Shown: positions 1-64,000, numbered from the stretch's first letter. The stretch: DNA of 64,000 nt from Vulcanimicrobiota bacterium (GCA_963777315.1 CAVZQC010000002.1:768001-832000), one strand, 5' to 3'. Numbers and translations are program-made. The notes: a model not told the origin generated them from the letters alone.

Positions 1-778
1 CATCGTCCAATTGAATCAGGCACAGCGGCGCGCGGGCGTGGTCGCGTTTTCCAGCGGCAATCACGCGCAAGGGGTAGCGCTGGCGAGCTCGCTGCTCGGC
101 GTTCCGGCCACGATCGTGATGCCCGAGGATGCGCCCGCCGCGAAGATTGCTGCGACCCGGGAGTGCGGCGCCGAGATTGTGCTTTACGATCGCCTTCGTT
201 CGCACCGCGCACAGATTGCGCAGCAGATCTGCAGCGAGCGCGGCGCGACGCTCGTGCCTCCCTTCGACGACCCGGACATCGTCGCCGGTCAAGGTACCGC
301 TGCGCTCGAGCTGTTCCAAGACGTGCCGGATCTTGCCGTCGTCGTCGCGCCGGTGGGCGGCGGCGGGCTGCTTTCCGGCACGGCAGTTGCGGCGCGCGGG
401 CTCGACGCGTCGATCGAGGTTTACGGCGTCGAACCGCAGGCGGGCAACGATTTTCAGCAATCGCTGCAAGCCGGCAAACCCGTGCACATCGACGTTCCCG
501 ATACGATTGCGGACGGACTCCAGACGCAGGCGCCGGGCGAACTGACTTTTGCGATCGTCAGCGCTCTTGCGCGCGGCATCGTTACGGTCAGCGACGACGA
601 GCTGCGCGAAGCGATGCGCTTTGCTTTCGAACGCATGAAGATCGTGGTCGAGCCGAGCGGAGCCGCGGCGCTGGCGGCGGTAATGGCGGGCAAGGTGAAC
701 GTGCGTGGAAAAAACGCCGGAGTCGTGATCAGCGGCGGCAACGTCGACATCGCGCGCCTGCGCTCGCTGCTCGCGTGA
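1..778 (+). CDS. PLP-dependent threonine/serine dehydratase (serine racemase / hydroxyaspartate ammonia-lyase-like), 5'-truncated
   Basis: SSGNHAQG, PVGGGGL, EPSGAAALAA and SGGN motifs of fold-type II PLP dehydratases. The frame runs off the left edge and the catalytic Lys region is missing. Confidence 0.9.
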   Translation, partial: IVQLNQAQRRAGVVAFSSGNHAQGVALASSLLGVPATIVMPEDAPAAKIAATRECGAEIVLYDRLRSHRAQIAQQICSERGATLVPPFDDPDIVAGQGTAALELFQDVPDLAVVVAPVGGGGLLSGTAVAARGLDASIEVYGVEPQAGNDFQQSLQAGKPVHIDVPDTIADGLQTQAPGELTFAIVSALARGIVTVSDDELREAMRFAFERMKIVVEPSGAAALAAVMAGKVNVRGKNAGVVISGGNVDIARLRSLLA

Positions 779-2025
779 TCCGCAGGCATTGGATTCCGCC
801 CGGTGCGCTGATTTACTCTCAGCTCGCGCACGGATTTTCTTGGGCGATCCTGCTGTTCGCAGCCTGGAGCGGCCATTTGCAGGATCCGTTGTACGGGTTT
901 GCGTGGATACACGCCGTCGCGCTGGGCTGGGCGACGATGGCCGCGCTGGCGATCTTGATCCACGCGCTGCCGAACTTCATCGACGCGCCCTGGTGCGGCG
1001 AGACTGCGGCTCGCTGGTCGCTGCTTGCATACGCTGCAGGCGTGGCGCTGATGATTTACGGGTTCATCGGCAATCCGGCAGTGCTGGCGGCGGCAGGCAG
1101 TTTGGTGCTGCTCGCGCTGATCGTGTATTTGGCGACGGCGTTCGCGACCGTCGCCGGTGCGATGCGCTCCACGAGTCAAGACGCTCGAGTGCAGCGCGCG
1201 GTCGCGCGGGCTTTCGGCACGACGTTCGTGTTTCTCGCGGCCGCAGGAGTTCTGGGTTTCGGCTTGGCGTGGATGCTGTCCGGACGCCCCGTTCCCGCGT
1301 TCGTTTCGACGCTGCCCGCGGCTCATGCCGACCTGGGAATGCTCGGCTGGCTGTCGCTGTTGATCTTCGGCGTTTCCATGCGAACGGTGCGCCCGATCAC
1401 GGGCCGGGCAACGCGCATGCGCTGGATGCATATTGCGGTCGGGTCTCTGGCGCTGCTCGGCGTGCCGCTGCTGGCAGCGGGGCTTGCGGCAGGGCTGCCG
1501 TGGCTTTCACGCGCAGGAGGCGCCTTGTTTGCGCTGGCTGCGCTGGGCTACGCGCTCGATCTGCTCGACGTGGTGCGGCGTGCGGTCAATCCGCATCGGC
1601 CGCCTCAGGCGTTTATCGTGGCCGGAGTCTTGTGGTTTCTCGCATCGCTGGCGATCGGCGCCGGCGTGCTGTTGGGCAAACCCTGGCAACAGGCTTATGG
1701 TTTCATGCTGCTGGCCGGATGGGTTGGCCAATTCGTCAACGCGCACATCTACCACATCGGGATTCGCTTGCTGGCAACGGTGTATCGCGGCGAAGACGAT
1801 GAAACGCTCCCGCAAGATCTGCTCGAATCACGCCTGTCGTGGTTTTCGTTCGTGTTTTTTCAAGCGAGCATTGCGATCGTCACCATCGCACTGCTGGGCG
1901 GCCACCCGCAGCTGGCGGCGCGTGGCGCGGTATTCGGCGCCGCCGCGTGGATCGCAATGGCGGCGAATATCGTCGCGGCGCGGTTTCGAGCGAAGATATT
2001 GCCAAAGACGATCGTCCTGGGCTAA
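775..2025 (+). CDS. Multi-pass membrane protein with repeated H-x4-6-GW helices (NnrS/heme-copper-like hypothetical)
   Basis: GTG at 775 overlaps the upstream TGA (GTGA). About 12 hydrophobic segments; motifs WIHAVALGW, AHADLGMLGW, LAGWVGQFVNAHIYHI. Confidence 0.7.
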   Translation: MIRRHWIPPGALIYSQLAHGFSWAILLFAAWSGHLQDPLYGFAWIHAVALGWATMAALAILIHALPNFIDAPWCGETAARWSLLAYAAGVALMIYGFIGNPAVLAAAGSLVLLALIVYLATAFATVAGAMRSTSQDARVQRAVARAFGTTFVFLAAAGVLGFGLAWMLSGRPVPAFVSTLPAAHADLGMLGWLSLLIFGVSMRTVRPITGRATRMRWMHIAVGSLALLGVPLLAAGLAAGLPWLSRAGGALFALAALGYALDLLDVVRRAVNPHRPPQAFIVAGVLWFLASLAIGAGVLLGKPWQQAYGFMLLAGWVGQFVNAHIYHIGIRLLATVYRGEDDETLPQDLLESRLSWFSFVFFQASIAIVTIALLGGHPQLAARGAVFGAAAWIAMAANIVAARFRAKILPKTIVLG

Positions 2026-2042
2026 TGGTGCCGACGGCCGTC

Positions 2043-2426
2043 CTAGGTGCGCAGATGCGTTTGCGTCGGCGGCTGAACCTGATGGGTCATGTGCATGCGC
2101 TCGTACGACAACGTCACCAGCGCAGCCACAATCGCGATCACGCCCAGCACGATGTTGCTCCAGATCATCGCCACGTCGCCGGAGAGCCACGTCGTCGAAA
2201 TGAACAGCCAGATGCCGGCCAAGATGCTCACGAACGGCCAGTAATTCATGCGCGTACCCTTGCCGAATGACGCTAATTCGGCGATAGCGATGATCCCGAT
2301 GATAAAGCCCGTGATCACCATATCCCATCTGGCGAAAGCCGAATTCGGCACGGCCACGAACGGCGAAACGATCGTCAATATGCCGACGGCGATGTTCACC
2401 CAAGGGACGCGGTTCGGAATCTCCAT
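2043..2426 (-). CDS. SPW-repeat small membrane protein
   Basis: Two repeats of W-x-[NS]-I-x-x-G-I-[LW]...SPF/STTW...W[DS], four TM segments. GGAGG SD upstream. Confidence 0.75.
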   Translation of the reverse strand: MEIPNRVPWVNIAVGILTIVSPFVAVPNSAFARWDMVITGFIIGIIAIAELASFGKGTRMNYWPFVSILAGIWLFISTTWLSGDVAMIWSNIVLGVIAIVAALVTLSYERMHMTHQVQPPTQTHLRT

Positions 2427-2471
2427 GCTGTTCGATGCCTCCGAAGAGTATCGTACCCTCGCGCAGGCCGT

Positions 2472-3074
2472 TTAGGCAGGCGGCGCCTGCTCGCGGCCCA
2501 TCTGGTAAAATTCGTCGTTGGGACGCATGTCCATCATGCCTGCCATGCGGTTGGAAAAGCCGAAAAATGCTGCGATGGCGGCGATGTCCCAAATGTCTTC
2601 GTCGCTGAACCCGGCCAGGTGCAGCGCGTCGATCTCGTGCTCGGTCACGGCGAACCCCGGCTCGTTGACGCGCGATGCGAACGCCAGCATGGCGCGCAGG
2701 CGCGGAGGGATGTCCGCGGTGCGCCAATTGTTGGCGATTTGCTCTGCGACGATGGGATCTTTTCCTAAGATCCGCAACGCTGCGCCGTGTGCCACCATGC
2801 AATACTGGCAGCGGTTCTCCGACGAAATGGCCACGACGATCGCTTCGCGTTCGGCGCGACTCAGATTCGAAGGACCCTTCATCAAGACGTCGTGGTAGGC
2901 CATGAAGGCGCGAAAGTGATCGGGCCGGCGCGCGTATGCCCGAAAGACGTTGGGAACGAAGCCGAGCTTTTGCCGGTTGGTCTCGTAGATTTCTCGAATG
3001 TCGTCGGGAAGCGCGCCTTCGGGCGGCTCTCCGAAGCGCGAGACCGCCTTGCGCGTCTCCATATGCTGGCGCAT
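2472..3074 (-). CDS. Peroxidase-related enzyme (AhpD/carboxymuconolactone decarboxylase family)
   Basis: LGFVPNVF, LSRAEREAI..NRCQYCMVAHGA (CxxC-x3-H) and FGFSNRMA motifs. Confidence 0.9.
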   Translation of the reverse strand: MRQHMETRKAVSRFGEPPEGALPDDIREIYETNRQKLGFVPNVFRAYARRPDHFRAFMAYHDVLMKGPSNLSRAEREAIVVAISSENRCQYCMVAHGAALRILGKDPIVAEQIANNWRTADIPPRLRAMLAFASRVNEPGFAVTEHEIDALHLAGFSDEDIWDIAAIAAFFGFSNRMAGMMDMRPNDEFYQMGREQAPPA

Positions 3075-3077
3075 GCG

Positions 3078-5993
3078 TTATTTGATTCCTCGAGTGTGAC
3101 CCGCGGGTGTAAGGGCTTGGATTTGCCGTTCGATATCCCGGACGGCCGCAGCGGCTGCAGGCGTGGGCGCCGCGTCGGCTCCTTCCACTACGTCGAGCAG
3201 CGCGGCCAAGCGCGCGTTTAGGGCGGCATAGCGGCGATCCGTTGTGGCGCGCGCGTACGTGCGGCTCATCAGCGCGGTAATCATGGAGCCCAGATCGAAC
3301 TGCGCGCGCAGAGCACTTTGCGAAATTCGTACGCGTGGGTCCATGTCCAACCGCAGACGCCGTGTGAACGTGCGGCCGTTTGCGCTCAGCTCGATCGTGT
3401 ACGTTCCGGGCAGGGCCAGAATGCCTTGCGGAACGCGCGGCGTGTCGTGGTAAACCGCCGAAATCGGGTAGTCGTGCATGATTGAAAGCGGATCCGCGTA
3501 GCGGTAATCCCAAATGAACCGATGCATGCCCGCAGCGGTGCCCGGAATTCGCGTCGCCCGAACCCAGTACGTCGGAACGGTGATCTCCGCCGGGATTGGA
3601 ACCGGCGTATCGGAGCTGCTGTACGCGCGCACCAGCTTTCCGCTCGCGTCGTACACGGCGATGCGCACCGCAGACGGTGCGGGCAGATAATAGTCGATCG
3701 GCGCGCCGTCCGGCGGGTTTTGGCCGGCAGGCTCTTCGGGCGGAAGCGGCGTGTCGGTCCACGTGTCGCGCCGCAGCCGATAGGCCGTGGCCGGCGCAAA
3801 GAGATACCCCGCCGTCAGCTTGTCGAACGATGCATCGCGCAGTGGCGATATGTCGTCGAGAATCCAAAACGATCGCCCGTGCGTTCCGGCGACGAGGTCG
3901 TTCTTATGCACGACCAGATCGCGAATCGACGTCGAAGGCAAATTGAGCTGCAGCGATTCCCAGCGGTCGCCGTCGTCGAACGAAACGTAGACCGTGCGTT
4001 CGGTGCCCGCAAACAGCAAGCCGCGCCGTACGGGATCGTCCCGAACGGTATTGACGGGTGCGTCGGAGGGCAAGCCGGCGGTGATGCGCTGCCAATGCCG
4101 TCCGGCGTCGTGCGTGCGGTAGATGTACGGACGCATGTCGTCCAGCCGCATGCGCGTAACCGAAACGTACGCGGTCGCGGCGTCGAAATGCGAGGGATCG
4201 ATCTGCGATACTTTGTTCCACGCGCCTACCCCCGCCGGCGTAACGTTGCGCCAGTGCGCGCCGCCGTCGGAAGTGATCCACACCAAGCCGTCGTCCGTTC
4301 CCGCCCAAATCGTTCGAGCGTCGGTGTAGGAAGGTGCGATGCTGTACACCACGCCGCGCTCGGGTTTACCCAGCGGCGTGCGCGCGAACGCGCCGAGATT
4401 CGCCGGTGCGCCCGGATTGGCGCGCGTGAGATCGGGGCTGACGATTCGCCAGTTCCGGCCTGCGTCGCGCGTGGCGAAGATGACGTTCGAACCCAGATAC
4501 AGCGTACGCTTGTCCACGCGGTTGAAGACGAGCGGGTTGGTGCGGTTGTACCGAAAGCCGCGTACGAAGAATCTGCCGCCGAAAACCGGCGACACGACCT
4601 GCGTTTGCTGCGTTCGCTCATCGTAGCGCGAGACGGTTCCCGCGCCCGCGCCGTAGATCAGGTACGGGTGGCGCGGATCGGGAGCGATGTAGGCATATTC
4701 CTGGGCGCCGACCGGGTGCCAGTAGCGGCTCCATATCCGGCCGTCCTCGCTGCGGCTTGCAACTTCGGCGCTGCCGCTTTCCTGTTGACCGCCGAAAACC
4801 CAGTACGGAAAACGGTCGTCGGTGATCACGTGGTAGAACTGTCCGGACGGCTGGTTGTACCACGTGCTCCAGGTTTGTCCGTAATTCACCGAAAGCGTCG
4901 CGCCTTGATCGCTGCCCAGGAAGATGACGTTGCGATCCGTCGGATCGATCCAAATGGTGTGATAATCGTCGCCGCCCGGAGCGCCTTTGATGCCGGTCCA
5001 CGTTTTGCCCGCGTCGGCGGAACGATACGTGGTGGTGTTGGCGACGTACACGACGTCGGGTTGTACCGGATCTACCGCTATGCCTGAGAAATCGTCTCCG
5101 CGCCCGCAGATGCGATCCTCGGCATTGACTTTGGTCCAGCTGCCGCCCGCGTCGTCGGAACGAAAGATGCCGCAACCGGTCGCAAAATTCACCCATGCGT
5201 ACAGCCGGTTGGAATCGGCGGGCGACACCGCGATGCCGGCTCGGCCCAAACCGTTCGGTAATCCCACGCGAAGCTGCGACCAGGTCGTTCCGCCGTCGGT
5301 GGACTTGTAGATGCCGCCGTCTTGGTACAACTGCAGCGAATCTTCCAGTCGCCAAGGCGGATTGCGCGAAGCCCATAGACTGGCGTAGACGGTCTGCGGG
5401 TGATTCGGATCGATCGCTACCGCGGCGGCGCCGGTGTTTTCATCCTTGCCCAACACCTTTTGCCACGTGGCGCCGCCGTCGCGGCTGCGGTACACGCCGC
5501 GCTCTTGGTTCGGTCCATACGGATGGCCCATAACAGCGGCAAACACGACGTTGGGATCGCGCGGGTCCACCGCCAGCCCGTTGATCTGCTGCGCATCGCG
5601 CAAGCCCAAATGCGTCCAGCTTTTTCCGCCGTCGGCCGACTTGTAAATACCGTCGCCTACCGAGAGGTCGGGACGGCGCAGACCTTCACCCGAACCAACG
5701 TACACAACGTTTGCGTCGCTTGGGGCGACGGCCAGCGCGCCTACCGATCCGGTGTCTTGTCCGTCGAAGATCGGATTCCAGGTGCGTCCGTAATCGGTGC
5801 TCTTCCATACGCCGCCGTCGGTAGGTGCCATATAAAAAACGCCGCGCTGCGAAGGCACCCCCGAAACTGCAACGGTTCGGCCGCCGCGAAAGGGTCCGAT
5901 CGAACGCCACTGCAGCGCGTCATACGGACGCACCGCAGCACCTAAAAGCACAGCTGCGGCGGCTGCCGCTACAAGCAAACGACCAGCGGGCAT
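3078..5993 (-). CDS. Secreted BNR/Asp-box beta-propeller protein (sortilin/VPS10-like glycosyl hydrolase)
   Basis: Signal peptide, WRSIGPFRGGR start, about 11 S/T-x-D-x-G-x-x-W Asp-box repeats. Confidence 0.85.
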   Translation of the reverse strand: MPAGRLLVAAAAAAVLLGAAVRPYDALQWRSIGPFRGGRTVAVSGVPSQRGVFYMAPTDGGVWKSTDYGRTWNPIFDGQDTGSVGALAVAPSDANVVYVGSGEGLRRPDLSVGDGIYKSADGGKSWTHLGLRDAQQINGLAVDPRDPNVVFAAVMGHPYGPNQERGVYRSRDGGATWQKVLGKDENTGAAAVAIDPNHPQTVYASLWASRNPPWRLEDSLQLYQDGGIYKSTDGGTTWSQLRVGLPNGLGRAGIAVSPADSNRLYAWVNFATGCGIFRSDDAGGSWTKVNAEDRICGRGDDFSGIAVDPVQPDVVYVANTTTYRSADAGKTWTGIKGAPGGDDYHTIWIDPTDRNVIFLGSDQGATLSVNYGQTWSTWYNQPSGQFYHVITDDRFPYWVFGGQQESGSAEVASRSEDGRIWSRYWHPVGAQEYAYIAPDPRHPYLIYGAGAGTVSRYDERTQQTQVVSPVFGGRFFVRGFRYNRTNPLVFNRVDKRTLYLGSNVIFATRDAGRNWRIVSPDLTRANPGAPANLGAFARTPLGKPERGVVYSIAPSYTDARTIWAGTDDGLVWITSDGGAHWRNVTPAGVGAWNKVSQIDPSHFDAATAYVSVTRMRLDDMRPYIYRTHDAGRHWQRITAGLPSDAPVNTVRDDPVRRGLLFAGTERTVYVSFDDGDRWESLQLNLPSTSIRDLVVHKNDLVAGTHGRSFWILDDISPLRDASFDKLTAGYLFAPATAYRLRRDTWTDTPLPPEEPAGQNPPDGAPIDYYLPAPSAVRIAVYDASGKLVRAYSSSDTPVPIPAEITVPTYWVRATRIPGTAAGMHRFIWDYRYADPLSIMHDYPISAVYHDTPRVPQGILALPGTYTIELSANGRTFTRRLRLDMDPRVRISQSALRAQFDLGSMITALMSRTYARATTDRRYAALNARLAALLDVVEGADAAPTPAAAAAVRDIERQIQALTPAGHTRGIK

Positions 5994-6008
5994 ACGCCGC
6001 GTTTTGTT

Positions 6009-6686
6009 TTATCTGGGTCCGGTCCCTCTGCGGCGGCGTTTGGGTTGGAACGGGCTGCCGATTTTTATCCGGTCGGTGCGCGGAATCGCGTCGTTGACGT
6101 CCTGGCAGCCGATTGGGGTGAAGTCGCGGCAATCGCCGGGCCGGCCTTCGTAGATTCCGCAGTAAAAGCGACCGGGGCGCGCTTGTTTGAGAAACACGCA
6201 CTGGTCGGCGACGTCGTCGGACACTTTGCGAAGCCATCCGACATAATACGCGTCGGCGGATTTTCGCTTGACGACGTACTCGTCCATGACTTCTTTTGCC
6301 GAGACATTCAAAAACCGTGCAATTCGATCGACGTCCTCTCGGCTCACGAACGGCTCGTACCCGCTGCAGCATTCCGCGCACCCGGGGGGGCAGGCGACGT
6401 TGTCCGGCAGATCCTTGTGATGTTTGCGCGCAAGATCGATCACCCGCGCGATTGCCGCGACCATCTCGGCATCGTCGTTATATTTGTATTCCCATTCGCG
6501 CTGCGTGACTTCGTTGGCGTTGTAGTAGCGCGTGATCGTTTGGTTGTAGGTGACGGTGATGTGCTCTTCGTCTATTTCGATTTTCTTGACGCGCGCAATC
6601 GGCTGCGTGTCGAGCAGCTCCGGGTGCGTGGGCTGGCCGGTCTCGCGCGTGTAATTGCGCAGGGCGATGAGATCGATCGTTTCCAT
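6009..6686 (-). CDS. YkgJ family cysteine-cluster (Zn/Fe-chelating) protein with N-terminal extension
   Basis: CPPGCAECC ... CVFL ... CGIYEGRPGDCRDF pattern. ATG at 6686 chosen; the longer ORF upstream is antisense to the ROK gene. Confidence 0.8.
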   Translation of the reverse strand: METIDLIALRNYTRETGQPTHPELLDTQPIARVKKIEIDEEHITVTYNQTITRYYNANEVTQREWEYKYNDDAEMVAAIARVIDLARKHHKDLPDNVACPPGCAECCSGYEPFVSREDVDRIARFLNVSAKEVMDEYVVKRKSADAYYVGWLRKVSDDVADQCVFLKQARPGRFYCGIYEGRPGDCRDFTPIGCQDVNDAIPRTDRIKIGSPFQPKRRRRGTGPR

Positions 6687-6746
6687 GGCAATAGGGGCTT
6701 CGACAATCGGCAAGAAACAGCCCCCGACCGGGAGGCAGGAAGAAGC

Positions 6747-7718
6747 GTGCACAAGGCAATCGGCGTCGATTTGGGCGGTTCCCACACCACTGCGGCCGTC
6801 GTGCAGGATGACGGCTCGATCCTGAGCCAGCACGAGCAGGACGTGACCGATCGTTCGTTCGACGCGGTGATCGACGCGTTGGCCAACGTCATCGGCGCGG
6901 CTCTGAAGGAAGTCAAGGCCAAGGAGCTGGTGGGCATCGGCGTCGGTTCGCCCGGCAACCTCGATATGGACACCGGCGCGGTGCTGTACTCGCCGAATTT
7001 TCTGTGGCATAACGTGCCGCTCGGCCAGCGGCTGCGCGAACGTTTCGATGTGCCGATCTTCATCGCGAACGATGCGCGCTGCGCGACGCTTGGCGAGTAC
7101 ACGTTCGGCACCGGCAAGGGCACCAAGGATTTCGTGCTGCTCACGATCGGCACGGGGATCGGCGGCGGGATCGTTTCCGGCTCTCAGCTGCTCATCGGCA
7201 ATCGCGCCGGAGCCGGGGAGATGGGACATCATCAAATCCGCCCGACCGACGGCTTCATCTGCGGATGCGGTAAGATCGGCTGTTTCGAAGCGCAAGCATC
7301 GGGCACGGGGCTGGTGCGCCATGCGTTCGCCGTTGCACCGTCGTTCCCGCGCAGCACGCTGCTTTCCAAAAGTCCGGACAAGCTCGGTTCCAAATCGATC
7401 CGCCGCGCGGCGCAGGCCGGCGACGCGCACGCGCTGGCCGCATGGAGAAATTTTGCCGCCGACCTCGCGCTGGGCGTGGCGAACGCGATCGCGTTCGTCA
7501 ACCCGCAGATAGTGGCCATCGGCGGCGGCGTAAGCACGGCCGGCGACTTCATGCTCGACGCCATCCGCGACCGCGTCGAAGAACTTACCGTAATGGTTCC
7601 CAGGGGCACCACCGATCTCGTCATCGCGCAGCTGGGCAATGACGCCGGGCAAGTCGGCGCTGCGACGATGGCGCTTCGCGGCGGCTTGACGACCGGATAT
7701 GCGCCCGCACCCGGTTAA
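6747..7718 (+). CDS. ROK family sugar kinase (glucokinase-like)
   Basis: GVDLGGS, IANDA, GTGIGGG, GEMGH, CGCGKIGCFE motifs. GTG start after GGAGG/AGGA. Confidence 0.9.
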   Translation: MHKAIGVDLGGSHTTAAVVQDDGSILSQHEQDVTDRSFDAVIDALANVIGAALKEVKAKELVGIGVGSPGNLDMDTGAVLYSPNFLWHNVPLGQRLRERFDVPIFIANDARCATLGEYTFGTGKGTKDFVLLTIGTGIGGGIVSGSQLLIGNRAGAGEMGHHQIRPTDGFICGCGKIGCFEAQASGTGLVRHAFAVAPSFPRSTLLSKSPDKLGSKSIRRAAQAGDAHALAAWRNFAADLALGVANAIAFVNPQIVAIGGGVSTAGDFMLDAIRDRVEELTVMVPRGTTDLVIAQLGNDAGQVGAATMALRGGLTTGYAPAPG

Positions 7719-7829
7719 GGGCGACGGTAGAGCTCGCTGACCGGAAAAACGCCGGGATTGCGACGCGCGGATTCGAATAGGTGATGGGGATTCACAGACC
7801 TTCTTCGATGAAAGAAAGGCTCTTCGTAT

Positions 7830-8285
7830 ATGAAACGTTCAATCTCGATCGTGTTTGGGCTCTTCTTGACCGCAGGCGCGGGCGTGGCACTCGCCGCGAT
7901 GACCGCGGCTCCCGTTACGCTCAACCCCGCCAACTTGCATTGGATTGCGGGCACCGGTCCGGCTACGCGCTCTTCGAACGCAATTCTGTCCGGCAATCCG
8001 AATAAGTCGGGTATGGCCGTCATACGGGTGAAAATGCCGGACGGCTACACCAACCCGCCCCATTATCACGCGCACCCGGAATACATCACCGTCATGCAAG
8101 GGACGCTGCTGTTCGGGGTCGGCAACACCATAAACAAGGCAAAGGCGACGGTGCTGCCGACAGGCTCGTTTATCATGGTTCCGACCGGCGTCCATCACTG
8201 GTCGGTCGCCAGGGGCGAAACCATCGAGCAGGTCAGCGGTGAAGGCCCGCTGACGAACATACCGATCAAACGCGGCGCGATGTAA
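7830..8285 (+). CDS. Secreted cupin-domain protein
   Basis: Signal peptide; PHYH...E...G and P.GVHH cupin motifs. Confidence 0.8.
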   Translation: MKRSISIVFGLFLTAGAGVALAAMTAAPVTLNPANLHWIAGTGPATRSSNAILSGNPNKSGMAVIRVKMPDGYTNPPHYHAHPEYITVMQGTLLFGVGNTINKAKATVLPTGSFIMVPTGVHHWSVARGETIEQVSGEGPLTNIPIKRGAM

Positions 8286-8300
8286 CCGCAAGAGGCACTT

Positions 8301-9221
8301 ATGCTGCACGCCATCGCGCTCGCTGCAGCGTTTGCAGCATTACAGCGTTCCGATTCTTCACCGGATCGCGCAGCGCTTGCGACAAAGCTCGCCCAAGCGA
8401 TCGCGAGCGATCAGCGCTTCATGCAATCCAAAGTCTATGTGGGCGCGTTGCCGCCCGGTGCAGCGCTGCGGGCGCCGCTCCCCGACTATCCCATACTGGG
8501 CAGCGTCGTCCAGACGGCGTCTAACGCGCGATTGGGGAGCGAGCCCACGACGACGGTGTATTATGAAGCGGCCGACGCGAACCGCGCGCTGGCCGTCTAT
8601 CAAAAGCGCCTCGTTTCGGCAGGCTGGCGCCCATTTCGCCTTTTCGATGCGTTGGAACAGCAGCATAGCGGTGGATTCGACGTCTCGGGGGCCGGGGCGC
8701 CGATGCCGGGCATGTATTGCGAGCCGAACGGCGGCGTAGCCGCCACTACGCGCGTGTACGGCATGTCCGGCGTTTTCGCCGTCGCCTTCGGTGCAGGACG
8801 CCAAGGCGTAGCGATGTGCGCTATGAACGCCGCATTCAGCGCGACCCCCAGCCCGCCGCCGCTTCCGCCGATTCCGACGCTGCGCGCGCCGGCCAACGTC
8901 ACGATGGAGTCCGCAGGCGCTTCGATCTCCGTGCGTTCCGAGTCGAATTCCGATGCCTTGTTGACGACGGCGTCGCCGATAGGGAGCGTCGGGGCCGCAT
9001 TCGCTCAACAAGTTATCTCGGCGCACTGGGCGGCGGACGCGCCGGCCCAAAGCACCTCCGCCTACGTCCAAACCTTTCACAGTATGAGCAATGGGCGCCA
9101 CTATCAAGCCGTGCTCACGCTGATAACCGCCGGCAAGACGCAGCAGTACGATGCATCCTTTCGAGTGCGCGATCTCGACGATACTACGCCCAACGGTTTT
9201 TCGTTTCCGGGCTTTCCGTAA
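8301..9221 (+). CDS. Hypothetical secreted protein
   Basis: Short hydrophobic N-terminus, GAGG SD, Pro-rich linker between two similar-sized halves. Confidence 0.65.
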   Translation: MLHAIALAAAFAALQRSDSSPDRAALATKLAQAIASDQRFMQSKVYVGALPPGAALRAPLPDYPILGSVVQTASNARLGSEPTTTVYYEAADANRALAVYQKRLVSAGWRPFRLFDALEQQHSGGFDVSGAGAPMPGMYCEPNGGVAATTRVYGMSGVFAVAFGAGRQGVAMCAMNAAFSATPSPPPLPPIPTLRAPANVTMESAGASISVRSESNSDALLTTASPIGSVGAAFAQQVISAHWAADAPAQSTSAYVQTFHSMSNGRHYQAVLTLITAGKTQQYDASFRVRDLDDTTPNGFSFPGFP

Positions 9222-9723
9222 GCGGCGCAGCTGAGTGCGTGCTAAACGACCCCAAGGATTGCGTTACCGGGGCGGTGCATGTCGGCGGCACGCCGTTGAA
9301 GTCGGTGTAGGTTTCGCTGAGCGCGTATGACGTTGCCGGCGAAAGCGTCGGGATCGGTGCGGCTACGTATGGCAGATCGCCGGACGCGCCGCTAGGCACG
9401 GCATGCGGACTCGGAAGCGGCGAGGGCGCAGCGGTATAGGCGCCGACGGGCACCGCCGTTCCGGCGGTCGAGACCATTGAGACCGCCGCATTGCCGTAAA
9501 ATCCTTGCGGCACGCCGATAAAGAGCAGCCGCCCCACGGCGATTGAAACATTCACGCTGCCGTTCTCCGGATACGACAGGAACAGCGTGGGCGGCGGCAC
9601 TGGTGGCGGCATTCCGCATGTCGGCGAGGGCGACGGAGCTGAGGCCGCGCCTCCGGCGCAGGCTGCGGGTATCGCGGCAAGCGCGATCAGCGAGAAAAGC
9701 GCGGCTCCCGCTCGTGGTCGCAT
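9184..9723 (-). CDS. Hypothetical lipoprotein, Pro-rich
   Basis: Signal peptide with PAAC lipobox-like Cys; lies directly after the glycosyltransferase on the same strand. Confidence 0.6.
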   Translation of the reverse strand: MRPRAGAALFSLIALAAIPAACAGGAASAPSPSPTCGMPPPVPPPTLFLSYPENGSVNVSIAVGRLLFIGVPQGFYGNAAVSMVSTAGTAVPVGAYTAAPSPLPSPHAVPSGASGDLPYVAAPIPTLSPATSYALSETYTDFNGVPPTCTAPVTQSLGSFSTHSAAPLTESPETKNRWA

Positions 9724-9732
9724 GTCAGCCGT

Positions 9733-10923
9733 TTAGAGCGCAACGGCCTCGGGAAGCGCCGCGTATTCGTCGTCTTCCGGTATGGTGTGCGCGTTCGCCA
9801 TCTGTGCTATCAGCGCAGCGATCCGGCGCGAACTGCGTTTGGGTGCGACGAGTTCCTGATTGCGGCGCATCTGCGCTAGACGGCGTTCGTTCTTCACAAG
9901 CCCCTCGACCGCGCGCACGACCTGCGCGCTGCCCGCGATGGCCACCGCGCCGATGCCGTTGCGGCGCACGAAATCGACGTTTCCGCGTTCCTGTCCGGGG
10001 ACGTAATCGTAGATGACCACGGGCAGCTGCGCGGCGTTCGCCTCCGCGAGCGTGCCGGGACCGGCTTTGGTCACCAGCAGATCGGCAGCGCGCATGAGCT
10101 CGGGCACCTTGTCGGTAAAGCCCAGAATCGTCATCGGCGTGGGCAGCGACGGCGCCAAGTCCTCGATTTTCGCGCGCAGGGTTTCGTTGCGGCCGCACAC
10201 GACGACCAAGTGCATCGGAAGCTGCGCTTTGGCAAGGGCGAGCGTCGTCGTCATCAGTTTTCCGCCGCCTTCTCCGCCCGCCATCAGCAGCGTTATGAAT
10301 CCGCTCCGCGGCAAGCCCAGCGCGGCGCGCAACTCTTCCTTGGTACCGACCACGTCGTCGAATTTGGGATGGATCGGTTGGCCCAGCATACGCAGCCGCG
10401 AGGGAAAAACGCCCCGCGACAATGCACGCTCGTATACTTCGCGCGCCGGAACGACGATCGCATCGGCCGCAGGCGTTAGCCACGACTCGTGCACCTTGCC
10501 TAAATCGGTGATGACGGTGACGATGGGAACGTGGCGCATGTTGGCGTCAGCGCGCGCGCGAAGCGCTGCGTGATTGAGCAGCGGATGCACCGAAACGATC
10601 ACGTCGGGGCGATAGTTGACGAACAGATCGCGCAGGCGTTCGCGGTACAACGGCTCGCAGAAGCGCACGAGCGCCTTGTAACGGCGCCGCCCGTTGGTCG
10701 CATAGTACAGCGCCCCGTACACCGGCGGAGCATAGCGCAGCGCCGTCGAGTATCCCCACCCCAGCTGCGTGAGCGGAAACGAGCAGTGAGCGGCAACGTC
10801 GTCGATGCGATGCTCGAAGGATGCGGGACGCTGGATCTCGTCAAGGGCTGCCGTAATCGCATTGGACGCGCTGCGATGGCCGCCTCCGGTATCCGAGATC
10901 AAAAAAAGCGCTCGCTTGGTCAA
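9733..10923 (-). CDS. MGDG synthase/UgtP-like diacylglycerol glycosyltransferase (GT28)
   Basis: SDTGGGHRSA, VSVHP, VITD, VCGRN, TKAGPGTLAEA and PGQE motifs. TTG start at 10923 with GAGGT SD overlaps the upstream TGA. Confidence 0.9.
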   Translation of the reverse strand: MTKRALFLISDTGGGHRSASNAITAALDEIQRPASFEHRIDDVAAHCSFPLTQLGWGYSTALRYAPPVYGALYYATNGRRRYKALVRFCEPLYRERLRDLFVNYRPDVIVSVHPLLNHAALRARADANMRHVPIVTVITDLGKVHESWLTPAADAIVVPAREVYERALSRGVFPSRLRMLGQPIHPKFDDVVGTKEELRAALGLPRSGFITLLMAGGEGGGKLMTTTLALAKAQLPMHLVVVCGRNETLRAKIEDLAPSLPTPMTILGFTDKVPELMRAADLLVTKAGPGTLAEANAAQLPVVIYDYVPGQERGNVDFVRRNGIGAVAIAGSAQVVRAVEGLVKNERRLAQMRRNQELVAPKRSSRRIAALIAQMANAHTIPEDDEYAALPEAVAL

Positions 10924-11426
10924 GCCGTCCGTACCTCGTTCGAGCCGCTCAGCCGTTTCTTGGCAGGGCGCAAGGACGACAAGAGCGCCCGCGCCGGAGC
11001 ATCGTAAAAGCGAAAGATGTCGCCGAACTCGGTTTGCGGATTTCGGTGGTGGCCGTCGTGGTCCTCGGGAAGCACGATCTGCAGGGGCCGGCAAACCGTT
11101 TTCAGCCAAGTGGGCGTTCTCCATCCTATTTCGGTCGTATGCCGCCACCAGACGTGCAATTGACCCAAAAGTAGGCCGGCCAGCGCGCCCTGCCACGATA
11201 AGCGCCATACCAAAGCCGCTACGGCGATGTATGGGAGCGCGCCCAGCAATCCGTCCAGCAGCACGCCGGGATCGGCGCACAGCACGGCGTGGTGGCGATA
11301 CGGACGGCGGCGGTCGTGGTGCGTTCGCAGGTGCAGCCGAAACCATAGGTGCTGCGGCACATGGTAGAAGAACGTTGACCCAAAATCGCCGACGACGAGG
11401 ACGACAAGCGCTGCGACTGCGGGCAT
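10920..11426 (-). CDS. Fatty acid hydroxylase / sterol desaturase superfamily protein
   Basis: His boxes HVPQH, HLRTHH, HVWWRH, HDGHH, plus hydrophobic segments. Confidence 0.8.
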   Translation of the reverse strand: MPAVAALVVLVVGDFGSTFFYHVPQHLWFRLHLRTHHDRRRPYRHHAVLCADPGVLLDGLLGALPYIAVAALVWRLSWQGALAGLLLGQLHVWWRHTTEIGWRTPTWLKTVCRPLQIVLPEDHDGHHRNPQTEFGDIFRFYDAPARALLSSLRPAKKRLSGSNEVRTA

Positions 11427-11431
11427 CAGGT

Positions 11432-12082
11432 GTGGTCTTTCTCTTCCTTTGCTGTGCCTGCTCCGGACCAACCGGCGCGAGCAGGCGGAATACGACCGTA
11501 TACATACCCGTCGTAGTCGATAACGCCCTGAGCTGGCATGCGCCTGCATACGCACCGGCGATCTCGGGCATGCGGCCGCTGCGCGACGGTCCGCGCACCT
11601 CCAGCGCGATCTTGGCCGTTACGCGCAGCGTTCTGCACACCAATCCGCGCATCGGCGCGGTCGATGCGCTGCTGCTCGCCGGTGCCGCCGTGCGTGCGGC
11701 CCGCGCGAATGCATTGCCGCCCGAGTTCTTGGCCGCGGCGCTGTTGCAGGAGTCTGCGTTCGATCCGCGCGCGCTTTCGGCCGCCGGCGCGGTGGGCATC
11801 GCGCAGTTCATGCCCTCGACGGCCGCGGGCATCGGCGTGAATCCGTTCGATCCGTATGAAGCCATCGCGGGTGCAGCTGCTTTGCTGGCGTCGTACGTGC
11901 GCGCGTTTGCCGGGTATCCCAATCCGTACGTCGCCGCCTTGGCCGCGTACAACGCGGGTCCGGGTGCGGTTCAGGCCTACCACGGGGTTCCGCCGTACGC
12001 CGAGACGCGCGAGTACATCGACGACATCGCCGACCGCTGGGCAAAGATTGCCGGGGACGAGGCGCCAATACGCGGCAGATGA
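11432..12082 (+). CDS. Lytic transglycosylase (SLT domain), possible lipoprotein
   Basis: QESAFDPRALSAAGAVGIAQFMP, AAYNAGPG and PPYAETREY motifs. Start uncertain (GTG 11432). Confidence 0.85.
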   Translation: MVFLFLCCACSGPTGASRRNTTVYIPVVVDNALSWHAPAYAPAISGMRPLRDGPRTSSAILAVTRSVLHTNPRIGAVDALLLAGAAVRAARANALPPEFLAAALLQESAFDPRALSAAGAVGIAQFMPSTAAGIGVNPFDPYEAIAGAAALLASYVRAFAGYPNPYVAALAAYNAGPGAVQAYHGVPPYAETREYIDDIADRWAKIAGDEAPIRGR

Positions 12083-12564
12083 GCCAACGATTTCGTTCAA
12101 CGATCGCGGCGGTTTGCATCGCGCTGACCGCTGCAGCATGCGGCAGTCCCGCTTCGGGGATCACGTTCGACGCGCCCCAAGGCTGGAAATCGACGCCTGG
12201 AATGTTCGGCCGCTTCCAAATGTGGATCAACGGATCCGGTCAAAACGACCGGCAATTCGTCATCCTCGTCCGCGGCGATCAGAACATGCGCCTGGAAGAT
12301 TCGCAAAACATCAGCGGCACCGAGCGCATGCGCGACTTCAAACGCAATAACATCACGCTGTGCGGCTCGCAAAAAGGCGAGCATTTCGTCGGGCGCGGTG
12401 ACTCGCGTTCGGGCTCCACGCGCGTGCAAGAAACCGTCGAGGGCGTTACGACGACGATTGGAGACTCCAAATACGCCGCCATGTATATTCGTCCGACAGC
12501 CATGCGCCCCGACCCGCAGGCGCAATCGGCGCTGCGTTCCCTGTGTCCTAAACACAGCGGGTGA
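12079..12564 (+). CDS. Hypothetical lipoprotein
   Basis: Signal peptide with AAAC lipobox; ATGA overlap with the SLT gene. Confidence 0.65.
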   Translation: MSQRFRSTIAAVCIALTAAACGSPASGITFDAPQGWKSTPGMFGRFQMWINGSGQNDRQFVILVRGDQNMRLEDSQNISGTERMRDFKRNNITLCGSQKGEHFVGRGDSRSGSTRVQETVEGVTTTIGDSKYAAMYIRPTAMRPDPQAQSALRSLCPKHSG

Positions 12565-13964
12565 ATCCGGTCGTGAAGCGGCTGATCGCGCGTCAGCCGC
12601 TCGCGTGGACGCTGCCGGAAAAACACGGACCGACGCTGCGGCGCGCTTTGGGATGGCGCTCGTTAACGGCGATCGGACTTGGGACGATGCTGGGCGGCAT
12701 TTTTCCCACGCTCGGCGCCGGCGCGCACGCCACCGGCCCCGCGGTCGTGCTGGCGTATGGCTTGTCGGGCGCAGTAAGTTTGTGCGTTGCGCTCTGCTAC
12801 GCCGAATTTGCCTCGATGGTGCCGGTCGCAGGCAGCGCGTATACGTACGCGTACGCGACGCTGGGCGAACTCGTCGCCTGGGTGATCGGCTGGGATCTCA
12901 TTTTAGAGTACGGTCTTTCGGTTGCACCGACCGCGGCATCGTGGTCGGACTATCTGCAGCATCTGATCGGCAATTTCGGCATGCATTTACCCGCATGGCT
13001 GCAAAACGGGAACGCGCTGAGCGCGCATCCGCATCTCGATCTTGCGGCAGCGTTGGTAACGCTGGGAGTAACGCTGCTGGTTGCGATCGGCATTCGCGAA
13101 TCGGCCGGCGTGAACGGCGCACTCGTCGTCTTTCAGATCGTCACGATGATCGTGTTTCTGGCGGCGGCTGCCGGCTCGGTGCACGCCGGCAATTTGCAGC
13201 CGTTCGCGCCCCACGGCCGGCACGGCATTCTCGCCGGAACCGCGCTGGTTTTCTACGCGTACATCGGTTTCGACACCGTTACCGTCGCTTCGGAAGAAGC
13301 GCGCAATCCAGTACGCGACGTACCGATCGGCATCATGCTCTCGTTGGTACTGGGCGTTGTCCTGTACGTTGCGCTCGCCTACGTGACGGTCGGCGTGATG
13401 CCCTCGGCGCGTTTGAGCGAAGGCGCGGCGATGCTCGACGCGGTCGGCGCGGCGCATCGGTCGCGCCTGATATACTGGATCGTCGCATTGGGCGGCATCG
13501 CCGGAAACACAACGGTGATGCTGACCTCGCTGCTGGGCCAAATTCGGATATTCTACGTCATGGCGCGCGACCGAATGCTGCCACCGAGTCTGGCGCGCGT
13601 GCATCCGCGTTTTCGCACTCCCGCGCGCATGACGCTCATTACCGGCCTGGCGGTGGCGGTTTTAGCGGCCACGCTTCCGTTAGGCGAACTGCTGGATTTC
13701 GTGAACATCGGAACGCTGTCGGCGTTCGGTATCGTCTGTCTTGGCGTAGTTGTGCTGCGCGTGGCGGCGCCGCGCGCGCGGCGACCGTTCCGCGCGCCGC
13801 TGGGGACGATGTTCGGCGTGCTGGGCGCAGCAGCGTGTTTTTATCTGATCTCGGGCTTGTCGTGGCCCACCTGGGTGCGCTTTGCCGTATGGTTCAGCGC
13901 TGGACTGGTTCTGTACGGTCTGTACGGATATCGCCGCTCGCGCCTGCGGACGGCGGCCGGCTGA
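12561..13964 (+). CDS. Amino acid permease (APC family, cationic amino acid transporter-like)
   Basis: CYAEFASMVPVAGSAYTYAY, GWDLILEY, AYIGFD, EEARNP motifs; about 12 TM. Confidence 0.9.
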   Translation: MNPVVKRLIARQPLAWTLPEKHGPTLRRALGWRSLTAIGLGTMLGGIFPTLGAGAHATGPAVVLAYGLSGAVSLCVALCYAEFASMVPVAGSAYTYAYATLGELVAWVIGWDLILEYGLSVAPTAASWSDYLQHLIGNFGMHLPAWLQNGNALSAHPHLDLAAALVTLGVTLLVAIGIRESAGVNGALVVFQIVTMIVFLAAAAGSVHAGNLQPFAPHGRHGILAGTALVFYAYIGFDTVTVASEEARNPVRDVPIGIMLSLVLGVVLYVALAYVTVGVMPSARLSEGAAMLDAVGAAHRSRLIYWIVALGGIAGNTTVMLTSLLGQIRIFYVMARDRMLPPSLARVHPRFRTPARMTLITGLAVAVLAATLPLGELLDFVNIGTLSAFGIVCLGVVVLRVAAPRARRPFRAPLGTMFGVLGAAACFYLISGLSWPTWVRFAVWFSAGLVLYGLYGYRRSRLRTAAG

Positions 13965-14721
13965 ACACGTCGCGCAAAAATGCCTGCACCAAATCCCATG
14001 AGTCGGCGACGGCGCCCGCGATCGCTTCGTCGGAATATTTTTGATGTTCGACGATCGCCTCCGGACGCCCGTGGCGGAAAAACGAGTGCCCGACCTGCGG
14101 GTAGATTTGCATGCGAAACGATTTGCCGGCGTCCGTGAGCGTGCGCTCGATGCGATCCATGTCGTATCGCGAAACGTAGTAATCCTTTTCACCGAATACG
14201 AGCAGCAGCGGCACCGCTACCTCGTGTGCGTGTTCGATGGGCGGTTCGCCCCCGCCGGGCATCGACGTTGCGACGTTGCCGGGATAAAAGCAGACCGCGC
14301 CGCTGAGCTGCGAAAGGCCCGACGCAACGAACGCAGCAGTGCCGCCGAAACCGAAACCCCAGACGGCGATTCTGCCGGTTTTTACGAACGGCTGCGCGTT
14401 CAGCCAGTCTGCCGCCGCGGCGACGTCCGCGCTCAGCGTTCGCGCCGATACGTTTGCCGCCGCGGAAAACGCGTTGCGGCTGCCTTCTTCGGTGTAGGGT
14501 TCGGCGATTGCGGGATGGGTGCGATGGTAATAGTTGATCGATAATCCAACGTATCCGGCGCTGGCGAGCATGTCGGTCACGCGACGGATCTCGGGCGTAA
14601 ACCCGAAGACTTCTTGCAGCACGATGACTGCGGGATGCTGACCCGATTGCTCCTCGGGTCGCGCCAAGTACCCCGTCATCTGCGAGCCGTCGATGGAAAT
14701 GGTGACGTCCTGGCTGATCAT
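13894..14721 (-). CDS. Dienelactone hydrolase family protein, nucleophile Cys replaced by Gly
   Basis: LQEVFG, FYP, GEKD and GHSF motifs. The elbow reads GFGFGG instead of GFCxGG. AAAGGAG SD before ATG 14721. Confidence 0.85.
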   Translation of the reverse strand: MISQDVTISIDGSQMTGYLARPEEQSGQHPAVIVLQEVFGFTPEIRRVTDMLASAGYVGLSINYYHRTHPAIAEPYTEEGSRNAFSAAANVSARTLSADVAAAADWLNAQPFVKTGRIAVWGFGFGGTAAFVASGLSQLSGAVCFYPGNVATSMPGGGEPPIEHAHEVAVPLLLVFGEKDYYVSRYDMDRIERTLTDAGKSFRMQIYPQVGHSFFRHGRPEAIVEHQKYSDEAIAGAVADSWDLVQAFLRDVFSRPPSAGASGDIRTDRTEPVQR

Positions 14722-14820
14722 GCTCGAAAAGCTCCTTTCGCGGTTCAATATTCCCTCAGCTGCCCCCGCACCTGCAGGCGGCGACGAGGGCAGGCGGTTT
14801 TAGGGTAAGGGGCCTTTCAT

Positions 14821-15816
14821 ATGAACGTCGCGGCGGCATCGTCCGGGCGCCTGGCCATCATTCGCGGACCGCAGCCGGCGCAAAGCGCGTCGTTCGGCGA
14901 CGACGTACGCGCGGGCCTGTCGAGCGCGGAAAAGCACCTTTCCTCGAAGTATTTCTACGACGAGCTCGGATCGGCGCTCTTCGATGCCATTACCGTTTTG
15001 CCCGAATACTATCTCACGCGTGCCGAAACGGAGATTTTGCGTCAGTGGGGCTGGGAGATCGTACGCGCGCTCGGCAATCCCATCGAATTCGTCGAGCTGG
15101 GAAGCGGAAGCGCGATAAAGACCCGCATCCTGATAGATGAAGCGCTGCGGGTTCAGCGCAGCTTGCGGTACTCGCCGATCGACATATCGGGCGAAGCCCT
15201 GCGCGCGTCGGCGCAGGCGCTGGTCGCGGCGTACCCGTCGCTGACGGTCACCGCATACGCGGGCGACTATTTCGCACTGCTGGAAGCCGGAGGGCTGCAG
15301 CGCGAGAAACGCACGCTCGCGCTGTTCTTGGGTTCGAACATCGGAAACTACGAGCCGCAGCAGGCGGTACGGCTGCTGGCCGCGATCGCATCGTCGCTCA
15401 AAGCAGGAGATGGACTGCTGCTCGGAGCGGATCTCAAGAAAGATCCGCACGTGCTGCAGCTGGCCTACGACGATCCGGCCGGCGTGACGGCGGCTTTCAA
15501 CAAAAATGTGCTCGCGCGAATCAACCGCGAACTTGGCGGCACGTTCGACTTGCGCGACTTTCGGCACGTCGCAACGTACGACGATGAGTCGGGCGCGGTG
15601 CGCTCGTACTTGGAAGCGCTGCGCGCCCACGACGTGCGCGTCGAGGGCATCGATCTCGCCATTGCGTTCGGTGCCGGCGCGCGGATTCACACCGAATCGT
15701 CCTATAAGTATTCGATCCAGGACATCGCCCGGCTCGGAGCTGGAGCCGGTTTGCGTCTGGAACGCACCTGGACTGATTCGCAGGAGCGCTTCAGCGTCAA
15801 CCTTTTCGTCCTATAG
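14821..15816 (+). CDS. egtD: L-histidine N-alpha-methyltransferase
   Basis: KYFYDELGSALFDAITVLPEYYLTRAE, ELGSGS, FLGSNIGN, AYDDPAGVTAAFN and IHTESSYKY motifs. Confidence 0.92.
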   Translation: MNVAAASSGRLAIIRGPQPAQSASFGDDVRAGLSSAEKHLSSKYFYDELGSALFDAITVLPEYYLTRAETEILRQWGWEIVRALGNPIEFVELGSGSAIKTRILIDEALRVQRSLRYSPIDISGEALRASAQALVAAYPSLTVTAYAGDYFALLEAGGLQREKRTLALFLGSNIGNYEPQQAVRLLAAIASSLKAGDGLLLGADLKKDPHVLQLAYDDPAGVTAAFNKNVLARINRELGGTFDLRDFRHVATYDDESGAVRSYLEALRAHDVRVEGIDLAIAFGAGARIHTESSYKYSIQDIARLGAGAGLRLERTWTDSQERFSVNLFVL

Positions 15817-15827
15817 CCGTTGTATAC

Positions 15828-15833
15828 TATAAT
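15828..15833 (+). promoter_or_regulatory. Perfect -10 box (TATAAT) 6 nt before the ATG of the S9 peptidase; leaderless-type promoter
   Basis: TATAAT-GCGGAC-ATG with no SD. Confidence 0.6.
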
Positions 15834-15839
15834 GCGGAC

Positions 15840-17924
15840 ATGATCGTCCGCACTAGCGCATTATGCGCTGCATTGGTATTGTCGCTGTGTGCCGCCGTTT
15901 CGGCAGCCAGCCCCACGCGCCGTCCCGTCGCAGCCGAAGACATTTATCAGCTCCGGTTCGTCTCGGATCCGCAGATCTCGCCGGACGGTCTGCACGTCGC
16001 GTTGGTCGTTTCGCGTGCGAACGGACCGAAGGATCGTTACGATAACTCTCTGTACGTCGTCGATGTCCGAACCGGCCGGATTACGTCGATCGCCGGGGGC
16101 GGACGCGATTCCGATCCGGCGTGGTCGCCGAATGGGCGAACGCTCGCATTCGTTCGTGGACCGGCAAAGAAAGGTGCGCGGCCGCAAATCTTCGCGTATG
16201 CGGCGGCATCGGGCCGCGTCGAGCAGCTCACGCACCTCAAAGCAGGCGCATTCGGGCCGCGGTATTCGCACGACGGCACCCGCATAGCGTTCGGAACGGT
16301 CACCGTGGACCCACCGCACGCCGCCTACGTCGATTTCAAGGCTGCGGGTTTTACTCCCGGCAAGCAGCAACGCAAGAGCGACGTGCGGATCGTGCGGCAG
16401 ATGCATTTTGAAAACAACGGGCAAGGCTACACCTACGATCGCCATACGCACATTTGGGTGATGAATGCGGACGGAAGCGCTGCGAGATCGCTTACGGGGG
16501 GCACGCAGTGGTCCGAGGGCAATCCGCAGTGGTCGCCCGACGACCGCACGATCGCGTTCGATTCTTTGCGATACGAATCGCCCAGCGGCGGTCCGAACGA
16601 CGTGTACACGATCGCCGCTTCGGGCGGCGCCATGCACAAACTCGTTTCGAATCAGCCTGCAAATTATCTGTTGGCCTTCGATCGGCAAGGTTACCTGTGG
16701 TATTTTAGCGGCGGCGTTGCCGATCCGGCGCAGTTTCCGGCCCTCATGCGCGCCGCTCCCAACGGCGTTGGCGCGCGGACCGTCGTCGCGCGCAATCAGG
16801 TGCAATTCGGCGACACCGTGCTGGCCGACATGGGCGACCCCGGCGGGATGTGCGGCCCGCATTTTGCTCCGGGCGATCGTTTTGCAATCGCGGACTCCGA
16901 CGAACCCGGATACAGTGCCTTGGTCAAACTCGATCCGCGCAGCGGCGGGGTCAGCAGGCTCACTTCTGCCGGCGAAGCCGCGGAGTGCACGATGGACCGA
17001 GCGGGCCGAATGGTGGCCTACACGCTGTCGGACTTCACGCATCCGCGCGAAGTGTATCTGCTCGACCTTCGCACCGGCAAAAGCCGCGCGCTCACGCATT
17101 TCAATCGTGCGTACCTTTCTCGCGTGCAACTGTCGCAGCCGCGCGAATTTACGATCGCCGACGATGCGGGCTTTAGCGTGCAGGCGTGGTTCATGCCCGC
17201 AATCGGACACGGGCCGGGTGCGCATCCGACGATTTTGGACATCCACGGCGGCCCGCAGACGCAGTTCGGACAAACGTTCTTTCACGAGTTGCAGTATTGG
17301 GCGGGCCAAGGGTACAACGTCGTCTTTTCCGATCCCCGCGGCAGCGTAGGGCACGGATACGGTCTCGAAGCCGCGCTCAACGGTAAATGGGGCGAGGCGA
17401 TGTTCGACGACGTGCAGCGCGCCATGGATGCCGCCGTCCGGCGTCCCGGCGTGGACGCACACCGGCTTGCGGTCAGCGGAGGAAGCTACGGCGGATATGC
17501 GACGCTTTGGGTCGTTTCGCACACCGATCGCTACAAAGCCGCCATTGCCGAACGTTCGGTATCGAATTTGGTGAGCGAACAGCTCGCCGCGGATTTGGCA
17601 TCGAACAATGCATTTGGACTATTCGGCTCCTACGGCTTTGGCGATCCGTGGGACCCCAAGAGCGCCAATGCCGCCGAATCGCCGCTGACGTTCGTGCAGA
17701 ACGTTCGCACGCCGCTGATGATTTTGCATTCGTCGCAGGATATCCGCACGCCGGTCGATCAGAGTCTGCAAGAGTTCAACGCGCTCAAAATTTTGGGCAG
17801 CCCGGTGGAGTACGTCGACTTCCCCGGTGAGAATCACGACCTCTCGCGCACCGGAGCTCCGCTCCACCGCGTAGAGCGCTTACGGATCGAGGCACAATGG
17901 TTTGGGCACTACTTGCATCCATGA
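15840..17924 (+). CDS. S9 family (acylaminoacyl/dipeptidyl) peptidase, secreted
   Basis: Signal peptide, PD40-like WSPD repeats, IHGGP, GGSYGG nucleophile elbow, D-I-R and ENH triad residues. Confidence 0.92.
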   Translation: MIVRTSALCAALVLSLCAAVSAASPTRRPVAAEDIYQLRFVSDPQISPDGLHVALVVSRANGPKDRYDNSLYVVDVRTGRITSIAGGGRDSDPAWSPNGRTLAFVRGPAKKGARPQIFAYAAASGRVEQLTHLKAGAFGPRYSHDGTRIAFGTVTVDPPHAAYVDFKAAGFTPGKQQRKSDVRIVRQMHFENNGQGYTYDRHTHIWVMNADGSAARSLTGGTQWSEGNPQWSPDDRTIAFDSLRYESPSGGPNDVYTIAASGGAMHKLVSNQPANYLLAFDRQGYLWYFSGGVADPAQFPALMRAAPNGVGARTVVARNQVQFGDTVLADMGDPGGMCGPHFAPGDRFAIADSDEPGYSALVKLDPRSGGVSRLTSAGEAAECTMDRAGRMVAYTLSDFTHPREVYLLDLRTGKSRALTHFNRAYLSRVQLSQPREFTIADDAGFSVQAWFMPAIGHGPGAHPTILDIHGGPQTQFGQTFFHELQYWAGQGYNVVFSDPRGSVGHGYGLEAALNGKWGEAMFDDVQRAMDAAVRRPGVDAHRLAVSGGSYGGYATLWVVSHTDRYKAAIAERSVSNLVSEQLAADLASNNAFGLFGSYGFGDPWDPKSANAAESPLTFVQNVRTPLMILHSSQDIRTPVDQSLQEFNALKILGSPVEYVDFPGENHDLSRTGAPLHRVERLRIEAQWFGHYLHP

Positions 17925-18343
17925 CGCTGTTCGCGCAAGCTTTCTCCGGCGCATGGACGTGTTACGATCGATCGCAGGCCACTGCATGGCGGATTGCCTC
18001 TGCACCGGGCGGTGCGTGGACGATCGTGCGGTGGGGAGACCAGCACGGCAAGGACGGCGGGATTGCGTACGTGGGCTACGTGAGCAAATTGCGGGCGTGG
18101 GTGTATCGCGATTTTCACTACGACGGGTCGTATGCCGACATTGGCTCGCCGGGACCGGTAGGCCGTGTCTGGACGTGGTCCGGACCATACTACACCGGCG
18201 ATCGCAGGCTGGAGGGCGACATCACCTGGTTGCGAGCAGGCGATCGCATCGACCGAACGTTTCGTGCGCGCGTGGGCGGCAAACTCACTCCCAGCGGGCG
18301 CGACTACTGCGTTCGAGCAGACGGAACAGCGCGTCGACGATAA
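17897..18343 (+). CDS. Hypothetical protein (Trp-rich, beta-barrel-like)
   Basis: Protein-like composition; alternative ATG at 17921 gives an ATGA overlap. Confidence 0.55.
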   Translation: MVWALLASMTLFAQAFSGAWTCYDRSQATAWRIASAPGGAWTIVRWGDQHGKDGGIAYVGYVSKLRAWVYRDFHYDGSYADIGSPGPVGRVWTWSGPYYTGDRRLEGDITWLRAGDRIDRTFRARVGGKLTPSGRDYCVRADGTARRR

Positions 18344-18905
18344 CGGCCAGCGCCGCGGCAGGGATGCTGCCCGCCAGCGTCTGTTGGATGTATTTGCGCT
18401 GCAGTCCCAAGAAGATTTCATTGCCCAGGCCGCCCGCGCCGACGTAACCGCCCAGCGTGGCGATCGCGATCATCGCAACCGTCGCCAAACGCAGACCGCC
18501 CAGAACGACCGGCGCGGCCAGCGGCAGCTCAACCCGAACGAACTGCTGACGCGCCGACATGCCCAGACCACGCGCCGCGTCCTTCTGCGCCGAAGGCACG
18601 CCGTGCAACGCGGCGGCGATGCTGCGCACCAAGATGAACTGCGCGTATGCCGCCAGCACCAAGATGACGGGAACTGCGCCTAAACCTAAATATTTGACGG
18701 CCACCGCCAGCAGCGCGAGCGATGGAATGACGTAGATGATTCCCGTCGCGCCGAAGATCGGCGTGCCGGAGCGCGGAAAGCGCGCAGCTGCGATGCCCAA
18801 AGCCGACGCGGGAATCAGCGCGAGCGCCAAACCGGCGAATACGAGCTCGACGTGCTGCAAGGTCAGCGCGCCGATTTGGCTCAAGTGCGATTGCAAATAC
18901 GTCAT
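18285..18905 (-). CDS. Osmoprotectant-type ABC transporter permease
   Basis: IPSLALL, DAARGLGMS (EAA loop), GAGGLG. Confidence 0.9.
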   Translation of the reverse strand: MTYLQSHLSQIGALTLQHVELVFAGLALALIPASALGIAAARFPRSGTPIFGATGIIYVIPSLALLAVAVKYLGLGAVPVILVLAAYAQFILVRSIAAALHGVPSAQKDAARGLGMSARQQFVRVELPLAAPVVLGGLRLATVAMIAIATLGGYVGAGGLGNEIFLGLQRKYIQQTLAGSIPAAALAVIVDALFRLLERSSRARWE

Positions 18906-19840
18906 GCGCGCAATATCCGTCGCACGTCTTCGAACGTCACGGTCCCCACGCGCTCTTCGCCGCGGCGCACGTCAAGGCGCTGCGCGCCGGTCAAAAAGCG
19001 GTTGAGCACTTCACGCAGGGAGACGGCAGCGTCGATAGCGCCGTCGGTGGCGCCGTCCTGCGAGACGGCAGCGTCGCAGGCTTGCAGCAGCGACAGCCTC
19101 CGCACGACGTCGTGTGTGTCGAGCAGTTGCTCTACGTAGGGCGTGGCCGGTTCGGTTAGAATCGCCAGCGGCGTGTCGTGCTGCTCCACGCGGCCTTCGC
19201 GCATGACGACGATTCGATCGGCCAAGCGCAGCGCTTCATCCACGTCGTGCGTTACGAACAGAACCGTGGTGCGCAGACGGCGCGCTATGCGGACGATTTC
19301 GTCCTGCAGCGACGCGCGCACGATTGCGTCGACCGCGCCGAACGGCTCGTCCATCAGCAGCACCGGAGGCTCTGCCGCGATGGCGCGAGCGACGCCCACG
19401 CGCTGCTGTTCGCCGCCGGAGAGTTCGCGCGGATACCGGTCGCGATAGCGGGCGGGGTCCAAGCCGACGAGCTCGAGCAGTTCGTCCACGCGCTGCTCTA
19501 TGCGAGGCCGGTGCCAGCCCACGAGCGACGGAACGACGCTGATATTGCGCGCAACCGTCATGTGCGAAAACAATCCGACCGCTTGAATGACGTATCCGAT
19601 CCGCCGGCGCAGCGCGACGGCATCCGCCGCGCCGACGTTCTCGTCGCCCAGGTAGACTGCGCCGGATTGCGGCGTAACGAGCCGGTTGACGGTGCGAAGC
19701 AGCGTGCTTTTTCCGCAGCCCGACGGCCCGAGCAGCACGGTGAAACTGCCGTCTTCGATGCGCAGCGAAATGCCGTCGACGGCGTTGCGGTCGCTGCCGG
19801 GATAGCGTACCGTTACCGCTTCGAAGCGGACGCCTTTCAG
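18902..19840 (-). CDS. Osmoprotectant-type ABC transporter ATP-binding protein (OpuCA/ProV-like)
   Basis: GPSGCGKS, LSGGEQQR, LLMDEPF, VTHD. Probable CTG start at 19840 (see findings). Confidence 0.9.
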   Translation of the reverse strand: MKGVRFEAVTVRYPGSDRNAVDGISLRIEDGSFTVLLGPSGCGKSTLLRTVNRLVTPQSGAVYLGDENVGAADAVALRRRIGYVIQAVGLFSHMTVARNISVVPSLVGWHRPRIEQRVDELLELVGLDPARYRDRYPRELSGGEQQRVGVARAIAAEPPVLLMDEPFGAVDAIVRASLQDEIVRIARRLRTTVLFVTHDVDEALRLADRIVVMREGRVEQHDTPLAILTEPATPYVEQLLDTHDVVRRLSLLQACDAAVSQDGATDGAIDAAVSLREVLNRFLTGAQRLDVRRGEERVGTVTFEDVRRILRA

Positions 19841-20721
19841 CGCAGATGCTCCTTGACGAACGCTTGCGCGATGTCGGCCGGATCGGCTTTCTGCACGTTG
19901 AACGCATAGTTGAAGCGGCGCACGACCGAATCGGTGAGCAGCGGCGAAACTGCCGCCAGAGCCGGACGGATCGATGGATGCGCACTGAGCGTGCGTTCGC
20001 GAACGACCGGAGCGATGTTGTACGGTGGCCAAAAGTGCTTGTCGTCGGTCAGCAGCAGCAGATGCTGCGTGTCGATTTGCGAATCGGTGGTGAAAGCGGT
20101 AGCAACGTCGGCGTCGCCGTGCGCGAGCGCATCGTATTGCAGCCCGATCTCGTACGTGCGAACGTCTTTGAAGGCAAAGCCGCCGTAGAATTTCTGCAGC
20201 CCGGGCAGCGCGTCGGCGCGGGTGACGAACTCAGGCACTGCGGCCAAGCGCAGCTGCGGCGCGACTCGCGCGCATTGAGAAAGTGTTCGCACGGCGTAGC
20301 GCTGCGCGGTCGCCGGCGTTACGGCCAAACCTTGCGAGTCGTTCGCCGGTGAAGGCTCGAGCCACGTCAGCCCGTACCGGCGTTCGTAGGCAGCTTTGAC
20401 GACGGCAAAGAGTTTGGCTGCATCGCGCATCGGCGCCAGATGCAGAACGTCGATTAGGCCCGTGCCGGTGTATTCGGGATACAAATCGATGTCGCCGCGG
20501 GTAAGCGCTTCGGTCGCGATTTGGGTGCTGCCCAAGTTCATGTGGCGCTCCACCTGCAGTCCCGCACGCTCGAGCGCGGCGGCATAGACTTCGGCGACGA
20601 TGATGTCCTCGCCGAAGTTTTTCGATCCCACTCGAACGGCGTTTGCGCCGCCGCCGCTGCACTGCGGCAGTGCGATTGCGGCGCCGATCAGAGCGAGCGA
20701 TCTTCTGCGGGTCAACGGCAT
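19837..20721 (-). CDS. Glycine betaine/osmoprotectant ABC substrate-binding lipoprotein (OpuAC family), Tat-like signal
   Basis: LTRRRSL signal plus LPQC; VGSKNFGE, YPEYTGT, FTTD and FWPPY motifs. Confidence 0.9.
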   Translation of the reverse strand: MPLTRRRSLALIGAAIALPQCSGGGANAVRVGSKNFGEDIIVAEVYAAALERAGLQVERHMNLGSTQIATEALTRGDIDLYPEYTGTGLIDVLHLAPMRDAAKLFAVVKAAYERRYGLTWLEPSPANDSQGLAVTPATAQRYAVRTLSQCARVAPQLRLAAVPEFVTRADALPGLQKFYGGFAFKDVRTYEIGLQYDALAHGDADVATAFTTDSQIDTQHLLLLTDDKHFWPPYNIAPVVRERTLSAHPSIRPALAAVSPLLTDSVVRRFNYAFNVQKADPADIAQAFVKEHLR

Positions 20722-21323
20722 CAGACGGGTTCTCCTACGCGCGCTTGAATCGAGCCTAAACCGAATTCGGCAAACAGCGCGATGATGCCGATGGCAATCA
20801 CGCCGGTCCACAACCGATCCGGCTGATTGGCTTGCAGCCCGGTGGTGATGTATTCTCCCAAGCCGCCCGCGCCGATGAACGAAGCGAGTACGGCGCTGGC
20901 GACGACTTCGGTTGCCGCCGTCCGGACGCCGGCGAAGAGCACGGGAAACGCGAGCGGCCATTCAACGCGCGCGAGTTGCTGCGCGGCAGTCATTCCCATT
21001 CCGCGAGCGGCGTCGCGCACCGCCGGCGCAACGCTGCGAAATGCCAAATCCGTATTGATGAGCACCGGCGCGGTGGCCAGCAACGTGAGCGCCACGAACG
21101 CCGGCAGAAAGCCCACGCCCAAGAGCGGAAGCATGAACGTAAGGACCGCCAAACTGGGAACCACGCGTCCGATATTTCCCAACGCGAGTACCGGAGTGCG
21201 AATTGCGCCCACGTGCGAGCTCGCGATTCCCAGCGGAATGCCGATACCCGCCCCCGCGGCCAACGCCGCCAGGGCAAGCGCAAGATACGCCCAGGTGTGC
21301 GCCGCCAAGTCCGGCCAGTTCAC
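20721..21323 (-). CDS. Osmoprotectant-type ABC transporter permease
   Basis: VPSLAVL, DAARGMGMT, GAGGLG. GTG start approximate. Confidence 0.88.
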   Translation of the reverse strand: MNWPDLAAHTWAYLALALAALAAGAGIGIPLGIASSHVGAIRTPVLALGNIGRVVPSLAVLTFMLPLLGVGFLPAFVALTLLATAPVLINTDLAFRSVAPAVRDAARGMGMTAAQQLARVEWPLAFPVLFAGVRTAATEVVASAVLASFIGAGGLGEYITTGLQANQPDRLWTGVIAIGIIALFAEFGLGSIQARVGEPV

Positions 21324-21365
21324 AACCTGGAGTTTCAGCAAAAGTCGGCGAATCCCACGCTGTCT

Positions 21366-23477
21366 ATGATCTCGCGCGCGCAGCCGCGGATTGCCACCCC
21401 CGCCGGGGTGCCGCATTCGCTGGACGATCCCTCGCTCTACATCAGCCGCGAGCTTTCATGGCTGGAATTCAACGACCGGGTGCTGCAGGAAGCGATCGAC
21501 GAGCGCACGCCGCTGCTCGAGCGCGTGAAATTCTTGGCGATCTACGGCACCAATCTCGACGAGTATTTCATGATCCGGGTGGCCGCGCTCAAGCAGCAGG
21601 TGGAGGCGCAGATTTTCCGGCGCTCGGAGGACGGCCGCACCCCTTCCGAGCACCTGCTTGCGATTTCGGAGCACTTGCGGATTTCGCTGGGCAGACAGAT
21701 GCATTTGCTCAACGAGACATTGCTGCCGGCGCTGGCCGAAAACGGCATAAAAATACTGCGCGTGTCCGAATTGGGCGAGGAACAGCGCCTGGGACTCGAG
21801 CGCTCGTTCGACGACCGCGTGTTTCCGGTTCTCACGCCGCTGGCGGTCGACCAGGGCCATCCGTTTCCGTACATCTCCAATCTCTCGTTATCGCTGGCTG
21901 TCGAACTCGAAGAGGTTACGGCCGACGGCGTGGAGCTGCATTTCGCACGTCTGAAAATTCCGCAGACGCTGCCGCGCTTCGTTCAAGTCGAGCCTGCGCC
22001 CGAAGGCGAGCGATGGTTCGTCATGCTCGAAGACCTGATAGCGCATCACTTGAACGCGCTGTTTCCCGGCATGGAAGTGCGCGAGTCGTACCTTTTCCGG
22101 GTGACGCGCGACGCCGATTTGGACCTGCAGGAGGACGAGGCCGACGATCTGCTGGCAGCGATCGAATCGGAGCTGCAGCGGCGCAGATTCGGCGAGCCGG
22201 TTCGCTTGGAGATCGAGCGTGGCATGCCCGAATACATGCGTGAGCTGCTGCTCGACGCTCTGCAGCTGGGTCCACCGGACTGCTACGAAATAGACGGCCT
22301 CATGGGAACGGGCGATCTGCTCGCCATCGCGAACCTGCCGGACCGTCCGCAGCTGCACGATCCCCCGTTCACGCCCGCGATTCCCAAACGCCTCATCGGC
22401 GTGACGGACATCTTCGCGGCGATACGCGAGGCCGACATCGTTCTGCACCATCCCTACGAGTCGTTCGACCCCGTGGTGCAGCTGGTGCGGCAAGCCGCCG
22501 ACGACGAACGGGTGCTGGCGATCAAAGCCACGCTGTATCGCACGTCCGGCAAGAACTCGCCGATCGTGCGCGCGCTGCTGGATGCGGCCGAGAACGAAAA
22601 ACAGGTCGCCGTCCTCATCGAGCTCAAGGCACGCTTCGACGAAGAGAACAACATCGAATGGGCGCGGCGGCTGGAACGCGCGGGCGTGCACGTCGTGTAC
22701 GGGTTCGCCGGGCTGAAGACGCATGCCAAAGCGATGCTGATCGTGCGCGAAGAGGACGACGGCATCCGGCGCTACATGCATTTCGGAACCGGCAACTACA
22801 ACGAAAAGACCGCGCGGCTTTACACCGACCTCAGCGTGTTCACGTGCCGTCCGGAACTGGGTGCGGACGTCTCGCAGATGTTCAACGCGCTCACCGGTTT
22901 TGCCAAGATCACCGATTACGAAGATCTTCTCGTCGCGCCGGTCAACATGCGGCGCGAGCTGACCGAACTGATCGAGCGCGAAACCGAGCACGCGCGGGCG
23001 GGGCGACCGTGCGGCATTCGCGCCAAGCTCAACGCGATCACCGACGGCGACATCGCTCGCGCTTTGTACCGCGCGTCGTCCGCCGGAGTACCGATCGATT
23101 TGTTCGTGCGGGGCATGTGCGTCGTGCGGCCCGGCGTGCCGCGCGTTAGCGAAACGATACGCGTGCGCAGCATCGTGGGCCGCTTTCTGGAACATTCGCG
23201 CATGGTCGCTTTCGAAAACGGCGGCAGCCGCCAAATCTTCGTGGGTTCGGCCGACTGGATGGGACGCAACCTGGACCGGCGCGTGGAGATCATGGTTCCC
23301 ATTCTCGACCCGCTCGTCGCAGAAACGATCTACGGCGAGTATTTAGCGATTATCGCCGCCGACAACGTCAAGGCGCGCGAATTGCGCACGGACGGGACGT
23401 ACCATCGGCTCGCGCCCGAGGGCAAGATGCCGGTTAACGCGCAGCAGGTATTTCTTACGCAGGCCCAGCCGCTTTGA
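21366..23477 (+). CDS. ppk1: Polyphosphate kinase 1
   Basis: SRELSWLEFNDRVL, HPFPYISN, HHPYESF, ELKARFDEENN, KTHAK, GTGNYN, GRFLEH, SADWMGRNLDRRVE. Confidence 0.97.
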   Translation: MISRAQPRIATPAGVPHSLDDPSLYISRELSWLEFNDRVLQEAIDERTPLLERVKFLAIYGTNLDEYFMIRVAALKQQVEAQIFRRSEDGRTPSEHLLAISEHLRISLGRQMHLLNETLLPALAENGIKILRVSELGEEQRLGLERSFDDRVFPVLTPLAVDQGHPFPYISNLSLSLAVELEEVTADGVELHFARLKIPQTLPRFVQVEPAPEGERWFVMLEDLIAHHLNALFPGMEVRESYLFRVTRDADLDLQEDEADDLLAAIESELQRRRFGEPVRLEIERGMPEYMRELLLDALQLGPPDCYEIDGLMGTGDLLAIANLPDRPQLHDPPFTPAIPKRLIGVTDIFAAIREADIVLHHPYESFDPVVQLVRQAADDERVLAIKATLYRTSGKNSPIVRALLDAAENEKQVAVLIELKARFDEENNIEWARRLERAGVHVVYGFAGLKTHAKAMLIVREEDDGIRRYMHFGTGNYNEKTARLYTDLSVFTCRPELGADVSQMFNALTGFAKITDYEDLLVAPVNMRRELTELIERETEHARAGRPCGIRAKLNAITDGDIARALYRASSAGVPIDLFVRGMCVVRPGVPRVSETIRVRSIVGRFLEHSRMVAFENGGSRQIFVGSADWMGRNLDRRVEIMVPILDPLVAETIYGEYLAIIAADNVKARELRTDGTYHRLAPEGKMPVNAQQVFLTQAQPL

Positions 23478-23949
23478 GGCTATCGGCCGGATCGACGCTC
23501 TCGCTCAGTTCGAGAACGATCTTCCATTCGTGCGGCATCACGGGCTGAACGGAAAGCCTGGAGCCTTTTCGCAGCAGCTCCATCCCCACCAGCCGCGGTT
23601 CGCGTCGCATTCTCGCGAGCGTGACGGGATGCGCGAGGGGCCGCAAGTATTCGACGTCGACCATCTGCCAAGTCGGTTTGCGCTGCGTGCTGCGCGGATC
23701 GTAGTACTCGCCGCCCTTTTCCCATGCCGTAAAGTCCGCATAGGCTTCTTTGACCACGCGCACCACGCCCACGGCCGCCGGCTGGGCGATACTCGAATGA
23801 TAGAACAGCCCTAAATCCCCCGCCCGCATCTCGATCATGGCGTTGCGCGCTTGAAAATTGCGCACGCCGCTCCAGGGCGTGACGCGGTCGCGCTGCAATT
23901 GCTCAAAGCCGTAGGCGTGCGGTTCACTTTTGAACAACCAGTACCGCAT
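23455..23949 (-). CDS. EVE domain-containing protein
   Basis: MRYWLFKSEP, WSGVRNFQARN, FYHS, YYDP and RLSVQPV motifs. Confidence 0.93.
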   Translation of the reverse strand: MRYWLFKSEPHAYGFEQLQRDRVTPWSGVRNFQARNAMIEMRAGDLGLFYHSSIAQPAAVGVVRVVKEAYADFTAWEKGGEYYDPRSTQRKPTWQMVDVEYLRPLAHPVTLARMRREPRLVGMELLRKGSRLSVQPVMPHEWKIVLELSESVDPADSLKAAGPA

Positions 23950-25255
23950 GCACCTCATCTTCGCCGCGCTCTTGGCCGTAACCCAGCAGTGGCTCGTCGT
24001 GAGCGACCTGCACGTCGATCCGTTCGACCGCCGCAGCGCGCCCGCGTGGTACACGAACGATTCCAACTGGGCGCTGTTCGATTCGACCGTGGCGCAAATG
24101 CGCAAGGCCGCCCCGCACGCGAAGGTCGTTGTGATCGCCGGCGATTTTCTGGTGCATCATTTCGCGTCCAGAGTGCATCAAGCCCAAAGCAAGGTGAGCG
24201 TGTCCGGCGTCGCGGTGCAGACGATGGCGCGCGTCGCGCGCTCGCTGGGCCGAGCGTTTCCGCAAGCGCAATTTCTCATCACGCTGGGCAATAACGACGA
24301 CCCGTGCGGCGATTATCGCACGGCGCCCGACACGCCGTATTTGGCCGCCGTCGCGCGGATCTGGGCTCCGCTCGTGAACCGCAACGGGGCCGCGCCGCAG
24401 TTCGAACGCGACTTCGCGCATTGGGGTTCGTACACGGCGCGCCTGCCCGAACCTTCACTGCGAGCGATCGTGCTGGACGACGTGTATTGGTCGATCGTGT
24501 ACCGCCCGTGTTCGCGCGCGGGCATCGCGGCGCCCGGCGCGCAAATGGACTGGTTCGCTCGCGAGCTCCAGACGACGCCGCAGCGCACCAAAAGCGTCGT
24601 GCTGTTTCATATTCCGCCCGGAATCGACCCGAGCAGCACGCTGTCCGCTCACCGGCTCTTGATCGTGCCGTACTGGCGCGACGACATGCGCACGCGCTTT
24701 TTGACCGCGACCTCGCGGAACGCGGGACGCATGGCCTTCGTGATTGCGGGGCATACTCACCGCGCGGGTTTCCGGCTTGCCGGCGGCGTGCCGTTTCTCA
24801 TCGCGCCGGCGGTCTCTCCGGTGTATTCCAACAATCCGTCCTTTGCCGCGCTCTCCGTCGGCTCGGACGGGACCCTGCAGAATTATCGCCTGTACGCGTA
24901 CGACGAGCCCAGTCGCGCGTGGTCGCAGATTTTCGACTTCAATCACGCCTACGGCGTGCGCGGTTTCACCGTTGCTTCGCTGACGGCTGCCCACTCGCAA
25001 ATAGCGCGCGATCGCGCGGCCCGCAGGCAGTGGGAAAACGCGATGGTCGGAGATTCCCAAGCGTATGAAATCGACGATTCCTGGCGGGCCTTTTGGTGCG
25101 CGCAAACCGAGCTCGGCAGGCAGTACGCGGGATGTGCGGGCGACCGTAAGCGCGCGGTCATATTGCCGATAGCGGCCGCGTTGATCGGCGCGATCGTGGT
25201 GCTGGCCGTCGTGTGGCTGGTATTGCGCGTGGCCGGGCAGCGGCGGCGCGCGTAA
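23948..25255 (+). CDS. Calcineurin-like metallophosphoesterase (acid sphingomyelinase/SMPDL3-like) with C-terminal TM anchor
   Basis: SDLH, GDFLVH, GNND, HIPPG, GHTH and PAVSPVYSNNPSF motifs; terminal hydrophobic helix followed by RRR. Confidence 0.85.
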   Translation: MHLIFAALLAVTQQWLVVSDLHVDPFDRRSAPAWYTNDSNWALFDSTVAQMRKAAPHAKVVVIAGDFLVHHFASRVHQAQSKVSVSGVAVQTMARVARSLGRAFPQAQFLITLGNNDDPCGDYRTAPDTPYLAAVARIWAPLVNRNGAAPQFERDFAHWGSYTARLPEPSLRAIVLDDVYWSIVYRPCSRAGIAAPGAQMDWFARELQTTPQRTKSVVLFHIPPGIDPSSTLSAHRLLIVPYWRDDMRTRFLTATSRNAGRMAFVIAGHTHRAGFRLAGGVPFLIAPAVSPVYSNNPSFAALSVGSDGTLQNYRLYAYDEPSRAWSQIFDFNHAYGVRGFTVASLTAAHSQIARDRAARRQWENAMVGDSQAYEIDDSWRAFWCAQTELGRQYAGCAGDRKRAVILPIAAALIGAIVVLAVVWLVLRVAGQRRRA

Positions 25256-25274
25256 ATGTGCTATCCTCGAAACG

Positions 25275-25778
25275 ATGGACTCGAACGCAAAGAAGACGGC
25301 ACAGCGGCCGGTCATTCACGCCGCCGATGAGGGCTGGGAAGGCGTGCCCGTGCAGGGGTATCGTCCCGGCGCGGCCGTGGGAGTGGAACGGCATACGATC
25401 GTCGGCGCTCGCAAAACCGATGCCGCGCAGCCGGGCCCCTCAAAGGAGCTGCGCTACTTCGAGCTGCAGCCCGGCGCGGTTTCGCGCTTGGAAAAACACG
25501 AGCACGAACACGTCGTCATCGTCAAGCGCGGCGTAGGTTATGCCGTCGTCGATGAAACCGTCGCCGAAGTCGGGCCGCACGACGTGATTTACGTCGCTCC
25601 GCTGGAACTGCATCAGTTCGTCAACCGTGGAAACGAACCGTTCGGGTTCTATTGTTTGGTCGACGCCGTGCGCGACGGCGCCCAGGAACCTACCCCCGAA
25701 GAACTGGATCGCCTCATGGCTTCTGCGGCCGGCAACGTCGTCAAACCGTTCGCGGTGCCGCTGCCGCAAAAAGTCTAA
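25275..25778 (+). CDS. Cupin domain protein
   Basis: LRYFE..PG..SRLEKHEHEH and HQF.N.G.EPFGF.C motifs. Confidence 0.85.
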   Translation: MDSNAKKTAQRPVIHAADEGWEGVPVQGYRPGAAVGVERHTIVGARKTDAAQPGPSKELRYFELQPGAVSRLEKHEHEHVVIVKRGVGYAVVDETVAEVGPHDVIYVAPLELHQFVNRGNEPFGFYCLVDAVRDGAQEPTPEELDRLMASAAGNVVKPFAVPLPQKV

Positions 25779-26614
25779 GGCGTTACCATAGGGCGCGAAG
25801 GGTCCGAGCACCATTCGCTCCACGACCCGGGATAAATTCGCGTTCCCGGCAAGCCGGCAACCTCGGCCGCGAGCATGTTGACTGCAGCCGAAACGCCCGA
25901 ACCGCACTGATGGACCAGACGATCCGGCGCGACGGCGAGCGTTTCGAATTCGGCACGCAGGCGTTCGGGTGATTTGAATCTGCCGTTTTCGTCGAAATTT
26001 TCTCTGAACGGCCGATTGAGCGCGCCGGGGATATGCCCCGCCACGGGATCCGTCGTTTCGTTTTTCCCGGCGAACCGATCGGCTCCGCGCGCGTCGAGGA
26101 TCGTGAACGCACTGTTCTGCAGCGAGGCCAGCACGTCGTTTGCGTCGACGGTGAGATCGTCGCGAACCGCGACAGTTATCGTGCCGTACCTTCGCGGTCT
26201 GTGCAGCTGCGTTTCCACCGGTAGTCCGGCTTCGGTCCAAGCGGCGTAGCCGCCGTCGAGCACAGCTGCGGCTTGGTGCCCGGCATAATGCGCCAAGAAC
26301 CACAGGCGCGCAGCAAACATATCGCCACCGGCATCATACGTTACGATCTGCGAATCGTCGTCGGCGCCCAAGCCGCGCAAAAACTCGATGAAGCGCTGGA
26401 TCTGCGGCATCGGATGACGACCGTTGGTGCCGGTTTTTTCGCCGGAAAGATCCTCCTCGACGCGGGCAAAAAATGCACCCGGAATGTGCCCGGCGCGGTA
26501 TGCCGCCCAGCCGGCCGCGTGGTCTGCGAGCGAATGCCGGCAGTCGACGACGATCCACGCCGGATCGCCCACGTGCGCGCGCAGCTCGTCGACGCCGATC
26601 AGTGTGGAATGCAC
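25775..26614 (-). CDS. sseA: Tandem-rhodanese sulfurtransferase (3-mercaptopyruvate sulfurtransferase-like)
   Basis: GHIPGA twice, GRHPMP, LDGG, CGSGVSA active loop, YPGSWSEW. Confidence 0.9.
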   Translation of the reverse strand: MHSTLIGVDELRAHVGDPAWIVVDCRHSLADHAAGWAAYRAGHIPGAFFARVEEDLSGEKTGTNGRHPMPQIQRFIEFLRGLGADDDSQIVTYDAGGDMFAARLWFLAHYAGHQAAAVLDGGYAAWTEAGLPVETQLHRPRRYGTITVAVRDDLTVDANDVLASLQNSAFTILDARGADRFAGKNETTDPVAGHIPGALNRPFRENFDENGRFKSPERLRAEFETLAVAPDRLVHQCGSGVSAAVNMLAAEVAGLPGTRIYPGSWSEWCSDPSRPMVTP

Positions 26615-26616
26615 GC

Positions 26617-26973
26617 CTAGTGCAGATTGATCGTCGTTTTGGGCTGGCCCGCGTCGCCGAACGTTTCCTGTAGAATCGTCTGCAGTTCGCCGTTGTGCGC
26701 CATCGGGCCCAAAATGTCGGTGTCGCCGTAGAATTTGCCGTTGATGAAAACCTTCGGCAAGGTCGGCCAATCCGTCATTTCCGCGAGCGCTTCGCGTTTG
26801 GGCATGTTTTCGAGCACGTCGACCACCTCGAACGGGTAGCCGAAACGATTGAAGAACTCGATCGTTTCCAGGGTGAACCCGCAGCGCGGCATCGTTTTGG
26901 TGCCCTTGCCGTACACGAGTATTTTGTTGGCTGCGACCTCGCGGTCGATTTCTTGGCGAATGTCCTGCGTCAT
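26617..26973 (-). CDS. grxD: Monothiol glutaredoxin (Grx4 family), CGFT active site
   Basis: KGT..PRCGFT, WPTLP.VFING..GDTD. Confidence 0.88.
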   Translation of the reverse strand: MTQDIRQEIDREVAANKILVYGKGTKTMPRCGFTLETIEFFNRFGYPFEVVDVLENMPKREALAEMTDWPTLPKVFINGKFYGDTDILGPMAHNGELQTILQETFGDAGQPKTTINLH

Positions 26974-26983
26974 CACGGTTATC

Positions 26984-27244
26984 CTATGTCGTCGTTGTGC
27001 TGTTCGGGTTGCCGGCGCTTGTCACCGTGCGAAGTTCCACCGCATGCACCCGCCCGTCTTTGAGCGCGGGCTTGAGCGCGGCGTAGACCAATTGATGCTG
27101 CTCGATGAGGGTTTTGCCGGCGAATCGTTGGGACTGCACCGTAACGTTGAAATGATCCATCGTTCCCGTGCGGTCCACGATCGCGACCTGCGCGTCGGGA
27201 ATGCTGTCGCGAATGATTGCAGCGAGCGAGTCGTTGTCGATCAT
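26984..27244 (-). CDS. bolA: BolA family protein
   Basis: DHF.V.V.S..F.GK.LIEQHQLVY.AL ... VHAVEL.T. Confidence 0.9.
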   Translation of the reverse strand: MIDNDSLAAIIRDSIPDAQVAIVDRTGTMDHFNVTVQSQRFAGKTLIEQHQLVYAALKPALKDGRVHAVELRTVTSAGNPNSTTTT

Positions 27245-27246
27245 CG

Positions 27247-27486
27247 TTACGAACGCAACTGCGGCGGTTCGGGCCGCAGCGTTTGCGCCAGCGCGCGCGC
27301 CTCGCGCAGCGTTTCGGGCAGGCGTTCGGAGTGCTCGGCCAGCGTCTTTACCGTTCCGGCGGCCAGCACGATGCCGGTTACGCCCACCAAAATGGCGGGG
27401 ACTCCCGTTGCTCGCAGCGGACCAAACTCGATCGTGAATGTCTTGGTCACGCGCGCCAGCCCCTTGAAATATCCCTTGAAGTCCAC
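27247..27486 (-). CDS. Small hypothetical membrane protein, first gene of the bolA operon
   Basis: 79 aa with one hydrophobic helix; TACAAT lies 6 nt upstream of its GTG; 2-nt gap to bolA. Confidence 0.6.
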   Translation of the reverse strand: MDFKGYFKGLARVTKTFTIEFGPLRATGVPAILVGVTGIVLAAGTVKTLAEHSERLPETLREARALAQTLRPEPPQLRS

Positions 27487-27570
27487 CCGCGTATTGTACG
27501 CCGTTGCGCGCTACGCGCCCGCTCCATACATCGCAGGCGGGCCGTGCCGGCCCGCCGCATACGAGCGCAA

Positions 27571-28542
27571 ATGAAAGCCGTACGCCTGCACGAAATCGGG
27601 GGCCCCCAGAACCTACGCGTGGAGCAGGTCGAGCGGCCGCAGGCCCAAGCAGGCGAAACGCTGGTGCGCGTCCATGCCGCGTCGCTCAACCGCCGCGACG
27701 TTTTCATCACGCAAGGGCTCTACCCCAACATCCAGCTCCCGCGCATTCTCGGAGCGGACGCCGCCGGCGAGGCGAACGGCAAACCCGTCGTCGTCGATCC
27801 GACCATCGGCTGGGGCGGCGACGAGCGCGTTTGGGAGGGCGGCGCCACGATTTTGGGAATGCCGCGGGACGGTACGTTTGCCCAGTTCGTCGCCGTGCCC
27901 AGCGGCAACGTTCACGCCAAGCCGGCGCATCTTTCCGACGAACAAGCTGCAGTGCTCCCGCTTGCGGGAGTAACCGCATTTCGGGCCCTCTTCACGCGCG
28001 GCCGACTGCGCGCCGGCGAAACGGTGCTGGTAACGGGCATCGGCGGCGGCGTTCAGACGTTCGTGCTGCTGTACGCGAAGGCGGCGGGCGCACGCGTGGC
28101 GGTCACGTCCAGTTCCGTGGAAAAACTCGAACGCGCGAAAGCGCTTGGCGCCGATGCCGCCATCGATTACGCCGCCGATCCGCAGTGGCACAAAACCGCG
28201 CGCAAGCTGCTGGGTTCGATCGACATGGTGGTCGATTCGGCCGGCGGCGAAACTTTTGCCAAAGCGCTGACCATAGTGCGGCCGGGGGGGCGCGTGGTGA
28301 CGTACGGCGGTACGGCGGGCGATGCGAACGTGAAGATGTTTCCGGTATTTTGGAATCAGCTCGACGTTCGCGGAACCTCGATGGGCAGCCCGGCGGATTT
28401 CCGCGCGATGCTCGAGTTCGTGAACGAGCACCGCATCGTGCCGGCGATCGATTGCGTCTTTGCTATGGACGACGCGATCGCGGCGGCGCAGCGCATGAGC
28501 GAAGGCGATCAGTTCGGCAAAATCGTGCTGCGGGTGGACTAA
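27571..28542 (+). CDS. MDR-family NAD(P)H:quinone oxidoreductase / zinc-binding dehydrogenase
   Basis: MKAVRLHEIGGP, LNRRD, GIGGGV, GTSMGS, QFGKIVL. Confidence 0.9.
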   Translation: MKAVRLHEIGGPQNLRVEQVERPQAQAGETLVRVHAASLNRRDVFITQGLYPNIQLPRILGADAAGEANGKPVVVDPTIGWGGDERVWEGGATILGMPRDGTFAQFVAVPSGNVHAKPAHLSDEQAAVLPLAGVTAFRALFTRGRLRAGETVLVTGIGGGVQTFVLLYAKAAGARVAVTSSSVEKLERAKALGADAAIDYAADPQWHKTARKLLGSIDMVVDSAGGETFAKALTIVRPGGRVVTYGGTAGDANVKMFPVFWNQLDVRGTSMGSPADFRAMLEFVNEHRIVPAIDCVFAMDDAIAAAQRMSEGDQFGKIVLRVD

Positions 28543-28576
28543 GTCTGGACGCTCTCGGGCGCGCGGGCAACGTTTA

Positions 28577-29965
28577 TCATGCCACCCACACCGTCTGCAC
28601 GTTCGTGAATTCCCGAAGGCCGAACTGCGCAAGCTCGCGGCCGTAACCGCTCTTCTTCACGCCGCCGAAGGGGAGACGCGGGTCGGATGCAGTCATGCCG
28701 TTCACGAACACCAGCCCCGACTGCAGCCGCGCGGCGATGCGCTCGCCGCGCTCGGCGTCGGCCGTCCAGACGTTGTTGCCCAAGCCGAAGCGGGAGGCGT
28801 TGGCAAGCGCAACGGCTTCGTCGGCATCGCGCGCCTTTGCGATAGCGGCTGCCGGGCCGAACGTTTCCTCTTCAAACACCGGCATCTCCGCGCTTACGTC
28901 CGCCAGAATCGTCGGTTCGTAAAAGGCTCCGCGCGAGCCGGTGCGGCGGCCGCCGGCGAGGACGTTCGCGCCCAATGCGCGCGACGCGTCGATTTGCCGC
29001 TCGAGTTCGTCTACCAGATCGGCGCGCGCGAGCGGCCCCATCGTGACGCTGCGATCCGTCGGATCGCCGACCTTGATCCCGCGCACGTTCTCCGCAAACG
29101 CATCGCAAAACGAATCGTAAACCGGATCTTCGACGATAAACCGCTTCGCGGCGATGCAGCTCTGCCCGCAATTTTGAAAGCGGGCGCGCACCGCGGTTTT
29201 GGCCGCGGTTTGCACGTCCGCATCGGCCAGCACGATGTACGCATCGGATCCGCCCAGTTCCAGCACGCTTTTCTTGAGATAGGCGCCTGCAGCGGCGGCT
29301 ACCGCGGATCCCGCGGGTTCGCTGCCCGTGAGCGTCACCGCGGCGATGCGGGGATCGGCCAGCACGCTCTCCACCTGCGCTGCGCGAATGACGAGCGCGC
29401 CGAAGGCGCCCTCCGGGAAACCGCTCTCGCGAAACGCCGCTTCGAGCGCTTGACCGCAGCCCGTCACATTGGCGGCGTGCTTGAGAACGGCGACGTTGCC
29501 CGCAGCAAGCGCGGGAGCGGCAAAACGCACCACTTGAAAAAACGGGAAGTTCCACGGCATGACGGCAAGGATGGCGCCCAGCGGACGGTACGCGGCGTAG
29601 CTGCGCGTGGCATTCGTTTTAACGTACTCCGGCGCAAGCTGCGCGGGTGCACGCTCGGCATAATAGTCGCAGGCCCACGCGCATTTCTCGATTTCCGCCT
29701 CCGCCTCGCCCAGCGTCTTGCCCATCTCTTCCGTGACGAGCGCGGCAAGGCGCTCTTTCTCGGCGCGGAAATGTGCAGCGAGGTCTCGCAGTTTCTGCAG
29801 CCGCGCGCAGAGGTCGAATGCGCTCCACGCATGAAACGCGGCGTCCGCCGCCGCCAACCGCCGCTCGATCTCCTCCGGCTCGTGCAGTGCGTGCTGCGCG
29901 ATCGGCATGCCGGTGGCCGGATTCACCGTCGTTATCGCATCGCGTGAGGAAACCGTTGCGCTCAT
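28577..29965 (-). CDS. NAD(P)-dependent aldehyde dehydrogenase (succinate-semialdehyde dehydrogenase Sad/GabD1-like)
   Basis: MPWNFP, LTGS, LELGGSD, NCGQSCIA, EETFGP, PFGGVKKSGYGRE. ATGA-coupled to the upstream beta-propeller gene. Confidence 0.92.
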   Translation of the reverse strand: MSATVSSRDAITTVNPATGMPIAQHALHEPEEIERRLAAADAAFHAWSAFDLCARLQKLRDLAAHFRAEKERLAALVTEEMGKTLGEAEAEIEKCAWACDYYAERAPAQLAPEYVKTNATRSYAAYRPLGAILAVMPWNFPFFQVVRFAAPALAAGNVAVLKHAANVTGCGQALEAAFRESGFPEGAFGALVIRAAQVESVLADPRIAAVTLTGSEPAGSAVAAAAGAYLKKSVLELGGSDAYIVLADADVQTAAKTAVRARFQNCGQSCIAAKRFIVEDPVYDSFCDAFAENVRGIKVGDPTDRSVTMGPLARADLVDELERQIDASRALGANVLAGGRRTGSRGAFYEPTILADVSAEMPVFEEETFGPAAAIAKARDADEAVALANASRFGLGNNVWTADAERGERIAARLQSGLVFVNGMTASDPRLPFGGVKKSGYGRELAQFGLREFTNVQTVWVA

Positions 29966-30879
29966 TTCAATTCAAACTCCTGGACGGCATCTTCGTCCGG
30001 CGCAGACCACACGACCCAGATGCGCCCGGTTTTCATATCGTACGCGAGCGTGTGCGCATCGCCGGCGGAGCGTGGGATGAGCGTGCTGCCGAGTTTTTTT
30101 AGCACGCCGTTCTTGCCGATTGCGAGCACGTCGACCTCGCCGCCGCCCGCACAGGCGATCTGCTGCCTTAGCGGATCGAGATTGCACTGGTCGACTTTCG
30201 GCGTTATCGGCGCCGTAGAGATCAGCCGGCCTCCGGGCGTATAGACCGCTAATACGCCGTTCTTGCCGCCGGCGACGATCGTGCGGTTTGCTGCATCAAA
30301 CTGGAGAGGGTGGTTATTCTTCAGTTGCGGCGTCGGTATCGTGCGTACGACTTTGAGCGAACGCGGATCGATGACGGCGATCTCCGAGCGATCGGCGATG
30401 TTCTGATAGAGCCGGTGCGTCTGCGGATCGATGGCCAAGTATTCCGGCTTGTGTCCGGGAAGTTTCACGACGGCGATTTGCTTCATGCTGCGCGCGTCGA
30501 TGACGAAGATTCGCGTGCCGTCGTCTTCATCCGCATAGATGCGGTGCAGTGAGCGATCGTAAGCGATCGCGTCCACGTTGCCCGCGACGTCGACGGTACG
30601 AATCACGCTCTGCGAGCGGGGATCGATTTCCGAAACGGTGCGCGCGAGTCCGTCGCCGGTATAGACATGGCCCGAATCAGGATCGACTGCAACGCCGTGC
30701 ACCGGTGCGCTCACGTCGACCTGACCCAAAATTTTGCGCTTGTCCGCATCCACGATCAGCAATGCGTCGCTCCCGGTGTGCGCGGCGTAGACGCGGCGGC
30801 GAGGAGAATCAACTGCGACGTAATCGAATCCGCTGAGGATAGGAACTTGCTGCGGGGGGGCTGCAGGAAGTATGGGCAT
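29962..30879 (-). CDS. YncE/YVTN-like beta-propeller protein
   Basis: Repeated [VI]A[VIY]DP..r[VIL]Y.....[IV].VID units; GAGGT SD. Confidence 0.8.
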   Translation of the reverse strand: MPILPAAPPQQVPILSGFDYVAVDSPRRRVYAAHTGSDALLIVDADKRKILGQVDVSAPVHGVAVDPDSGHVYTGDGLARTVSEIDPRSQSVIRTVDVAGNVDAIAYDRSLHRIYADEDDGTRIFVIDARSMKQIAVVKLPGHKPEYLAIDPQTHRLYQNIADRSEIAVIDPRSLKVVRTIPTPQLKNNHPLQFDAANRTIVAGGKNGVLAVYTPGGRLISTAPITPKVDQCNLDPLRQQIACAGGGEVDVLAIGKNGVLKKLGSTLIPRSAGDAHTLAYDMKTGRIWVVWSAPDEDAVQEFELK

Positions 30880-30909
30880 GCCGATTTACCTCATGACGAC
30901 GCTGGAAGT

Positions 30910-32607
30910 TTATGGAATGTACTGTTTAGGAAGACCGGCAAAGCCGGGCGGCGGAGCGTTTTTGCCGGGAATGCGGACGGGATGCAGGTGCAGGCTGCTG
31001 CAGTCCATTTTGGCGGGAAACGTGTTGACGATGCGGTCGGCAATGATCGCTGCAGATGACGCGATCGGCGCGCGCGTTCCGCGTAGACGCTGCGCATCAA
31101 ATGCGCCGCCGAGATCCGTAAGACGGGCATTGGCATCGCGCGGCCCCTCCGGCATGTACGGTTTTTCGTCCGGAAGCGAAGCCAGGGGCGGGAGATTGAA
31201 GAGCATGTCGATGAACTTTACGACCGAACCCGTATCACCCAAGTCGTGCACGACGGCGCCCGATTTAGCGTACGGCGAGATCACGATGAACGGTATGCGC
31301 GGTCCGTCCCCGCACGGATGCCCGTCCCAGCAGCGCTCGAAGCTCGGCGGCGGCGCGTGATCGTAGAATCCGCCTTCGTCGTCCCACGTGACGATGATCG
31401 CCGAGTCTTTCCAGTAGCGGCTGCGCGCGACGGCGTTCACGAACGTGGCAACGAATGATTCGGCAACCTGACGGTCGGAGTCGCCTTCACCCGGATGATC
31501 GTCGTCGCCCTGGAACTGCTTCTGAATGAACGGCGATCGATTCGCCGGACGCCAGCCGAAGCGGTTTTGATTGCTGCCCTTCACGTAAAACGCGCCGCGA
31601 TTCGGAAGCGTGCCTGCACGCACTGCGGCAAGCAAATATTTGGGCGTGGCGACGTGATTCCAAAACACGCCGTTGCGCCGCAGGTACGCGAAGTACTGCA
31701 GAGCGTTGTGGTGCGCCGAATATCCGGAAAGCGCAGGACGGTACGGACCGTTATAGCCTTCCTGAAACCAGCCCCAGGGAACCGGAGCTTTGCCGCTCTT
31801 CGCCATCGCTTGCAGATCCGCACGTACGCCTTGCGTTTCTTGCGTGGCCTCACGATCCCGTTTACCGTTCAGCGTGAGCATCACCGTTGCATAACGCTGC
31901 ACGATCTGACGTTTCTCCTTCGGCTTTTCGCCATACGGCCCGAACGGCGGATCCATGCTGTTTTCAACCGGGACGCCGGCACCGGAACCCGTATTGCTCA
32001 CCACTTCGGACGGATTGCGCGCGGCCTGCGTTTGCCCGGTCTGCGCCGCGATGATCTCGATGTTGCCCGGTGTCGACGGGCCGGTCATGCCTTGAAAGAA
32101 ATGATCGTACAGCACGAAGTCGCGCGCGTACTTCCACAGAAATGGAATCGTGTCGCAATCGTAGTAACTCATCGTGAGCTGGCCGAGCCGCGCCTGATCC
32201 GCTGCGCCGTAGCCGTCCTTGGCGGAAGACCGCTCTTGAACCGCGATAAAGCCATCCATCTTGCCGTCGTTCATTTTACCGAGCAGGGCTGCGCGCGAAT
32301 GATCCGGGCTCTCGACGTCCGGGTCGGTAATTCTGAACGGCGTGATCCACGCTTTCGCGATGGGATCGTACTGGCGGAATCCATGCAGACCCGCCGACAC
32401 GCTCGCCAAATTGTCGGCGCGCGGATAGGTGCCGAAATAGTGATCGAACGATTCGTTTTCTTGATAGATGACGAAGACGTGTTTGATATGCCCGCGCAGC
32501 AGCGCCTCGACGGATAGGGACTTTGCCGGAGCGAAAGGTCCGCTCGCTAGCGACAGCCCCAAGAGCGCGAGCGCCAGCACACCCGCAGCTGCTCTTCGCA
32601 GCATCAC
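30910..32607 (-). CDS. Secreted phosphoesterase (phospholipase C/acid phosphatase AcpA-PlcH superfamily)
   Basis: Signal peptide; HVFVIYQENESFDHYFG, GPSTPG, DDHPG, TWDDEGGFYDH and GPRIPFIVISPYAK motifs. Confidence 0.9.
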   Translation of the reverse strand: MMLRRAAAGVLALALLGLSLASGPFAPAKSLSVEALLRGHIKHVFVIYQENESFDHYFGTYPRADNLASVSAGLHGFRQYDPIAKAWITPFRITDPDVESPDHSRAALLGKMNDGKMDGFIAVQERSSAKDGYGAADQARLGQLTMSYYDCDTIPFLWKYARDFVLYDHFFQGMTGPSTPGNIEIIAAQTGQTQAARNPSEVVSNTGSGAGVPVENSMDPPFGPYGEKPKEKRQIVQRYATVMLTLNGKRDREATQETQGVRADLQAMAKSGKAPVPWGWFQEGYNGPYRPALSGYSAHHNALQYFAYLRRNGVFWNHVATPKYLLAAVRAGTLPNRGAFYVKGSNQNRFGWRPANRSPFIQKQFQGDDDHPGEGDSDRQVAESFVATFVNAVARSRYWKDSAIIVTWDDEGGFYDHAPPPSFERCWDGHPCGDGPRIPFIVISPYAKSGAVVHDLGDTGSVVKFIDMLFNLPPLASLPDEKPYMPEGPRDANARLTDLGGAFDAQRLRGTRAPIASSAAIIADRIVNTFPAKMDCSSLHLHPVRIPGKNAPPPGFAGLPKQYIP

Positions 32608-35312
32608 GGAGTTCGGCTTCCCGTGCCGCCCAAACGCTGCGTCAGCGTAAACGTAAAGGATCTCGGGCCGATGCCGAAGCGCTCCGTGCCTTGCTGGAGC
32701 GCGTTCGCGTCAGTGCCGAACTGGTTCTCCGCCTGGTAAAGACCCAAGCCGACGCGCCCGTAGTTGTCCGTGGCTTCGTTGAACAGATTCGAGATGCCCA
32801 GGTTGATCGACGTTTCGTTGCTGAGGCGCTGGTTGAAGAACGCGTCGGCTTCGCCGAACGCCGGACGGTTGTAAGCGTTGTAGTTGTCGTAATGCGTATA
32901 GTCGATGTACACTTCGCCGCCGTGCGTATTCGTCAGGTCCATCGTAATCCCGTACGTGTGCAGCGGAATATTCGGAATCTGCGCGCCGTTGATCAGCGTC
33001 GGGTTGTTTTGGAGCAGCGTGTCCGACATGTCGAAGACGACCACGGACTGCACGTTGTAGAACGCGTCAAAGGCGAGCTGCGGCGTCACGCGGAGTCTTC
33101 CGCTCAGTTCGTAGCCGCGCGCACGCGACGTGGCCAAGTTCAGGTTGGTCGCCACCGTCAGGTTCGCAATCGTCGCCGGCGGATTTGGGGGCGAAAGGTT
33201 CGGACAGATCGACGATATGTGCTTATAGACGCCGGTAAGATACGACGGCCCGTAGAGTTGGTTGATGATGGGCACGTACGGCGCGGCCGGCAGATCGGCT
33301 TCGAAAATGGTGTTCGTTTCATTCGTATCATATGCCGTGAATTGCAGGCTGTCGTCGGTGCCGAACCGATGGGCGACCGAAGCCTCGATATCTTTGGCTT
33401 TTTCCGGAAGCTCGCCCGGGGTGGGCAGCGAGCCGAGTCCGAAAAGTTGACAGTTGCCGGGATTGATGCCGCCCGCGCCGGTTAATTCGAACGCGATCGG
33501 TGCCGGATCTGCCGATGAAGCGCCGCCCGTCAAGCGAACCACGTCGCGTGAGGTCGGCCGGTAAACGATCGAAAGTCGTGGATCGAAGGAGTTGCCGCCG
33601 AGCAGCGAGTGCTTGTACCAGGCGTTCATAAAATACGACACGCGCTCGGACGGCGTAAACGCATCGCGAATAAAGAAGCTGTCCAGCTTCGAGTACAGCG
33701 AGGCAGTCGGAATAAAGCCCGTAGAGCCGCTGATTTGATCGCCGTTGGTGTACTGGCGCTGCGCGTAAAGACCGAAACCGAGGTCGTTCTTCGCTCCCGC
33801 GATATCGTCGCTGATCAGCGTTCCATACGTGCGGAACATGCGCGTCAGCACGGAGAGATCGCCGTTGATGTTGGAGGCCGGACGCACGCGGTCTTGGCCG
33901 TAATTGTCCACGAACGAGTCGACGACGATTTGATTCTTGCCCAGCGTGGTGAGCAAACGCGCGTGGTAGTCCTGATTGCGAAGGGCTTGGAACGGTCCCT
34001 GGCCGCCGCCTGAAGGGCCGCTCGCACCTTGCGCATACTGCTGCGGAGTGACGCACTGTGCGCCGGCGTCCGTGGTTACGGTGATGCCGTTCGGTGCCGC
34101 GCCGCTTCCGATCGTGCAGTCCGGACTGCTGCTCGCCTGATACAGCGCGTAATCGTAAGAAATGAAGTCGTTGTCGCCGTTGCCGGTCTTGTCATCCCAC
34201 GAGGTCGCGGAATAGCCGGTGAGCATCAGCGAAGTTTTCGGGGAAAACGACCAGACTAACTTTGCTAAATCGTTGCGCAGAATGACGTCGCCCGTCACAC
34301 GATACGTATCGGCGGCGAGCGTTGCGGACGTCCAATCGTTACCACGCGCGCCCGTTTGCGCGATGAACTGCGGCTCGAACAGGCCGAATGTTCCGTTCAC
34401 GCCGTGAACGAGCGCATAACCGAGTTTACCGACAGTGCCCGTCGCCTGCACGCCCAAGAGCTGCGTGCCTTCATCTCCCGCTCCCCAACGCAGAACGGCC
34501 TCCGGCCGCTTCGTCGGATCGATCGTCTGAAAATCGATCGCTCCGCCCACTGCGTCGACGCCGTATAATCCGGAGGCTCCGGAACCGTACGTCACTTGTA
34601 CGCTTTTAAGGGCGAACGCGGGCGAATCGGCGAGATCGTAACCTCCCGTGCCGCCGCCGATATCCCAGCCGGGATAAACGCCCGTCGGGCCGATGGGATG
34701 CCCGTCCAAGAGAATTTGCGTTTCGCTCGGTTTGAGGCCGCGGATGTCGATGCCGATGTCGTCGCCGCGTGAAGAATCGGCGTCTGCCCGGTTCACGCCG
34801 GGCAACTTGCCCAAGCTCTCCGCCACGCGCAATTGATTGGTCTGCTGCACGACGTTGATGTCGACGTTGCTTTGGATTGTCGTCGTGGTCTGCAGCGCTC
34901 CTGCACCGCCGACGCGCACGCTCGCGATCGTGCGTAAACCGCCGGCTGAGCTCGAGCGCACCAATGCCACGTTCACGGTTGCCGGACCGGTGAGCACGAT
35001 GTCTTGCGAAGTTCCGCTCTGGTAACCGGCGGCCTGAACGAGAATCGAGTAGATGCCTTGCGGAACAGCGCTAAACGTGAAGGCTCCGTACCCGTTTGCG
35101 ATCGTCGTCGCGATCGTTTTCCCGGCTTGCTGCAGTTGCAGCCGTGCGCCGGCGACCGGAAGACCGCCGTTCTGATCGACGATGACGCCGCTGATGCTTG
35201 CGGTAGGCGGCGCGTGCGGCTGCCCCGGGGTTTGCGCAGCTGCGGGCCGTCCCGCGAAAAAAGCGCAGGATAAAATCGATATGATTAACCCTAACGTTCG
35301 TAATCGGATCAT
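32604..35312 (-). CDS. TonB-dependent receptor with N-terminal carboxypeptidase-regulatory-like domain
   Basis: Signal peptide, ISGVIVD..G.PVAGA, plug (LPGV, IRG, LLDGHP, G..AVGGAIDF), barrel ending in NLFN...GPRSFTFTL. AAGGAGG SD. Confidence 0.88.
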   Translation of the reverse strand: MIRLRTLGLIISILSCAFFAGRPAAAQTPGQPHAPPTASISGVIVDQNGGLPVAGARLQLQQAGKTIATTIANGYGAFTFSAVPQGIYSILVQAAGYQSGTSQDIVLTGPATVNVALVRSSSAGGLRTIASVRVGGAGALQTTTTIQSNVDINVVQQTNQLRVAESLGKLPGVNRADADSSRGDDIGIDIRGLKPSETQILLDGHPIGPTGVYPGWDIGGGTGGYDLADSPAFALKSVQVTYGSGASGLYGVDAVGGAIDFQTIDPTKRPEAVLRWGAGDEGTQLLGVQATGTVGKLGYALVHGVNGTFGLFEPQFIAQTGARGNDWTSATLAADTYRVTGDVILRNDLAKLVWSFSPKTSLMLTGYSATSWDDKTGNGDNDFISYDYALYQASSSPDCTIGSGAAPNGITVTTDAGAQCVTPQQYAQGASGPSGGGQGPFQALRNQDYHARLLTTLGKNQIVVDSFVDNYGQDRVRPASNINGDLSVLTRMFRTYGTLISDDIAGAKNDLGFGLYAQRQYTNGDQISGSTGFIPTASLYSKLDSFFIRDAFTPSERVSYFMNAWYKHSLLGGNSFDPRLSIVYRPTSRDVVRLTGGASSADPAPIAFELTGAGGINPGNCQLFGLGSLPTPGELPEKAKDIEASVAHRFGTDDSLQFTAYDTNETNTIFEADLPAAPYVPIINQLYGPSYLTGVYKHISSICPNLSPPNPPATIANLTVATNLNLATSRARGYELSGRLRVTPQLAFDAFYNVQSVVVFDMSDTLLQNNPTLINGAQIPNIPLHTYGITMDLTNTHGGEVYIDYTHYDNYNAYNRPAFGEADAFFNQRLSNETSINLGISNLFNEATDNYGRVGLGLYQAENQFGTDANALQQGTERFGIGPRSFTFTLTQRLGGTGSRTP

Positions 35313-35415
35313 TTGCGGTTCCTCCTTACGCGCTCCCTCAGTCACCGGGTCGACGCCGCAGAGAGAGCATCCAGCCTCCGCTCTGCGAGCAGCCTAGATT
35401 ACTTCAACCATTTTG

Positions 35416-35512
35416 TTGCATAGTTGTCAATATAGTTGCATTTCCTCACGAGGGAAGGCCCGGGAGTCGGGTAATCGGGCGTTATTGGTTGATCATACTG
35501 CAATAATGTTGG
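35416..35512. promoter_or_regulatory. Two copies of a 10-bp-periodic TGCA/TCAA motif (putative IclR operator) upstream of the TonB receptor
   Basis: ttgca-tagttg-tcaa-tatagt-tgca (35416-35440) and ttga-tcatac-tgca-ataatg-ttgg (35489-35512) match the sites at 38337 and 38401. Confidence 0.65.
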
Positions 35513-35513
35513 G

Positions 35514-36290
35514 CTATCGCGCTGAAGTGAGCCGGCCCATCTCGTGCTGAAGGGCCTGCAGCTCAGCGCCGCCCGCCATATGGCGGACCAGGTCTTCCAG
35601 CGTAAGCTCCGAGCGCCGCGCGTCCAGCTCGATGCGGCCCAAATTCAGCACCGCGAAACGATCGCCGACCAGATAGGCGTGATGCGGGTTATGACTGATG
35701 AAAATGACCGCTAGGCCCGCGTCGCGAGCTGCGGCAATGTACTTGAGCACGACGCCGGACTGTTTGACGCCGAGCGCGGCTGTCGGCTCATCCAATATGA
35801 GCACGCGCGCGCCGAAATGAATGGCGCGCGCAATTGCGACGACTTGCATTTCGCCGCCCGACAGTTTGCCGACAGGCGCGTCGAGATCGGGCAGTTCGAT
35901 GCCCATTTTGGCGAGTTCCTCATCGGCGGTGCGGCGCATCGTCGCAACATCGAGCCGCCGGAACGGCCAAACGCCGGTGACGATCTCCGAACCGAGAAAA
36001 AAATTGCGCCACACCGGCATGAGCGGTATCAGCGCCAAGTCTTGATACACGGTAGCGATTCCGGCATCCAATGCTTGCCGCGGCGAAGAAAAGCGGACTT
36101 CGTTCCCGTGCACGCGTAAGACTCCCGAGTCGTGCGGGTGCAGCCCTGCAATAATTTTGATCAGCGTTGATTTGCCGGCGCCGTTGTCGCCGAGGATGCA
36201 CGTGACTTCGCCGGCGCGCACGGCCAGGTTGATGTCGCTGAGCGCGCGGATGTTGCCGTATTGCTTGCCGACGTTGCACAGCTCGATCAT
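35514..36290 (-). CDS. Sugar (inositol-type) ABC transporter ATP-binding protein
   Basis: [33 protein letters not shown]. Confidence 0.92.
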
Positions 36291-37327
36291 TTCTTCTCAA
36301 CCTGCGAGCGGACGAACATGTTGACCAGCGTCGCCAGAAGAAGCATCGCGCCGAGGAAAAACTTGAACCAGTCCGGGTTCCACCCCGCATACACCACGCC
36401 TTGACTCACTACGCCGAAGATCAGCGCCCCGATCGCGGCGCCGATCACGGATCCGTATCCGCCCGTCAACAAACAGCCGCCGACTACTGCGGCAACGATG
36501 TACTCGAGTTCAAGGCCGACGCCGCCTCCGGACTGCACCGTGTTGTATGCGAACAACTGATGCATGCCGGCGATCCACGCGCACAGGCCCACCGTCATAA
36601 ACAACGCGATCTTCGTACGCTTGACCGGAACGCCGACGGCGCGCGCACTGGCAGCGTTACCGCCGGCCGCGAAGATCCAATTGCCCGCCGGCGTTCGCAA
36701 GAGCACCCACGTGCCGGCCGCAACGAGCGCAAGCCACCAAAGGATGCTGACGTTCACGTCAGTGCCGTTCACATTCATCGTCGTGGCGAAAATCGCGTGG
36801 GCCGAACCGAAGCCGGCCATGTTCGAGATGTCGTTGGTTGCGACGTTGTTCGTCACCAGCCGCGTGATCGCCAAGTTGATGCCTTGAAGCATGAGGAACG
36901 TGCCGAGCGTGACGAGGAAACTCGGCACTCCGGTTCGCACGAGCACCCATCCGTTGAACGCGCCGATGCTCAATGAAAGCGCAAGAGCGACGACGACGCC
37001 GACCCATACGTTCGTGCCCATTTGGTAGTCGAACATCGAAGCCGTCAGCGCGGACGAAATCACGGCCACGCCCGCCGAAAGATCGAATTCGCCGCCGATC
37101 ATCAGCAGCGCCACGCCCACGGCCATGATGCCCAGCGTGGAACTCTGATAGAGCACCGTACTAATGGAGCCGGGATGCCGGATCGACGGCGCCATCACCG
37201 AAAAGAACACGATGACGATGACGGCGCCCATCAGCGAGCCGACTTCCGGCCGCATCAAAAATATCCGCAGCGGCGATCGCCGCGTCATCCGTTTGCCGGC
37301 GGGTGCAAGCGCCGACGTGGAACTCAT
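36287..37327 (-). CDS. Sugar (inositol-type) ABC transporter permease
   Basis: [48 protein letters not shown]. Confidence 0.92.
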
Positions 37328-38304
37328 CGCGTTCCCTTTGCCGCGAATTTTGCGATCGCGTTAATGTTGCTCGCGTCGATGAACGCGGGACCCGTGAGCA
37401 TTGCCTGCCCGCCGCCGAGCACGTCGCCGTTCGTAATGTTCAGCCATAAAACGTCGACGGCCTCGTATCCTTGAGCGTACGGCTGTTGATCGATCGCCCA
37501 GAGAACGCTGCGGTTTTGGATCGCTCCGACAAGCTGCTTATTGGTGTCGAACGTTACCACTTTTGCGTTGCTCCGTGCCGCCTGCACCGCGGTCACCGCC
37601 GTGAGCGCAATCGGCGCACCCAGTGTAACGACGTAGTCTATGCCGGGATCCTGCTGCAGCTTTGCGGTTAGCGTCGAGCGTACCGACGGCATGTCGGCGC
37701 CGTTGACGTAGATCTTCTCGCTGCGCGCGCTTGTCAGACCCTGCTGCAAGCCGGTGCAGCGCGCTTCCAGCTGCACTTCGCCCTGCGACTGTATCACGCA
37801 TAAAACGTGCTTTGCACCCTGGCGGCTCAAGCGCTGTCCGGCCGCACGCCCCGCAAGGGTCTCGTCCTGGCCGACGTACATCGGAATGCCCAGGCGTTTC
37901 CATGCATCGAAGCCCGCATTGAATGCAATAACCGGAATGCCCATTTGCTGAGCCTTGCGCACTTCGCCCGCGAGCGCATCCGGCGTGGGAAGCGTCACGG
38001 CGATGCCGTCGACGCGCTGATCGATCGCGTTTTGGATGAGAACGGCTTGGGCGTTCGCGTTCTGGTCGTTGGAGTAAATCAGGTCGACGTTGTCTTTTGC
38101 GGACGCGGCTTCCGCGCCCTTACGGACGATGTCCCAAAAGGTATCGCCGGGAGCCTGATGGGTGATCATAGCGATCCGCAAACGCGGCAATCGTACCGCG
38201 GCGCCGGAGGCCGAACGTGCCCCCCCGGTGCTGCTGCAGCCGGCAAGCAGCGCCAGCGCACTGAGGATAACCGCGACAGATGTAGCCGTTTTATGCAGCA
38301 GCAT
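37324..38304 (-). CDS. Sugar (inositol-type) ABC substrate-binding lipoprotein
   Basis: LAGC lipobox; ITHQAPGDTFWDIVRKGAE, GQDE, IDQQPYAQGY. Confidence 0.9.
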   Translation of the reverse strand: MLLHKTATSVAVILSALALLAGCSSTGGARSASGAAVRLPRLRIAMITHQAPGDTFWDIVRKGAEAASAKDNVDLIYSNDQNANAQAVLIQNAIDQRVDGIAVTLPTPDALAGEVRKAQQMGIPVIAFNAGFDAWKRLGIPMYVGQDETLAGRAAGQRLSRQGAKHVLCVIQSQGEVQLEARCTGLQQGLTSARSEKIYVNGADMPSVRSTLTAKLQQDPGIDYVVTLGAPIALTAVTAVQAARSNAKVVTFDTNKQLVGAIQNRSVLWAIDQQPYAQGYEAVDVLWLNITNGDVLGGGQAMLTGPAFIDASNINAIAKFAAKGTR

Positions 38305-38336
38305 GACGGATGCCCCTTGCCGGCTGTGGTGATACC

Positions 38337-38430
38337 TTGCAATATAGTCAACATTATTGCAAAACCCTCCCAAGGTGGTTCGACCCATACGGCACCGTGC
38401 TTGACCATAGTGCAATAAGATTGATATAAC
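38337..38430. promoter_or_regulatory. Divergent promoter/operator region between the ABC SBP gene and iclR
   Basis: ttgca-atatag-tcaa-cattat-tgcaa (38337-38362) and ttga-ccatag-tgca-ataaga-ttga (38401-38424). TTGACC-N18-TATAAC overlaps the second site; AGGAG SD before iclR. Confidence 0.7.
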
Positions 38431-38440
38431 TTCAGGAGTC

Positions 38441-39223
38441 ATGGCAGCAACGGTGATCAACTCGCTTTCGAGAGGCGTTCGCATCTTGCGCCTGCTCGCC
38501 ACCAGGGGCAGCGGCGTGGGGGTAACCGAGGTCGCCGACCACTTGGACGTCGACCCGAGCACGGCATACCGGCTGCTCAGCACGCTCGAACTGCACGGCC
38601 TGGTGAATCAAGACGCCGACAGCAAGAGATACGCGATCGGCTACGGCGTGCTCGAGATCGCCTCCGGCTTGCTGCGCCGGCTCAGCGTGGTCGAGATTTC
38701 TCAGCCCTACTTGCGCACGCTCACGGCGCGCACCGGGGAAAACACGCACGTCGCGGTTCGCGATCGCCGCCATGCGGTCTCCGTCGGAGCAGAGTCCGCG
38801 ACCGGTATTTTACGCGTCGAAACGATGCTCGGCTCCGCCGAACCCTTGCATTGCACGGCCGTCGGCAAAGCGCTCATTTCGGATTTCACGCGCGCGCAGC
38901 TCATCGAACTCTTTGAAGGTGAGACGTTCGAGCGGCATACGCCGCATACCATAACGAGCATCGACGAGCTCGATTTCGATTTGTCGCGCGTACGGCGCGC
39001 AGGATATGCGATCGACGACGAGGAGCTGCATCCGGGTGTGCGCTGCATCGCCGCACCCGTGCGCGATCACGGCGGCAACATCATCGCCGCATTCGGACTC
39101 TCGTCGCCGGCAGTTCGTCTGACGCGAGAACGGGTTCCGGAGTTGGCGCAAGACGTTCTCGAGTCGGCGCAGGCCATTTCGCAGCAACTGGGATACGCCC
39201 CCGCTGCGGCAGGCGCTTCTTAA
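38441..39223 (+). CDS. IclR family transcriptional regulator
   Basis: SLSRGVRIL HTH, STAYRLL.TL, TGE, PLHCTAVGKAL, GYAIDDEE..GVRCIAAP. Confidence 0.93.
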   Translation: MAATVINSLSRGVRILRLLATRGSGVGVTEVADHLDVDPSTAYRLLSTLELHGLVNQDADSKRYAIGYGVLEIASGLLRRLSVVEISQPYLRTLTARTGENTHVAVRDRRHAVSVGAESATGILRVETMLGSAEPLHCTAVGKALISDFTRAQLIELFEGETFERHTPHTITSIDELDFDLSRVRRAGYAIDDEELHPGVRCIAAPVRDHGGNIIAAFGLSSPAVRLTRERVPELAQDVLESAQAISQQLGYAPAAAGAS

Positions 39224-39235
39224 GAGGAGCACGAT

Positions 39236-41044
39236 ATGCGCATGACGGGCGGTCAGATCGTGGCCGAGTACTTGGTACGCGAAGGCGTGCCTATGCTGTT
39301 CGGCGTGCCGGGTCACGGCATAACGGCGCTGCTCGATGCGTTCGTCGATCGCCGGGACGAAATTGCGGTGATTCAGGCGATTCACGAGCAGGGCGCCGCG
39401 CACATGGCGGATGCGTATTATCGCGTCGCAGGCAAGCCGTGCGGCGTCTTTACCTCGATCGGCCCCGGAGCCGTCAACACCGCGATGGGTGTCGCCTGCG
39501 CGTACATCGACTCCATTCCGCTTCTGCTGCTGACGGGGTCCGTGCACACCTACATGCGCGGCCGGGGCGTGCTGCAGGAACTCGAGCGCACGCACTGGGC
39601 GAACTTTCCGCGCATGATGGAGCCGGTCGTGAAACGCTGGTGGCAGCCTAGCCGCGTCGACCAGCTTCCCAACGTCCTGCATCTGGCATTCAACGTGATG
39701 CTCGAAGGGCGGCGCGGACCGGCGCACATCGACATTCCGATGGACGTGCAAGCCGAGTTCGCGGAGATTGACGAGTTTCCCAATCCGGTGACGCGCCGTC
39801 CGCGCGGGCGCGCGCACGGCGATCCCGACATGGTTGACAAAGCGGCAAAATTGCTGCTGGGCGCGGAGCGTCCGCTGATCGTCGCGGGCGGCGGCATCGT
39901 AGCCTCGGGCGCGGAAGAGCAGCTGCGCGAGATTGCGGAGTTTCTCGGCGCGCCGGTCACCGTCACCTGGATGGGCAAGGGCGCGATCCCTGAAGACCAC
40001 GAGCTCTACGCGTGGCCGTGCGGCGACCTCGGTTCCATATCGGGCAATACGCTCGCGCGTGAAGCCGACGTGCTTTTGGCCGTGGGATGCCGCTTTACCG
40101 ATCGCACCGCATCGTCATTCCGGCGCGGTGTGACGTTCTCGATTCCGCCGACCAAGCTCGTGCAGATCGATATGGACCCGTACGAGATCGGCAAGAACTA
40201 CCCGGTCGAAGCGGGCATCGTCGGCGACGCGCGCGCTACGCTCTCCGATCTGCTGCTTACGCTGCGAGAGCTCGCGCGCCAGCGCGACTACCGCGCGTCT
40301 GCGTATTTCGAGCGCGTTCAAGACCTGAAAGCTCAATGGCAGCAGGCGCTGCGTGGACCGCGAGAGAGCGATGCCGCGCCGATGACGATTTCGCGGGCGC
40401 TGGTGGAGGCGCGAAAGGTTCTCGAGCGCGACGGCATCATCGTAACCGGCGCGGGGAATCCCCAAAGTCAAGCGTTCACCGAGTTTCCGGTCTACGGCAG
40501 CCGCCAGCACATCACCGCCGGCGGTTTCTCCGCCATGGGTTTCGAAGTGCCGGCCGCCATCGGCGCCAAGCTGGCCGCGCCCGACAAGCAAGTCATGGCG
40601 ATTGTCGGCGACGGAAGTTTTCTGCAGACGGTTCAAGAGCTTGCGATGGCGGCGCAATACGATATTCCGGTCGTGTTCCTAGTCATGAACAACTACGGCT
40701 GGGAGTGCATCAAAAATCTGCAGTCGCTGCAGTTCGGCCCCGACCGCGTCATTGCGACGAACTTCAAAAAGCGCGACGGCACGCCGTTCTCGGCCGATCT
40801 TGCGCGCGTTTCGGAAGGTTTTGGCTGCCATGCGGAACGCGTGGAGCATCCGGCGGAGCTCGGGCCGGCGCTCAAGCGCGCGTTCGCGTGCGGCCGTCCC
40901 GCCGTGGTTGAAGCGCTCTGCAGCAGACAACTTCCCGATAGCGGTTTGACGGCGACGGGATGGTGGGACGTAACGGTTCCCGCCTATCACGAAGAGCAGC
41001 GCCGTAAATACGAGGAGGCGCGCTCACAGGAGACGCTGACTTAA
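39236..41044 (+). CDS. iolD: ThDP-dependent 3D-(3,5/4)-trihydroxycyclohexane-1,2-dione acylhydrolase (ring-opening), divergent/ALS-like
   Basis: FGVPGHG, HEQ, TSIGPG, GDGSF...NN ThDP motif, C-terminal WWDV motif typical of IolD; iol gene context. Confidence 0.8.
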   Translation: MRMTGGQIVAEYLVREGVPMLFGVPGHGITALLDAFVDRRDEIAVIQAIHEQGAAHMADAYYRVAGKPCGVFTSIGPGAVNTAMGVACAYIDSIPLLLLTGSVHTYMRGRGVLQELERTHWANFPRMMEPVVKRWWQPSRVDQLPNVLHLAFNVMLEGRRGPAHIDIPMDVQAEFAEIDEFPNPVTRRPRGRAHGDPDMVDKAAKLLLGAERPLIVAGGGIVASGAEEQLREIAEFLGAPVTVTWMGKGAIPEDHELYAWPCGDLGSISGNTLAREADVLLAVGCRFTDRTASSFRRGVTFSIPPTKLVQIDMDPYEIGKNYPVEAGIVGDARATLSDLLLTLRELARQRDYRASAYFERVQDLKAQWQQALRGPRESDAAPMTISRALVEARKVLERDGIIVTGAGNPQSQAFTEFPVYGSRQHITAGGFSAMGFEVPAAIGAKLAAPDKQVMAIVGDGSFLQTVQELAMAAQYDIPVVFLVMNNYGWECIKNLQSLQFGPDRVIATNFKKRDGTPFSADLARVSEGFGCHAERVEHPAELGPALKRAFACGRPAVVEALCSRQLPDSGLTATGWWDVTVPAYHEEQRRKYEEARSQETLT

Positions 41045-41045
41045 C

Positions 41046-42053
41046 ATGTCCGGCGCGCGGCCGGGAATTGCCGTGCTTGGAGCCGGCCGCATGGGGTCGG
41101 TGCACGCGCGCAATATTGCCGCATCGAACGCCCTTCTCGCCGGAATCGCCGACGTCGATGACGCGGCGGCAACGCGCCTGGCAGAATCGCTCGACACGCA
41201 CACGGGTTCCATCGAAGACTTCTTGCGCGATCCGCGCGTGAACGCCGTCGTGATCACGACGCCGAGTGGGACTCACGCGCAGCTGATCGAGCGATGCGCG
41301 CAGGCCGGCAAGCACATTTTTTGCGAGAAACCGATCTCGCTCGACGTGAGCACCACCGTCGGCGCAACCGATGCGTGCAAACGCGCGGGCATTGTGCTGC
41401 AAATCGGCTTCCAGCGCCGCTTCGATCGGCATTTCGTTCAAGCGCATGAGGCGATCGCTCGAGGCGAAGTCGGCGAGATGCGATTCCTGCGTCTGGTGAG
41501 CCGGGACCGCGCGCTGCCGCCCATTTCGTACATTCCGACGAGCGGCGGACAGTTCCGCGATCAGATGGTGCACGACTTCGATGCGGCGCGCTGGCTGCTT
41601 GCGCCGGCGCACGTTGAAGACGTCACCGCAACGGGAACCGCCGCGAACGGCGCGATCGCCCAGGCGGGCGACGTGGACACCTCCGTCGCCGTGCTGCGCT
41701 TCTCGAACGGCGCCGTTGCCGTCCTCGACGTTACGCGGGAAGCGGCGTACGGCTACGACGTGCGCATCGAAGTGCTCGGCTCCCGCGGCATGCTGCTTGC
41801 GGGCGCCGACGGCATGCCGCAGGGGCATGTACTGGATGCTTCGTTTGCGGCTCCGCTTACCGACTCGTTCATCACCCGGTTCGCCGATGCGTACCGCGAG
41901 GAGATCCGCGAATTCGTCAGCGTGCTGGAGAACGGCGGAGACGTTCGAGCGGGTGGCGACGATGCGCTTCAGGCGTTGCGCCTAGCGATCGCTGCCGATC
42001 GTTCGCGCGAAGACGGCCGCACCGTCAGGCTCGCCGATGTTGAAGGCGGGTAG
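41046..42053 (+). CDS. iolG: Inositol 2-dehydrogenase (Gfo/Idh/MocA)
   Basis: GAGRMG, CEKP, GFQRRFD, SRD, SGG.F.D...HDFD, YGYDVRIEV, F..RF..AY. Confidence 0.88.
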   Translation: MSGARPGIAVLGAGRMGSVHARNIAASNALLAGIADVDDAAATRLAESLDTHTGSIEDFLRDPRVNAVVITTPSGTHAQLIERCAQAGKHIFCEKPISLDVSTTVGATDACKRAGIVLQIGFQRRFDRHFVQAHEAIARGEVGEMRFLRLVSRDRALPPISYIPTSGGQFRDQMVHDFDAARWLLAPAHVEDVTATGTAANGAIAQAGDVDTSVAVLRFSNGAVAVLDVTREAAYGYDVRIEVLGSRGMLLAGADGMPQGHVLDASFAAPLTDSFITRFADAYREEIREFVSVLENGGDVRAGGDDALQALRLAIAADRSREDGRTVRLADVEGG

Positions 42054-42855
42054 CGTGCTTCTCGTTCACCCGCAATACGGCCGGCATGAGATCATTTCGA
42101 TCGCACCGGACGCAAAGGGCTGGAACTACGTGCACTTCAGCGCCCTGCGTCTTGCGTTGGGAGCATTGCATGCCGGCAATACCGGGGGCAACGAGGTGCT
42201 GATCGTCCTTATCGGCGGAACGGCAAAAATTCAATGCGGCGATGCATGTTGGGACAGGGTCGGGAGCCGCGTGACCCCCTTCGCGGGGCCGCCGGAGGCA
42301 GTCTATCTGCCGGCGCAATCCGATTACGAAATTCAGGCCATGACCGATTGCGAAGTCGCCGTCTGCGGTGCCGTTGCTCGAGGCGCTGCGCGAAGCGCGC
42401 GGTTCATCAAATTGAGTCAAGGTGATGCGCGAGGCCGCGGCACCGGAAACGCCCAGCGAACGATTTACAACATCCTCATGGGCGAGGATGAAGCCTCCAC
42501 GCTGTTCGTCACCGAAGTCCTCACGCCACCCGGAAACTGGTCGAGTTATCCTCCGCACAAACACGATACGGACAATCCGCCCACCGAGTCCGCCCTGGAA
42601 GAACTGTATTATTATCGCGCGATGCCGGCCCCCGGTTTCGCGTTCCAGCGGATCTACACCAAAGACGGCGAGCTGGATGAAACGGTTACCGCACACGATC
42701 GGGACGTCGTGCTGGTGCCGCGCGGTTACCATGTTTGCGCTGCGGCTGCGGAATACGCAATCTACTATCTCAACGTCCTGGCCGGACCGAAACACGTGTA
42801 TCACATGACCTTCGATCCGGATCATGAGTGGATACGCAAAGGCTGGACGTGGTGA
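42037..42855 (+). CDS. iolB: 5-deoxy-glucuronate isomerase
   Basis: EV.TP.GNWSSYPPHKHD, LEE.YYY, GFAFQRIY, VPRGYH, YYLNVLAGP. Start may instead be GTG 42055. Confidence 0.93.
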   Translation: MLKAGSVLLVHPQYGRHEIISIAPDAKGWNYVHFSALRLALGALHAGNTGGNEVLIVLIGGTAKIQCGDACWDRVGSRVTPFAGPPEAVYLPAQSDYEIQAMTDCEVAVCGAVARGAARSARFIKLSQGDARGRGTGNAQRTIYNILMGEDEASTLFVTEVLTPPGNWSSYPPHKHDTDNPPTESALEELYYYRAMPAPGFAFQRIYTKDGELDETVTAHDRDVVLVPRGYHVCAAAAEYAIYYLNVLAGPKHVYHMTFDPDHEWIRKGWTW

Positions 42856-43730
42856 GCGCGATGCACGTCGGAACTGCGTCCGTGAACTGGGGCTTCGATC
42901 CGTTCTACACCTGGGCTACGACACCGCCGTTCGGCCGGATGCTCGACGAGATGGCGCTCGCGGGCTACGAGGGAACGGAGATCAGCTATAACTTCCCCGA
43001 CGACAGCGCGCTTCTGCGCGAAGAGCTGCAGCGTAGGAACCTGCGTCCGGCGGGAACTTTTCATGCCGTAAACCTGCGCGATCGCGCGAATCACGACGCA
43101 GCGCTCGAGAGTTCGCTGCGCGTCGGGCGGCGCTTGCGAGATCTCGGATCGGACGTTCTAATCCTCTCGGATTATGCTACGCCGCAACGCATGCAAATCG
43201 GGGGCCGCGTAACGCCGGACGACATGCTGGACAGGGCGGTGTGGCCGGTCATGGCGGAAGGTCTGCACCGTATCGCCCAAGCGCTGCGCGCATTAGGAAT
43301 TCGCGCGGTGTTTCACCCGCACGTCGGCACGTACGTCGAAACGCTTGCGGAGATCGAGCGGCTGTGTGAAGTCACCGATCCGGCGCTCATTGCGCTGTGC
43401 CCGGACACCGGCCACTTGGCGTACGCGGGCGCGGATCCGAATCGGATATTCACCGACTATCGCGATCGCATCGGCTACGTGCATTTGAAAGACGTCGATC
43501 CGGCAACGCTCCAACGCGTGCGCAGCGAGCGAATCGGTTTTACGGAGGCCGTCAGAATGGGCATGTTCGTCGAACTTGGCACGGGGATGGTGGATGCCGC
43601 GCGAATCATCAAATCGCTGCGGGAAGCAAGGTACAGCGGGTGGATCGTCGTCGAACAAGACGCGCCGCGCGAACCGCTCGCATCGGCGACGGCGAACCGG
43701 CGCTATTTGCGCGAGCGGTGTGCGATATGA
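42852..43730 (+). CDS. iolE: Myo-inosose-2 dehydratase-like TIM barrel (sugar phosphate isomerase/epimerase family)
   Basis: GYEGTE, FHPHVGTYVET, DTGH, VHLKD, GWIVVEQD; GTGA overlap with iolB. Confidence 0.8.
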   Translation: MSAMHVGTASVNWGFDPFYTWATTPPFGRMLDEMALAGYEGTEISYNFPDDSALLREELQRRNLRPAGTFHAVNLRDRANHDAALESSLRVGRRLRDLGSDVLILSDYATPQRMQIGGRVTPDDMLDRAVWPVMAEGLHRIAQALRALGIRAVFHPHVGTYVETLAEIERLCEVTDPALIALCPDTGHLAYAGADPNRIFTDYRDRIGYVHLKDVDPATLQRVRSERIGFTEAVRMGMFVELGTGMVDAARIIKSLREARYSGWIVVEQDAPREPLASATANRRYLRERCAI

Positions 43731-44563
43731 ACGCCGATCGAATCCCGGCGATCGCGAATGAACTGCGGCGCCGCGTTCTGAGCGCCGTCCAGCACGCCGG
43801 CGCCGGACATATCGGCGGCGTTCTCTCGGCAGCGGAGATGCTGGCAGCGCTTTACTTTCACGTGCTGCGCATCGATCCGGCGCGCCCGGACTGGCCGGAT
43901 CGCGATCGCTTCATTCTTTCTAAGGGCCATTGCGCGATCGGACTGTACGCGGTACTCGCGTTGCGCGGATATTTCGACATCGAAGAACTCGACCGGTTCG
44001 ACGCGATCGATTCACCGCTGCAAGGCCATCCCGACATGACGAAGGCGCCCGGGCTCGACATGTCGACCGGTTCACTCGGGCAGGGACTCTCGCCGGGCCT
44101 GGGCATGGCGCTCGCCGCACGGAAGTTGGGCCGCGCGTTTCGTACCTGGGTCATGCTCGGCGACGGCGAGATCCAGGAAGGGCAGATTTGGGAGGCGGCT
44201 TTCTGCGCTTCGCGTTATCAAGCCGACACTTTGACCGCGATTTTGGATTGGAATCATCTGCAGCAGTTCGGCTGGGCAACCGCGGACGGCTACGCCTCCA
44301 TCGCGCGGCGCGACCCGACCGACGATCCGCGCGCAAAGTGGGAAGCGTTCGGCTGGAACGTGCTCGAATGCGACGGCCACGATGCGTCCGCTTTTATTGA
44401 CGCCTGCGACGCGGCGTCGGCAACTCGCGGAAAACCGTCGATCATCATCGCGCACACGATCAAGGGCAAGGGCGTATCGTTTATGGAGAACGACTACACA
44501 TGGCATTCGCGCCCCCTATCCGACGCCGACGTTGCGCGCGCGTTTGCGGAGCTGCGAGGCTGA
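43727..44563 (+). CDS. Transketolase, N-terminal (ThDP-binding) subunit
   Basis: GHIGG, DRDRFILSKGH, LQGHP, STGSLGQG, GDGE..EG..WEA...N, T.KGKG. ATGA overlap with iolE. Confidence 0.93.
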   Translation: MNADRIPAIANELRRRVLSAVQHAGAGHIGGVLSAAEMLAALYFHVLRIDPARPDWPDRDRFILSKGHCAIGLYAVLALRGYFDIEELDRFDAIDSPLQGHPDMTKAPGLDMSTGSLGQGLSPGLGMALAARKLGRAFRTWVMLGDGEIQEGQIWEAAFCASRYQADTLTAILDWNHLQQFGWATADGYASIARRDPTDDPRAKWEAFGWNVLECDGHDASAFIDACDAASATRGKPSIIIAHTIKGKGVSFMENDYTWHSRPLSDADVARAFAELRG

Positions 44564-44564
44564 T

Positions 44565-45494
44565 ATGACGGCTCAGCGCGACGTCTTCGGCGAAACGCTC
44601 GTAGAATTGTGCGCGTCGGATGCGCGCGTGGTGGTGCTTGACGGCGATCTTGCGAATTCCACGAAGTCGGACAAAGTTGCGGCAGCGCGGCCCGACCGAT
44701 TCTTCATGCTCGGCATCGCGGAGCAAAATCTTGCCGGCGTAGCGGCCGGAATGGCGACGGTGGGGCTCGTTCCTTGGGTCAGTTCCTTCGCGGCGTTTCT
44801 GGCGACGCGCGATCTCGATCAGATTCGCGTCGTCGTCGCGCAGCCTCGGCTGAACGTCAAGTTCGCCGCGCATTACAGCGGCATTCTGACCGGATTTACC
44901 GGCAAGACCCATCAGGTCGTGAACGATATCGCGATCATGCGCACGCTGCCGAACATGACGGTGATCGCTCCCTGCGACGGACCGGAGGCGCGCGAAGCGA
45001 TTCTCGCCGCCACGCAATTTGACGGACCGGTCTACATGCGGCTGACGCGCGATCCGGTTGCGACGGTAACGCAAGCGGGGCGCCGCTTTACCATCGGCAG
45101 CGCGGTGTTTCTGCGTGAAGGTGGCGACTTGGGACTCATTGCCACGGGCGCGCAAACCGTTCGCGCGATGGAAGCGGCAGCGTTGCTCGCGGCCGATGGC
45201 ATCGGCGCCGGCGTTCTGCACGTACCGACGATCAAGCCGCTCGACGAAGCGGCGATTCTGGATTTCGCGCGCTCGGTCTCGTGCGTCCTCACGTGCGAAG
45301 AGCATTCGATACTCGGCGGTTTGGGCGGCGCCGTTGCGGAAGTTCTCGCGGCACGTTTGCCGATGCGCGTGGAGCGCCTCGGGCTTGCGGACGTCGACGG
45401 AGAGAGCGCGCCCAACGATGCGCTGCTGGAGAAGTATGGTCTCACGCCGCAGCATATCGCAAGACGCGCGCGAGCCTTGCTGGCCGTGGCATGA
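44565..45494 (+). CDS. Transketolase, C-terminal (pyrimidine-binding + C) subunit
   Basis: DL..ST, GIAEQN, DQIR, G.THQ, GPVYMRL, IKPLD, EEH...GGLG. Confidence 0.93.
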   Translation: MTAQRDVFGETLVELCASDARVVVLDGDLANSTKSDKVAAARPDRFFMLGIAEQNLAGVAAGMATVGLVPWVSSFAAFLATRDLDQIRVVVAQPRLNVKFAAHYSGILTGFTGKTHQVVNDIAIMRTLPNMTVIAPCDGPEAREAILAATQFDGPVYMRLTRDPVATVTQAGRRFTIGSAVFLREGGDLGLIATGAQTVRAMEAAALLAADGIGAGVLHVPTIKPLDEAAILDFARSVSCVLTCEEHSILGGLGGAVAEVLAARLPMRVERLGLADVDGESAPNDALLEKYGLTPQHIARRARALLAVA

Positions 45495-46594
45495 GCGCGG
45501 CGATTGCGGTGCTGCCCGGAGACGGCATCGGCCCGGAGGTTATCGCGCAAGCCGTGCGCGTGCTGCGAAGCGTTCGTCCCGACGTCGAATGCATTGAAGC
45601 GCAAGTCGGAGGCGCCGCGCTCCGAGCCGGGCAAACGCCTCTTCCCGATGACGTTCGAGCGCTGTGCGACCGCAGCGACGCGATTCTGTTCGGTGCCGTC
45701 GGCGACGCCGAATTCGATACTGGACCGTTTGAAAGCAGGCCGGAGGCCGCGCTGTTCGCGCTGCGGCGCGATTACGGCTTGTTTGCGAATTTGCGGCCGG
45801 TGCGGGTGTATCCGGGCCTCGAGCCTGCCTCGTCACTGCACGCCACGCTCATCAAGGATTTGGATCTGATCGTGGTGCGCGAACTGACCGGCGGCATCTA
45901 TTTCGGCGCACCGAAAGAACGCGGCGTCGACGCCGGAGGCATGCGCTGGGCCGTCGACACGATGCGCTATACCGCCGGTGAAGTCGAACGCATTGCGCGC
46001 GTAGCGTTCGAACTGGCGCGGATGCGCCGCAAGCGCGTCACCTCGGTCGACAAGCATAACATTCTCGCCACGTCGCGTCTGTGGCGTGAAGTCGTCGTTG
46101 AGGTTGCGCGATCGTATCCCGACGTGCAGCTCGAGCACTTGCTCGTCGACAACGCTTCGATGCAGCTCGTGCGCCGGCCGGCCGAGTTCGACGTTATCGT
46201 GACCGAAAACATGTTCGGCGACATTCTTTCGGACGAGGCGGCGATTTTAACCGGCTCGATTGGAAATCTGCCCAGCGCGAGCCTGACTGCGGGTGAGCCC
46301 GGGCGCACCTTCGGCATGTACGAGCCGATCGGCGGAACGGCGCCGGATATCGCCGGCAAAGGCATCGCCAATCCCGCCGCAGCGATCCTTTCGGCGGCGC
46401 TGCTGCTTCGCCACAGTTTGCATGATGACGGCTCGGCCGCACGCATCGAGGGTGCGGTGGAACGCGCATTTGCAGATGGAATACGAACGGCCGATCTTAC
46501 GCGCGGCGGCGAAGACCGCGTAACGTGCGCCGCATTCGGCAACGCCGTGCTCGCGCGGTTGGAGTCACCGGCGCTCGACGGCGTTCGGGAATAA
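45491..46594 (+). CDS. leuB: 3-isopropylmalate dehydrogenase family beta-decarboxylating dehydrogenase
   Basis: LPGDGIGPEV, RPE..L..LR, ANLRP, VRELTGGIYFG, NMFGDILSDEA, EP.GG.APDIAGKGIANP. ATGA-coupled to transketolase; no leuA/C/D nearby. Confidence 0.85.
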   Translation: MSAAIAVLPGDGIGPEVIAQAVRVLRSVRPDVECIEAQVGGAALRAGQTPLPDDVRALCDRSDAILFGAVGDAEFDTGPFESRPEAALFALRRDYGLFANLRPVRVYPGLEPASSLHATLIKDLDLIVVRELTGGIYFGAPKERGVDAGGMRWAVDTMRYTAGEVERIARVAFELARMRRKRVTSVDKHNILATSRLWREVVVEVARSYPDVQLEHLLVDNASMQLVRRPAEFDVIVTENMFGDILSDEAAILTGSIGNLPSASLTAGEPGRTFGMYEPIGGTAPDIAGKGIANPAAAILSAALLLRHSLHDDGSAARIEGAVERAFADGIRTADLTRGGEDRVTCAAFGNAVLARLESPALDGVRE

Positions 46595-46629
46595 ACGCAC
46601 CAGCAGCAGCGCCCTCCGCGTGGGACCGT

Positions 46630-46679
46630 CTCTACAAAATCTGTAGAGGATCGCTTTACTCCATAAAAAACATGGAGTA
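46630..46679. promoter_or_regulatory. Two palindromes upstream of the TA operon (putative antitoxin operators)
   Basis: CTCTACA-aaatc-TGTAGAG (46630-46648) and TACTCCAT-aaaaaac-ATGGAGTA (46657-46679) in an AT-rich patch. Confidence 0.65.
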
Positions 46680-46697
46680 CACTACGGGAGAGGTACG

Positions 46698-47129
46698 ATG
46701 ACCGCAATGGCCGCGATTAAATCCGCGAAACTCCCCACCGGTGTCCCACGCTGGCTTTCCACCAGCGAGGTAATCCGGCTCAAACCGCGTGCCGCGAATG
46801 CTTTTACTACCGAACCGAAACTCGAGCGGCTCATCGAAGCGCTCGGCTCCAACGGCGCGGCGGACGTGCTCGGCATTGATCGCTCGCAGCTGAGCCGGTG
46901 CGCACGCGGCAAAGAGGGCATCAGCCAGGAACTTGCGCGACGGATCTCAGACGTCGAATACGTCCTCGAGCGAGCCGTGCAAACGATGAACGCCGAAGCG
47001 ATCGGACCGTGGCTGACCGCGCCTGAGCCGCTACTCGGCGACCGCGTACCGCTCAACGTGCTCGCCAAAGAGGGACCGACGCCGGTGGTCAACGCGCTTG
47101 AAGCCATCTACGCCGGGGTTCTCGTGTGA
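46698..47129 (+). CDS. Antitoxin, Xre/MbcA/ParS-like (HTH + toxin-binding C domain)
   Basis: HTH (AADVLGIDRSQLSR) and W L..P...LG...PL..L motif; directly upstream of the RES gene. Confidence 0.85.
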   Translation: MTAMAAIKSAKLPTGVPRWLSTSEVIRLKPRAANAFTTEPKLERLIEALGSNGAADVLGIDRSQLSRCARGKEGISQELARRISDVEYVLERAVQTMNAEAIGPWLTAPEPLLGDRVPLNVLAKEGPTPVVNALEAIYAGVLV

Positions 47130-47725
47130 GGCTCTACCGCGTCCTTTACTACCTGCAAGGCGCCGCCCCAACCGACAAGGGCGGCGTTCTTTATATCCCG
47201 CCCCAGGCCGGTCCCGGACGCATCAACAATCCGGAAGACTACGAAGCGCTGTACGTCGGCGGCAGTCCGGCGGGTGTCTGCGCCGAGGTATTCTATCGCG
47301 GAAGGTACCGAATTAGCTGGACCGATGAAATGCTCACGCCCCTCCCCAACGGCAGCCGCCGCGTGCTGGCGTGGTACGAGATACCGGACGACGCGCCGAT
47401 CTGCGACTTGAACGACCCGAACGAACTGCTGGCTCGCAATTTGCGCCCCGCGGAGATCGTCACGCGCGACTATTCCGTAATCCGGCAGTGGGCGCTGCGG
47501 ATCTTCCGCGAGAACCAGTACGCCGGCGTTTCGTGGTGGTCGTACTGCGATGCGCGCTGGGCCACGTATGGCCTCTGGGAGCGCAGTATCGTCCAGCAAT
47601 GGGGCTTTGACGAATTAAACCTCAGCCACCGGGCCATGGTCGAAGCCGCCGGCGTCCTGGATGTCGCGATCGTCCCGGCGCGTCCGCCAGCCGAAGCGCC
47701 GCCCCTGAAAGAACCTCTACGATAA
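47126..47725 (+). CDS. RES domain toxin (NAD+-consuming family)
   Basis: LYR, GR.N, ALY......CAE, DL.D, G..WWS (R-E-S residues); GTGA overlap with the antitoxin. Confidence 0.85.
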   Translation: MRLYRVLYYLQGAAPTDKGGVLYIPPQAGPGRINNPEDYEALYVGGSPAGVCAEVFYRGRYRISWTDEMLTPLPNGSRRVLAWYEIPDDAPICDLNDPNELLARNLRPAEIVTRDYSVIRQWALRIFRENQYAGVSWWSYCDARWATYGLWERSIVQQWGFDELNLSHRAMVEAAGVLDVAIVPARPPAEAPPLKEPLR

Positions 47726-47762
47726 AAGCTTGGTCTTTTGTGCCCGCCATGTTCTTCCCGAA

Positions 47763-48638
47763 TTACGGGCTCTTGGCGCGCGGTTCAACGAGCTCAAACA
47801 AGAAGTTATCTTCCCCACTCGGGTTGAGAAGGGCGCGTTCGGCTTGCGTCATCGGGCGATCCGCGACTTTCGAGCGCACCCGTCCCTCGTCTTCGAGCGC
47901 GATCAGGTATGCGAGGATCTGACGCGCTGCAGCCGGTTGCAGGACGGCGCTCGTGTCGCGATAGATCCGCTCGACCAATTGCGGAATGGTCGCCGCGCCG
48001 CCCGCGAGCTGCGCGAGAATTTCGCGCTCGCGCGACTGGCGGTGTTCGATGTAGTCGCGCAGCTTCGCGCGCGGATCGGTAACGGGCTGACCGTGGCCGC
48101 CGTAGATGACGCGCGCGTTGCCGAACTCTTCGAGTAAGCGCTCCAAGGTGCGCTGATAGGCGCGCATGGATCCATCGGGCGGTGCGATGACGACGTAACC
48201 TTTGCCTAGCACGACGTCGCCGGCGAATAGCGCGCCCTCGCGTTCGTCGTAGAAGACCAGATGGTCGAACGTGTGCCCGGGCGTTTCGATCGCGCGTACG
48301 TTCGACGTGCCGACGGTCAGCATTTCGCCCTCGTGCAGCGAACGATCGTGCGCGAACGCGGTTTGGTAGTGGGCCGCTATCGGTGCGCCGGTGCGCGCTT
48401 TGAGCGCGATCGCAGCGGGAGCATGGTCGGGATGCGAATGGGTCAGACAGATCGCACGTATGGTGCAGTGCAGAGCTGCGGCGCAATCGAGGAGGGCCTG
48501 GACGTGGCGCTCGATGGCTGGGCCGGGATCGACACAGAGCGCTTCGCCGTTCCCGCAATCGACGACGTAACTGTTGGTTCCGTCCAAGGTCATCGCGGAA
48601 GGATTGGGCGCGCGGACCGTCCGGATTCGCGAGCTCAC
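47763..48638 (-). CDS. MBL-fold metallo-hydrolase (LACTB2-like)
   Basis: APNPSAMTLDGTNSY, THSHPDH, TPGHT.DH, AGD, GHG, C-terminal winged helix; GTGA overlap with NUDIX. Confidence 0.9.
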   Translation of the reverse strand: MSSRIRTVRAPNPSAMTLDGTNSYVVDCGNGEALCVDPGPAIERHVQALLDCAAALHCTIRAICLTHSHPDHAPAAIALKARTGAPIAAHYQTAFAHDRSLHEGEMLTVGTSNVRAIETPGHTFDHLVFYDEREGALFAGDVVLGKGYVVIAPPDGSMRAYQRTLERLLEEFGNARVIYGGHGQPVTDPRAKLRDYIEHRQSREREILAQLAGGAATIPQLVERIYRDTSAVLQPAAARQILAYLIALEDEGRVRSKVADRPMTQAERALLNPSGEDNFLFELVEPRAKSP

Positions 48639-49450
48639 CACGCAAATTCCAAATCCGAAGGCAAAGAAAACCGGGTGCCGCCCGGAGCGTCGGGCATGAC
48701 GCTGTAGATCGTCTTGGCGCGAGCAAACCGTTCCAGTTCCGCGACGCTTTCGAATTGGGCGAGGCGCTCGATATGTTTGATCGTCGGATAAACCATGCGG
48801 AATTGCCCCAGTTCGTAACGCTCGAGCGCATCCTGCGGGGCGATCCACACGCCGTCGTGCGTTTCGTAGGCATCCGCTAAGGCAGTCTGATCGCGCGAAG
48901 CCGCCGCGACGAAAAAGTGTGCATTGTAGCGCCGGGGATACACCGGCGGCGTGATCCAATGCGAGAACAGCGCGAGCGCGGTGCCGTCGGCATAAACACC
49001 CAGTTCTTCCAGCAAAGCGGCAAACGGCAGATCGCCCGAATGCACCTCACTGCGCGCCTGGTGTAAACGCGTGCGGTTCGGCGCGAGATCGGCGTGCGAG
49101 AGTCTGCGTCCCCGCTCATCACATGCCAGTAGAACGCCGGCTTCTTCGAACAGCTCGCGCAGGGCTGCGATCAGCAGCCCCGCCCGGTTAGGTGCATCCG
49201 GCGGCCCGAGCGGAGCCGGAAACGCGGGCGCATGTTTGGCGCGAAACTGCGCTTCGAGCGCGGGCGGATCGATGCCGCGGGCTCGGGCAAACGCTTGCTG
49301 CGTAGTGTCGCTTGGCTCGAGCACCCCGCCCGGGAACACGTAGGCGTCCGGCACGAAATGGCTGGTTTCACTGCGCCGGAGCATGTAGACTTCGAACCGC
49401 TTTTCGCCCGCCGGGCGGACGAGCATGACCGTGGCCGCTAACCGAATCAC
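48635..49450 (-). CDS. NUDIX hydrolase (NUDT19-like)
   Basis: AATVML, YVFPGG, ALRELFEEAGV, HWITP...RRY...FF, PT. Confidence 0.9.
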   Translation of the reverse strand: MIRLAATVMLVRPAGEKRFEVYMLRRSETSHFVPDAYVFPGGVLEPSDTTQQAFARARGIDPPALEAQFRAKHAPAFPAPLGPPDAPNRAGLLIAALRELFEEAGVLLACDERGRRLSHADLAPNRTRLHQARSEVHSGDLPFAALLEELGVYADGTALALFSHWITPPVYPRRYNAHFFVAAASRDQTALADAYETHDGVWIAPQDALERYELGQFRMVYPTIKHIERLAQFESVAELERFARAKTIYSVMPDAPGGTRFSLPSDLEFAW

Positions 49451-49488
49451 ATGGAACCTCGCCCGGCGCGCGCGCGTTGAGTGACCGT

Positions 49489-49908
49489 ATGAAAACGCGT
49501 TTTGTCGCCGGCTTGGCCGCCGTCCTGTTCGCGCTCGCGGCCAGCGTATCGGCGCACGCCCAGACGGCTCCTACGCCCGTTCCCACGGCAACGCCGGCTC
49601 CCAATCCCGTTCCAAGCGTTCCGGCCGGCATCGAACAAGACGCGATCAACGCTCTGGGCAACGTCGTCAAATCCGCGTTCGGCTGGAGCGACACGCAGGC
49701 GTACGGAACCGTGACGTTCTATCGCGGATACGAGATGCAAGTGCGCATGCAGCTCAATCGTTATCGCGAGATCCATCTGCACAAAGGAACGGTGATCAAT
49801 CCGCGCGGCTGGAACATCCAGCCCGGACAAACCGTCGACGTGCGCGGGCGCAACAATGCGGACGGTTCGCTGACCGCCGACACGATCGTCGTTCAAAACG
49901 CTCACTAG
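49489..49908 (+). CDS. Hypothetical secreted protein (OB-fold/DUF5666-like C terminus)
   Basis: Signal peptide AHA, Pro-rich linker, LH.GTVINP.G....G..V.V.G...DG.L.AD.I. Confidence 0.65.
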   Translation: MKTRFVAGLAAVLFALAASVSAHAQTAPTPVPTATPAPNPVPSVPAGIEQDAINALGNVVKSAFGWSDTQAYGTVTFYRGYEMQVRMQLNRYREIHLHKGTVINPRGWNIQPGQTVDVRGRNNADGSLTADTIVVQNAH

Positions 49909-49913
49909 CAGAC

Positions 49914-50342
49914 GTGCGAATCGCGCTGGGCAGCGATGAGTCCACCGAGCTCACTGCCGCTTTGGAACGCGAGCTGCAGGCTCGCGGCCACGATGCCGTT
50001 CGTTTCGGCGCGCTAGCACCCGGCGATGACGACGCGTGGCCCAGTGTAGGAAAGAACGTCGGCGAAGCGGTTGCACGCGGCCGATGTGCGAGCGGCATCG
50101 TCTGCTGTTCGACCGGTACCGGTGTAAGCATTGCAGCCAATAAAGTGCGCGGCGTTCGCGCGGCGCTGTGTGCCGATGCGCAAAGCGCAGCGGGCGCGCG
50201 CACTTGGAACGACGCAAACGTTCTGGCGTTGAGTTTGCAGCGTACGCCGGTCAGCGCCGTGCAAGGCATATTGGACGCTTGGTTTTCAACGCCGCCGACG
50301 CAGGATCCGAAGTATCGGCCCATGATCGATCGAGTGCTCTAG
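49914..50342 (+). CDS. rpiB: RpiB/LacA/LacB family sugar-phosphate isomerase
   Basis: RIALGSD, GIVCCSTGTGVSIAANKVRGVRAALC, WNDANVL. Confidence 0.85.
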   Translation: MRIALGSDESTELTAALERELQARGHDAVRFGALAPGDDDAWPSVGKNVGEAVARGRCASGIVCCSTGTGVSIAANKVRGVRAALCADAQSAAGARTWNDANVLALSLQRTPVSAVQGILDAWFSTPPTQDPKYRPMIDRVL

Positions 50343-50431
50343 CACCGGCGTAAATCCAAATCGCGCTGCGGCCCGTTGAAGAGACGTAATCGTTCTACTT
50401 TTCAACGGAGTACGCTCCGGAAAGGACTTGC

Positions 50432-51064
50432 ATGTTCTCCGTCCGCAAGCTTGCCGCACTGGCGGCATTTGCTGCGCTGTGCGCGCCGGTCGCCGCTATG
50501 GCGGCCCAAAATTCGATGATGTTCTCAGGGAAAACCATGCCCGACGTCACGATGCAGCCCTCACGTTTTTCGGGACCCGGCGTCTACACCGGCAAGCCCG
50601 CGCTTCAGGTAACGCTGGCCATGGTGATCGCCGGCGGCGGCCCGAATAATTTCAACACCGTCACGTTGCTCAAAGTTCTGACCGGCGACAAGTTCGATGC
50701 CGAAGTCGGCAAGCTCACCAAACAATACGGCAAGGCGAAAATCGGCAACTTCCTCAAAGTGTTCGACTACGTGGTAGCCGATTCGCTCAAAATCGCCGGT
50801 GAAAAGCACGTCGCTCTGCCGCGCACGCCGAGCCCCGATCCGCACAACGGACCGGCATTGGCCGCCGCATTGTGGTCGGCCGGTCAGACGGGCAACGGTT
50901 TTAACGTCGAAGTCATGCTCGACCGCGCCGTATCCCATCCGATCCACGTTCAAGTGATGAAGGACATCGATGCCAAATACGGCATCGCCGCCGATGCCGA
51001 CTACCACGCGATTCTCACGACCGCGATGCACGATCTCGCCGCCGTGTACAACTTGAAAAGCTGA
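50432..51064 (+). CDS. Hypothetical secreted alpha-helical protein
   Basis: Signal peptide AMA, AAAGGA SD, followed by a terminator-like hairpin. Confidence 0.75.
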   Translation: MFSVRKLAALAAFAALCAPVAAMAAQNSMMFSGKTMPDVTMQPSRFSGPGVYTGKPALQVTLAMVIAGGGPNNFNTVTLLKVLTGDKFDAEVGKLTKQYGKAKIGNFLKVFDYVVADSLKIAGEKHVALPRTPSPDPHNGPALAAALWSAGQTGNGFNVEVMLDRAVSHPIHVQVMKDIDAKYGIAADADYHAILTTAMHDLAAVYNLKS

Positions 51065-51076
51065 CGCCGCGCTACG

Positions 51077-51107
51077 GCAAGGGCCGCGCATATCACGCGG
51101 CCCTTGC
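51077..51107. terminator. GC-rich hairpin between convergent genes
   Basis: GCAAGGGCCGCG-catatca-CGCGGCCCTTGC, a perfect 12-bp stem; no clear U-tract. Confidence 0.6.
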
Positions 51108-51230
51108 AGTGAGTATCACAGAACGGCAGGCTCAGCTCCCAATTCCAGTGACGTGTCTTTCTGAGATAATGCTCTCGAGACGTTTCATGGTACCCACGCC
51201 CGCGCCGGACAAACAGACATTCCGTCTGCT

Positions 51231-51623
51231 TTACCGTAAGATAACCAGCCAGGGGACTGCAGCCAAGAGCCCCCAATTCGCCACATGCGCGCTCCAGCAG
51301 TACGGGCAGCTGCGCCTTGTCACGAACACCAGGCTATACGCCAAATACACCGAGGTCAGCGCCGCGCATACCGCCGCGCCGAGGGCAAGGCCGAGCGGCA
51401 CGAGAGCGACCGTGCACCATGCCGTCGCCGTGAGGGCGGGATAATAGACGCAGCCGAATAGCGCGTTCGGGATGCCGGCGAAGAGCTTGGCGCGCGCCGA
51501 CTGCACCACGCTGGCTTCGCCGAGCCGTCCGGCCCGATCGAGTAGACTTTTGCGCAACATAAAGACGGAAGCGTAAAAGCCGGCGGCGCATAACACCGAA
51601 ACGACCACCCGGACCAGGAGCAC
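51231..51623 (-). CDS. Vitamin K epoxide reductase (VKOR) family protein
   Basis: V.S..A.LF.GIPNA..G..YY and CPYCWSAH; four TM. GTG start approximate. Confidence 0.8.
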   Translation of the reverse strand: MLLVRVVVSVLCAAGFYASVFMLRKSLLDRAGRLGEASVVQSARAKLFAGIPNALFGCVYYPALTATAWCTVALVPLGLALGAAVCAALTSVYLAYSLVFVTRRSCPYCWSAHVANWGLLAAVPWLVILR

Positions 51624-51665
51624 GCCATCATCCTCGAAGAGCGAGAGCCGACACAAGATCTCCGC

Positions 51666-52316
51666 TTGCGCTCGTTAGGGCGGCGAGCGGCCGGCTTGGG
51701 TCTGTTGGCGTTATCGTTCGCCCTGGCTGCGTTCGTTATCCGCTACCAGCCGTGGATCGAGCACTACATTCGCTCGATTGGCCCCGGAGTTGCGGTGCCC
51801 GTCGCCACGGCGATTTTCGCCATCGTCGCGGCAGCGCCGTTTTCGGTGACGGACGCGCTTGCGGTGATGAACGGCGCGGTGTTCGGACCGTTTTGGGGCT
51901 CCATCATCAACGCCGCAGGCATTATCGTGGCGGGCGCCATCGGATACTGGATCAACCGCCATGCCACGCATCTGATGGACTTGGAAGCGGCACTCGCGCG
52001 TCTGCCCCCCTGGGTCAAGCGTTTTCGCATCGGATCGCCGATGTTCTTGATCGCCGTGCGCGTCATCCCGGGGTTCGGCGGTACCGTGGCGACCGCCACC
52101 GCGGCGACGATGCGCGTTCCGGTCTGGATTCACATCCTGTGCATGTCCGTCGTCGCAATTCCACTGTGCACGCTGCTCGCGATCTTCGGGGACCGGGCGG
52201 TCGAGGCGATTCACGGTTACGAGCACCGCGCGCACATGTACATCCTGCATCACCGCCCGCACTGGCATTTCCGGCACCGGCACGTGCAGACGCCCGGCCC
52301 GGGACCTGCGCCATGA
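51666..52316 (+). CDS. VTT/DedA (TVP38/SNARE-associated) membrane protein with His-rich C terminus
   Basis: NGAVFGPFWG, G..IGY, RVIPG; C-terminal tail HHRPHWHFRHRH. Confidence 0.8.
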   Translation: MRSLGRRAAGLGLLALSFALAAFVIRYQPWIEHYIRSIGPGVAVPVATAIFAIVAAAPFSVTDALAVMNGAVFGPFWGSIINAAGIIVAGAIGYWINRHATHLMDLEAALARLPPWVKRFRIGSPMFLIAVRVIPGFGGTVATATAATMRVPVWIHILCMSVVAIPLCTLLAIFGDRAVEAIHGYEHRAHMYILHHRPHWHFRHRHVQTPGPGPAP

Positions 52317-53486
52317 TGCCGGCGCAGATCGTCGAGAGCGCTGCGGAACTCGATCGGCTGTGCGCGCGGGTTTGCGCCGCACCGCGAGTGGGGATCGACA
52401 CCGAGTTTCACAACGAGCGCACCTACACGGCTCGTCTGATGGTCGTTCAGTCTGTCGTTCGAGGACGGTTGCGCGATCGTCGATCCGCTTGCGGTTGCCG
52501 ATCTCGCGCCGCTGATCGAGGCGTTATCGCAAACCACAGTCGTGGGGCATGCGCTGGGCGGCGATCTGAAGATCTTCGCGGACCGTTTCGATTGCGTGCC
52601 CGCCAACGTTTTCGACTGCCAAATCGCAGCGTCGTTTTTGGGTTACGGGATGTCGATTTCGCTGGCGGATTTGGTGCACGACCTGTGCGGCGTTCGCTTG
52701 AAGAAATCGCAGACGGTGAGCGATTGGTCCGTGCGTCCGCTTTCCGATCGCCAGCTCGAGTATTTGGTGGACGACGTCGTGCATTTGCTGGACATGCAGG
52801 ATGCGCTCGCGCGCCGTCTGAGCGAAACGGGGCGGTACGGTTGGGCGGTCGAGGAGTGCCGTCTGCTCGGCGACATGGCGCGCTATCGCAGTGACGAGCG
52901 CCGGATGTACGCGCGAATCCCGGGCTCCAACCGCATGAGCCGCCGCGAGCTTGCCGTATTGCGCGAGCTGACCGGTTTGCGCGAACGCGTCGCTCGCGAA
53001 CGCGACGTGCCGCTCAAATACATCATGCCCGACGATGTGGTCGGCGGAATCGCGACGCTGCGGCCGCGCAAGGTCGAAGATCTCGCGCAGCTGCGGCGTT
53101 TGGACGCCTCCGCGCGCCGTTCGTTGGGGCAGCCGATAATCGATGCGGTCAAGCGCGGAGAATCCGTGCCCGAAGCCGATCTGCCCGCGAAATTTACGCG
53201 GCCGCTGGGCAATGGACGGGAACGGCTGGTCGCGCTCATGAGCGTTGCGATAGGCGAAATAGCGCAGGAGAACGATGTGCCGCCCAGCTTGCTCGTCCCG
53301 CGCGTTCACCTGGAACGCCTCGCGCGCGAATTGCCGGCGCGGCGGGAAGACTTCGACGTAATTTTGGGCCTCTCGCCGTGGCGGATGCACCTGGTGGCCG
53401 AACGCTTGTGGGCATTCTTGTCGGGCGACAGCAGCGTGCGCATCGAAGGCTACGCGGCAGGCAGGCCACGAATCACGCTGGCATGA
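52313..53486 (+). pseudogene. rnd: Ribonuclease D with a +1 frameshift near 52451 (probably a sequence error)
   Basis: GIDTEF...TY in one frame; HA..GDL, FDCQIAA, SDWS.RPL...QL.Y..DDV and HRDC in the next. Removing the extra T at about 52451 restores VVQLSFEDG. Confidence 0.85.
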
Positions 53487-56257
53487 CCTTCGTAAACAGT
53501 TTCAACGCGCTGGGCGAATTGCGGGTCGGGGAGCGCTCGTACTCCTACGTGCGCCTCGAAGCGCTCGAAAAAGCCGGTGTCGCGCGCCTGGAACGCATGC
53601 CGTTTTCGCTCAAGATTCTCCTGGAAAATCTTCTGCGGTTCGAAGACGGGCGTTCCGTGCGCAAACAGGACATCGAAGCGCTCGCGCGCTGGAGTCCGCA
53701 TCACCGCACCGAGCGCGAAATCGCCTATCGGCCCGCGCGCGTTCTTTTGCAAGATTTTACCGGTGTTCCCGCGGTCGTCGATCTGGCCGCTATGCGCGAC
53801 GCGATGGCGGCAATGGGCGGCGATCCCAAAGCGATCAATCCGCTGCAGCCCGTCGAGCTGGTGATCGATCATTCCGTGCAAGTCGATGCGTTCGGCACGA
53901 GCGACGCGCCGGCGAAGAACGCGGAAATCGAATTTGGGCGCAATCGCGAGCGTTATGCGTTTTTGAAATGGGGCCAGCACGCGCTGGACAACTTTCGCGT
54001 CGTGCCGCCCGACACCGGAATCGTGCACCAGATCAACATCGAGTTTCTCGGCCGCGTCGTGTTCGGGGCCGGCGGTGCGGGCGTGGCGTTCGACGGGCAA
54101 AATGCTTTAGCGTTTCCGGATACCGTGGTCGGAACCGATTCCCACACGACGATGGCCAACGGACTGGGCATACTCGCTTGGGGCGTGGGCGGCATCGAGG
54201 CTGAAGCTGCCATGCTGGGTCAGCCGGTGACGATGCTGATACCGCAGGTCGCGGGCGTGAAGCTCGCCGGACGGCTGAGCGAAGGCGTTACCGCAACCGA
54301 TCTCGTGCTCACCGTGACTGAAATGCTGCGCAAAACCGGCGTCGTGGGCAAGTTCGTGGAGTTTTACGGCAGCGGGCTGTCGAGCTTGGGCGTGGCCGAT
54401 CGCGTGACGTTGGGCAATATGTCGCCCGAATACGGATCGACTTGCGCGATCTTTCCGATCGACGAACAAACCTTGCAGTATCTGCGCCTTACGGGCCGCG
54501 CTTCGGATCACATCGCTTTGGTTGAATCGTATGCCAAAGCGCAAGGACTGTTTCGTACCGACGCCACGCCCGATCCGCAGTTCAGCGAAACGCTCGAGCT
54601 CGACCTGGGCAGCGTGACGGCGAGTCTTGCCGGTCCGCGCCGTCCGCAGGATCGCGTCGCATTGGGAGAGGTAAAAGCGTCGTTCAATGCTGCGCTCGCG
54701 GAATGGATGACCGCGCGCGACGGTAAGCCGGCCGGCGCAGTCGCGCGCATGGAGAGCGAAGGCGGCATGGGGACTGCCGTTGCCGAGCAGGCGGTAGTAT
54801 CCGACGGAGCCGTGGTAATCGCCGCGATTACGAGCTGCACGAACACCAGCAATCCTACGGTGCTCGTGGGCGCGGGATTGCTCGCGCGCAATGCCGTCCG
54901 ACGCGGGCTGCGCAGCAAACCGTGGGTAAAAACCTCGCTGGCCCCAGGCTCGAAAGTCGTCACGGAGTATTTGACCAGGTCCGGCCTGCAGAAATTTCTC
55001 GACGAGCTCGGTTTCCATCTCGTCGGCTATGGATGCACGACGTGCATCGGAAACAGCGGTCCGCTTCCGCAAGAAGTCGCCGAATCGATCGCCGAACACG
55101 ATACTATCGTCGCCGCAGTGCTGTCGGGCAATCGCAATTTCGAAGGGCGCATCCATCCGCAAGTTCGCGCAAACTATCTGGCTTCGCCGCCGCTGGTCGT
55201 GGCATACGCGCTGGCCGGACGGATGGACATCGATTTGAGCAGCGAGCCCCTGGGCCAAGACGAGTCGGGCAAGCCGGTGTATTTAAAAGACCTGTGGCCC
55301 AGCAATGCGGAGATCACGCGCGTTATCGCGCAATCGATCGACCAGGCGATGTTTCAGGCGAATTACCGTGAGGTCTTTACGGGCAGCGGGGATTGGAGCG
55401 AGCTGCGCGTTCCGCAGGGCGAACGGTACGCGTGGGATCCGGCCTCGGAATACGTCAAGCACCCGCCGTACTTTGAGGACATGAAGCTGGAACCGCCGGC
55501 GGTAGCCGACATTCACGGCGCTCGCGCGCTGGCCGTTTTAGGCGATAGCGTAACGACCGATCACATCTCGCCCGCCGGCAACATAGCCAAAGCCGGCGCA
55601 GCAGGCAAATATCTGCTCGAACACGGCGTGCAGGTCGCCGACTTCAATTCGTACGGCGCCCGAAGAGGCAACCACGAAGTCATGGTGCGTGGCACCTTCG
55701 CCAACGTGCGTCTGCGCAATCTGCTCGTGCCCGGCGTGGAAGGCGGCTTTACGCGGTATCTTCCGTCCAACGAACAGCTGTCGATCTTCGATGCGGCCAT
55801 GAGGTACCGTGACGACGGCACGCCGCTGATCGTGCTGGCGGGAAAAGAGTACGGGTCCGGCTCTTCACGCGACTGGGCCGCCAAAGGGCCGCATTTGCTG
55901 GGCATCAAAGCCGTCATCGCGGAATCCTTCGAGCGCATCCATCGCAGCAACCTGATCGGCATGGGCATTCTGCCGCTCGAATTCCAGAGCGGAGCCGACC
56001 GCGCGACGTACGGTCTGAGCGGCGAAGAGACGTTCGACGTCACCGGTTTGGAAGACGGGGTCACGCACGGTATGCACGCGCACGTTGCAGCATCCGACGC
56101 GCACGGGCGAAGAATCGAGTTCAAAGCGCGCGTCCGCATCGACACGCCCGACGAAGCCGAATATTATCGCAACGGTGGAATTTTGCAGTACGTTCTTCGT
56201 GGGTTGCTGCGCAAACAGACCTCGCCTCAGGAGGCGGCAGCGAACCGCCGCGGCTGA
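53483..56257 (+). CDS. acnA: Aconitate hydratase A
   Basis: QDFTGVP, IDHSVQ, GTDSHT, AITSCTNTSN, GYGCTTCIGNSG, TTDHISPAG, GSSRDWAAKG. Confidence 0.97.
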   Translation: MTFVNSFNALGELRVGERSYSYVRLEALEKAGVARLERMPFSLKILLENLLRFEDGRSVRKQDIEALARWSPHHRTEREIAYRPARVLLQDFTGVPAVVDLAAMRDAMAAMGGDPKAINPLQPVELVIDHSVQVDAFGTSDAPAKNAEIEFGRNRERYAFLKWGQHALDNFRVVPPDTGIVHQINIEFLGRVVFGAGGAGVAFDGQNALAFPDTVVGTDSHTTMANGLGILAWGVGGIEAEAAMLGQPVTMLIPQVAGVKLAGRLSEGVTATDLVLTVTEMLRKTGVVGKFVEFYGSGLSSLGVADRVTLGNMSPEYGSTCAIFPIDEQTLQYLRLTGRASDHIALVESYAKAQGLFRTDATPDPQFSETLELDLGSVTASLAGPRRPQDRVALGEVKASFNAALAEWMTARDGKPAGAVARMESEGGMGTAVAEQAVVSDGAVVIAAITSCTNTSNPTVLVGAGLLARNAVRRGLRSKPWVKTSLAPGSKVVTEYLTRSGLQKFLDELGFHLVGYGCTTCIGNSGPLPQEVAESIAEHDTIVAAVLSGNRNFEGRIHPQVRANYLASPPLVVAYALAGRMDIDLSSEPLGQDESGKPVYLKDLWPSNAEITRVIAQSIDQAMFQANYREVFTGSGDWSELRVPQGERYAWDPASEYVKHPPYFEDMKLEPPAVADIHGARALAVLGDSVTTDHISPAGNIAKAGAAGKYLLEHGVQVADFNSYGARRGNHEVMVRGTFANVRLRNLLVPGVEGGFTRYLPSNEQLSIFDAAMRYRDDGTPLIVLAGKEYGSGSSRDWAAKGPHLLGIKAVIAESFERIHRSNLIGMGILPLEFQSGADRATYGLSGEETFDVTGLEDGVTHGMHAHVAASDAHGRRIEFKARVRIDTPDEAEYYRNGGILQYVLRGLLRKQTSPQEAAANRRG

Positions 56258-57258
56258 GCTCGCACGCAGATCACGGTCTCGGCATTCTCGCCCAGCGGAC
56301 GAATCACCAGACCGTCGCGCGTGAGGCGAACCACCTCGCCGCGTTTGAGCCGTTCGCGCAGCGAGGTTTCGTTGAGCACCGTTTCCACGAACACCGATGC
56401 GTCCGGATCGGACGCCGCGTTTTGGAATGCGGGAACGTACAGCGCATCCTCGAGCGTGTAGATCTCGATATGCTGGCTTACGCTGTCGATGGCTTTGACC
56501 AGCGCCGCGAGTTGCTGATGGGTCTGGCGGCGATTGGTGATATCGCGGCCCACGGCGACCCAGTGCATCGGAGATCCATCCGGGCGGCTCAGAGGGCGGC
56601 TTGCGAATTCGGTCCAAAACGCCGAGCCGTTTTTTCTTCGCAGCAGCAGCTCTTTTTCGTTGTCGCGCAAATGTTCCAAGTTGTCGACGACGGCTTGTAC
56701 GGCCGCCGGATCGTTTTCGTCGGCCATCAGCGCCGAATACGGCTGTCCCACGAGTTCGTCGGCCGAATAACCGGTGGCGGCCAAAAATGGTGAATTCGCG
56801 TACTCGATGAACGGACCGCCCTGCGAGGGCGGCACGCTGTCAGTGACCAGCACGAAGTCGAGCGCTTCGTCCATCGCATGCGTGAGCATCTGCGCTTGAC
56901 GCTCGCTCGCAACGAGTTCCGACGCAATGCCGGCGAAGTCGCGCAGCGCCTGCTTTTGCCGTGCGCTAATCGCACGCTCGCGGCGATCCGCAACCGCCAA
57001 CGCGCCGAGCGCCGCGCCGTTCTGCGCGCGCAATGCAACGCCCGCGTAAAATCCGCCGGAGCCGTCATGCGCAACGCACACGTCGCCGTGCTGCAGCGTT
57101 TCACTCACCGGCGAAAACAGCAGCGCCGTTTCGTCTTCGCGCGCGAATCCTGAGGTGGCACGAAAACTGGTGCCGTCGCGATCCACGACTGCGAGCGCAG
57201 CCAGCGGCATATCGCAGGCTTCTGCGACGCGCCGCACCAGGATCTCACAGGATTGCAT
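56227..57258 (-). CDS. GAF + PAS sensor protein without an obvious output domain
   Basis: FYAGVAL....G..LG.LAV.D...R (GAF); IEYAN..F...TGY...ELVG and RKNGS.FW...RDIT (PAS/PAC). Confidence 0.8.
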   Translation of the reverse strand: MQSCEILVRRVAEACDMPLAALAVVDRDGTSFRATSGFAREDETALLFSPVSETLQHGDVCVAHDGSGGFYAGVALRAQNGAALGALAVADRRERAISARQKQALRDFAGIASELVASERQAQMLTHAMDEALDFVLVTDSVPPSQGGPFIEYANSPFLAATGYSADELVGQPYSALMADENDPAAVQAVVDNLEHLRDNEKELLLRRKNGSAFWTEFASRPLSRPDGSPMHWVAVGRDITNRRQTHQQLAALVKAIDSVSQHIEIYTLEDALYVPAFQNAASDPDASVFVETVLNETSLRERLKRGEVVRLTRDGLVIRPLGENAETVICVRAQPRRFAAAS

Positions 57259-57311
57259 ACCTGCATACTATCGACGGCGCAGGCCGTCGCGCCCGTGCGG
57301 GGCGGTAAAGT

Positions 57312-58847
57312 TTACAGCAAAGCTCGGCGCAAATCCCTTAACACGGCTGCAAGGTACGCCGTGAAGCGAGCAGCCGCCGCACCGTCGATCACGCGATGGT
57401 CGTACGACAGCGAAAGCGGCTGAACGAGCCGCGGCACGAACTGCGTTCCATTCCATACCGGGTGCGTCGCAGCGCGGCAAGCGCCCAGAATAGCCACTTC
57501 CGGAGCGTTGATGATGGGCGTGAAATACGTGCCGCCGATGCTGCCCAGGCTCGAAATGGTGAACGTTCCGCCTTGCATGTCGGAAGGCGAAAGTTTTCCT
57601 TCTCGCGCTTTGCCCGCGAGCTGTGCCGTCTCGCGGGCGAGCTCTCTGATGCCTTTGCGATCGGCATCGCGAACGACCGGCACGACCAAGCCCGCGGGCG
57701 TGTCGGCGGCAAACCCGATGTGATAGTACTTTTTGAGCACCAATTCTTCGCCGTCGAGCGAGCTGTTGAATTGAGAAAACGTTTTGAGCGCTGCGATCGA
57801 CGCTGCGATCAAGAATGCCAGCATCGTTACTTTGGCGTTGGAATTGCCGGCCTCCGCATTGAGGTCTTGACGAAACTGCTCGAGATCGGTCACGTCCGCG
57901 TCTTCATTTTGGGTGACGTGAGGAATGGTCACCCAATTGCGGTGCAAATTCGCTGCGGAGATGCGCTTGATGCGCGAAAGCGGCGCGCGCTCGATCTCGC
58001 CGAACTGCGCAAAGTCGATCTTCGGCCACGGCGCGATCGCCAAACCGGATGTTCCCACGGCTGTCGCGCCGCCGTCGGCCAGCGCCGATTTCACGAACCG
58101 CTGAACGTCGTCGCGGGTGACGCGCCGGTTTGGACCGCTGGGCGAAACGCGATGCAGATCGACGCCTAACTCGCGCGCGAAGCGGCGGATCGACGGACTG
58201 GCATGCACGGCGCCGTTGGCCGCCGCCTCGGCCGGTTCGGCGCGCTCGGGCTCGCTGCGATTTGGCTCGCTGCGCTTTGGCTCGCTGAGCATGGCGTTCC
58301 GATCCTGTACCTGTGGAACTGCATTGTCGCCTCGAGGCTGTCGCGGATTCTCCGAGCTCAACGTCGCAATGACATCGCCCTTGGACACCTTGTCGCCGGG
58401 CTTGATGCGCACGTCGCGAATCGTGCCGCCGGCGCTTGCCGGCACTTCCATCGTCGCTTTTTCCGATTCGAGCGTGACCAGCGATGCATCTTTGGCGATA
58501 ACGTCGCCCGGATGTACCAAAACTTCGATCACGGGCACGTCCTGGAAGTCCCCGATGTCGGGCACGACGAGATCGATCGCCGCGACGGGCTCGGCGTGCT
58601 TGGACGAATCCTGCCGAAGTGTCAGAACCACCGAACCCTTCGATACCTTGTCGCCCACGCCGACTTTGACGTCCGCGATCACTCCGTCCGACGGCGACGG
58701 CACCTCCATCGACGCTTTTTCCGATTCGAGCGTGACGATCGAATCGTTTTTCTTGACGGTGTCGCCCGGTTTGACCAGCACCTCGATCACCGGCACGTCG
58801 ATGAAGTCGCCGATGTCGGGCACTTGGACGTCGATCGTGTCGGCCAC
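57312..58847 (-). CDS. aceF: Pyruvate dehydrogenase E2, dihydrolipoamide acetyltransferase (two lipoyl domains)
   Basis: Two VPDIGDF...LESEKA.MEVP lipoyl domains, HASPSIRRFARELG, FTPIINAPE, SYDHRVIDGA. Confidence 0.95.
   Translation of the reverse strand: MADTIDVQVPDIGDFIDVPVIEVLVKPGDTVKKNDSIVTLESEKASMEVPSPSDGVIADVKVGVGDKVSKGSVVLTLRQDSSKHAEPVAAIDLVVPDIGDFQDVPVIEVLVHPGDVIAKDASLVTLESEKATMEVPASAGGTIRDVRIKPGDKVSKGDVIATLSSENPRQPRGDNAVPQVQDRNAMLSEPKRSEPNRSEPERAEPAEAAANGAVHASPSIRRFARELGVDLHRVSPSGPNRRVTRDDVQRFVKSALADGGATAVGTSGLAIAPWPKIDFAQFGEIERAPLSRIKRISAANLHRNWVTIPHVTQNEDADVTDLEQFRQDLNAEAGNSNAKVTMLAFLIAASIAALKTFSQFNSSLDGEELVLKKYYHIGFAADTPAGLVVPVVRDADRKGIRELARETAQLAGKAREGKLSPSDMQGGTFTISSLGSIGGTYFTPIINAPEVAILGACRAATHPVWNGTQFVPRLVQPLSLSYDHRVIDGAAAARFTAYLAAVLRDLRRALL
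58235..58290 (-). repeat. Short 15-bp tandem repeat in the E2 linker (SEPKR-SEPNR-SEPER-AEPAE)
   Basis: The ggctcgctg unit recurs at 15-bp spacing. Confidence 0.6.
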
Positions 58848-58849
58848 GG

Positions 58850-61562
58850 CTACACCGTAACCGGGTTGGGCTTGTCGACGTCGATGTCGTACTTGCGGAT
58901 CGCGTCCGAAACCACGGACGCCGGCAGCGCGTCTTCGTCCGCGAGCGCCTTGAGCGCCGAGAGCGCCACGTAGCGGCGGTCCACTTCGAAAAACGCCCGC
59001 AAGTTGCGCCGCAGATCGCTTCTGCCGAAACCATCGGTTCCCAGCGTAACGTACCGGCGGTGAACGTAAGGCCGAATCTGATCGGCATACGTGCGGATAT
59101 AATCGGTCGACGCGATCGCAGGGCCTTCCCGGTCGGCCAGACACTGCTCCACGTACGAAAGGCGTGCCTGCTCTTGCGGATGCACGAGATTCCAGCGCTG
59201 GACTTCGATGCCGTCGCGCCGCAGTTCGTTGAAGCTGGTCACGCTCCAAACGTCGGCTGCGACGTTAAAGTCGTTCGCCAGCAGCTCGGCTCCGGCTTCG
59301 ACTTCGCGCAGGATCGCACCCGACCCCATCAGCTGGACGCGGGGCGTTTTTTTCTTGCTCTGCTCGGGAACAGTGGAACGCAGCAGGTACATCCCTTTGA
59401 GAATGCCTTCACGCGCATCCGGCGGCATGTCGGGATGCCGGTAATTCTCGTTGAGCAGCGTGATGTAATAGTAGACGTCTTCCTGATCGGTCAGCATGCG
59501 GCGCAAGCCGTCCTGCACGATGACGGCCACTTCGTAGCCGTACGTGGGATCGTACGAAACGCAATTGGGGATGAAGGACGCGAACACTTGGCTGTGGCCG
59601 TCCTCGTGCTGCAGCCCTTCGCCGTTGAGCGTCGTTCTGCCCGAAGTGGCGCCCAGCAGAAACCCGCGCGTTCGCGAATCGGCGGCCGCCCACGCGAGAT
59701 CGCCCACGCGCTGAAAGCCGAACATCGAATAAAAGATGTAAAACGGGATCATCGGCACGTTGTGCGTGGAGTACGACGTGCCGGCCGCGATCCATGACGA
59801 AATCGCACCCGCCTCGTTGATGCCCTCCTGCAGAATCTGCCCCTGTTTGTCTTCGCGATACCACATCAGTTGCTCGGCGTCTTGCGGCTGGTACAGCTGC
59901 CCCACCGACGAATAGATGCCGAGCTGGCGAAACAAGCCCTCCATGCCGAAGGTGCGCGATTCGTCGGCCACGATCGGCACGATCTTCGACCCGACGATCT
60001 TGTCCTTGACTAAGGCGGTGAAGACGCGCACGAACGCCATCGTCGTCGAGATCTCGCGCTCGCCCGTGCCTTTGAGGTGCGTATCGAACGCGGAGAGATC
60101 GGGAACGGCCAGCGAAGCCGACTTGGTGCGCCGGGTGGGAATGTGGCCGCGACGGGCGACCATGTCGCGCAGGTACTGCATTTCCGCGCTGTCGTCCGGC
60201 GGACGCATGAAGGTGAGTTTTTCGACCTCCGTGTCCGGAATGGGCAGGTGAAACCGGTCGCGAAACGTGCGCATCGATTCCACTTTCATCTTTTTGGCTT
60301 GATGGGCGATGTTCTGCGCTTCTCCGGACGCGCCCATGCCGTAGCCTTTGATTGTCTTGGCGAGAATGACGGTAGGGCGCCCGGTGTGTTCGAATGCCGC
60401 TTTATACGCCGCATACACTTTTCGCGGATCGTGCCCCCCGCGCTGGAGCGCCCAAACGTCGTCGTCGCTCATGTGCGCAACCAGATCGAGCGCTTCGGGA
60501 TAGCGGCCGAAGAAATTGTCGCGAACGTACTTGCCGTCGCGCGATTTGAACGTCTGGTAATCGCCGTCGACGCACTCGTTCATCAGTTGCACCAGTTTGC
60601 CGCTGTGGTCGCGTTCGAGCAGCGCATCCCAGTCTGCTGCCCCAGATGACCTTGATGACGTTCCAGCCCGCGCCTTTGAAAACGGTTTCGAGTTCTTGAA
60701 TGATCTTGCCGTTGCCGCGAACCGGTCCGTCGAGCCGCTGTAAGTTGCAGTTGATCACCCAAATGAGATTGTCGAGCTTCTCGCGTCCCGCTAGTGAAAT
60801 CGCTCCCAGTGATTCGGGCTCGTCGGTTTCCCCGTCGCCCAAAAACGCCCACACCTTGCGGTCGCCGGCATCGATGACGCCGCGATCGTCCAAATAACGC
60901 ATGAAGCGCGCTTGATAGATCGACATGATGGGCCCCAGGCCCATCGACACGGTCGGGAATTGCCAGAAGTCGGGCATCAGCCACGGATGCGGATACGAAG
61001 ACAATCCCTTACCGTCGACTTCGCGGCGGAAATGCTCGAGCTGCTCCTGCGTAATACGCCCTTCAACGAAGGCGCGCGCGTAGAAACCCGGCGAGGAGTG
61101 GCCTTGCAGAAAAATCAGATCGCCGCCGAACGAATCGGTTTGCGCGCGAAAGAAGTGGTTGAAGCCTACGTCGTAGAGCGTGGCCGACGACGCGAAGCTC
61201 GCAACATGCCCGCCGAGCTCGGACGATTCCTTGTTGGCGCGAGCGACCATGGCCATTGCGTTCCAGCGCACGTAATGGCGAATGCGCGTTTCGAGCTCGT
61301 CGTTGCCGGGGAGCGGCGGCTGTTGTGCGGCGGGGATCGTGTTGATGTACGGCGTCGACAAGCCCAGAGAGACGTGAGCGCCGCCACGCTGCGCGGTTGC
61401 GACGATCGCTTCGATCAGCTCCTGCGCGCGTGCCGAACCCTCGTGCGCGAGCACGCCTTCAATCGCGTCGGTCCATTCGCGGGTTTCTTGCGGATCGGGT
61501 GCGAAGCCGGCGCCCGCGCCGTTTTGGCCTGCTGCCGTTTGGGGTATGCCGGTGCTCGTCAT
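58850..61562 (-). pseudogene. aceE: Pyruvate dehydrogenase E1 (homodimeric AceE type) with a +1 frameshift near 60633 (probably a sequence error)
   Basis: [28 protein letters not shown] and NLQRLDGP in one frame; WDALL..., DESRTFGMEG and GEGLQH in the next. One extra base in ggc agc aga c tgg. Confidence 0.92.
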
Positions 61563-61598
61563 GCGCAGCCGCTTCCCGCCGGCCCATCCATTCCCTTG

Positions 61599-62509
61599 CT
61601 AATGGACCAGGCCAATTTGCAGCCTGGAGCGCTCCGCTTCCTCGCGTAAAAAGGCGGCGATTGCAAGCAGCAGCAAAACGCCGCCGGCCAAGGCCGCCGG
61701 AGTGAGGCGTTCACCGAAGGCAAAAAACGCCAAGACGGCTGCGATGACCGGCTCGAACAGCGTCGTGAGCGCAACGGCGCTCGGCGTAAACCAGCGCAGC
61801 GCAGCGTTGAGCGCGGTGTGGCCCAGAGCTGTGAGATGAACGCCATCGCCAGAATTCCGCCCCACGCCTGCGCGTGCGCCAATTGCGGCGGCGGCTGACG
61901 CGCGATTGCCGATGCGGCGACGAGCACGATCGCCGCCCACGTGTACGTGCGCGTGACGATCGTTTGCGTACCGTAGCCGGCGCGCACTTGCCTGACGAAC
62001 AGAAAGTACGCCGCGATTGCGCCTCCGCCGATCAGTGCCAGCACGCCGCCCAGCACCTGATGCCCGGGTTGGGGCGGACGCGTCGTGCTCCAGCCAACGA
62101 CGAGCAGCAAACCTGCGAATGCGCCTGCCAGCGCGCACCAGCCCACGCGCGTGAGCCGGTAACGGTGCACGATCGCATCGTAAAGCGCCGTCCAAATCGG
62201 CGAAGTCGCTACGAGCAGCACGGAGATCGCTACGCTCGTGTATTCCAGCGACCAAATCCACCCGCCGAAATGCACGGCGAGCGCTACGCCTGCAATCGCC
62301 AGTATCCGCTTGTCGGCGCGCGACACCGGCGAGCGTTGCGGCGCACGTCCGCCCGCAAACGCTCCAATGAGCAGCAGCACGAGCGCAGCAACGACCATGC
62401 GCGAAGCCGCGACTGCAATCGGGTGCGCTCCGCCCAGCGCAAAGCGCGCGAAAATCGCGGCCGCTCCAACGGCGATCTGCGCGCCGCCCAATACCAAGTA
62501 CCGGTTCAC
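61599..62509 (-). pseudogene. EamA/DMT family transporter with a -1 frameshift near 61827 (probably a sequence error)
   Basis: AAIFAR, LAVHF..WI.SLEYTSVA, SP.W; the frame switches at ISQL|GHTALN...EPVIA. Confidence 0.8.
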
Positions 62510-62564
62510 GCCGCGAGCTTTGCGCCTTCGGCAGGGGAATCCCCGAGCGCGAACGGGTAGAGTC

Positions 62565-64000
<1,436 letters not shown>

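Follow-up and report, generated by a model that had tools for sequence, protein, structure and literature searches.

An inositol operon with a linked split transketolase and LeuB paralogue suggests a candidate kinase-free lower pathway via D-malate

AptAB (apiose) and SqwGH (sulfoquinovose) are split transketolases with a catabolic role. For inositol catabolism, iolB, iolC, iolD, and iolE have been treated as the core genes in a survey (PMC9430895) whose main text uses the word "transketolase" 0 times. Our literature search, made by title and abstract opening with most subscription journals outside it, returned no description of a transketolase step in inositol catabolism. Elsewhere, transketolase plus SSDH has been reported to convert 5-keto-D-gluconate to L-tartrate (PMC13527115), and carnitine catabolism has been described as passing from malic semialdehyde through D-malate to pyruvate (PMC11353897).

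The window analyzed here is a 64,000-nucleotide (64-kb) stretch from the genome (G000, 89.89% complete) of an uncultured soil bacterium. It carries an iolD-like, iolG, iolB, iolE, tktN, tktC, leuB run in which 7 of 7 open reading frames are intact (positions 39236..46594) and successive junctions measure +1, −17, −4, −4, +1, and −4 nt, confirming the tight coupling described in the first-pass annotation. An iclR gene ends 12 nt upstream (Table 1). Junction analysis placed the tktN start over the end of iolE, indicating translational coupling. As in the canonical iol systems of Bacillus subtilis and Salmonella, IolG, IolE, an IolD-like protein, and IolB are encoded in a single run accompanied by regulator and transporter genes. 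The locus departs from those systems in that neither IolC nor IolJ was found, IolA is encoded away from the run, and IolD falls in a clade sister to the canonical one; the linked genes instead encode a split transketolase, a paralogue of LeuB, and a dehydrogenase of Sad type. A promoter and terminator scan of the locus gave no signal above shuffled sequence; a plasmid search, in which the best matches stayed below 60% identity, identified no cultured organism carrying the operon.

Table 1. Genes of the catabolic run and of the divergent transporter run, with positions counted from the start of the window.
Product	Coordinates	Strand	Basis
Candidate malate-semialdehyde dehydrogenase (Sad/SSADH-type aldehyde dehydrogenase), last gene of divergent run	28577..29965	-	PF00171
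Beta-propeller-like protein of divergent run	29962..30879	-	Weak propeller matches, under cut-off
Phosphoesterase-family protein	30910..32607	-	PF04185
TonB-receptor-like protein	32604..35312	-	PF07715 plug + PF13620
Sugar ABC transporter ATPase	35514..36290	-	PF00005
Sugar ABC transporter permease	36287..37327	-	PF02653
Sugar-binding protein	37324..38304	-	PF13407; best NCBIfam match NF052284, 173 vs 420 bits
IclR-family regulator, first gene of catabolic run	38441..39223	+	PF01614 + PF09339; conserved as first gene
Non-canonical IolD, putative ThDP ring-opening hydrolase	39236..41044	+	TIGR04377 under cut-off; sister to canonical IolD
IolG-like inositol dehydrogenase	41046..42053	+	TIGR04380, 343 vs cut-off 355 bits
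IolB, 5-deoxyglucuronate isomerase	42037..42855	+	TIGR04378, 285 vs cut-off 205
IolE-like inosose dehydratase	42852..43730	+	TIGR04379 best family, 212 vs 290 bits; GTG start at 42852 placed from overlap with upstream gene
Split transketolase, N-terminal chain (tktN)	43727..44563	+	PF00456
Split transketolase, C-terminal chain (tktC)	44565..45494	+	PF02779 + PF02780; remodelled substrate loop
LeuB paralogue, candidate D-malate decarboxylating dehydrogenase	45491..46594	+	TIGR00169 over cut-off

We propose that this locus serves uptake and breakdown of myo-inositol or a closely related cyclitol, with a lower route that needs no kinase. Based on family membership, we infer that IolG, IolE, the IolD variant, and IolB convert inositol to 2-deoxy-5-keto-D-gluconate (DKG). 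The split transketolase would then use unphosphorylated DKG as a donor, moving its C5-C6 ketol unit to an aldose phosphate, for example glyceraldehyde 3-phosphate (G3P), and leaving (R)-3-hydroxy-4-oxobutanoate (malate semialdehyde). The Sad-type dehydrogenase of the divergent run (in genomes without it, a paralogue encoded elsewhere) would oxidize this to D-malate, which the LeuB paralogue would convert to pyruvate and CO2. The net reaction would consume no ATP: inositol + G3P to xylulose 5-phosphate + pyruvate + CO2 + 3 NAD(P)H. We infer every reaction after DKG; cleavage of DKG by the transketolase is probable, and the whole chain from DKG through malate semialdehyde and D-malate to pyruvate stands at roughly even probability. 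The stereochemical tracing of DKG C1-C4 to D-(R)-malate in the original proposal holds when checked by hand. Recycling of the C2 unit by phosphoketolase was dropped from the scheme, because that enzyme turned up in just one of 5 cluster genomes and did not turn up in the source genome.

The proposed route resembles that from 5-keto-D-gluconate to L-tartrate in its unphosphorylated 5-keto-hexonate donor, C4 semialdehyde, and SSDH-type oxidation (PMC13527115, PMC12016104), with the donor here being the 2-deoxy analogue. Yields in those sources were low and the enzymes were either housekeeping ones or engineered, whereas the enzyme here belongs to a natural, dedicated clade. Malic semialdehyde, D-malate, and pyruvate plus CO2 are also the intermediates and products of the lower L-carnitine pathway, in which the aldehyde arises from a monooxygenase rather than the ketol transfer proposed here (PMC11353897).

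IolB, IolE, and IolG are all encoded, IolB above its cut-off and IolG and IolE below theirs with iol models as best families. The first-pass assignment of IolD stands as membership in an IolD-related clade but not as a canonical enzyme: the protein scored 328 bits on TIGR04377 against a cut-off of 715, and scored higher on acetolactate synthase models. A FastTree phylogeny placed its clade as sister to canonical IolD (support, 0.984) with shared motifs, and the clade occurs with iolE-iolB-iolC in another locus (L061). Tree, motifs, and the missing ilvC and ilvD led us to reject the idea that this ThDP enzyme is the genome's acetolactate synthase.

The first-pass statement that the window contains no IolC, IolJ, or IolA is correct. 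Across the source genome it held for two of the three: IolC (TIGR04382) had no match in the 89.89% recovered, a search of PfkB kinase families returned a heptose kinase as the sole over-cut-off match, and no class II aldolase (IolJ, PF01116) was found, fused DUF2090 aldolases lying outside this search. An IolA-type MMSDH, however, exceeded the TIGR01722 cut-off on contig C4, unlinked to the iol run and inside a pyrimidine degradation run. The genome also has a DeoC-type aldolase. These two enzymes, the incomplete genome, and a kinase search that covered PfkB families only would be compatible with canonical chemistry, in which an unrecognized DKG kinase, an aldolase, and the contig C4 MMSDH act while the transketolase and leuB support pentose phosphate or amino acid metabolism or are passengers. 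We regard this as quite unlikely, given that IolC was not found in any of the 16 cluster genomes (single-contig assemblies among them), that the MMSDH has its own pyrimidine context, and that a transketolase coupled translationally to iolE would be redundant with two others in the genome, one full length and one split with the ordinary motif.

Genome comparisons bear on the same point. The phylum sample comprised 301 genomes, of which 16 iolB-bearing members belong to the source class and 13 to other classes. All 16 carry tktN/tktC and leuB without over-cut-off IolC, whereas IolC is present in all 13 others, which amounts to a single phylogenetic contrast; the predicted co-occurrence of iolB, iolD, and iolE with tktN/tktC in genomes lacking iolC was thus found. 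Cluster gene order is identical in the 16 (one split over two contigs), and because the order recurs, we conclude that the arrangement is not due to chance. In a second phylum (Chloroflexi, centered on G307; 351 genomes, 80 with iolB), IolC occurs in 0 of 8 iolB genomes with this transketolase versus 28 of 72 others (Fisher P = 0.026, with related genomes not being independent). At the thresholds used, 44 of those 80 have neither IolC nor this transketolase, which counts in favor of canonical chemistry with an unrecognized kinase. If the kinase-free route is real, inositol, which soil phytate turnover yields as a major product, can be taken through a lower pathway that uses no ATP, and iolC-based surveys would score such pathways as incomplete. 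The route would then also assign a function to a common "transketolase" subfamily that one short motif identifies, and would supply natural catalysts for turning keto-sugar acids into chiral C4 acids.

The transketolase retains the ThDP-binding and catalytic residues H26, H66, H100, D155, N185, H261, E411, and H473 in an alignment with E. coli TktA, and the N-chain holds the equivalents of H26 through H261 in that list. R358, S385, and R520 are also retained. Its substrate loop in the C-chain is changed at H461Y, E468F, D469T, and P471K (E. coli numbering), so that the ordinary acceptor residues H461 and D469 are Y and T, with K at 471. D469 normally binds the 2-hydroxyl of the acceptor. D469T is a known propanal-accepting change in transketolase (PMC10787763). 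The proposed malate semialdehyde nevertheless carries the 2-hydroxyl that D469 would bind, which counts against the route. Since D469 is lost though DKG has that hydroxyl, it is genomic context, not the pocket, that points to DKG as the donor. In the engineered transketolase of the tartrate route, the changed position 461 coincides with the one seen here, and the R358 and R520 altered in that enzyme are kept in TktC.

The two chains share the two-chain architecture and conserved ThDP residues of AptAB, SqwGH, and Carboxydothermus ChTK (6YAK), the last of which has the ordinary H/ED loop, unlike the enzyme here. AptAB and SqwGH models were absent from the profile matches of the locus genes, and the locus contains no apiose or sulfo-sugar genes. 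TktN and TktC were predicted to fold together (score, 0.91; best control, 0.01), with runs agreeing in at least 98% of contacts and partner pLDDT of at least 94. The mark used was reached by 51 of 78 solved pairs and 2 of 108 mismatched pairs. Because a similar complex has already been solved (6YAK), we take this co-fold as a likeness only.

All 88 C-chains selected by the motif itself have Y or F at 461, T or A at 469, and K or R at 471, and keep H473. (L240 and L241 were left out of the C-chain tree and L242 out of the locus analyses; duplicate loci and frameshifted or partial copies were left out of the transketolase, LeuB, and aldehyde dehydrogenase alignments.) Among motif loci outside Eremiobacterota, from metagenomes, 26 of 57 have iolB/D/E or iolM/N/O and 0 have iolC, and none of 8 loci with the ordinary motif has those inositol genes. 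The clade is nonetheless not inositol specific, because in the second phylum iolB is missing from 16 of the 24 genomes that carry this transketolase, and of 21 loci from such genomes 16 lack any iol gene. Another locus (L312) joins a related transketolase to a transaldolase-like gene and a true MMSDH. The clade also adjoins over-cut-off IolM, IolN, and IolO. Products of the IolM/IolN/IolO route differ in configuration. It is possible, though doubtful, that H461Y/D469T/P471K split transketolases form a widespread, undescribed subfamily that cleaves unphosphorylated 5-keto-hexonates with relaxed stereo-control, completing inositol breakdown whether it proceeds through IolB (DKG to D-malate) or through IolM/N/O (to a tartrate). 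Such a subfamily would be nature's equivalent of the enzyme that has been sought to produce tartrate from 5-ketogluconate.

The occurrence of D469T throughout the clade and its presence beside IolM/IolN/IolO are also what would be expected if the true substrate were another cyclitol (a deoxy-, C-methyl-, or amino-inositol or an epimer), in whose derived donor the hydroxyl recognized by D469 would be absent or inverted and whose C4 acid would be succinate, a methylmalate, or a tartrate. The under-cut-off IolD and IolE, an SSADH-like aldehyde dehydrogenase, and a binding protein with its best match to a rhizopine family fit that substrate too. It is nevertheless rather improbable: the same clade occurs in operons with over-cut-off canonical IolD (L182, L189, and L221), IolB exceeds its cut-off here, and the IolD variant accompanies a true IolC in L061.

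For the candidate decarboxylase, the first-pass annotation cited DmlA as an IPMDH-family precedent. The protein scored 444 on TIGR00169 (cut-off, 353) with catalytic residues present, scored 228 against a cut-off of 470 on the tartrate/D-malate model TIGR02089, and shares 52% identity with E. coli LeuB versus 35% with DmlA. The candidate decarboxylating enzyme is thus of ordinary LeuB type, unlike DmlA. Its pocket changes (L to F and V to I) are shared with an unlinked, divIVA-linked paralogue, and we rejected a pocket peculiar to the cluster copy. In the LeuB tree, cluster copies require 2 label changes and form one clade in 22% of bootstrap trees. An IPMDH-family gene occurs at 1 of 95 transketolase loci outside the source lineage, and leuB itself was not seen next to this transketolase beyond that lineage. 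In one second-phylum locus (L295), this transketolase occurs together with a true tartrate/D-malate dehydrogenase (523 versus 470 bits); a general association between the two enzymes in other phyla was unsupported, as such a dehydrogenase occurs in 5 of 23 second-phylum genomes with the transketolase, 6 of 28 with iolC, and 4 of the 20 remaining (G472 left out). The D-malate proposal is supported in part: the three refuting conditions examined (IolC and IolJ elsewhere in the genome, a sole leuB, and no conservation of leuB beside iol-tkt) did not hold, and the oxidation step has gained a linked candidate, whereas the LeuB is not DmlA-like and was seen with the transketolase in the source lineage only.

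As anticipated, the cluster copy is not the only leuB in the source genome (a second lies elsewhere, 68% identical), and all 16 sampled iolB-bearing genomes of the class retain it next to the iol-tkt genes; it is truncated in G011. It is under purifying selection (dN 0.11 and dS 1.2 versus G001; dN/dS ∼0.09). The source genome has no IlvD, no IlvC, and no over-cut-off acetolactate synthase, and its sole LeuA-like protein is divergent; a branched-chain amino acid synthesis context for LeuB was not found there. Leucine synthesis does not explain the copy, because ilvC was found in only 1 of 17 cluster genomes and, of the 11 genomes in family f3, the 2 with the cluster are the only ones with over-cut-off LeuB. 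If the LeuB step operates as proposed, it would explain why amino acid-auxotrophic bacteria retain LeuB copies. Retention under selection in genomes nearly all without ilvC, together with the kept R358, S385, and R520, makes it unlikely that DKG is cleaved but its pieces meet a different fate, whether through an acceptor-free ketol lyase releasing glycolaldehyde (oxidized by the aldehyde dehydrogenase) or another C4 exit with a side role for LeuB. That outcome would accord with the loss of H461 and D469, which weakens the usual aldose phosphate site, and with leuB and the aldehyde dehydrogenase being patchy or absent outside the source lineage.

For the proposed oxidation of malate semialdehyde, which the first-pass annotation left without an enzyme, the Sad-type dehydrogenase of the divergent run, missing from its gene list and not of IolA type, is a linked candidate. 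It scored 560 bits on NF006915 (cut-off, 730), its nearest solved relatives are Sad/SSADH (Sad, E = 1e-136), and the solved MSA-DH of the L-carnitine pathway (8S33) is a distant match (3e-77). Its gene overlaps its upstream neighbor by 4 nt. In 6 of 17 cluster genomes a linked copy lies 3 to 14 kb upstream in the divergent orientation, a seventh has it as a frameshifted copy, and in two more it sits on a separate contig together with the phosphoesterase module seen here; it was not found in the other 8. The copies from these 9 genomes form one clade (support, 0.948) that includes 0 of 7 best hits from 10 non-cluster genomes.

Elsewhere in the divergent run, the top NCBIfam family of the sugar-binding protein, under its cut-off, is the rhizopine catabolism binding protein. 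The beta-propeller-like protein was found again near the cluster in relatives. The phosphoesterase-family gene, whose product may free inositol from its phosphate esters, adjoins the cluster in many relatives, and the TonB-receptor-like gene does so in most.

We conclude that the iolD-iolG-iolB-iolE-tktN-tktC-leuB cluster is a real, conserved, and new putative variant of inositol catabolism. All seven genes are intact and follow an iclR gene, and their junctions are 1-nt gaps or overlaps of 4 to 17 nt, which bears out the tight run described in the first-pass annotation. Against curated family cutoffs, IolB scored over, IolG just under, and both IolE and IolD under. The closest named relatives of the IolD-like protein are titled Candidatus Eremiobacter or Eremiobacteraeota, and its clade is sister to canonical IolD (FastTree support, 0.984), with motifs in common. 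L061, a locus with a Bacillota title, combines the same clade with iolE, iolB, and a genuine iolC, and we therefore read this protein as a variant IolD. Actinomycetota-titled loci (L056 to L060, L062, and L063) carry the variant with a GMC oxidoreductase, an iron alcohol dehydrogenase, a ThuA-domain protein, an IolA-type enzyme (MMSDH), and distant IolE and IolG homologues, possibly another cyclitol pathway.

The IolB product, 5-deoxy-D-fructuronate (2-deoxy-5-keto-D-gluconate [DKG]), bears the D-threo pair accepted by transketolases. A transketolase cleaving DKG would leave CHO-CH(OH)-CH2-COOH, in which the hydroxyl has the D orientation, and oxidation of this semialdehyde would give (R)-malate; the earlier stereochemical tracing to D-(R)-malate held on a hand recheck. 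Precedents exist in the conversion of 5-keto-D-gluconate to L-tartrate by transketolase and SSDH (PMC13527115, PMC12016104) and, for the proposed downstream steps, in the lower carnitine pathway, where malic semialdehyde passes via D-malate to pyruvate (PMC11353897). We consider a putative transketolase step on DKG probable and the whole putative chain from DKG to pyruvate evenly balanced. No description of a transketolase route for inositol was found in the literature searched, judged by titles and abstract openings, with most subscription journals outside its scope; "transketolase" is absent from the main text of a large iol survey (PMC9430895), and inositol is unmentioned in the examined portions of two split-transketolase papers (PMC7661550, PMC13663882).

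The source genome (G000) spans 2.83 Mb and is 89.89% complete, and the window occupies positions 768001-832000 of its contig C2. Its only PfkB protein over the cutoff is a heptose kinase, PfkB being the kinase family searched. Neither a TIGR04382 match nor a class II aldolase was found in this 89.89% complete genome, and iolC and iolJ, first noted as missing from the window, were not found elsewhere in it. The absence of iolA stands for the window but not for the genome, as an MMSDH lies on contig C4 within a pyrimidine-degradation run. Other transketolases in the genome are one full-length enzyme and one split enzyme with the ordinary motif. Three genomes of the same family (G248, G297, and G298) have IolC over the cutoff but gave no match to iolB when E values up to 1e-20 were allowed.

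Within a 301-genome phylum sample, iolB occurred in 29 genomes, 16 of them from the source's class, and all 16 preserved the gene order of the cluster; in one genome it is divided between two contigs, and several copies contain assembly frameshifts. In the neighborhood check proposed in the first-pass annotation, IolC over the cutoff was found in 0/16 of these versus 13/13 remaining iolB genomes, an exclusion that represents a single phylogenetic contrast; motif-type transketolase was not seen in the stretches read from those 13. The 17th cluster genome (G011, 72% complete) has a leuB cut after about 90 codons. In a second phylum (351 genomes, centre titled Chloroflexi), the transketolase occurred in 24 genomes (E up to 1e-98), iolB in 80, and iolC in 29. 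None of the 24 carried iolC, and 8 had iolB; among iolB genomes, iolC was present in 28/72 without the transketolase versus 0/8 with it. Unpublished genomes contribute to counts of clusters, ilvC, and LeuB among relatives (G008, G019, G021, and G036), to the phylum IolC count (G244), and to the second phylum (G472), and no conclusion hangs solely on them.

Aligned to E. coli TktA, the split transketolase keeps H26, H66, H100, D155, N185, H261, R358, S385, E411, H473, and R520 and has the changes H461Y, E468F, D469T, and P471K. Motif selection picked out 88 of 98 C-chains; these have Y/F at 461, T/A at 469, and K/R at 471, and with five variant sequences they group apart from five ordinary ones (moderate support, 0.83). 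The lost acidic residue and gained lysine would, we infer, suit a carboxylate-ended donor. Since D469T is known as a propanal-accepting change (PMC10787763), it leaves room for a donor without the hydroxyl that D469 normally binds. TktN and TktC were predicted to bind (score, 0.91; best control, 0.01), a prediction that reflects their resemblance to 6YAK, a split enzyme of solved structure.

Of 80 metagenome loci, 79 were analyzed, several being near-copies, and 5/79 had the window's operon type. The motif was present in 57 of the other 74, with iolB/D/E or iolM/N/O in 26/57 and iolC in 0/57; ordinary-motif loci, mostly short, had iol genes in 0/8. Neighboring IolM, IolN, IolO, and canonical IolD passed their cutoffs. 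The motif clade is broader than inositol, because 16/21 second-phylum loci had no iol genes and other loci adjoin TRAP transporters, enolase-superfamily enzymes, and aldehyde dehydrogenases. Elsewhere (L180, L189, L194, L195, L199, L200, L204, and L205), the motif transketolase is divergent from iolM-iolN(-iolO), which suggests that the Thermotoga-type inositol route could end in a transketolase step. In locus L312 (G382:C9), the split transketolase, iolD, and iolE are accompanied by iolB, a transaldolase-like gene, and MMSDH. Related transketolases in L212 to L214 and L219 adjoin UPF0261, PEP-hydrolase-like, 2-phosphosulfolactate-phosphatase-like, and transaldolase-like genes and, once, a RuBisCO-like gene.

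The cluster LeuB is a bacterial LeuB by family and is closer to E. coli LeuB (52% identity) than to DmlA (35%), the D-malate enzyme cited in the first-pass annotation. The genome has a second leuB, 68% identical to the cluster copy and adjoining what we read as a divIVA-like gene. In the cluster protein, F replaces L96 and I replaces V198, at positions that we take to line the alkyl pocket; both replacements occur in 17/17 cluster rows and also in most unlinked paralogues. The gene is under purifying selection (dN, 0.11; dS, 1.2). IlvD and IlvC were not found in the source genome, and only 1/17 cluster genomes had ilvC; other relatives that lack ilvC likewise retain LeuB copies of this kind. 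Within family f3, LeuB was over the cutoff in two of 11 genomes, namely its two cluster genomes. Outside the source lineage, one locus (L295) carries both the transketolase and a true tartrate/D-malate dehydrogenase, an enzyme not enriched with transketolase in the second phylum (5/23 carriers versus 6/28 iolC genomes and 4/20 others).

Features of the source genome outside the cluster
Feature	Location	Strand	Remarks
Sad-type aldehyde dehydrogenase	window 28577-29965	divergent	last gene of run; 4-nt overlap with preceding gene
Xre/RES-type toxin-antitoxin pair	window 46698-47725		immediately 3' of leuB; not seen there in relatives listed
RpiB-family isomerase	window 49914-50342		3 kb downstream; second copy elsewhere in genome
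LeuB	C2:3284-4360		retained, scattered
Fused LeuC-D-type dehydratase	C4:708764-710560		retained, scattered
Divergent LeuA/homocitrate-synthase-like	C1:183080-184480		retained, scattered
MMSDH plus glutamate-synthase-small-chain-like (PreT-like) domain	C4:58087-60900		shared 937-aa reading frame in pyrimidine-degradation run; either fusion or assembly read-through

The Sad-type aldehyde dehydrogenase is a candidate for the missing oxidation step. The rest of its run comprises a binding protein, permease, ATPase, TonB-like receptor, phosphoesterase, and propeller. It could instead belong to the phosphoesterase module. In 6/17 cluster genomes, a similar gene is encoded divergently 3 to 14 kb upstream of the cluster; G216 has a frameshifted copy, and in G201 and G223 the gene adjoins the same phosphoesterase module on contigs separate from the cluster. 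It was not found in cluster genomes G011, G015, G039, G161, G167, G200, G261, and G269. The eight intact linked-type copies are separated from the common paralogue as one clade (0.948); of 7 matches from ten noncluster genomes, none fell inside this clade, two being its nearest neighbors. E. coli Sad has been implicated in oxidizing the other malate semialdehyde regioisomer (PMC12104201). In another lineage (L224 and L231), the last gene of an iol-transketolase operon likewise encodes an aldehyde dehydrogenase that is not of the IolA type.
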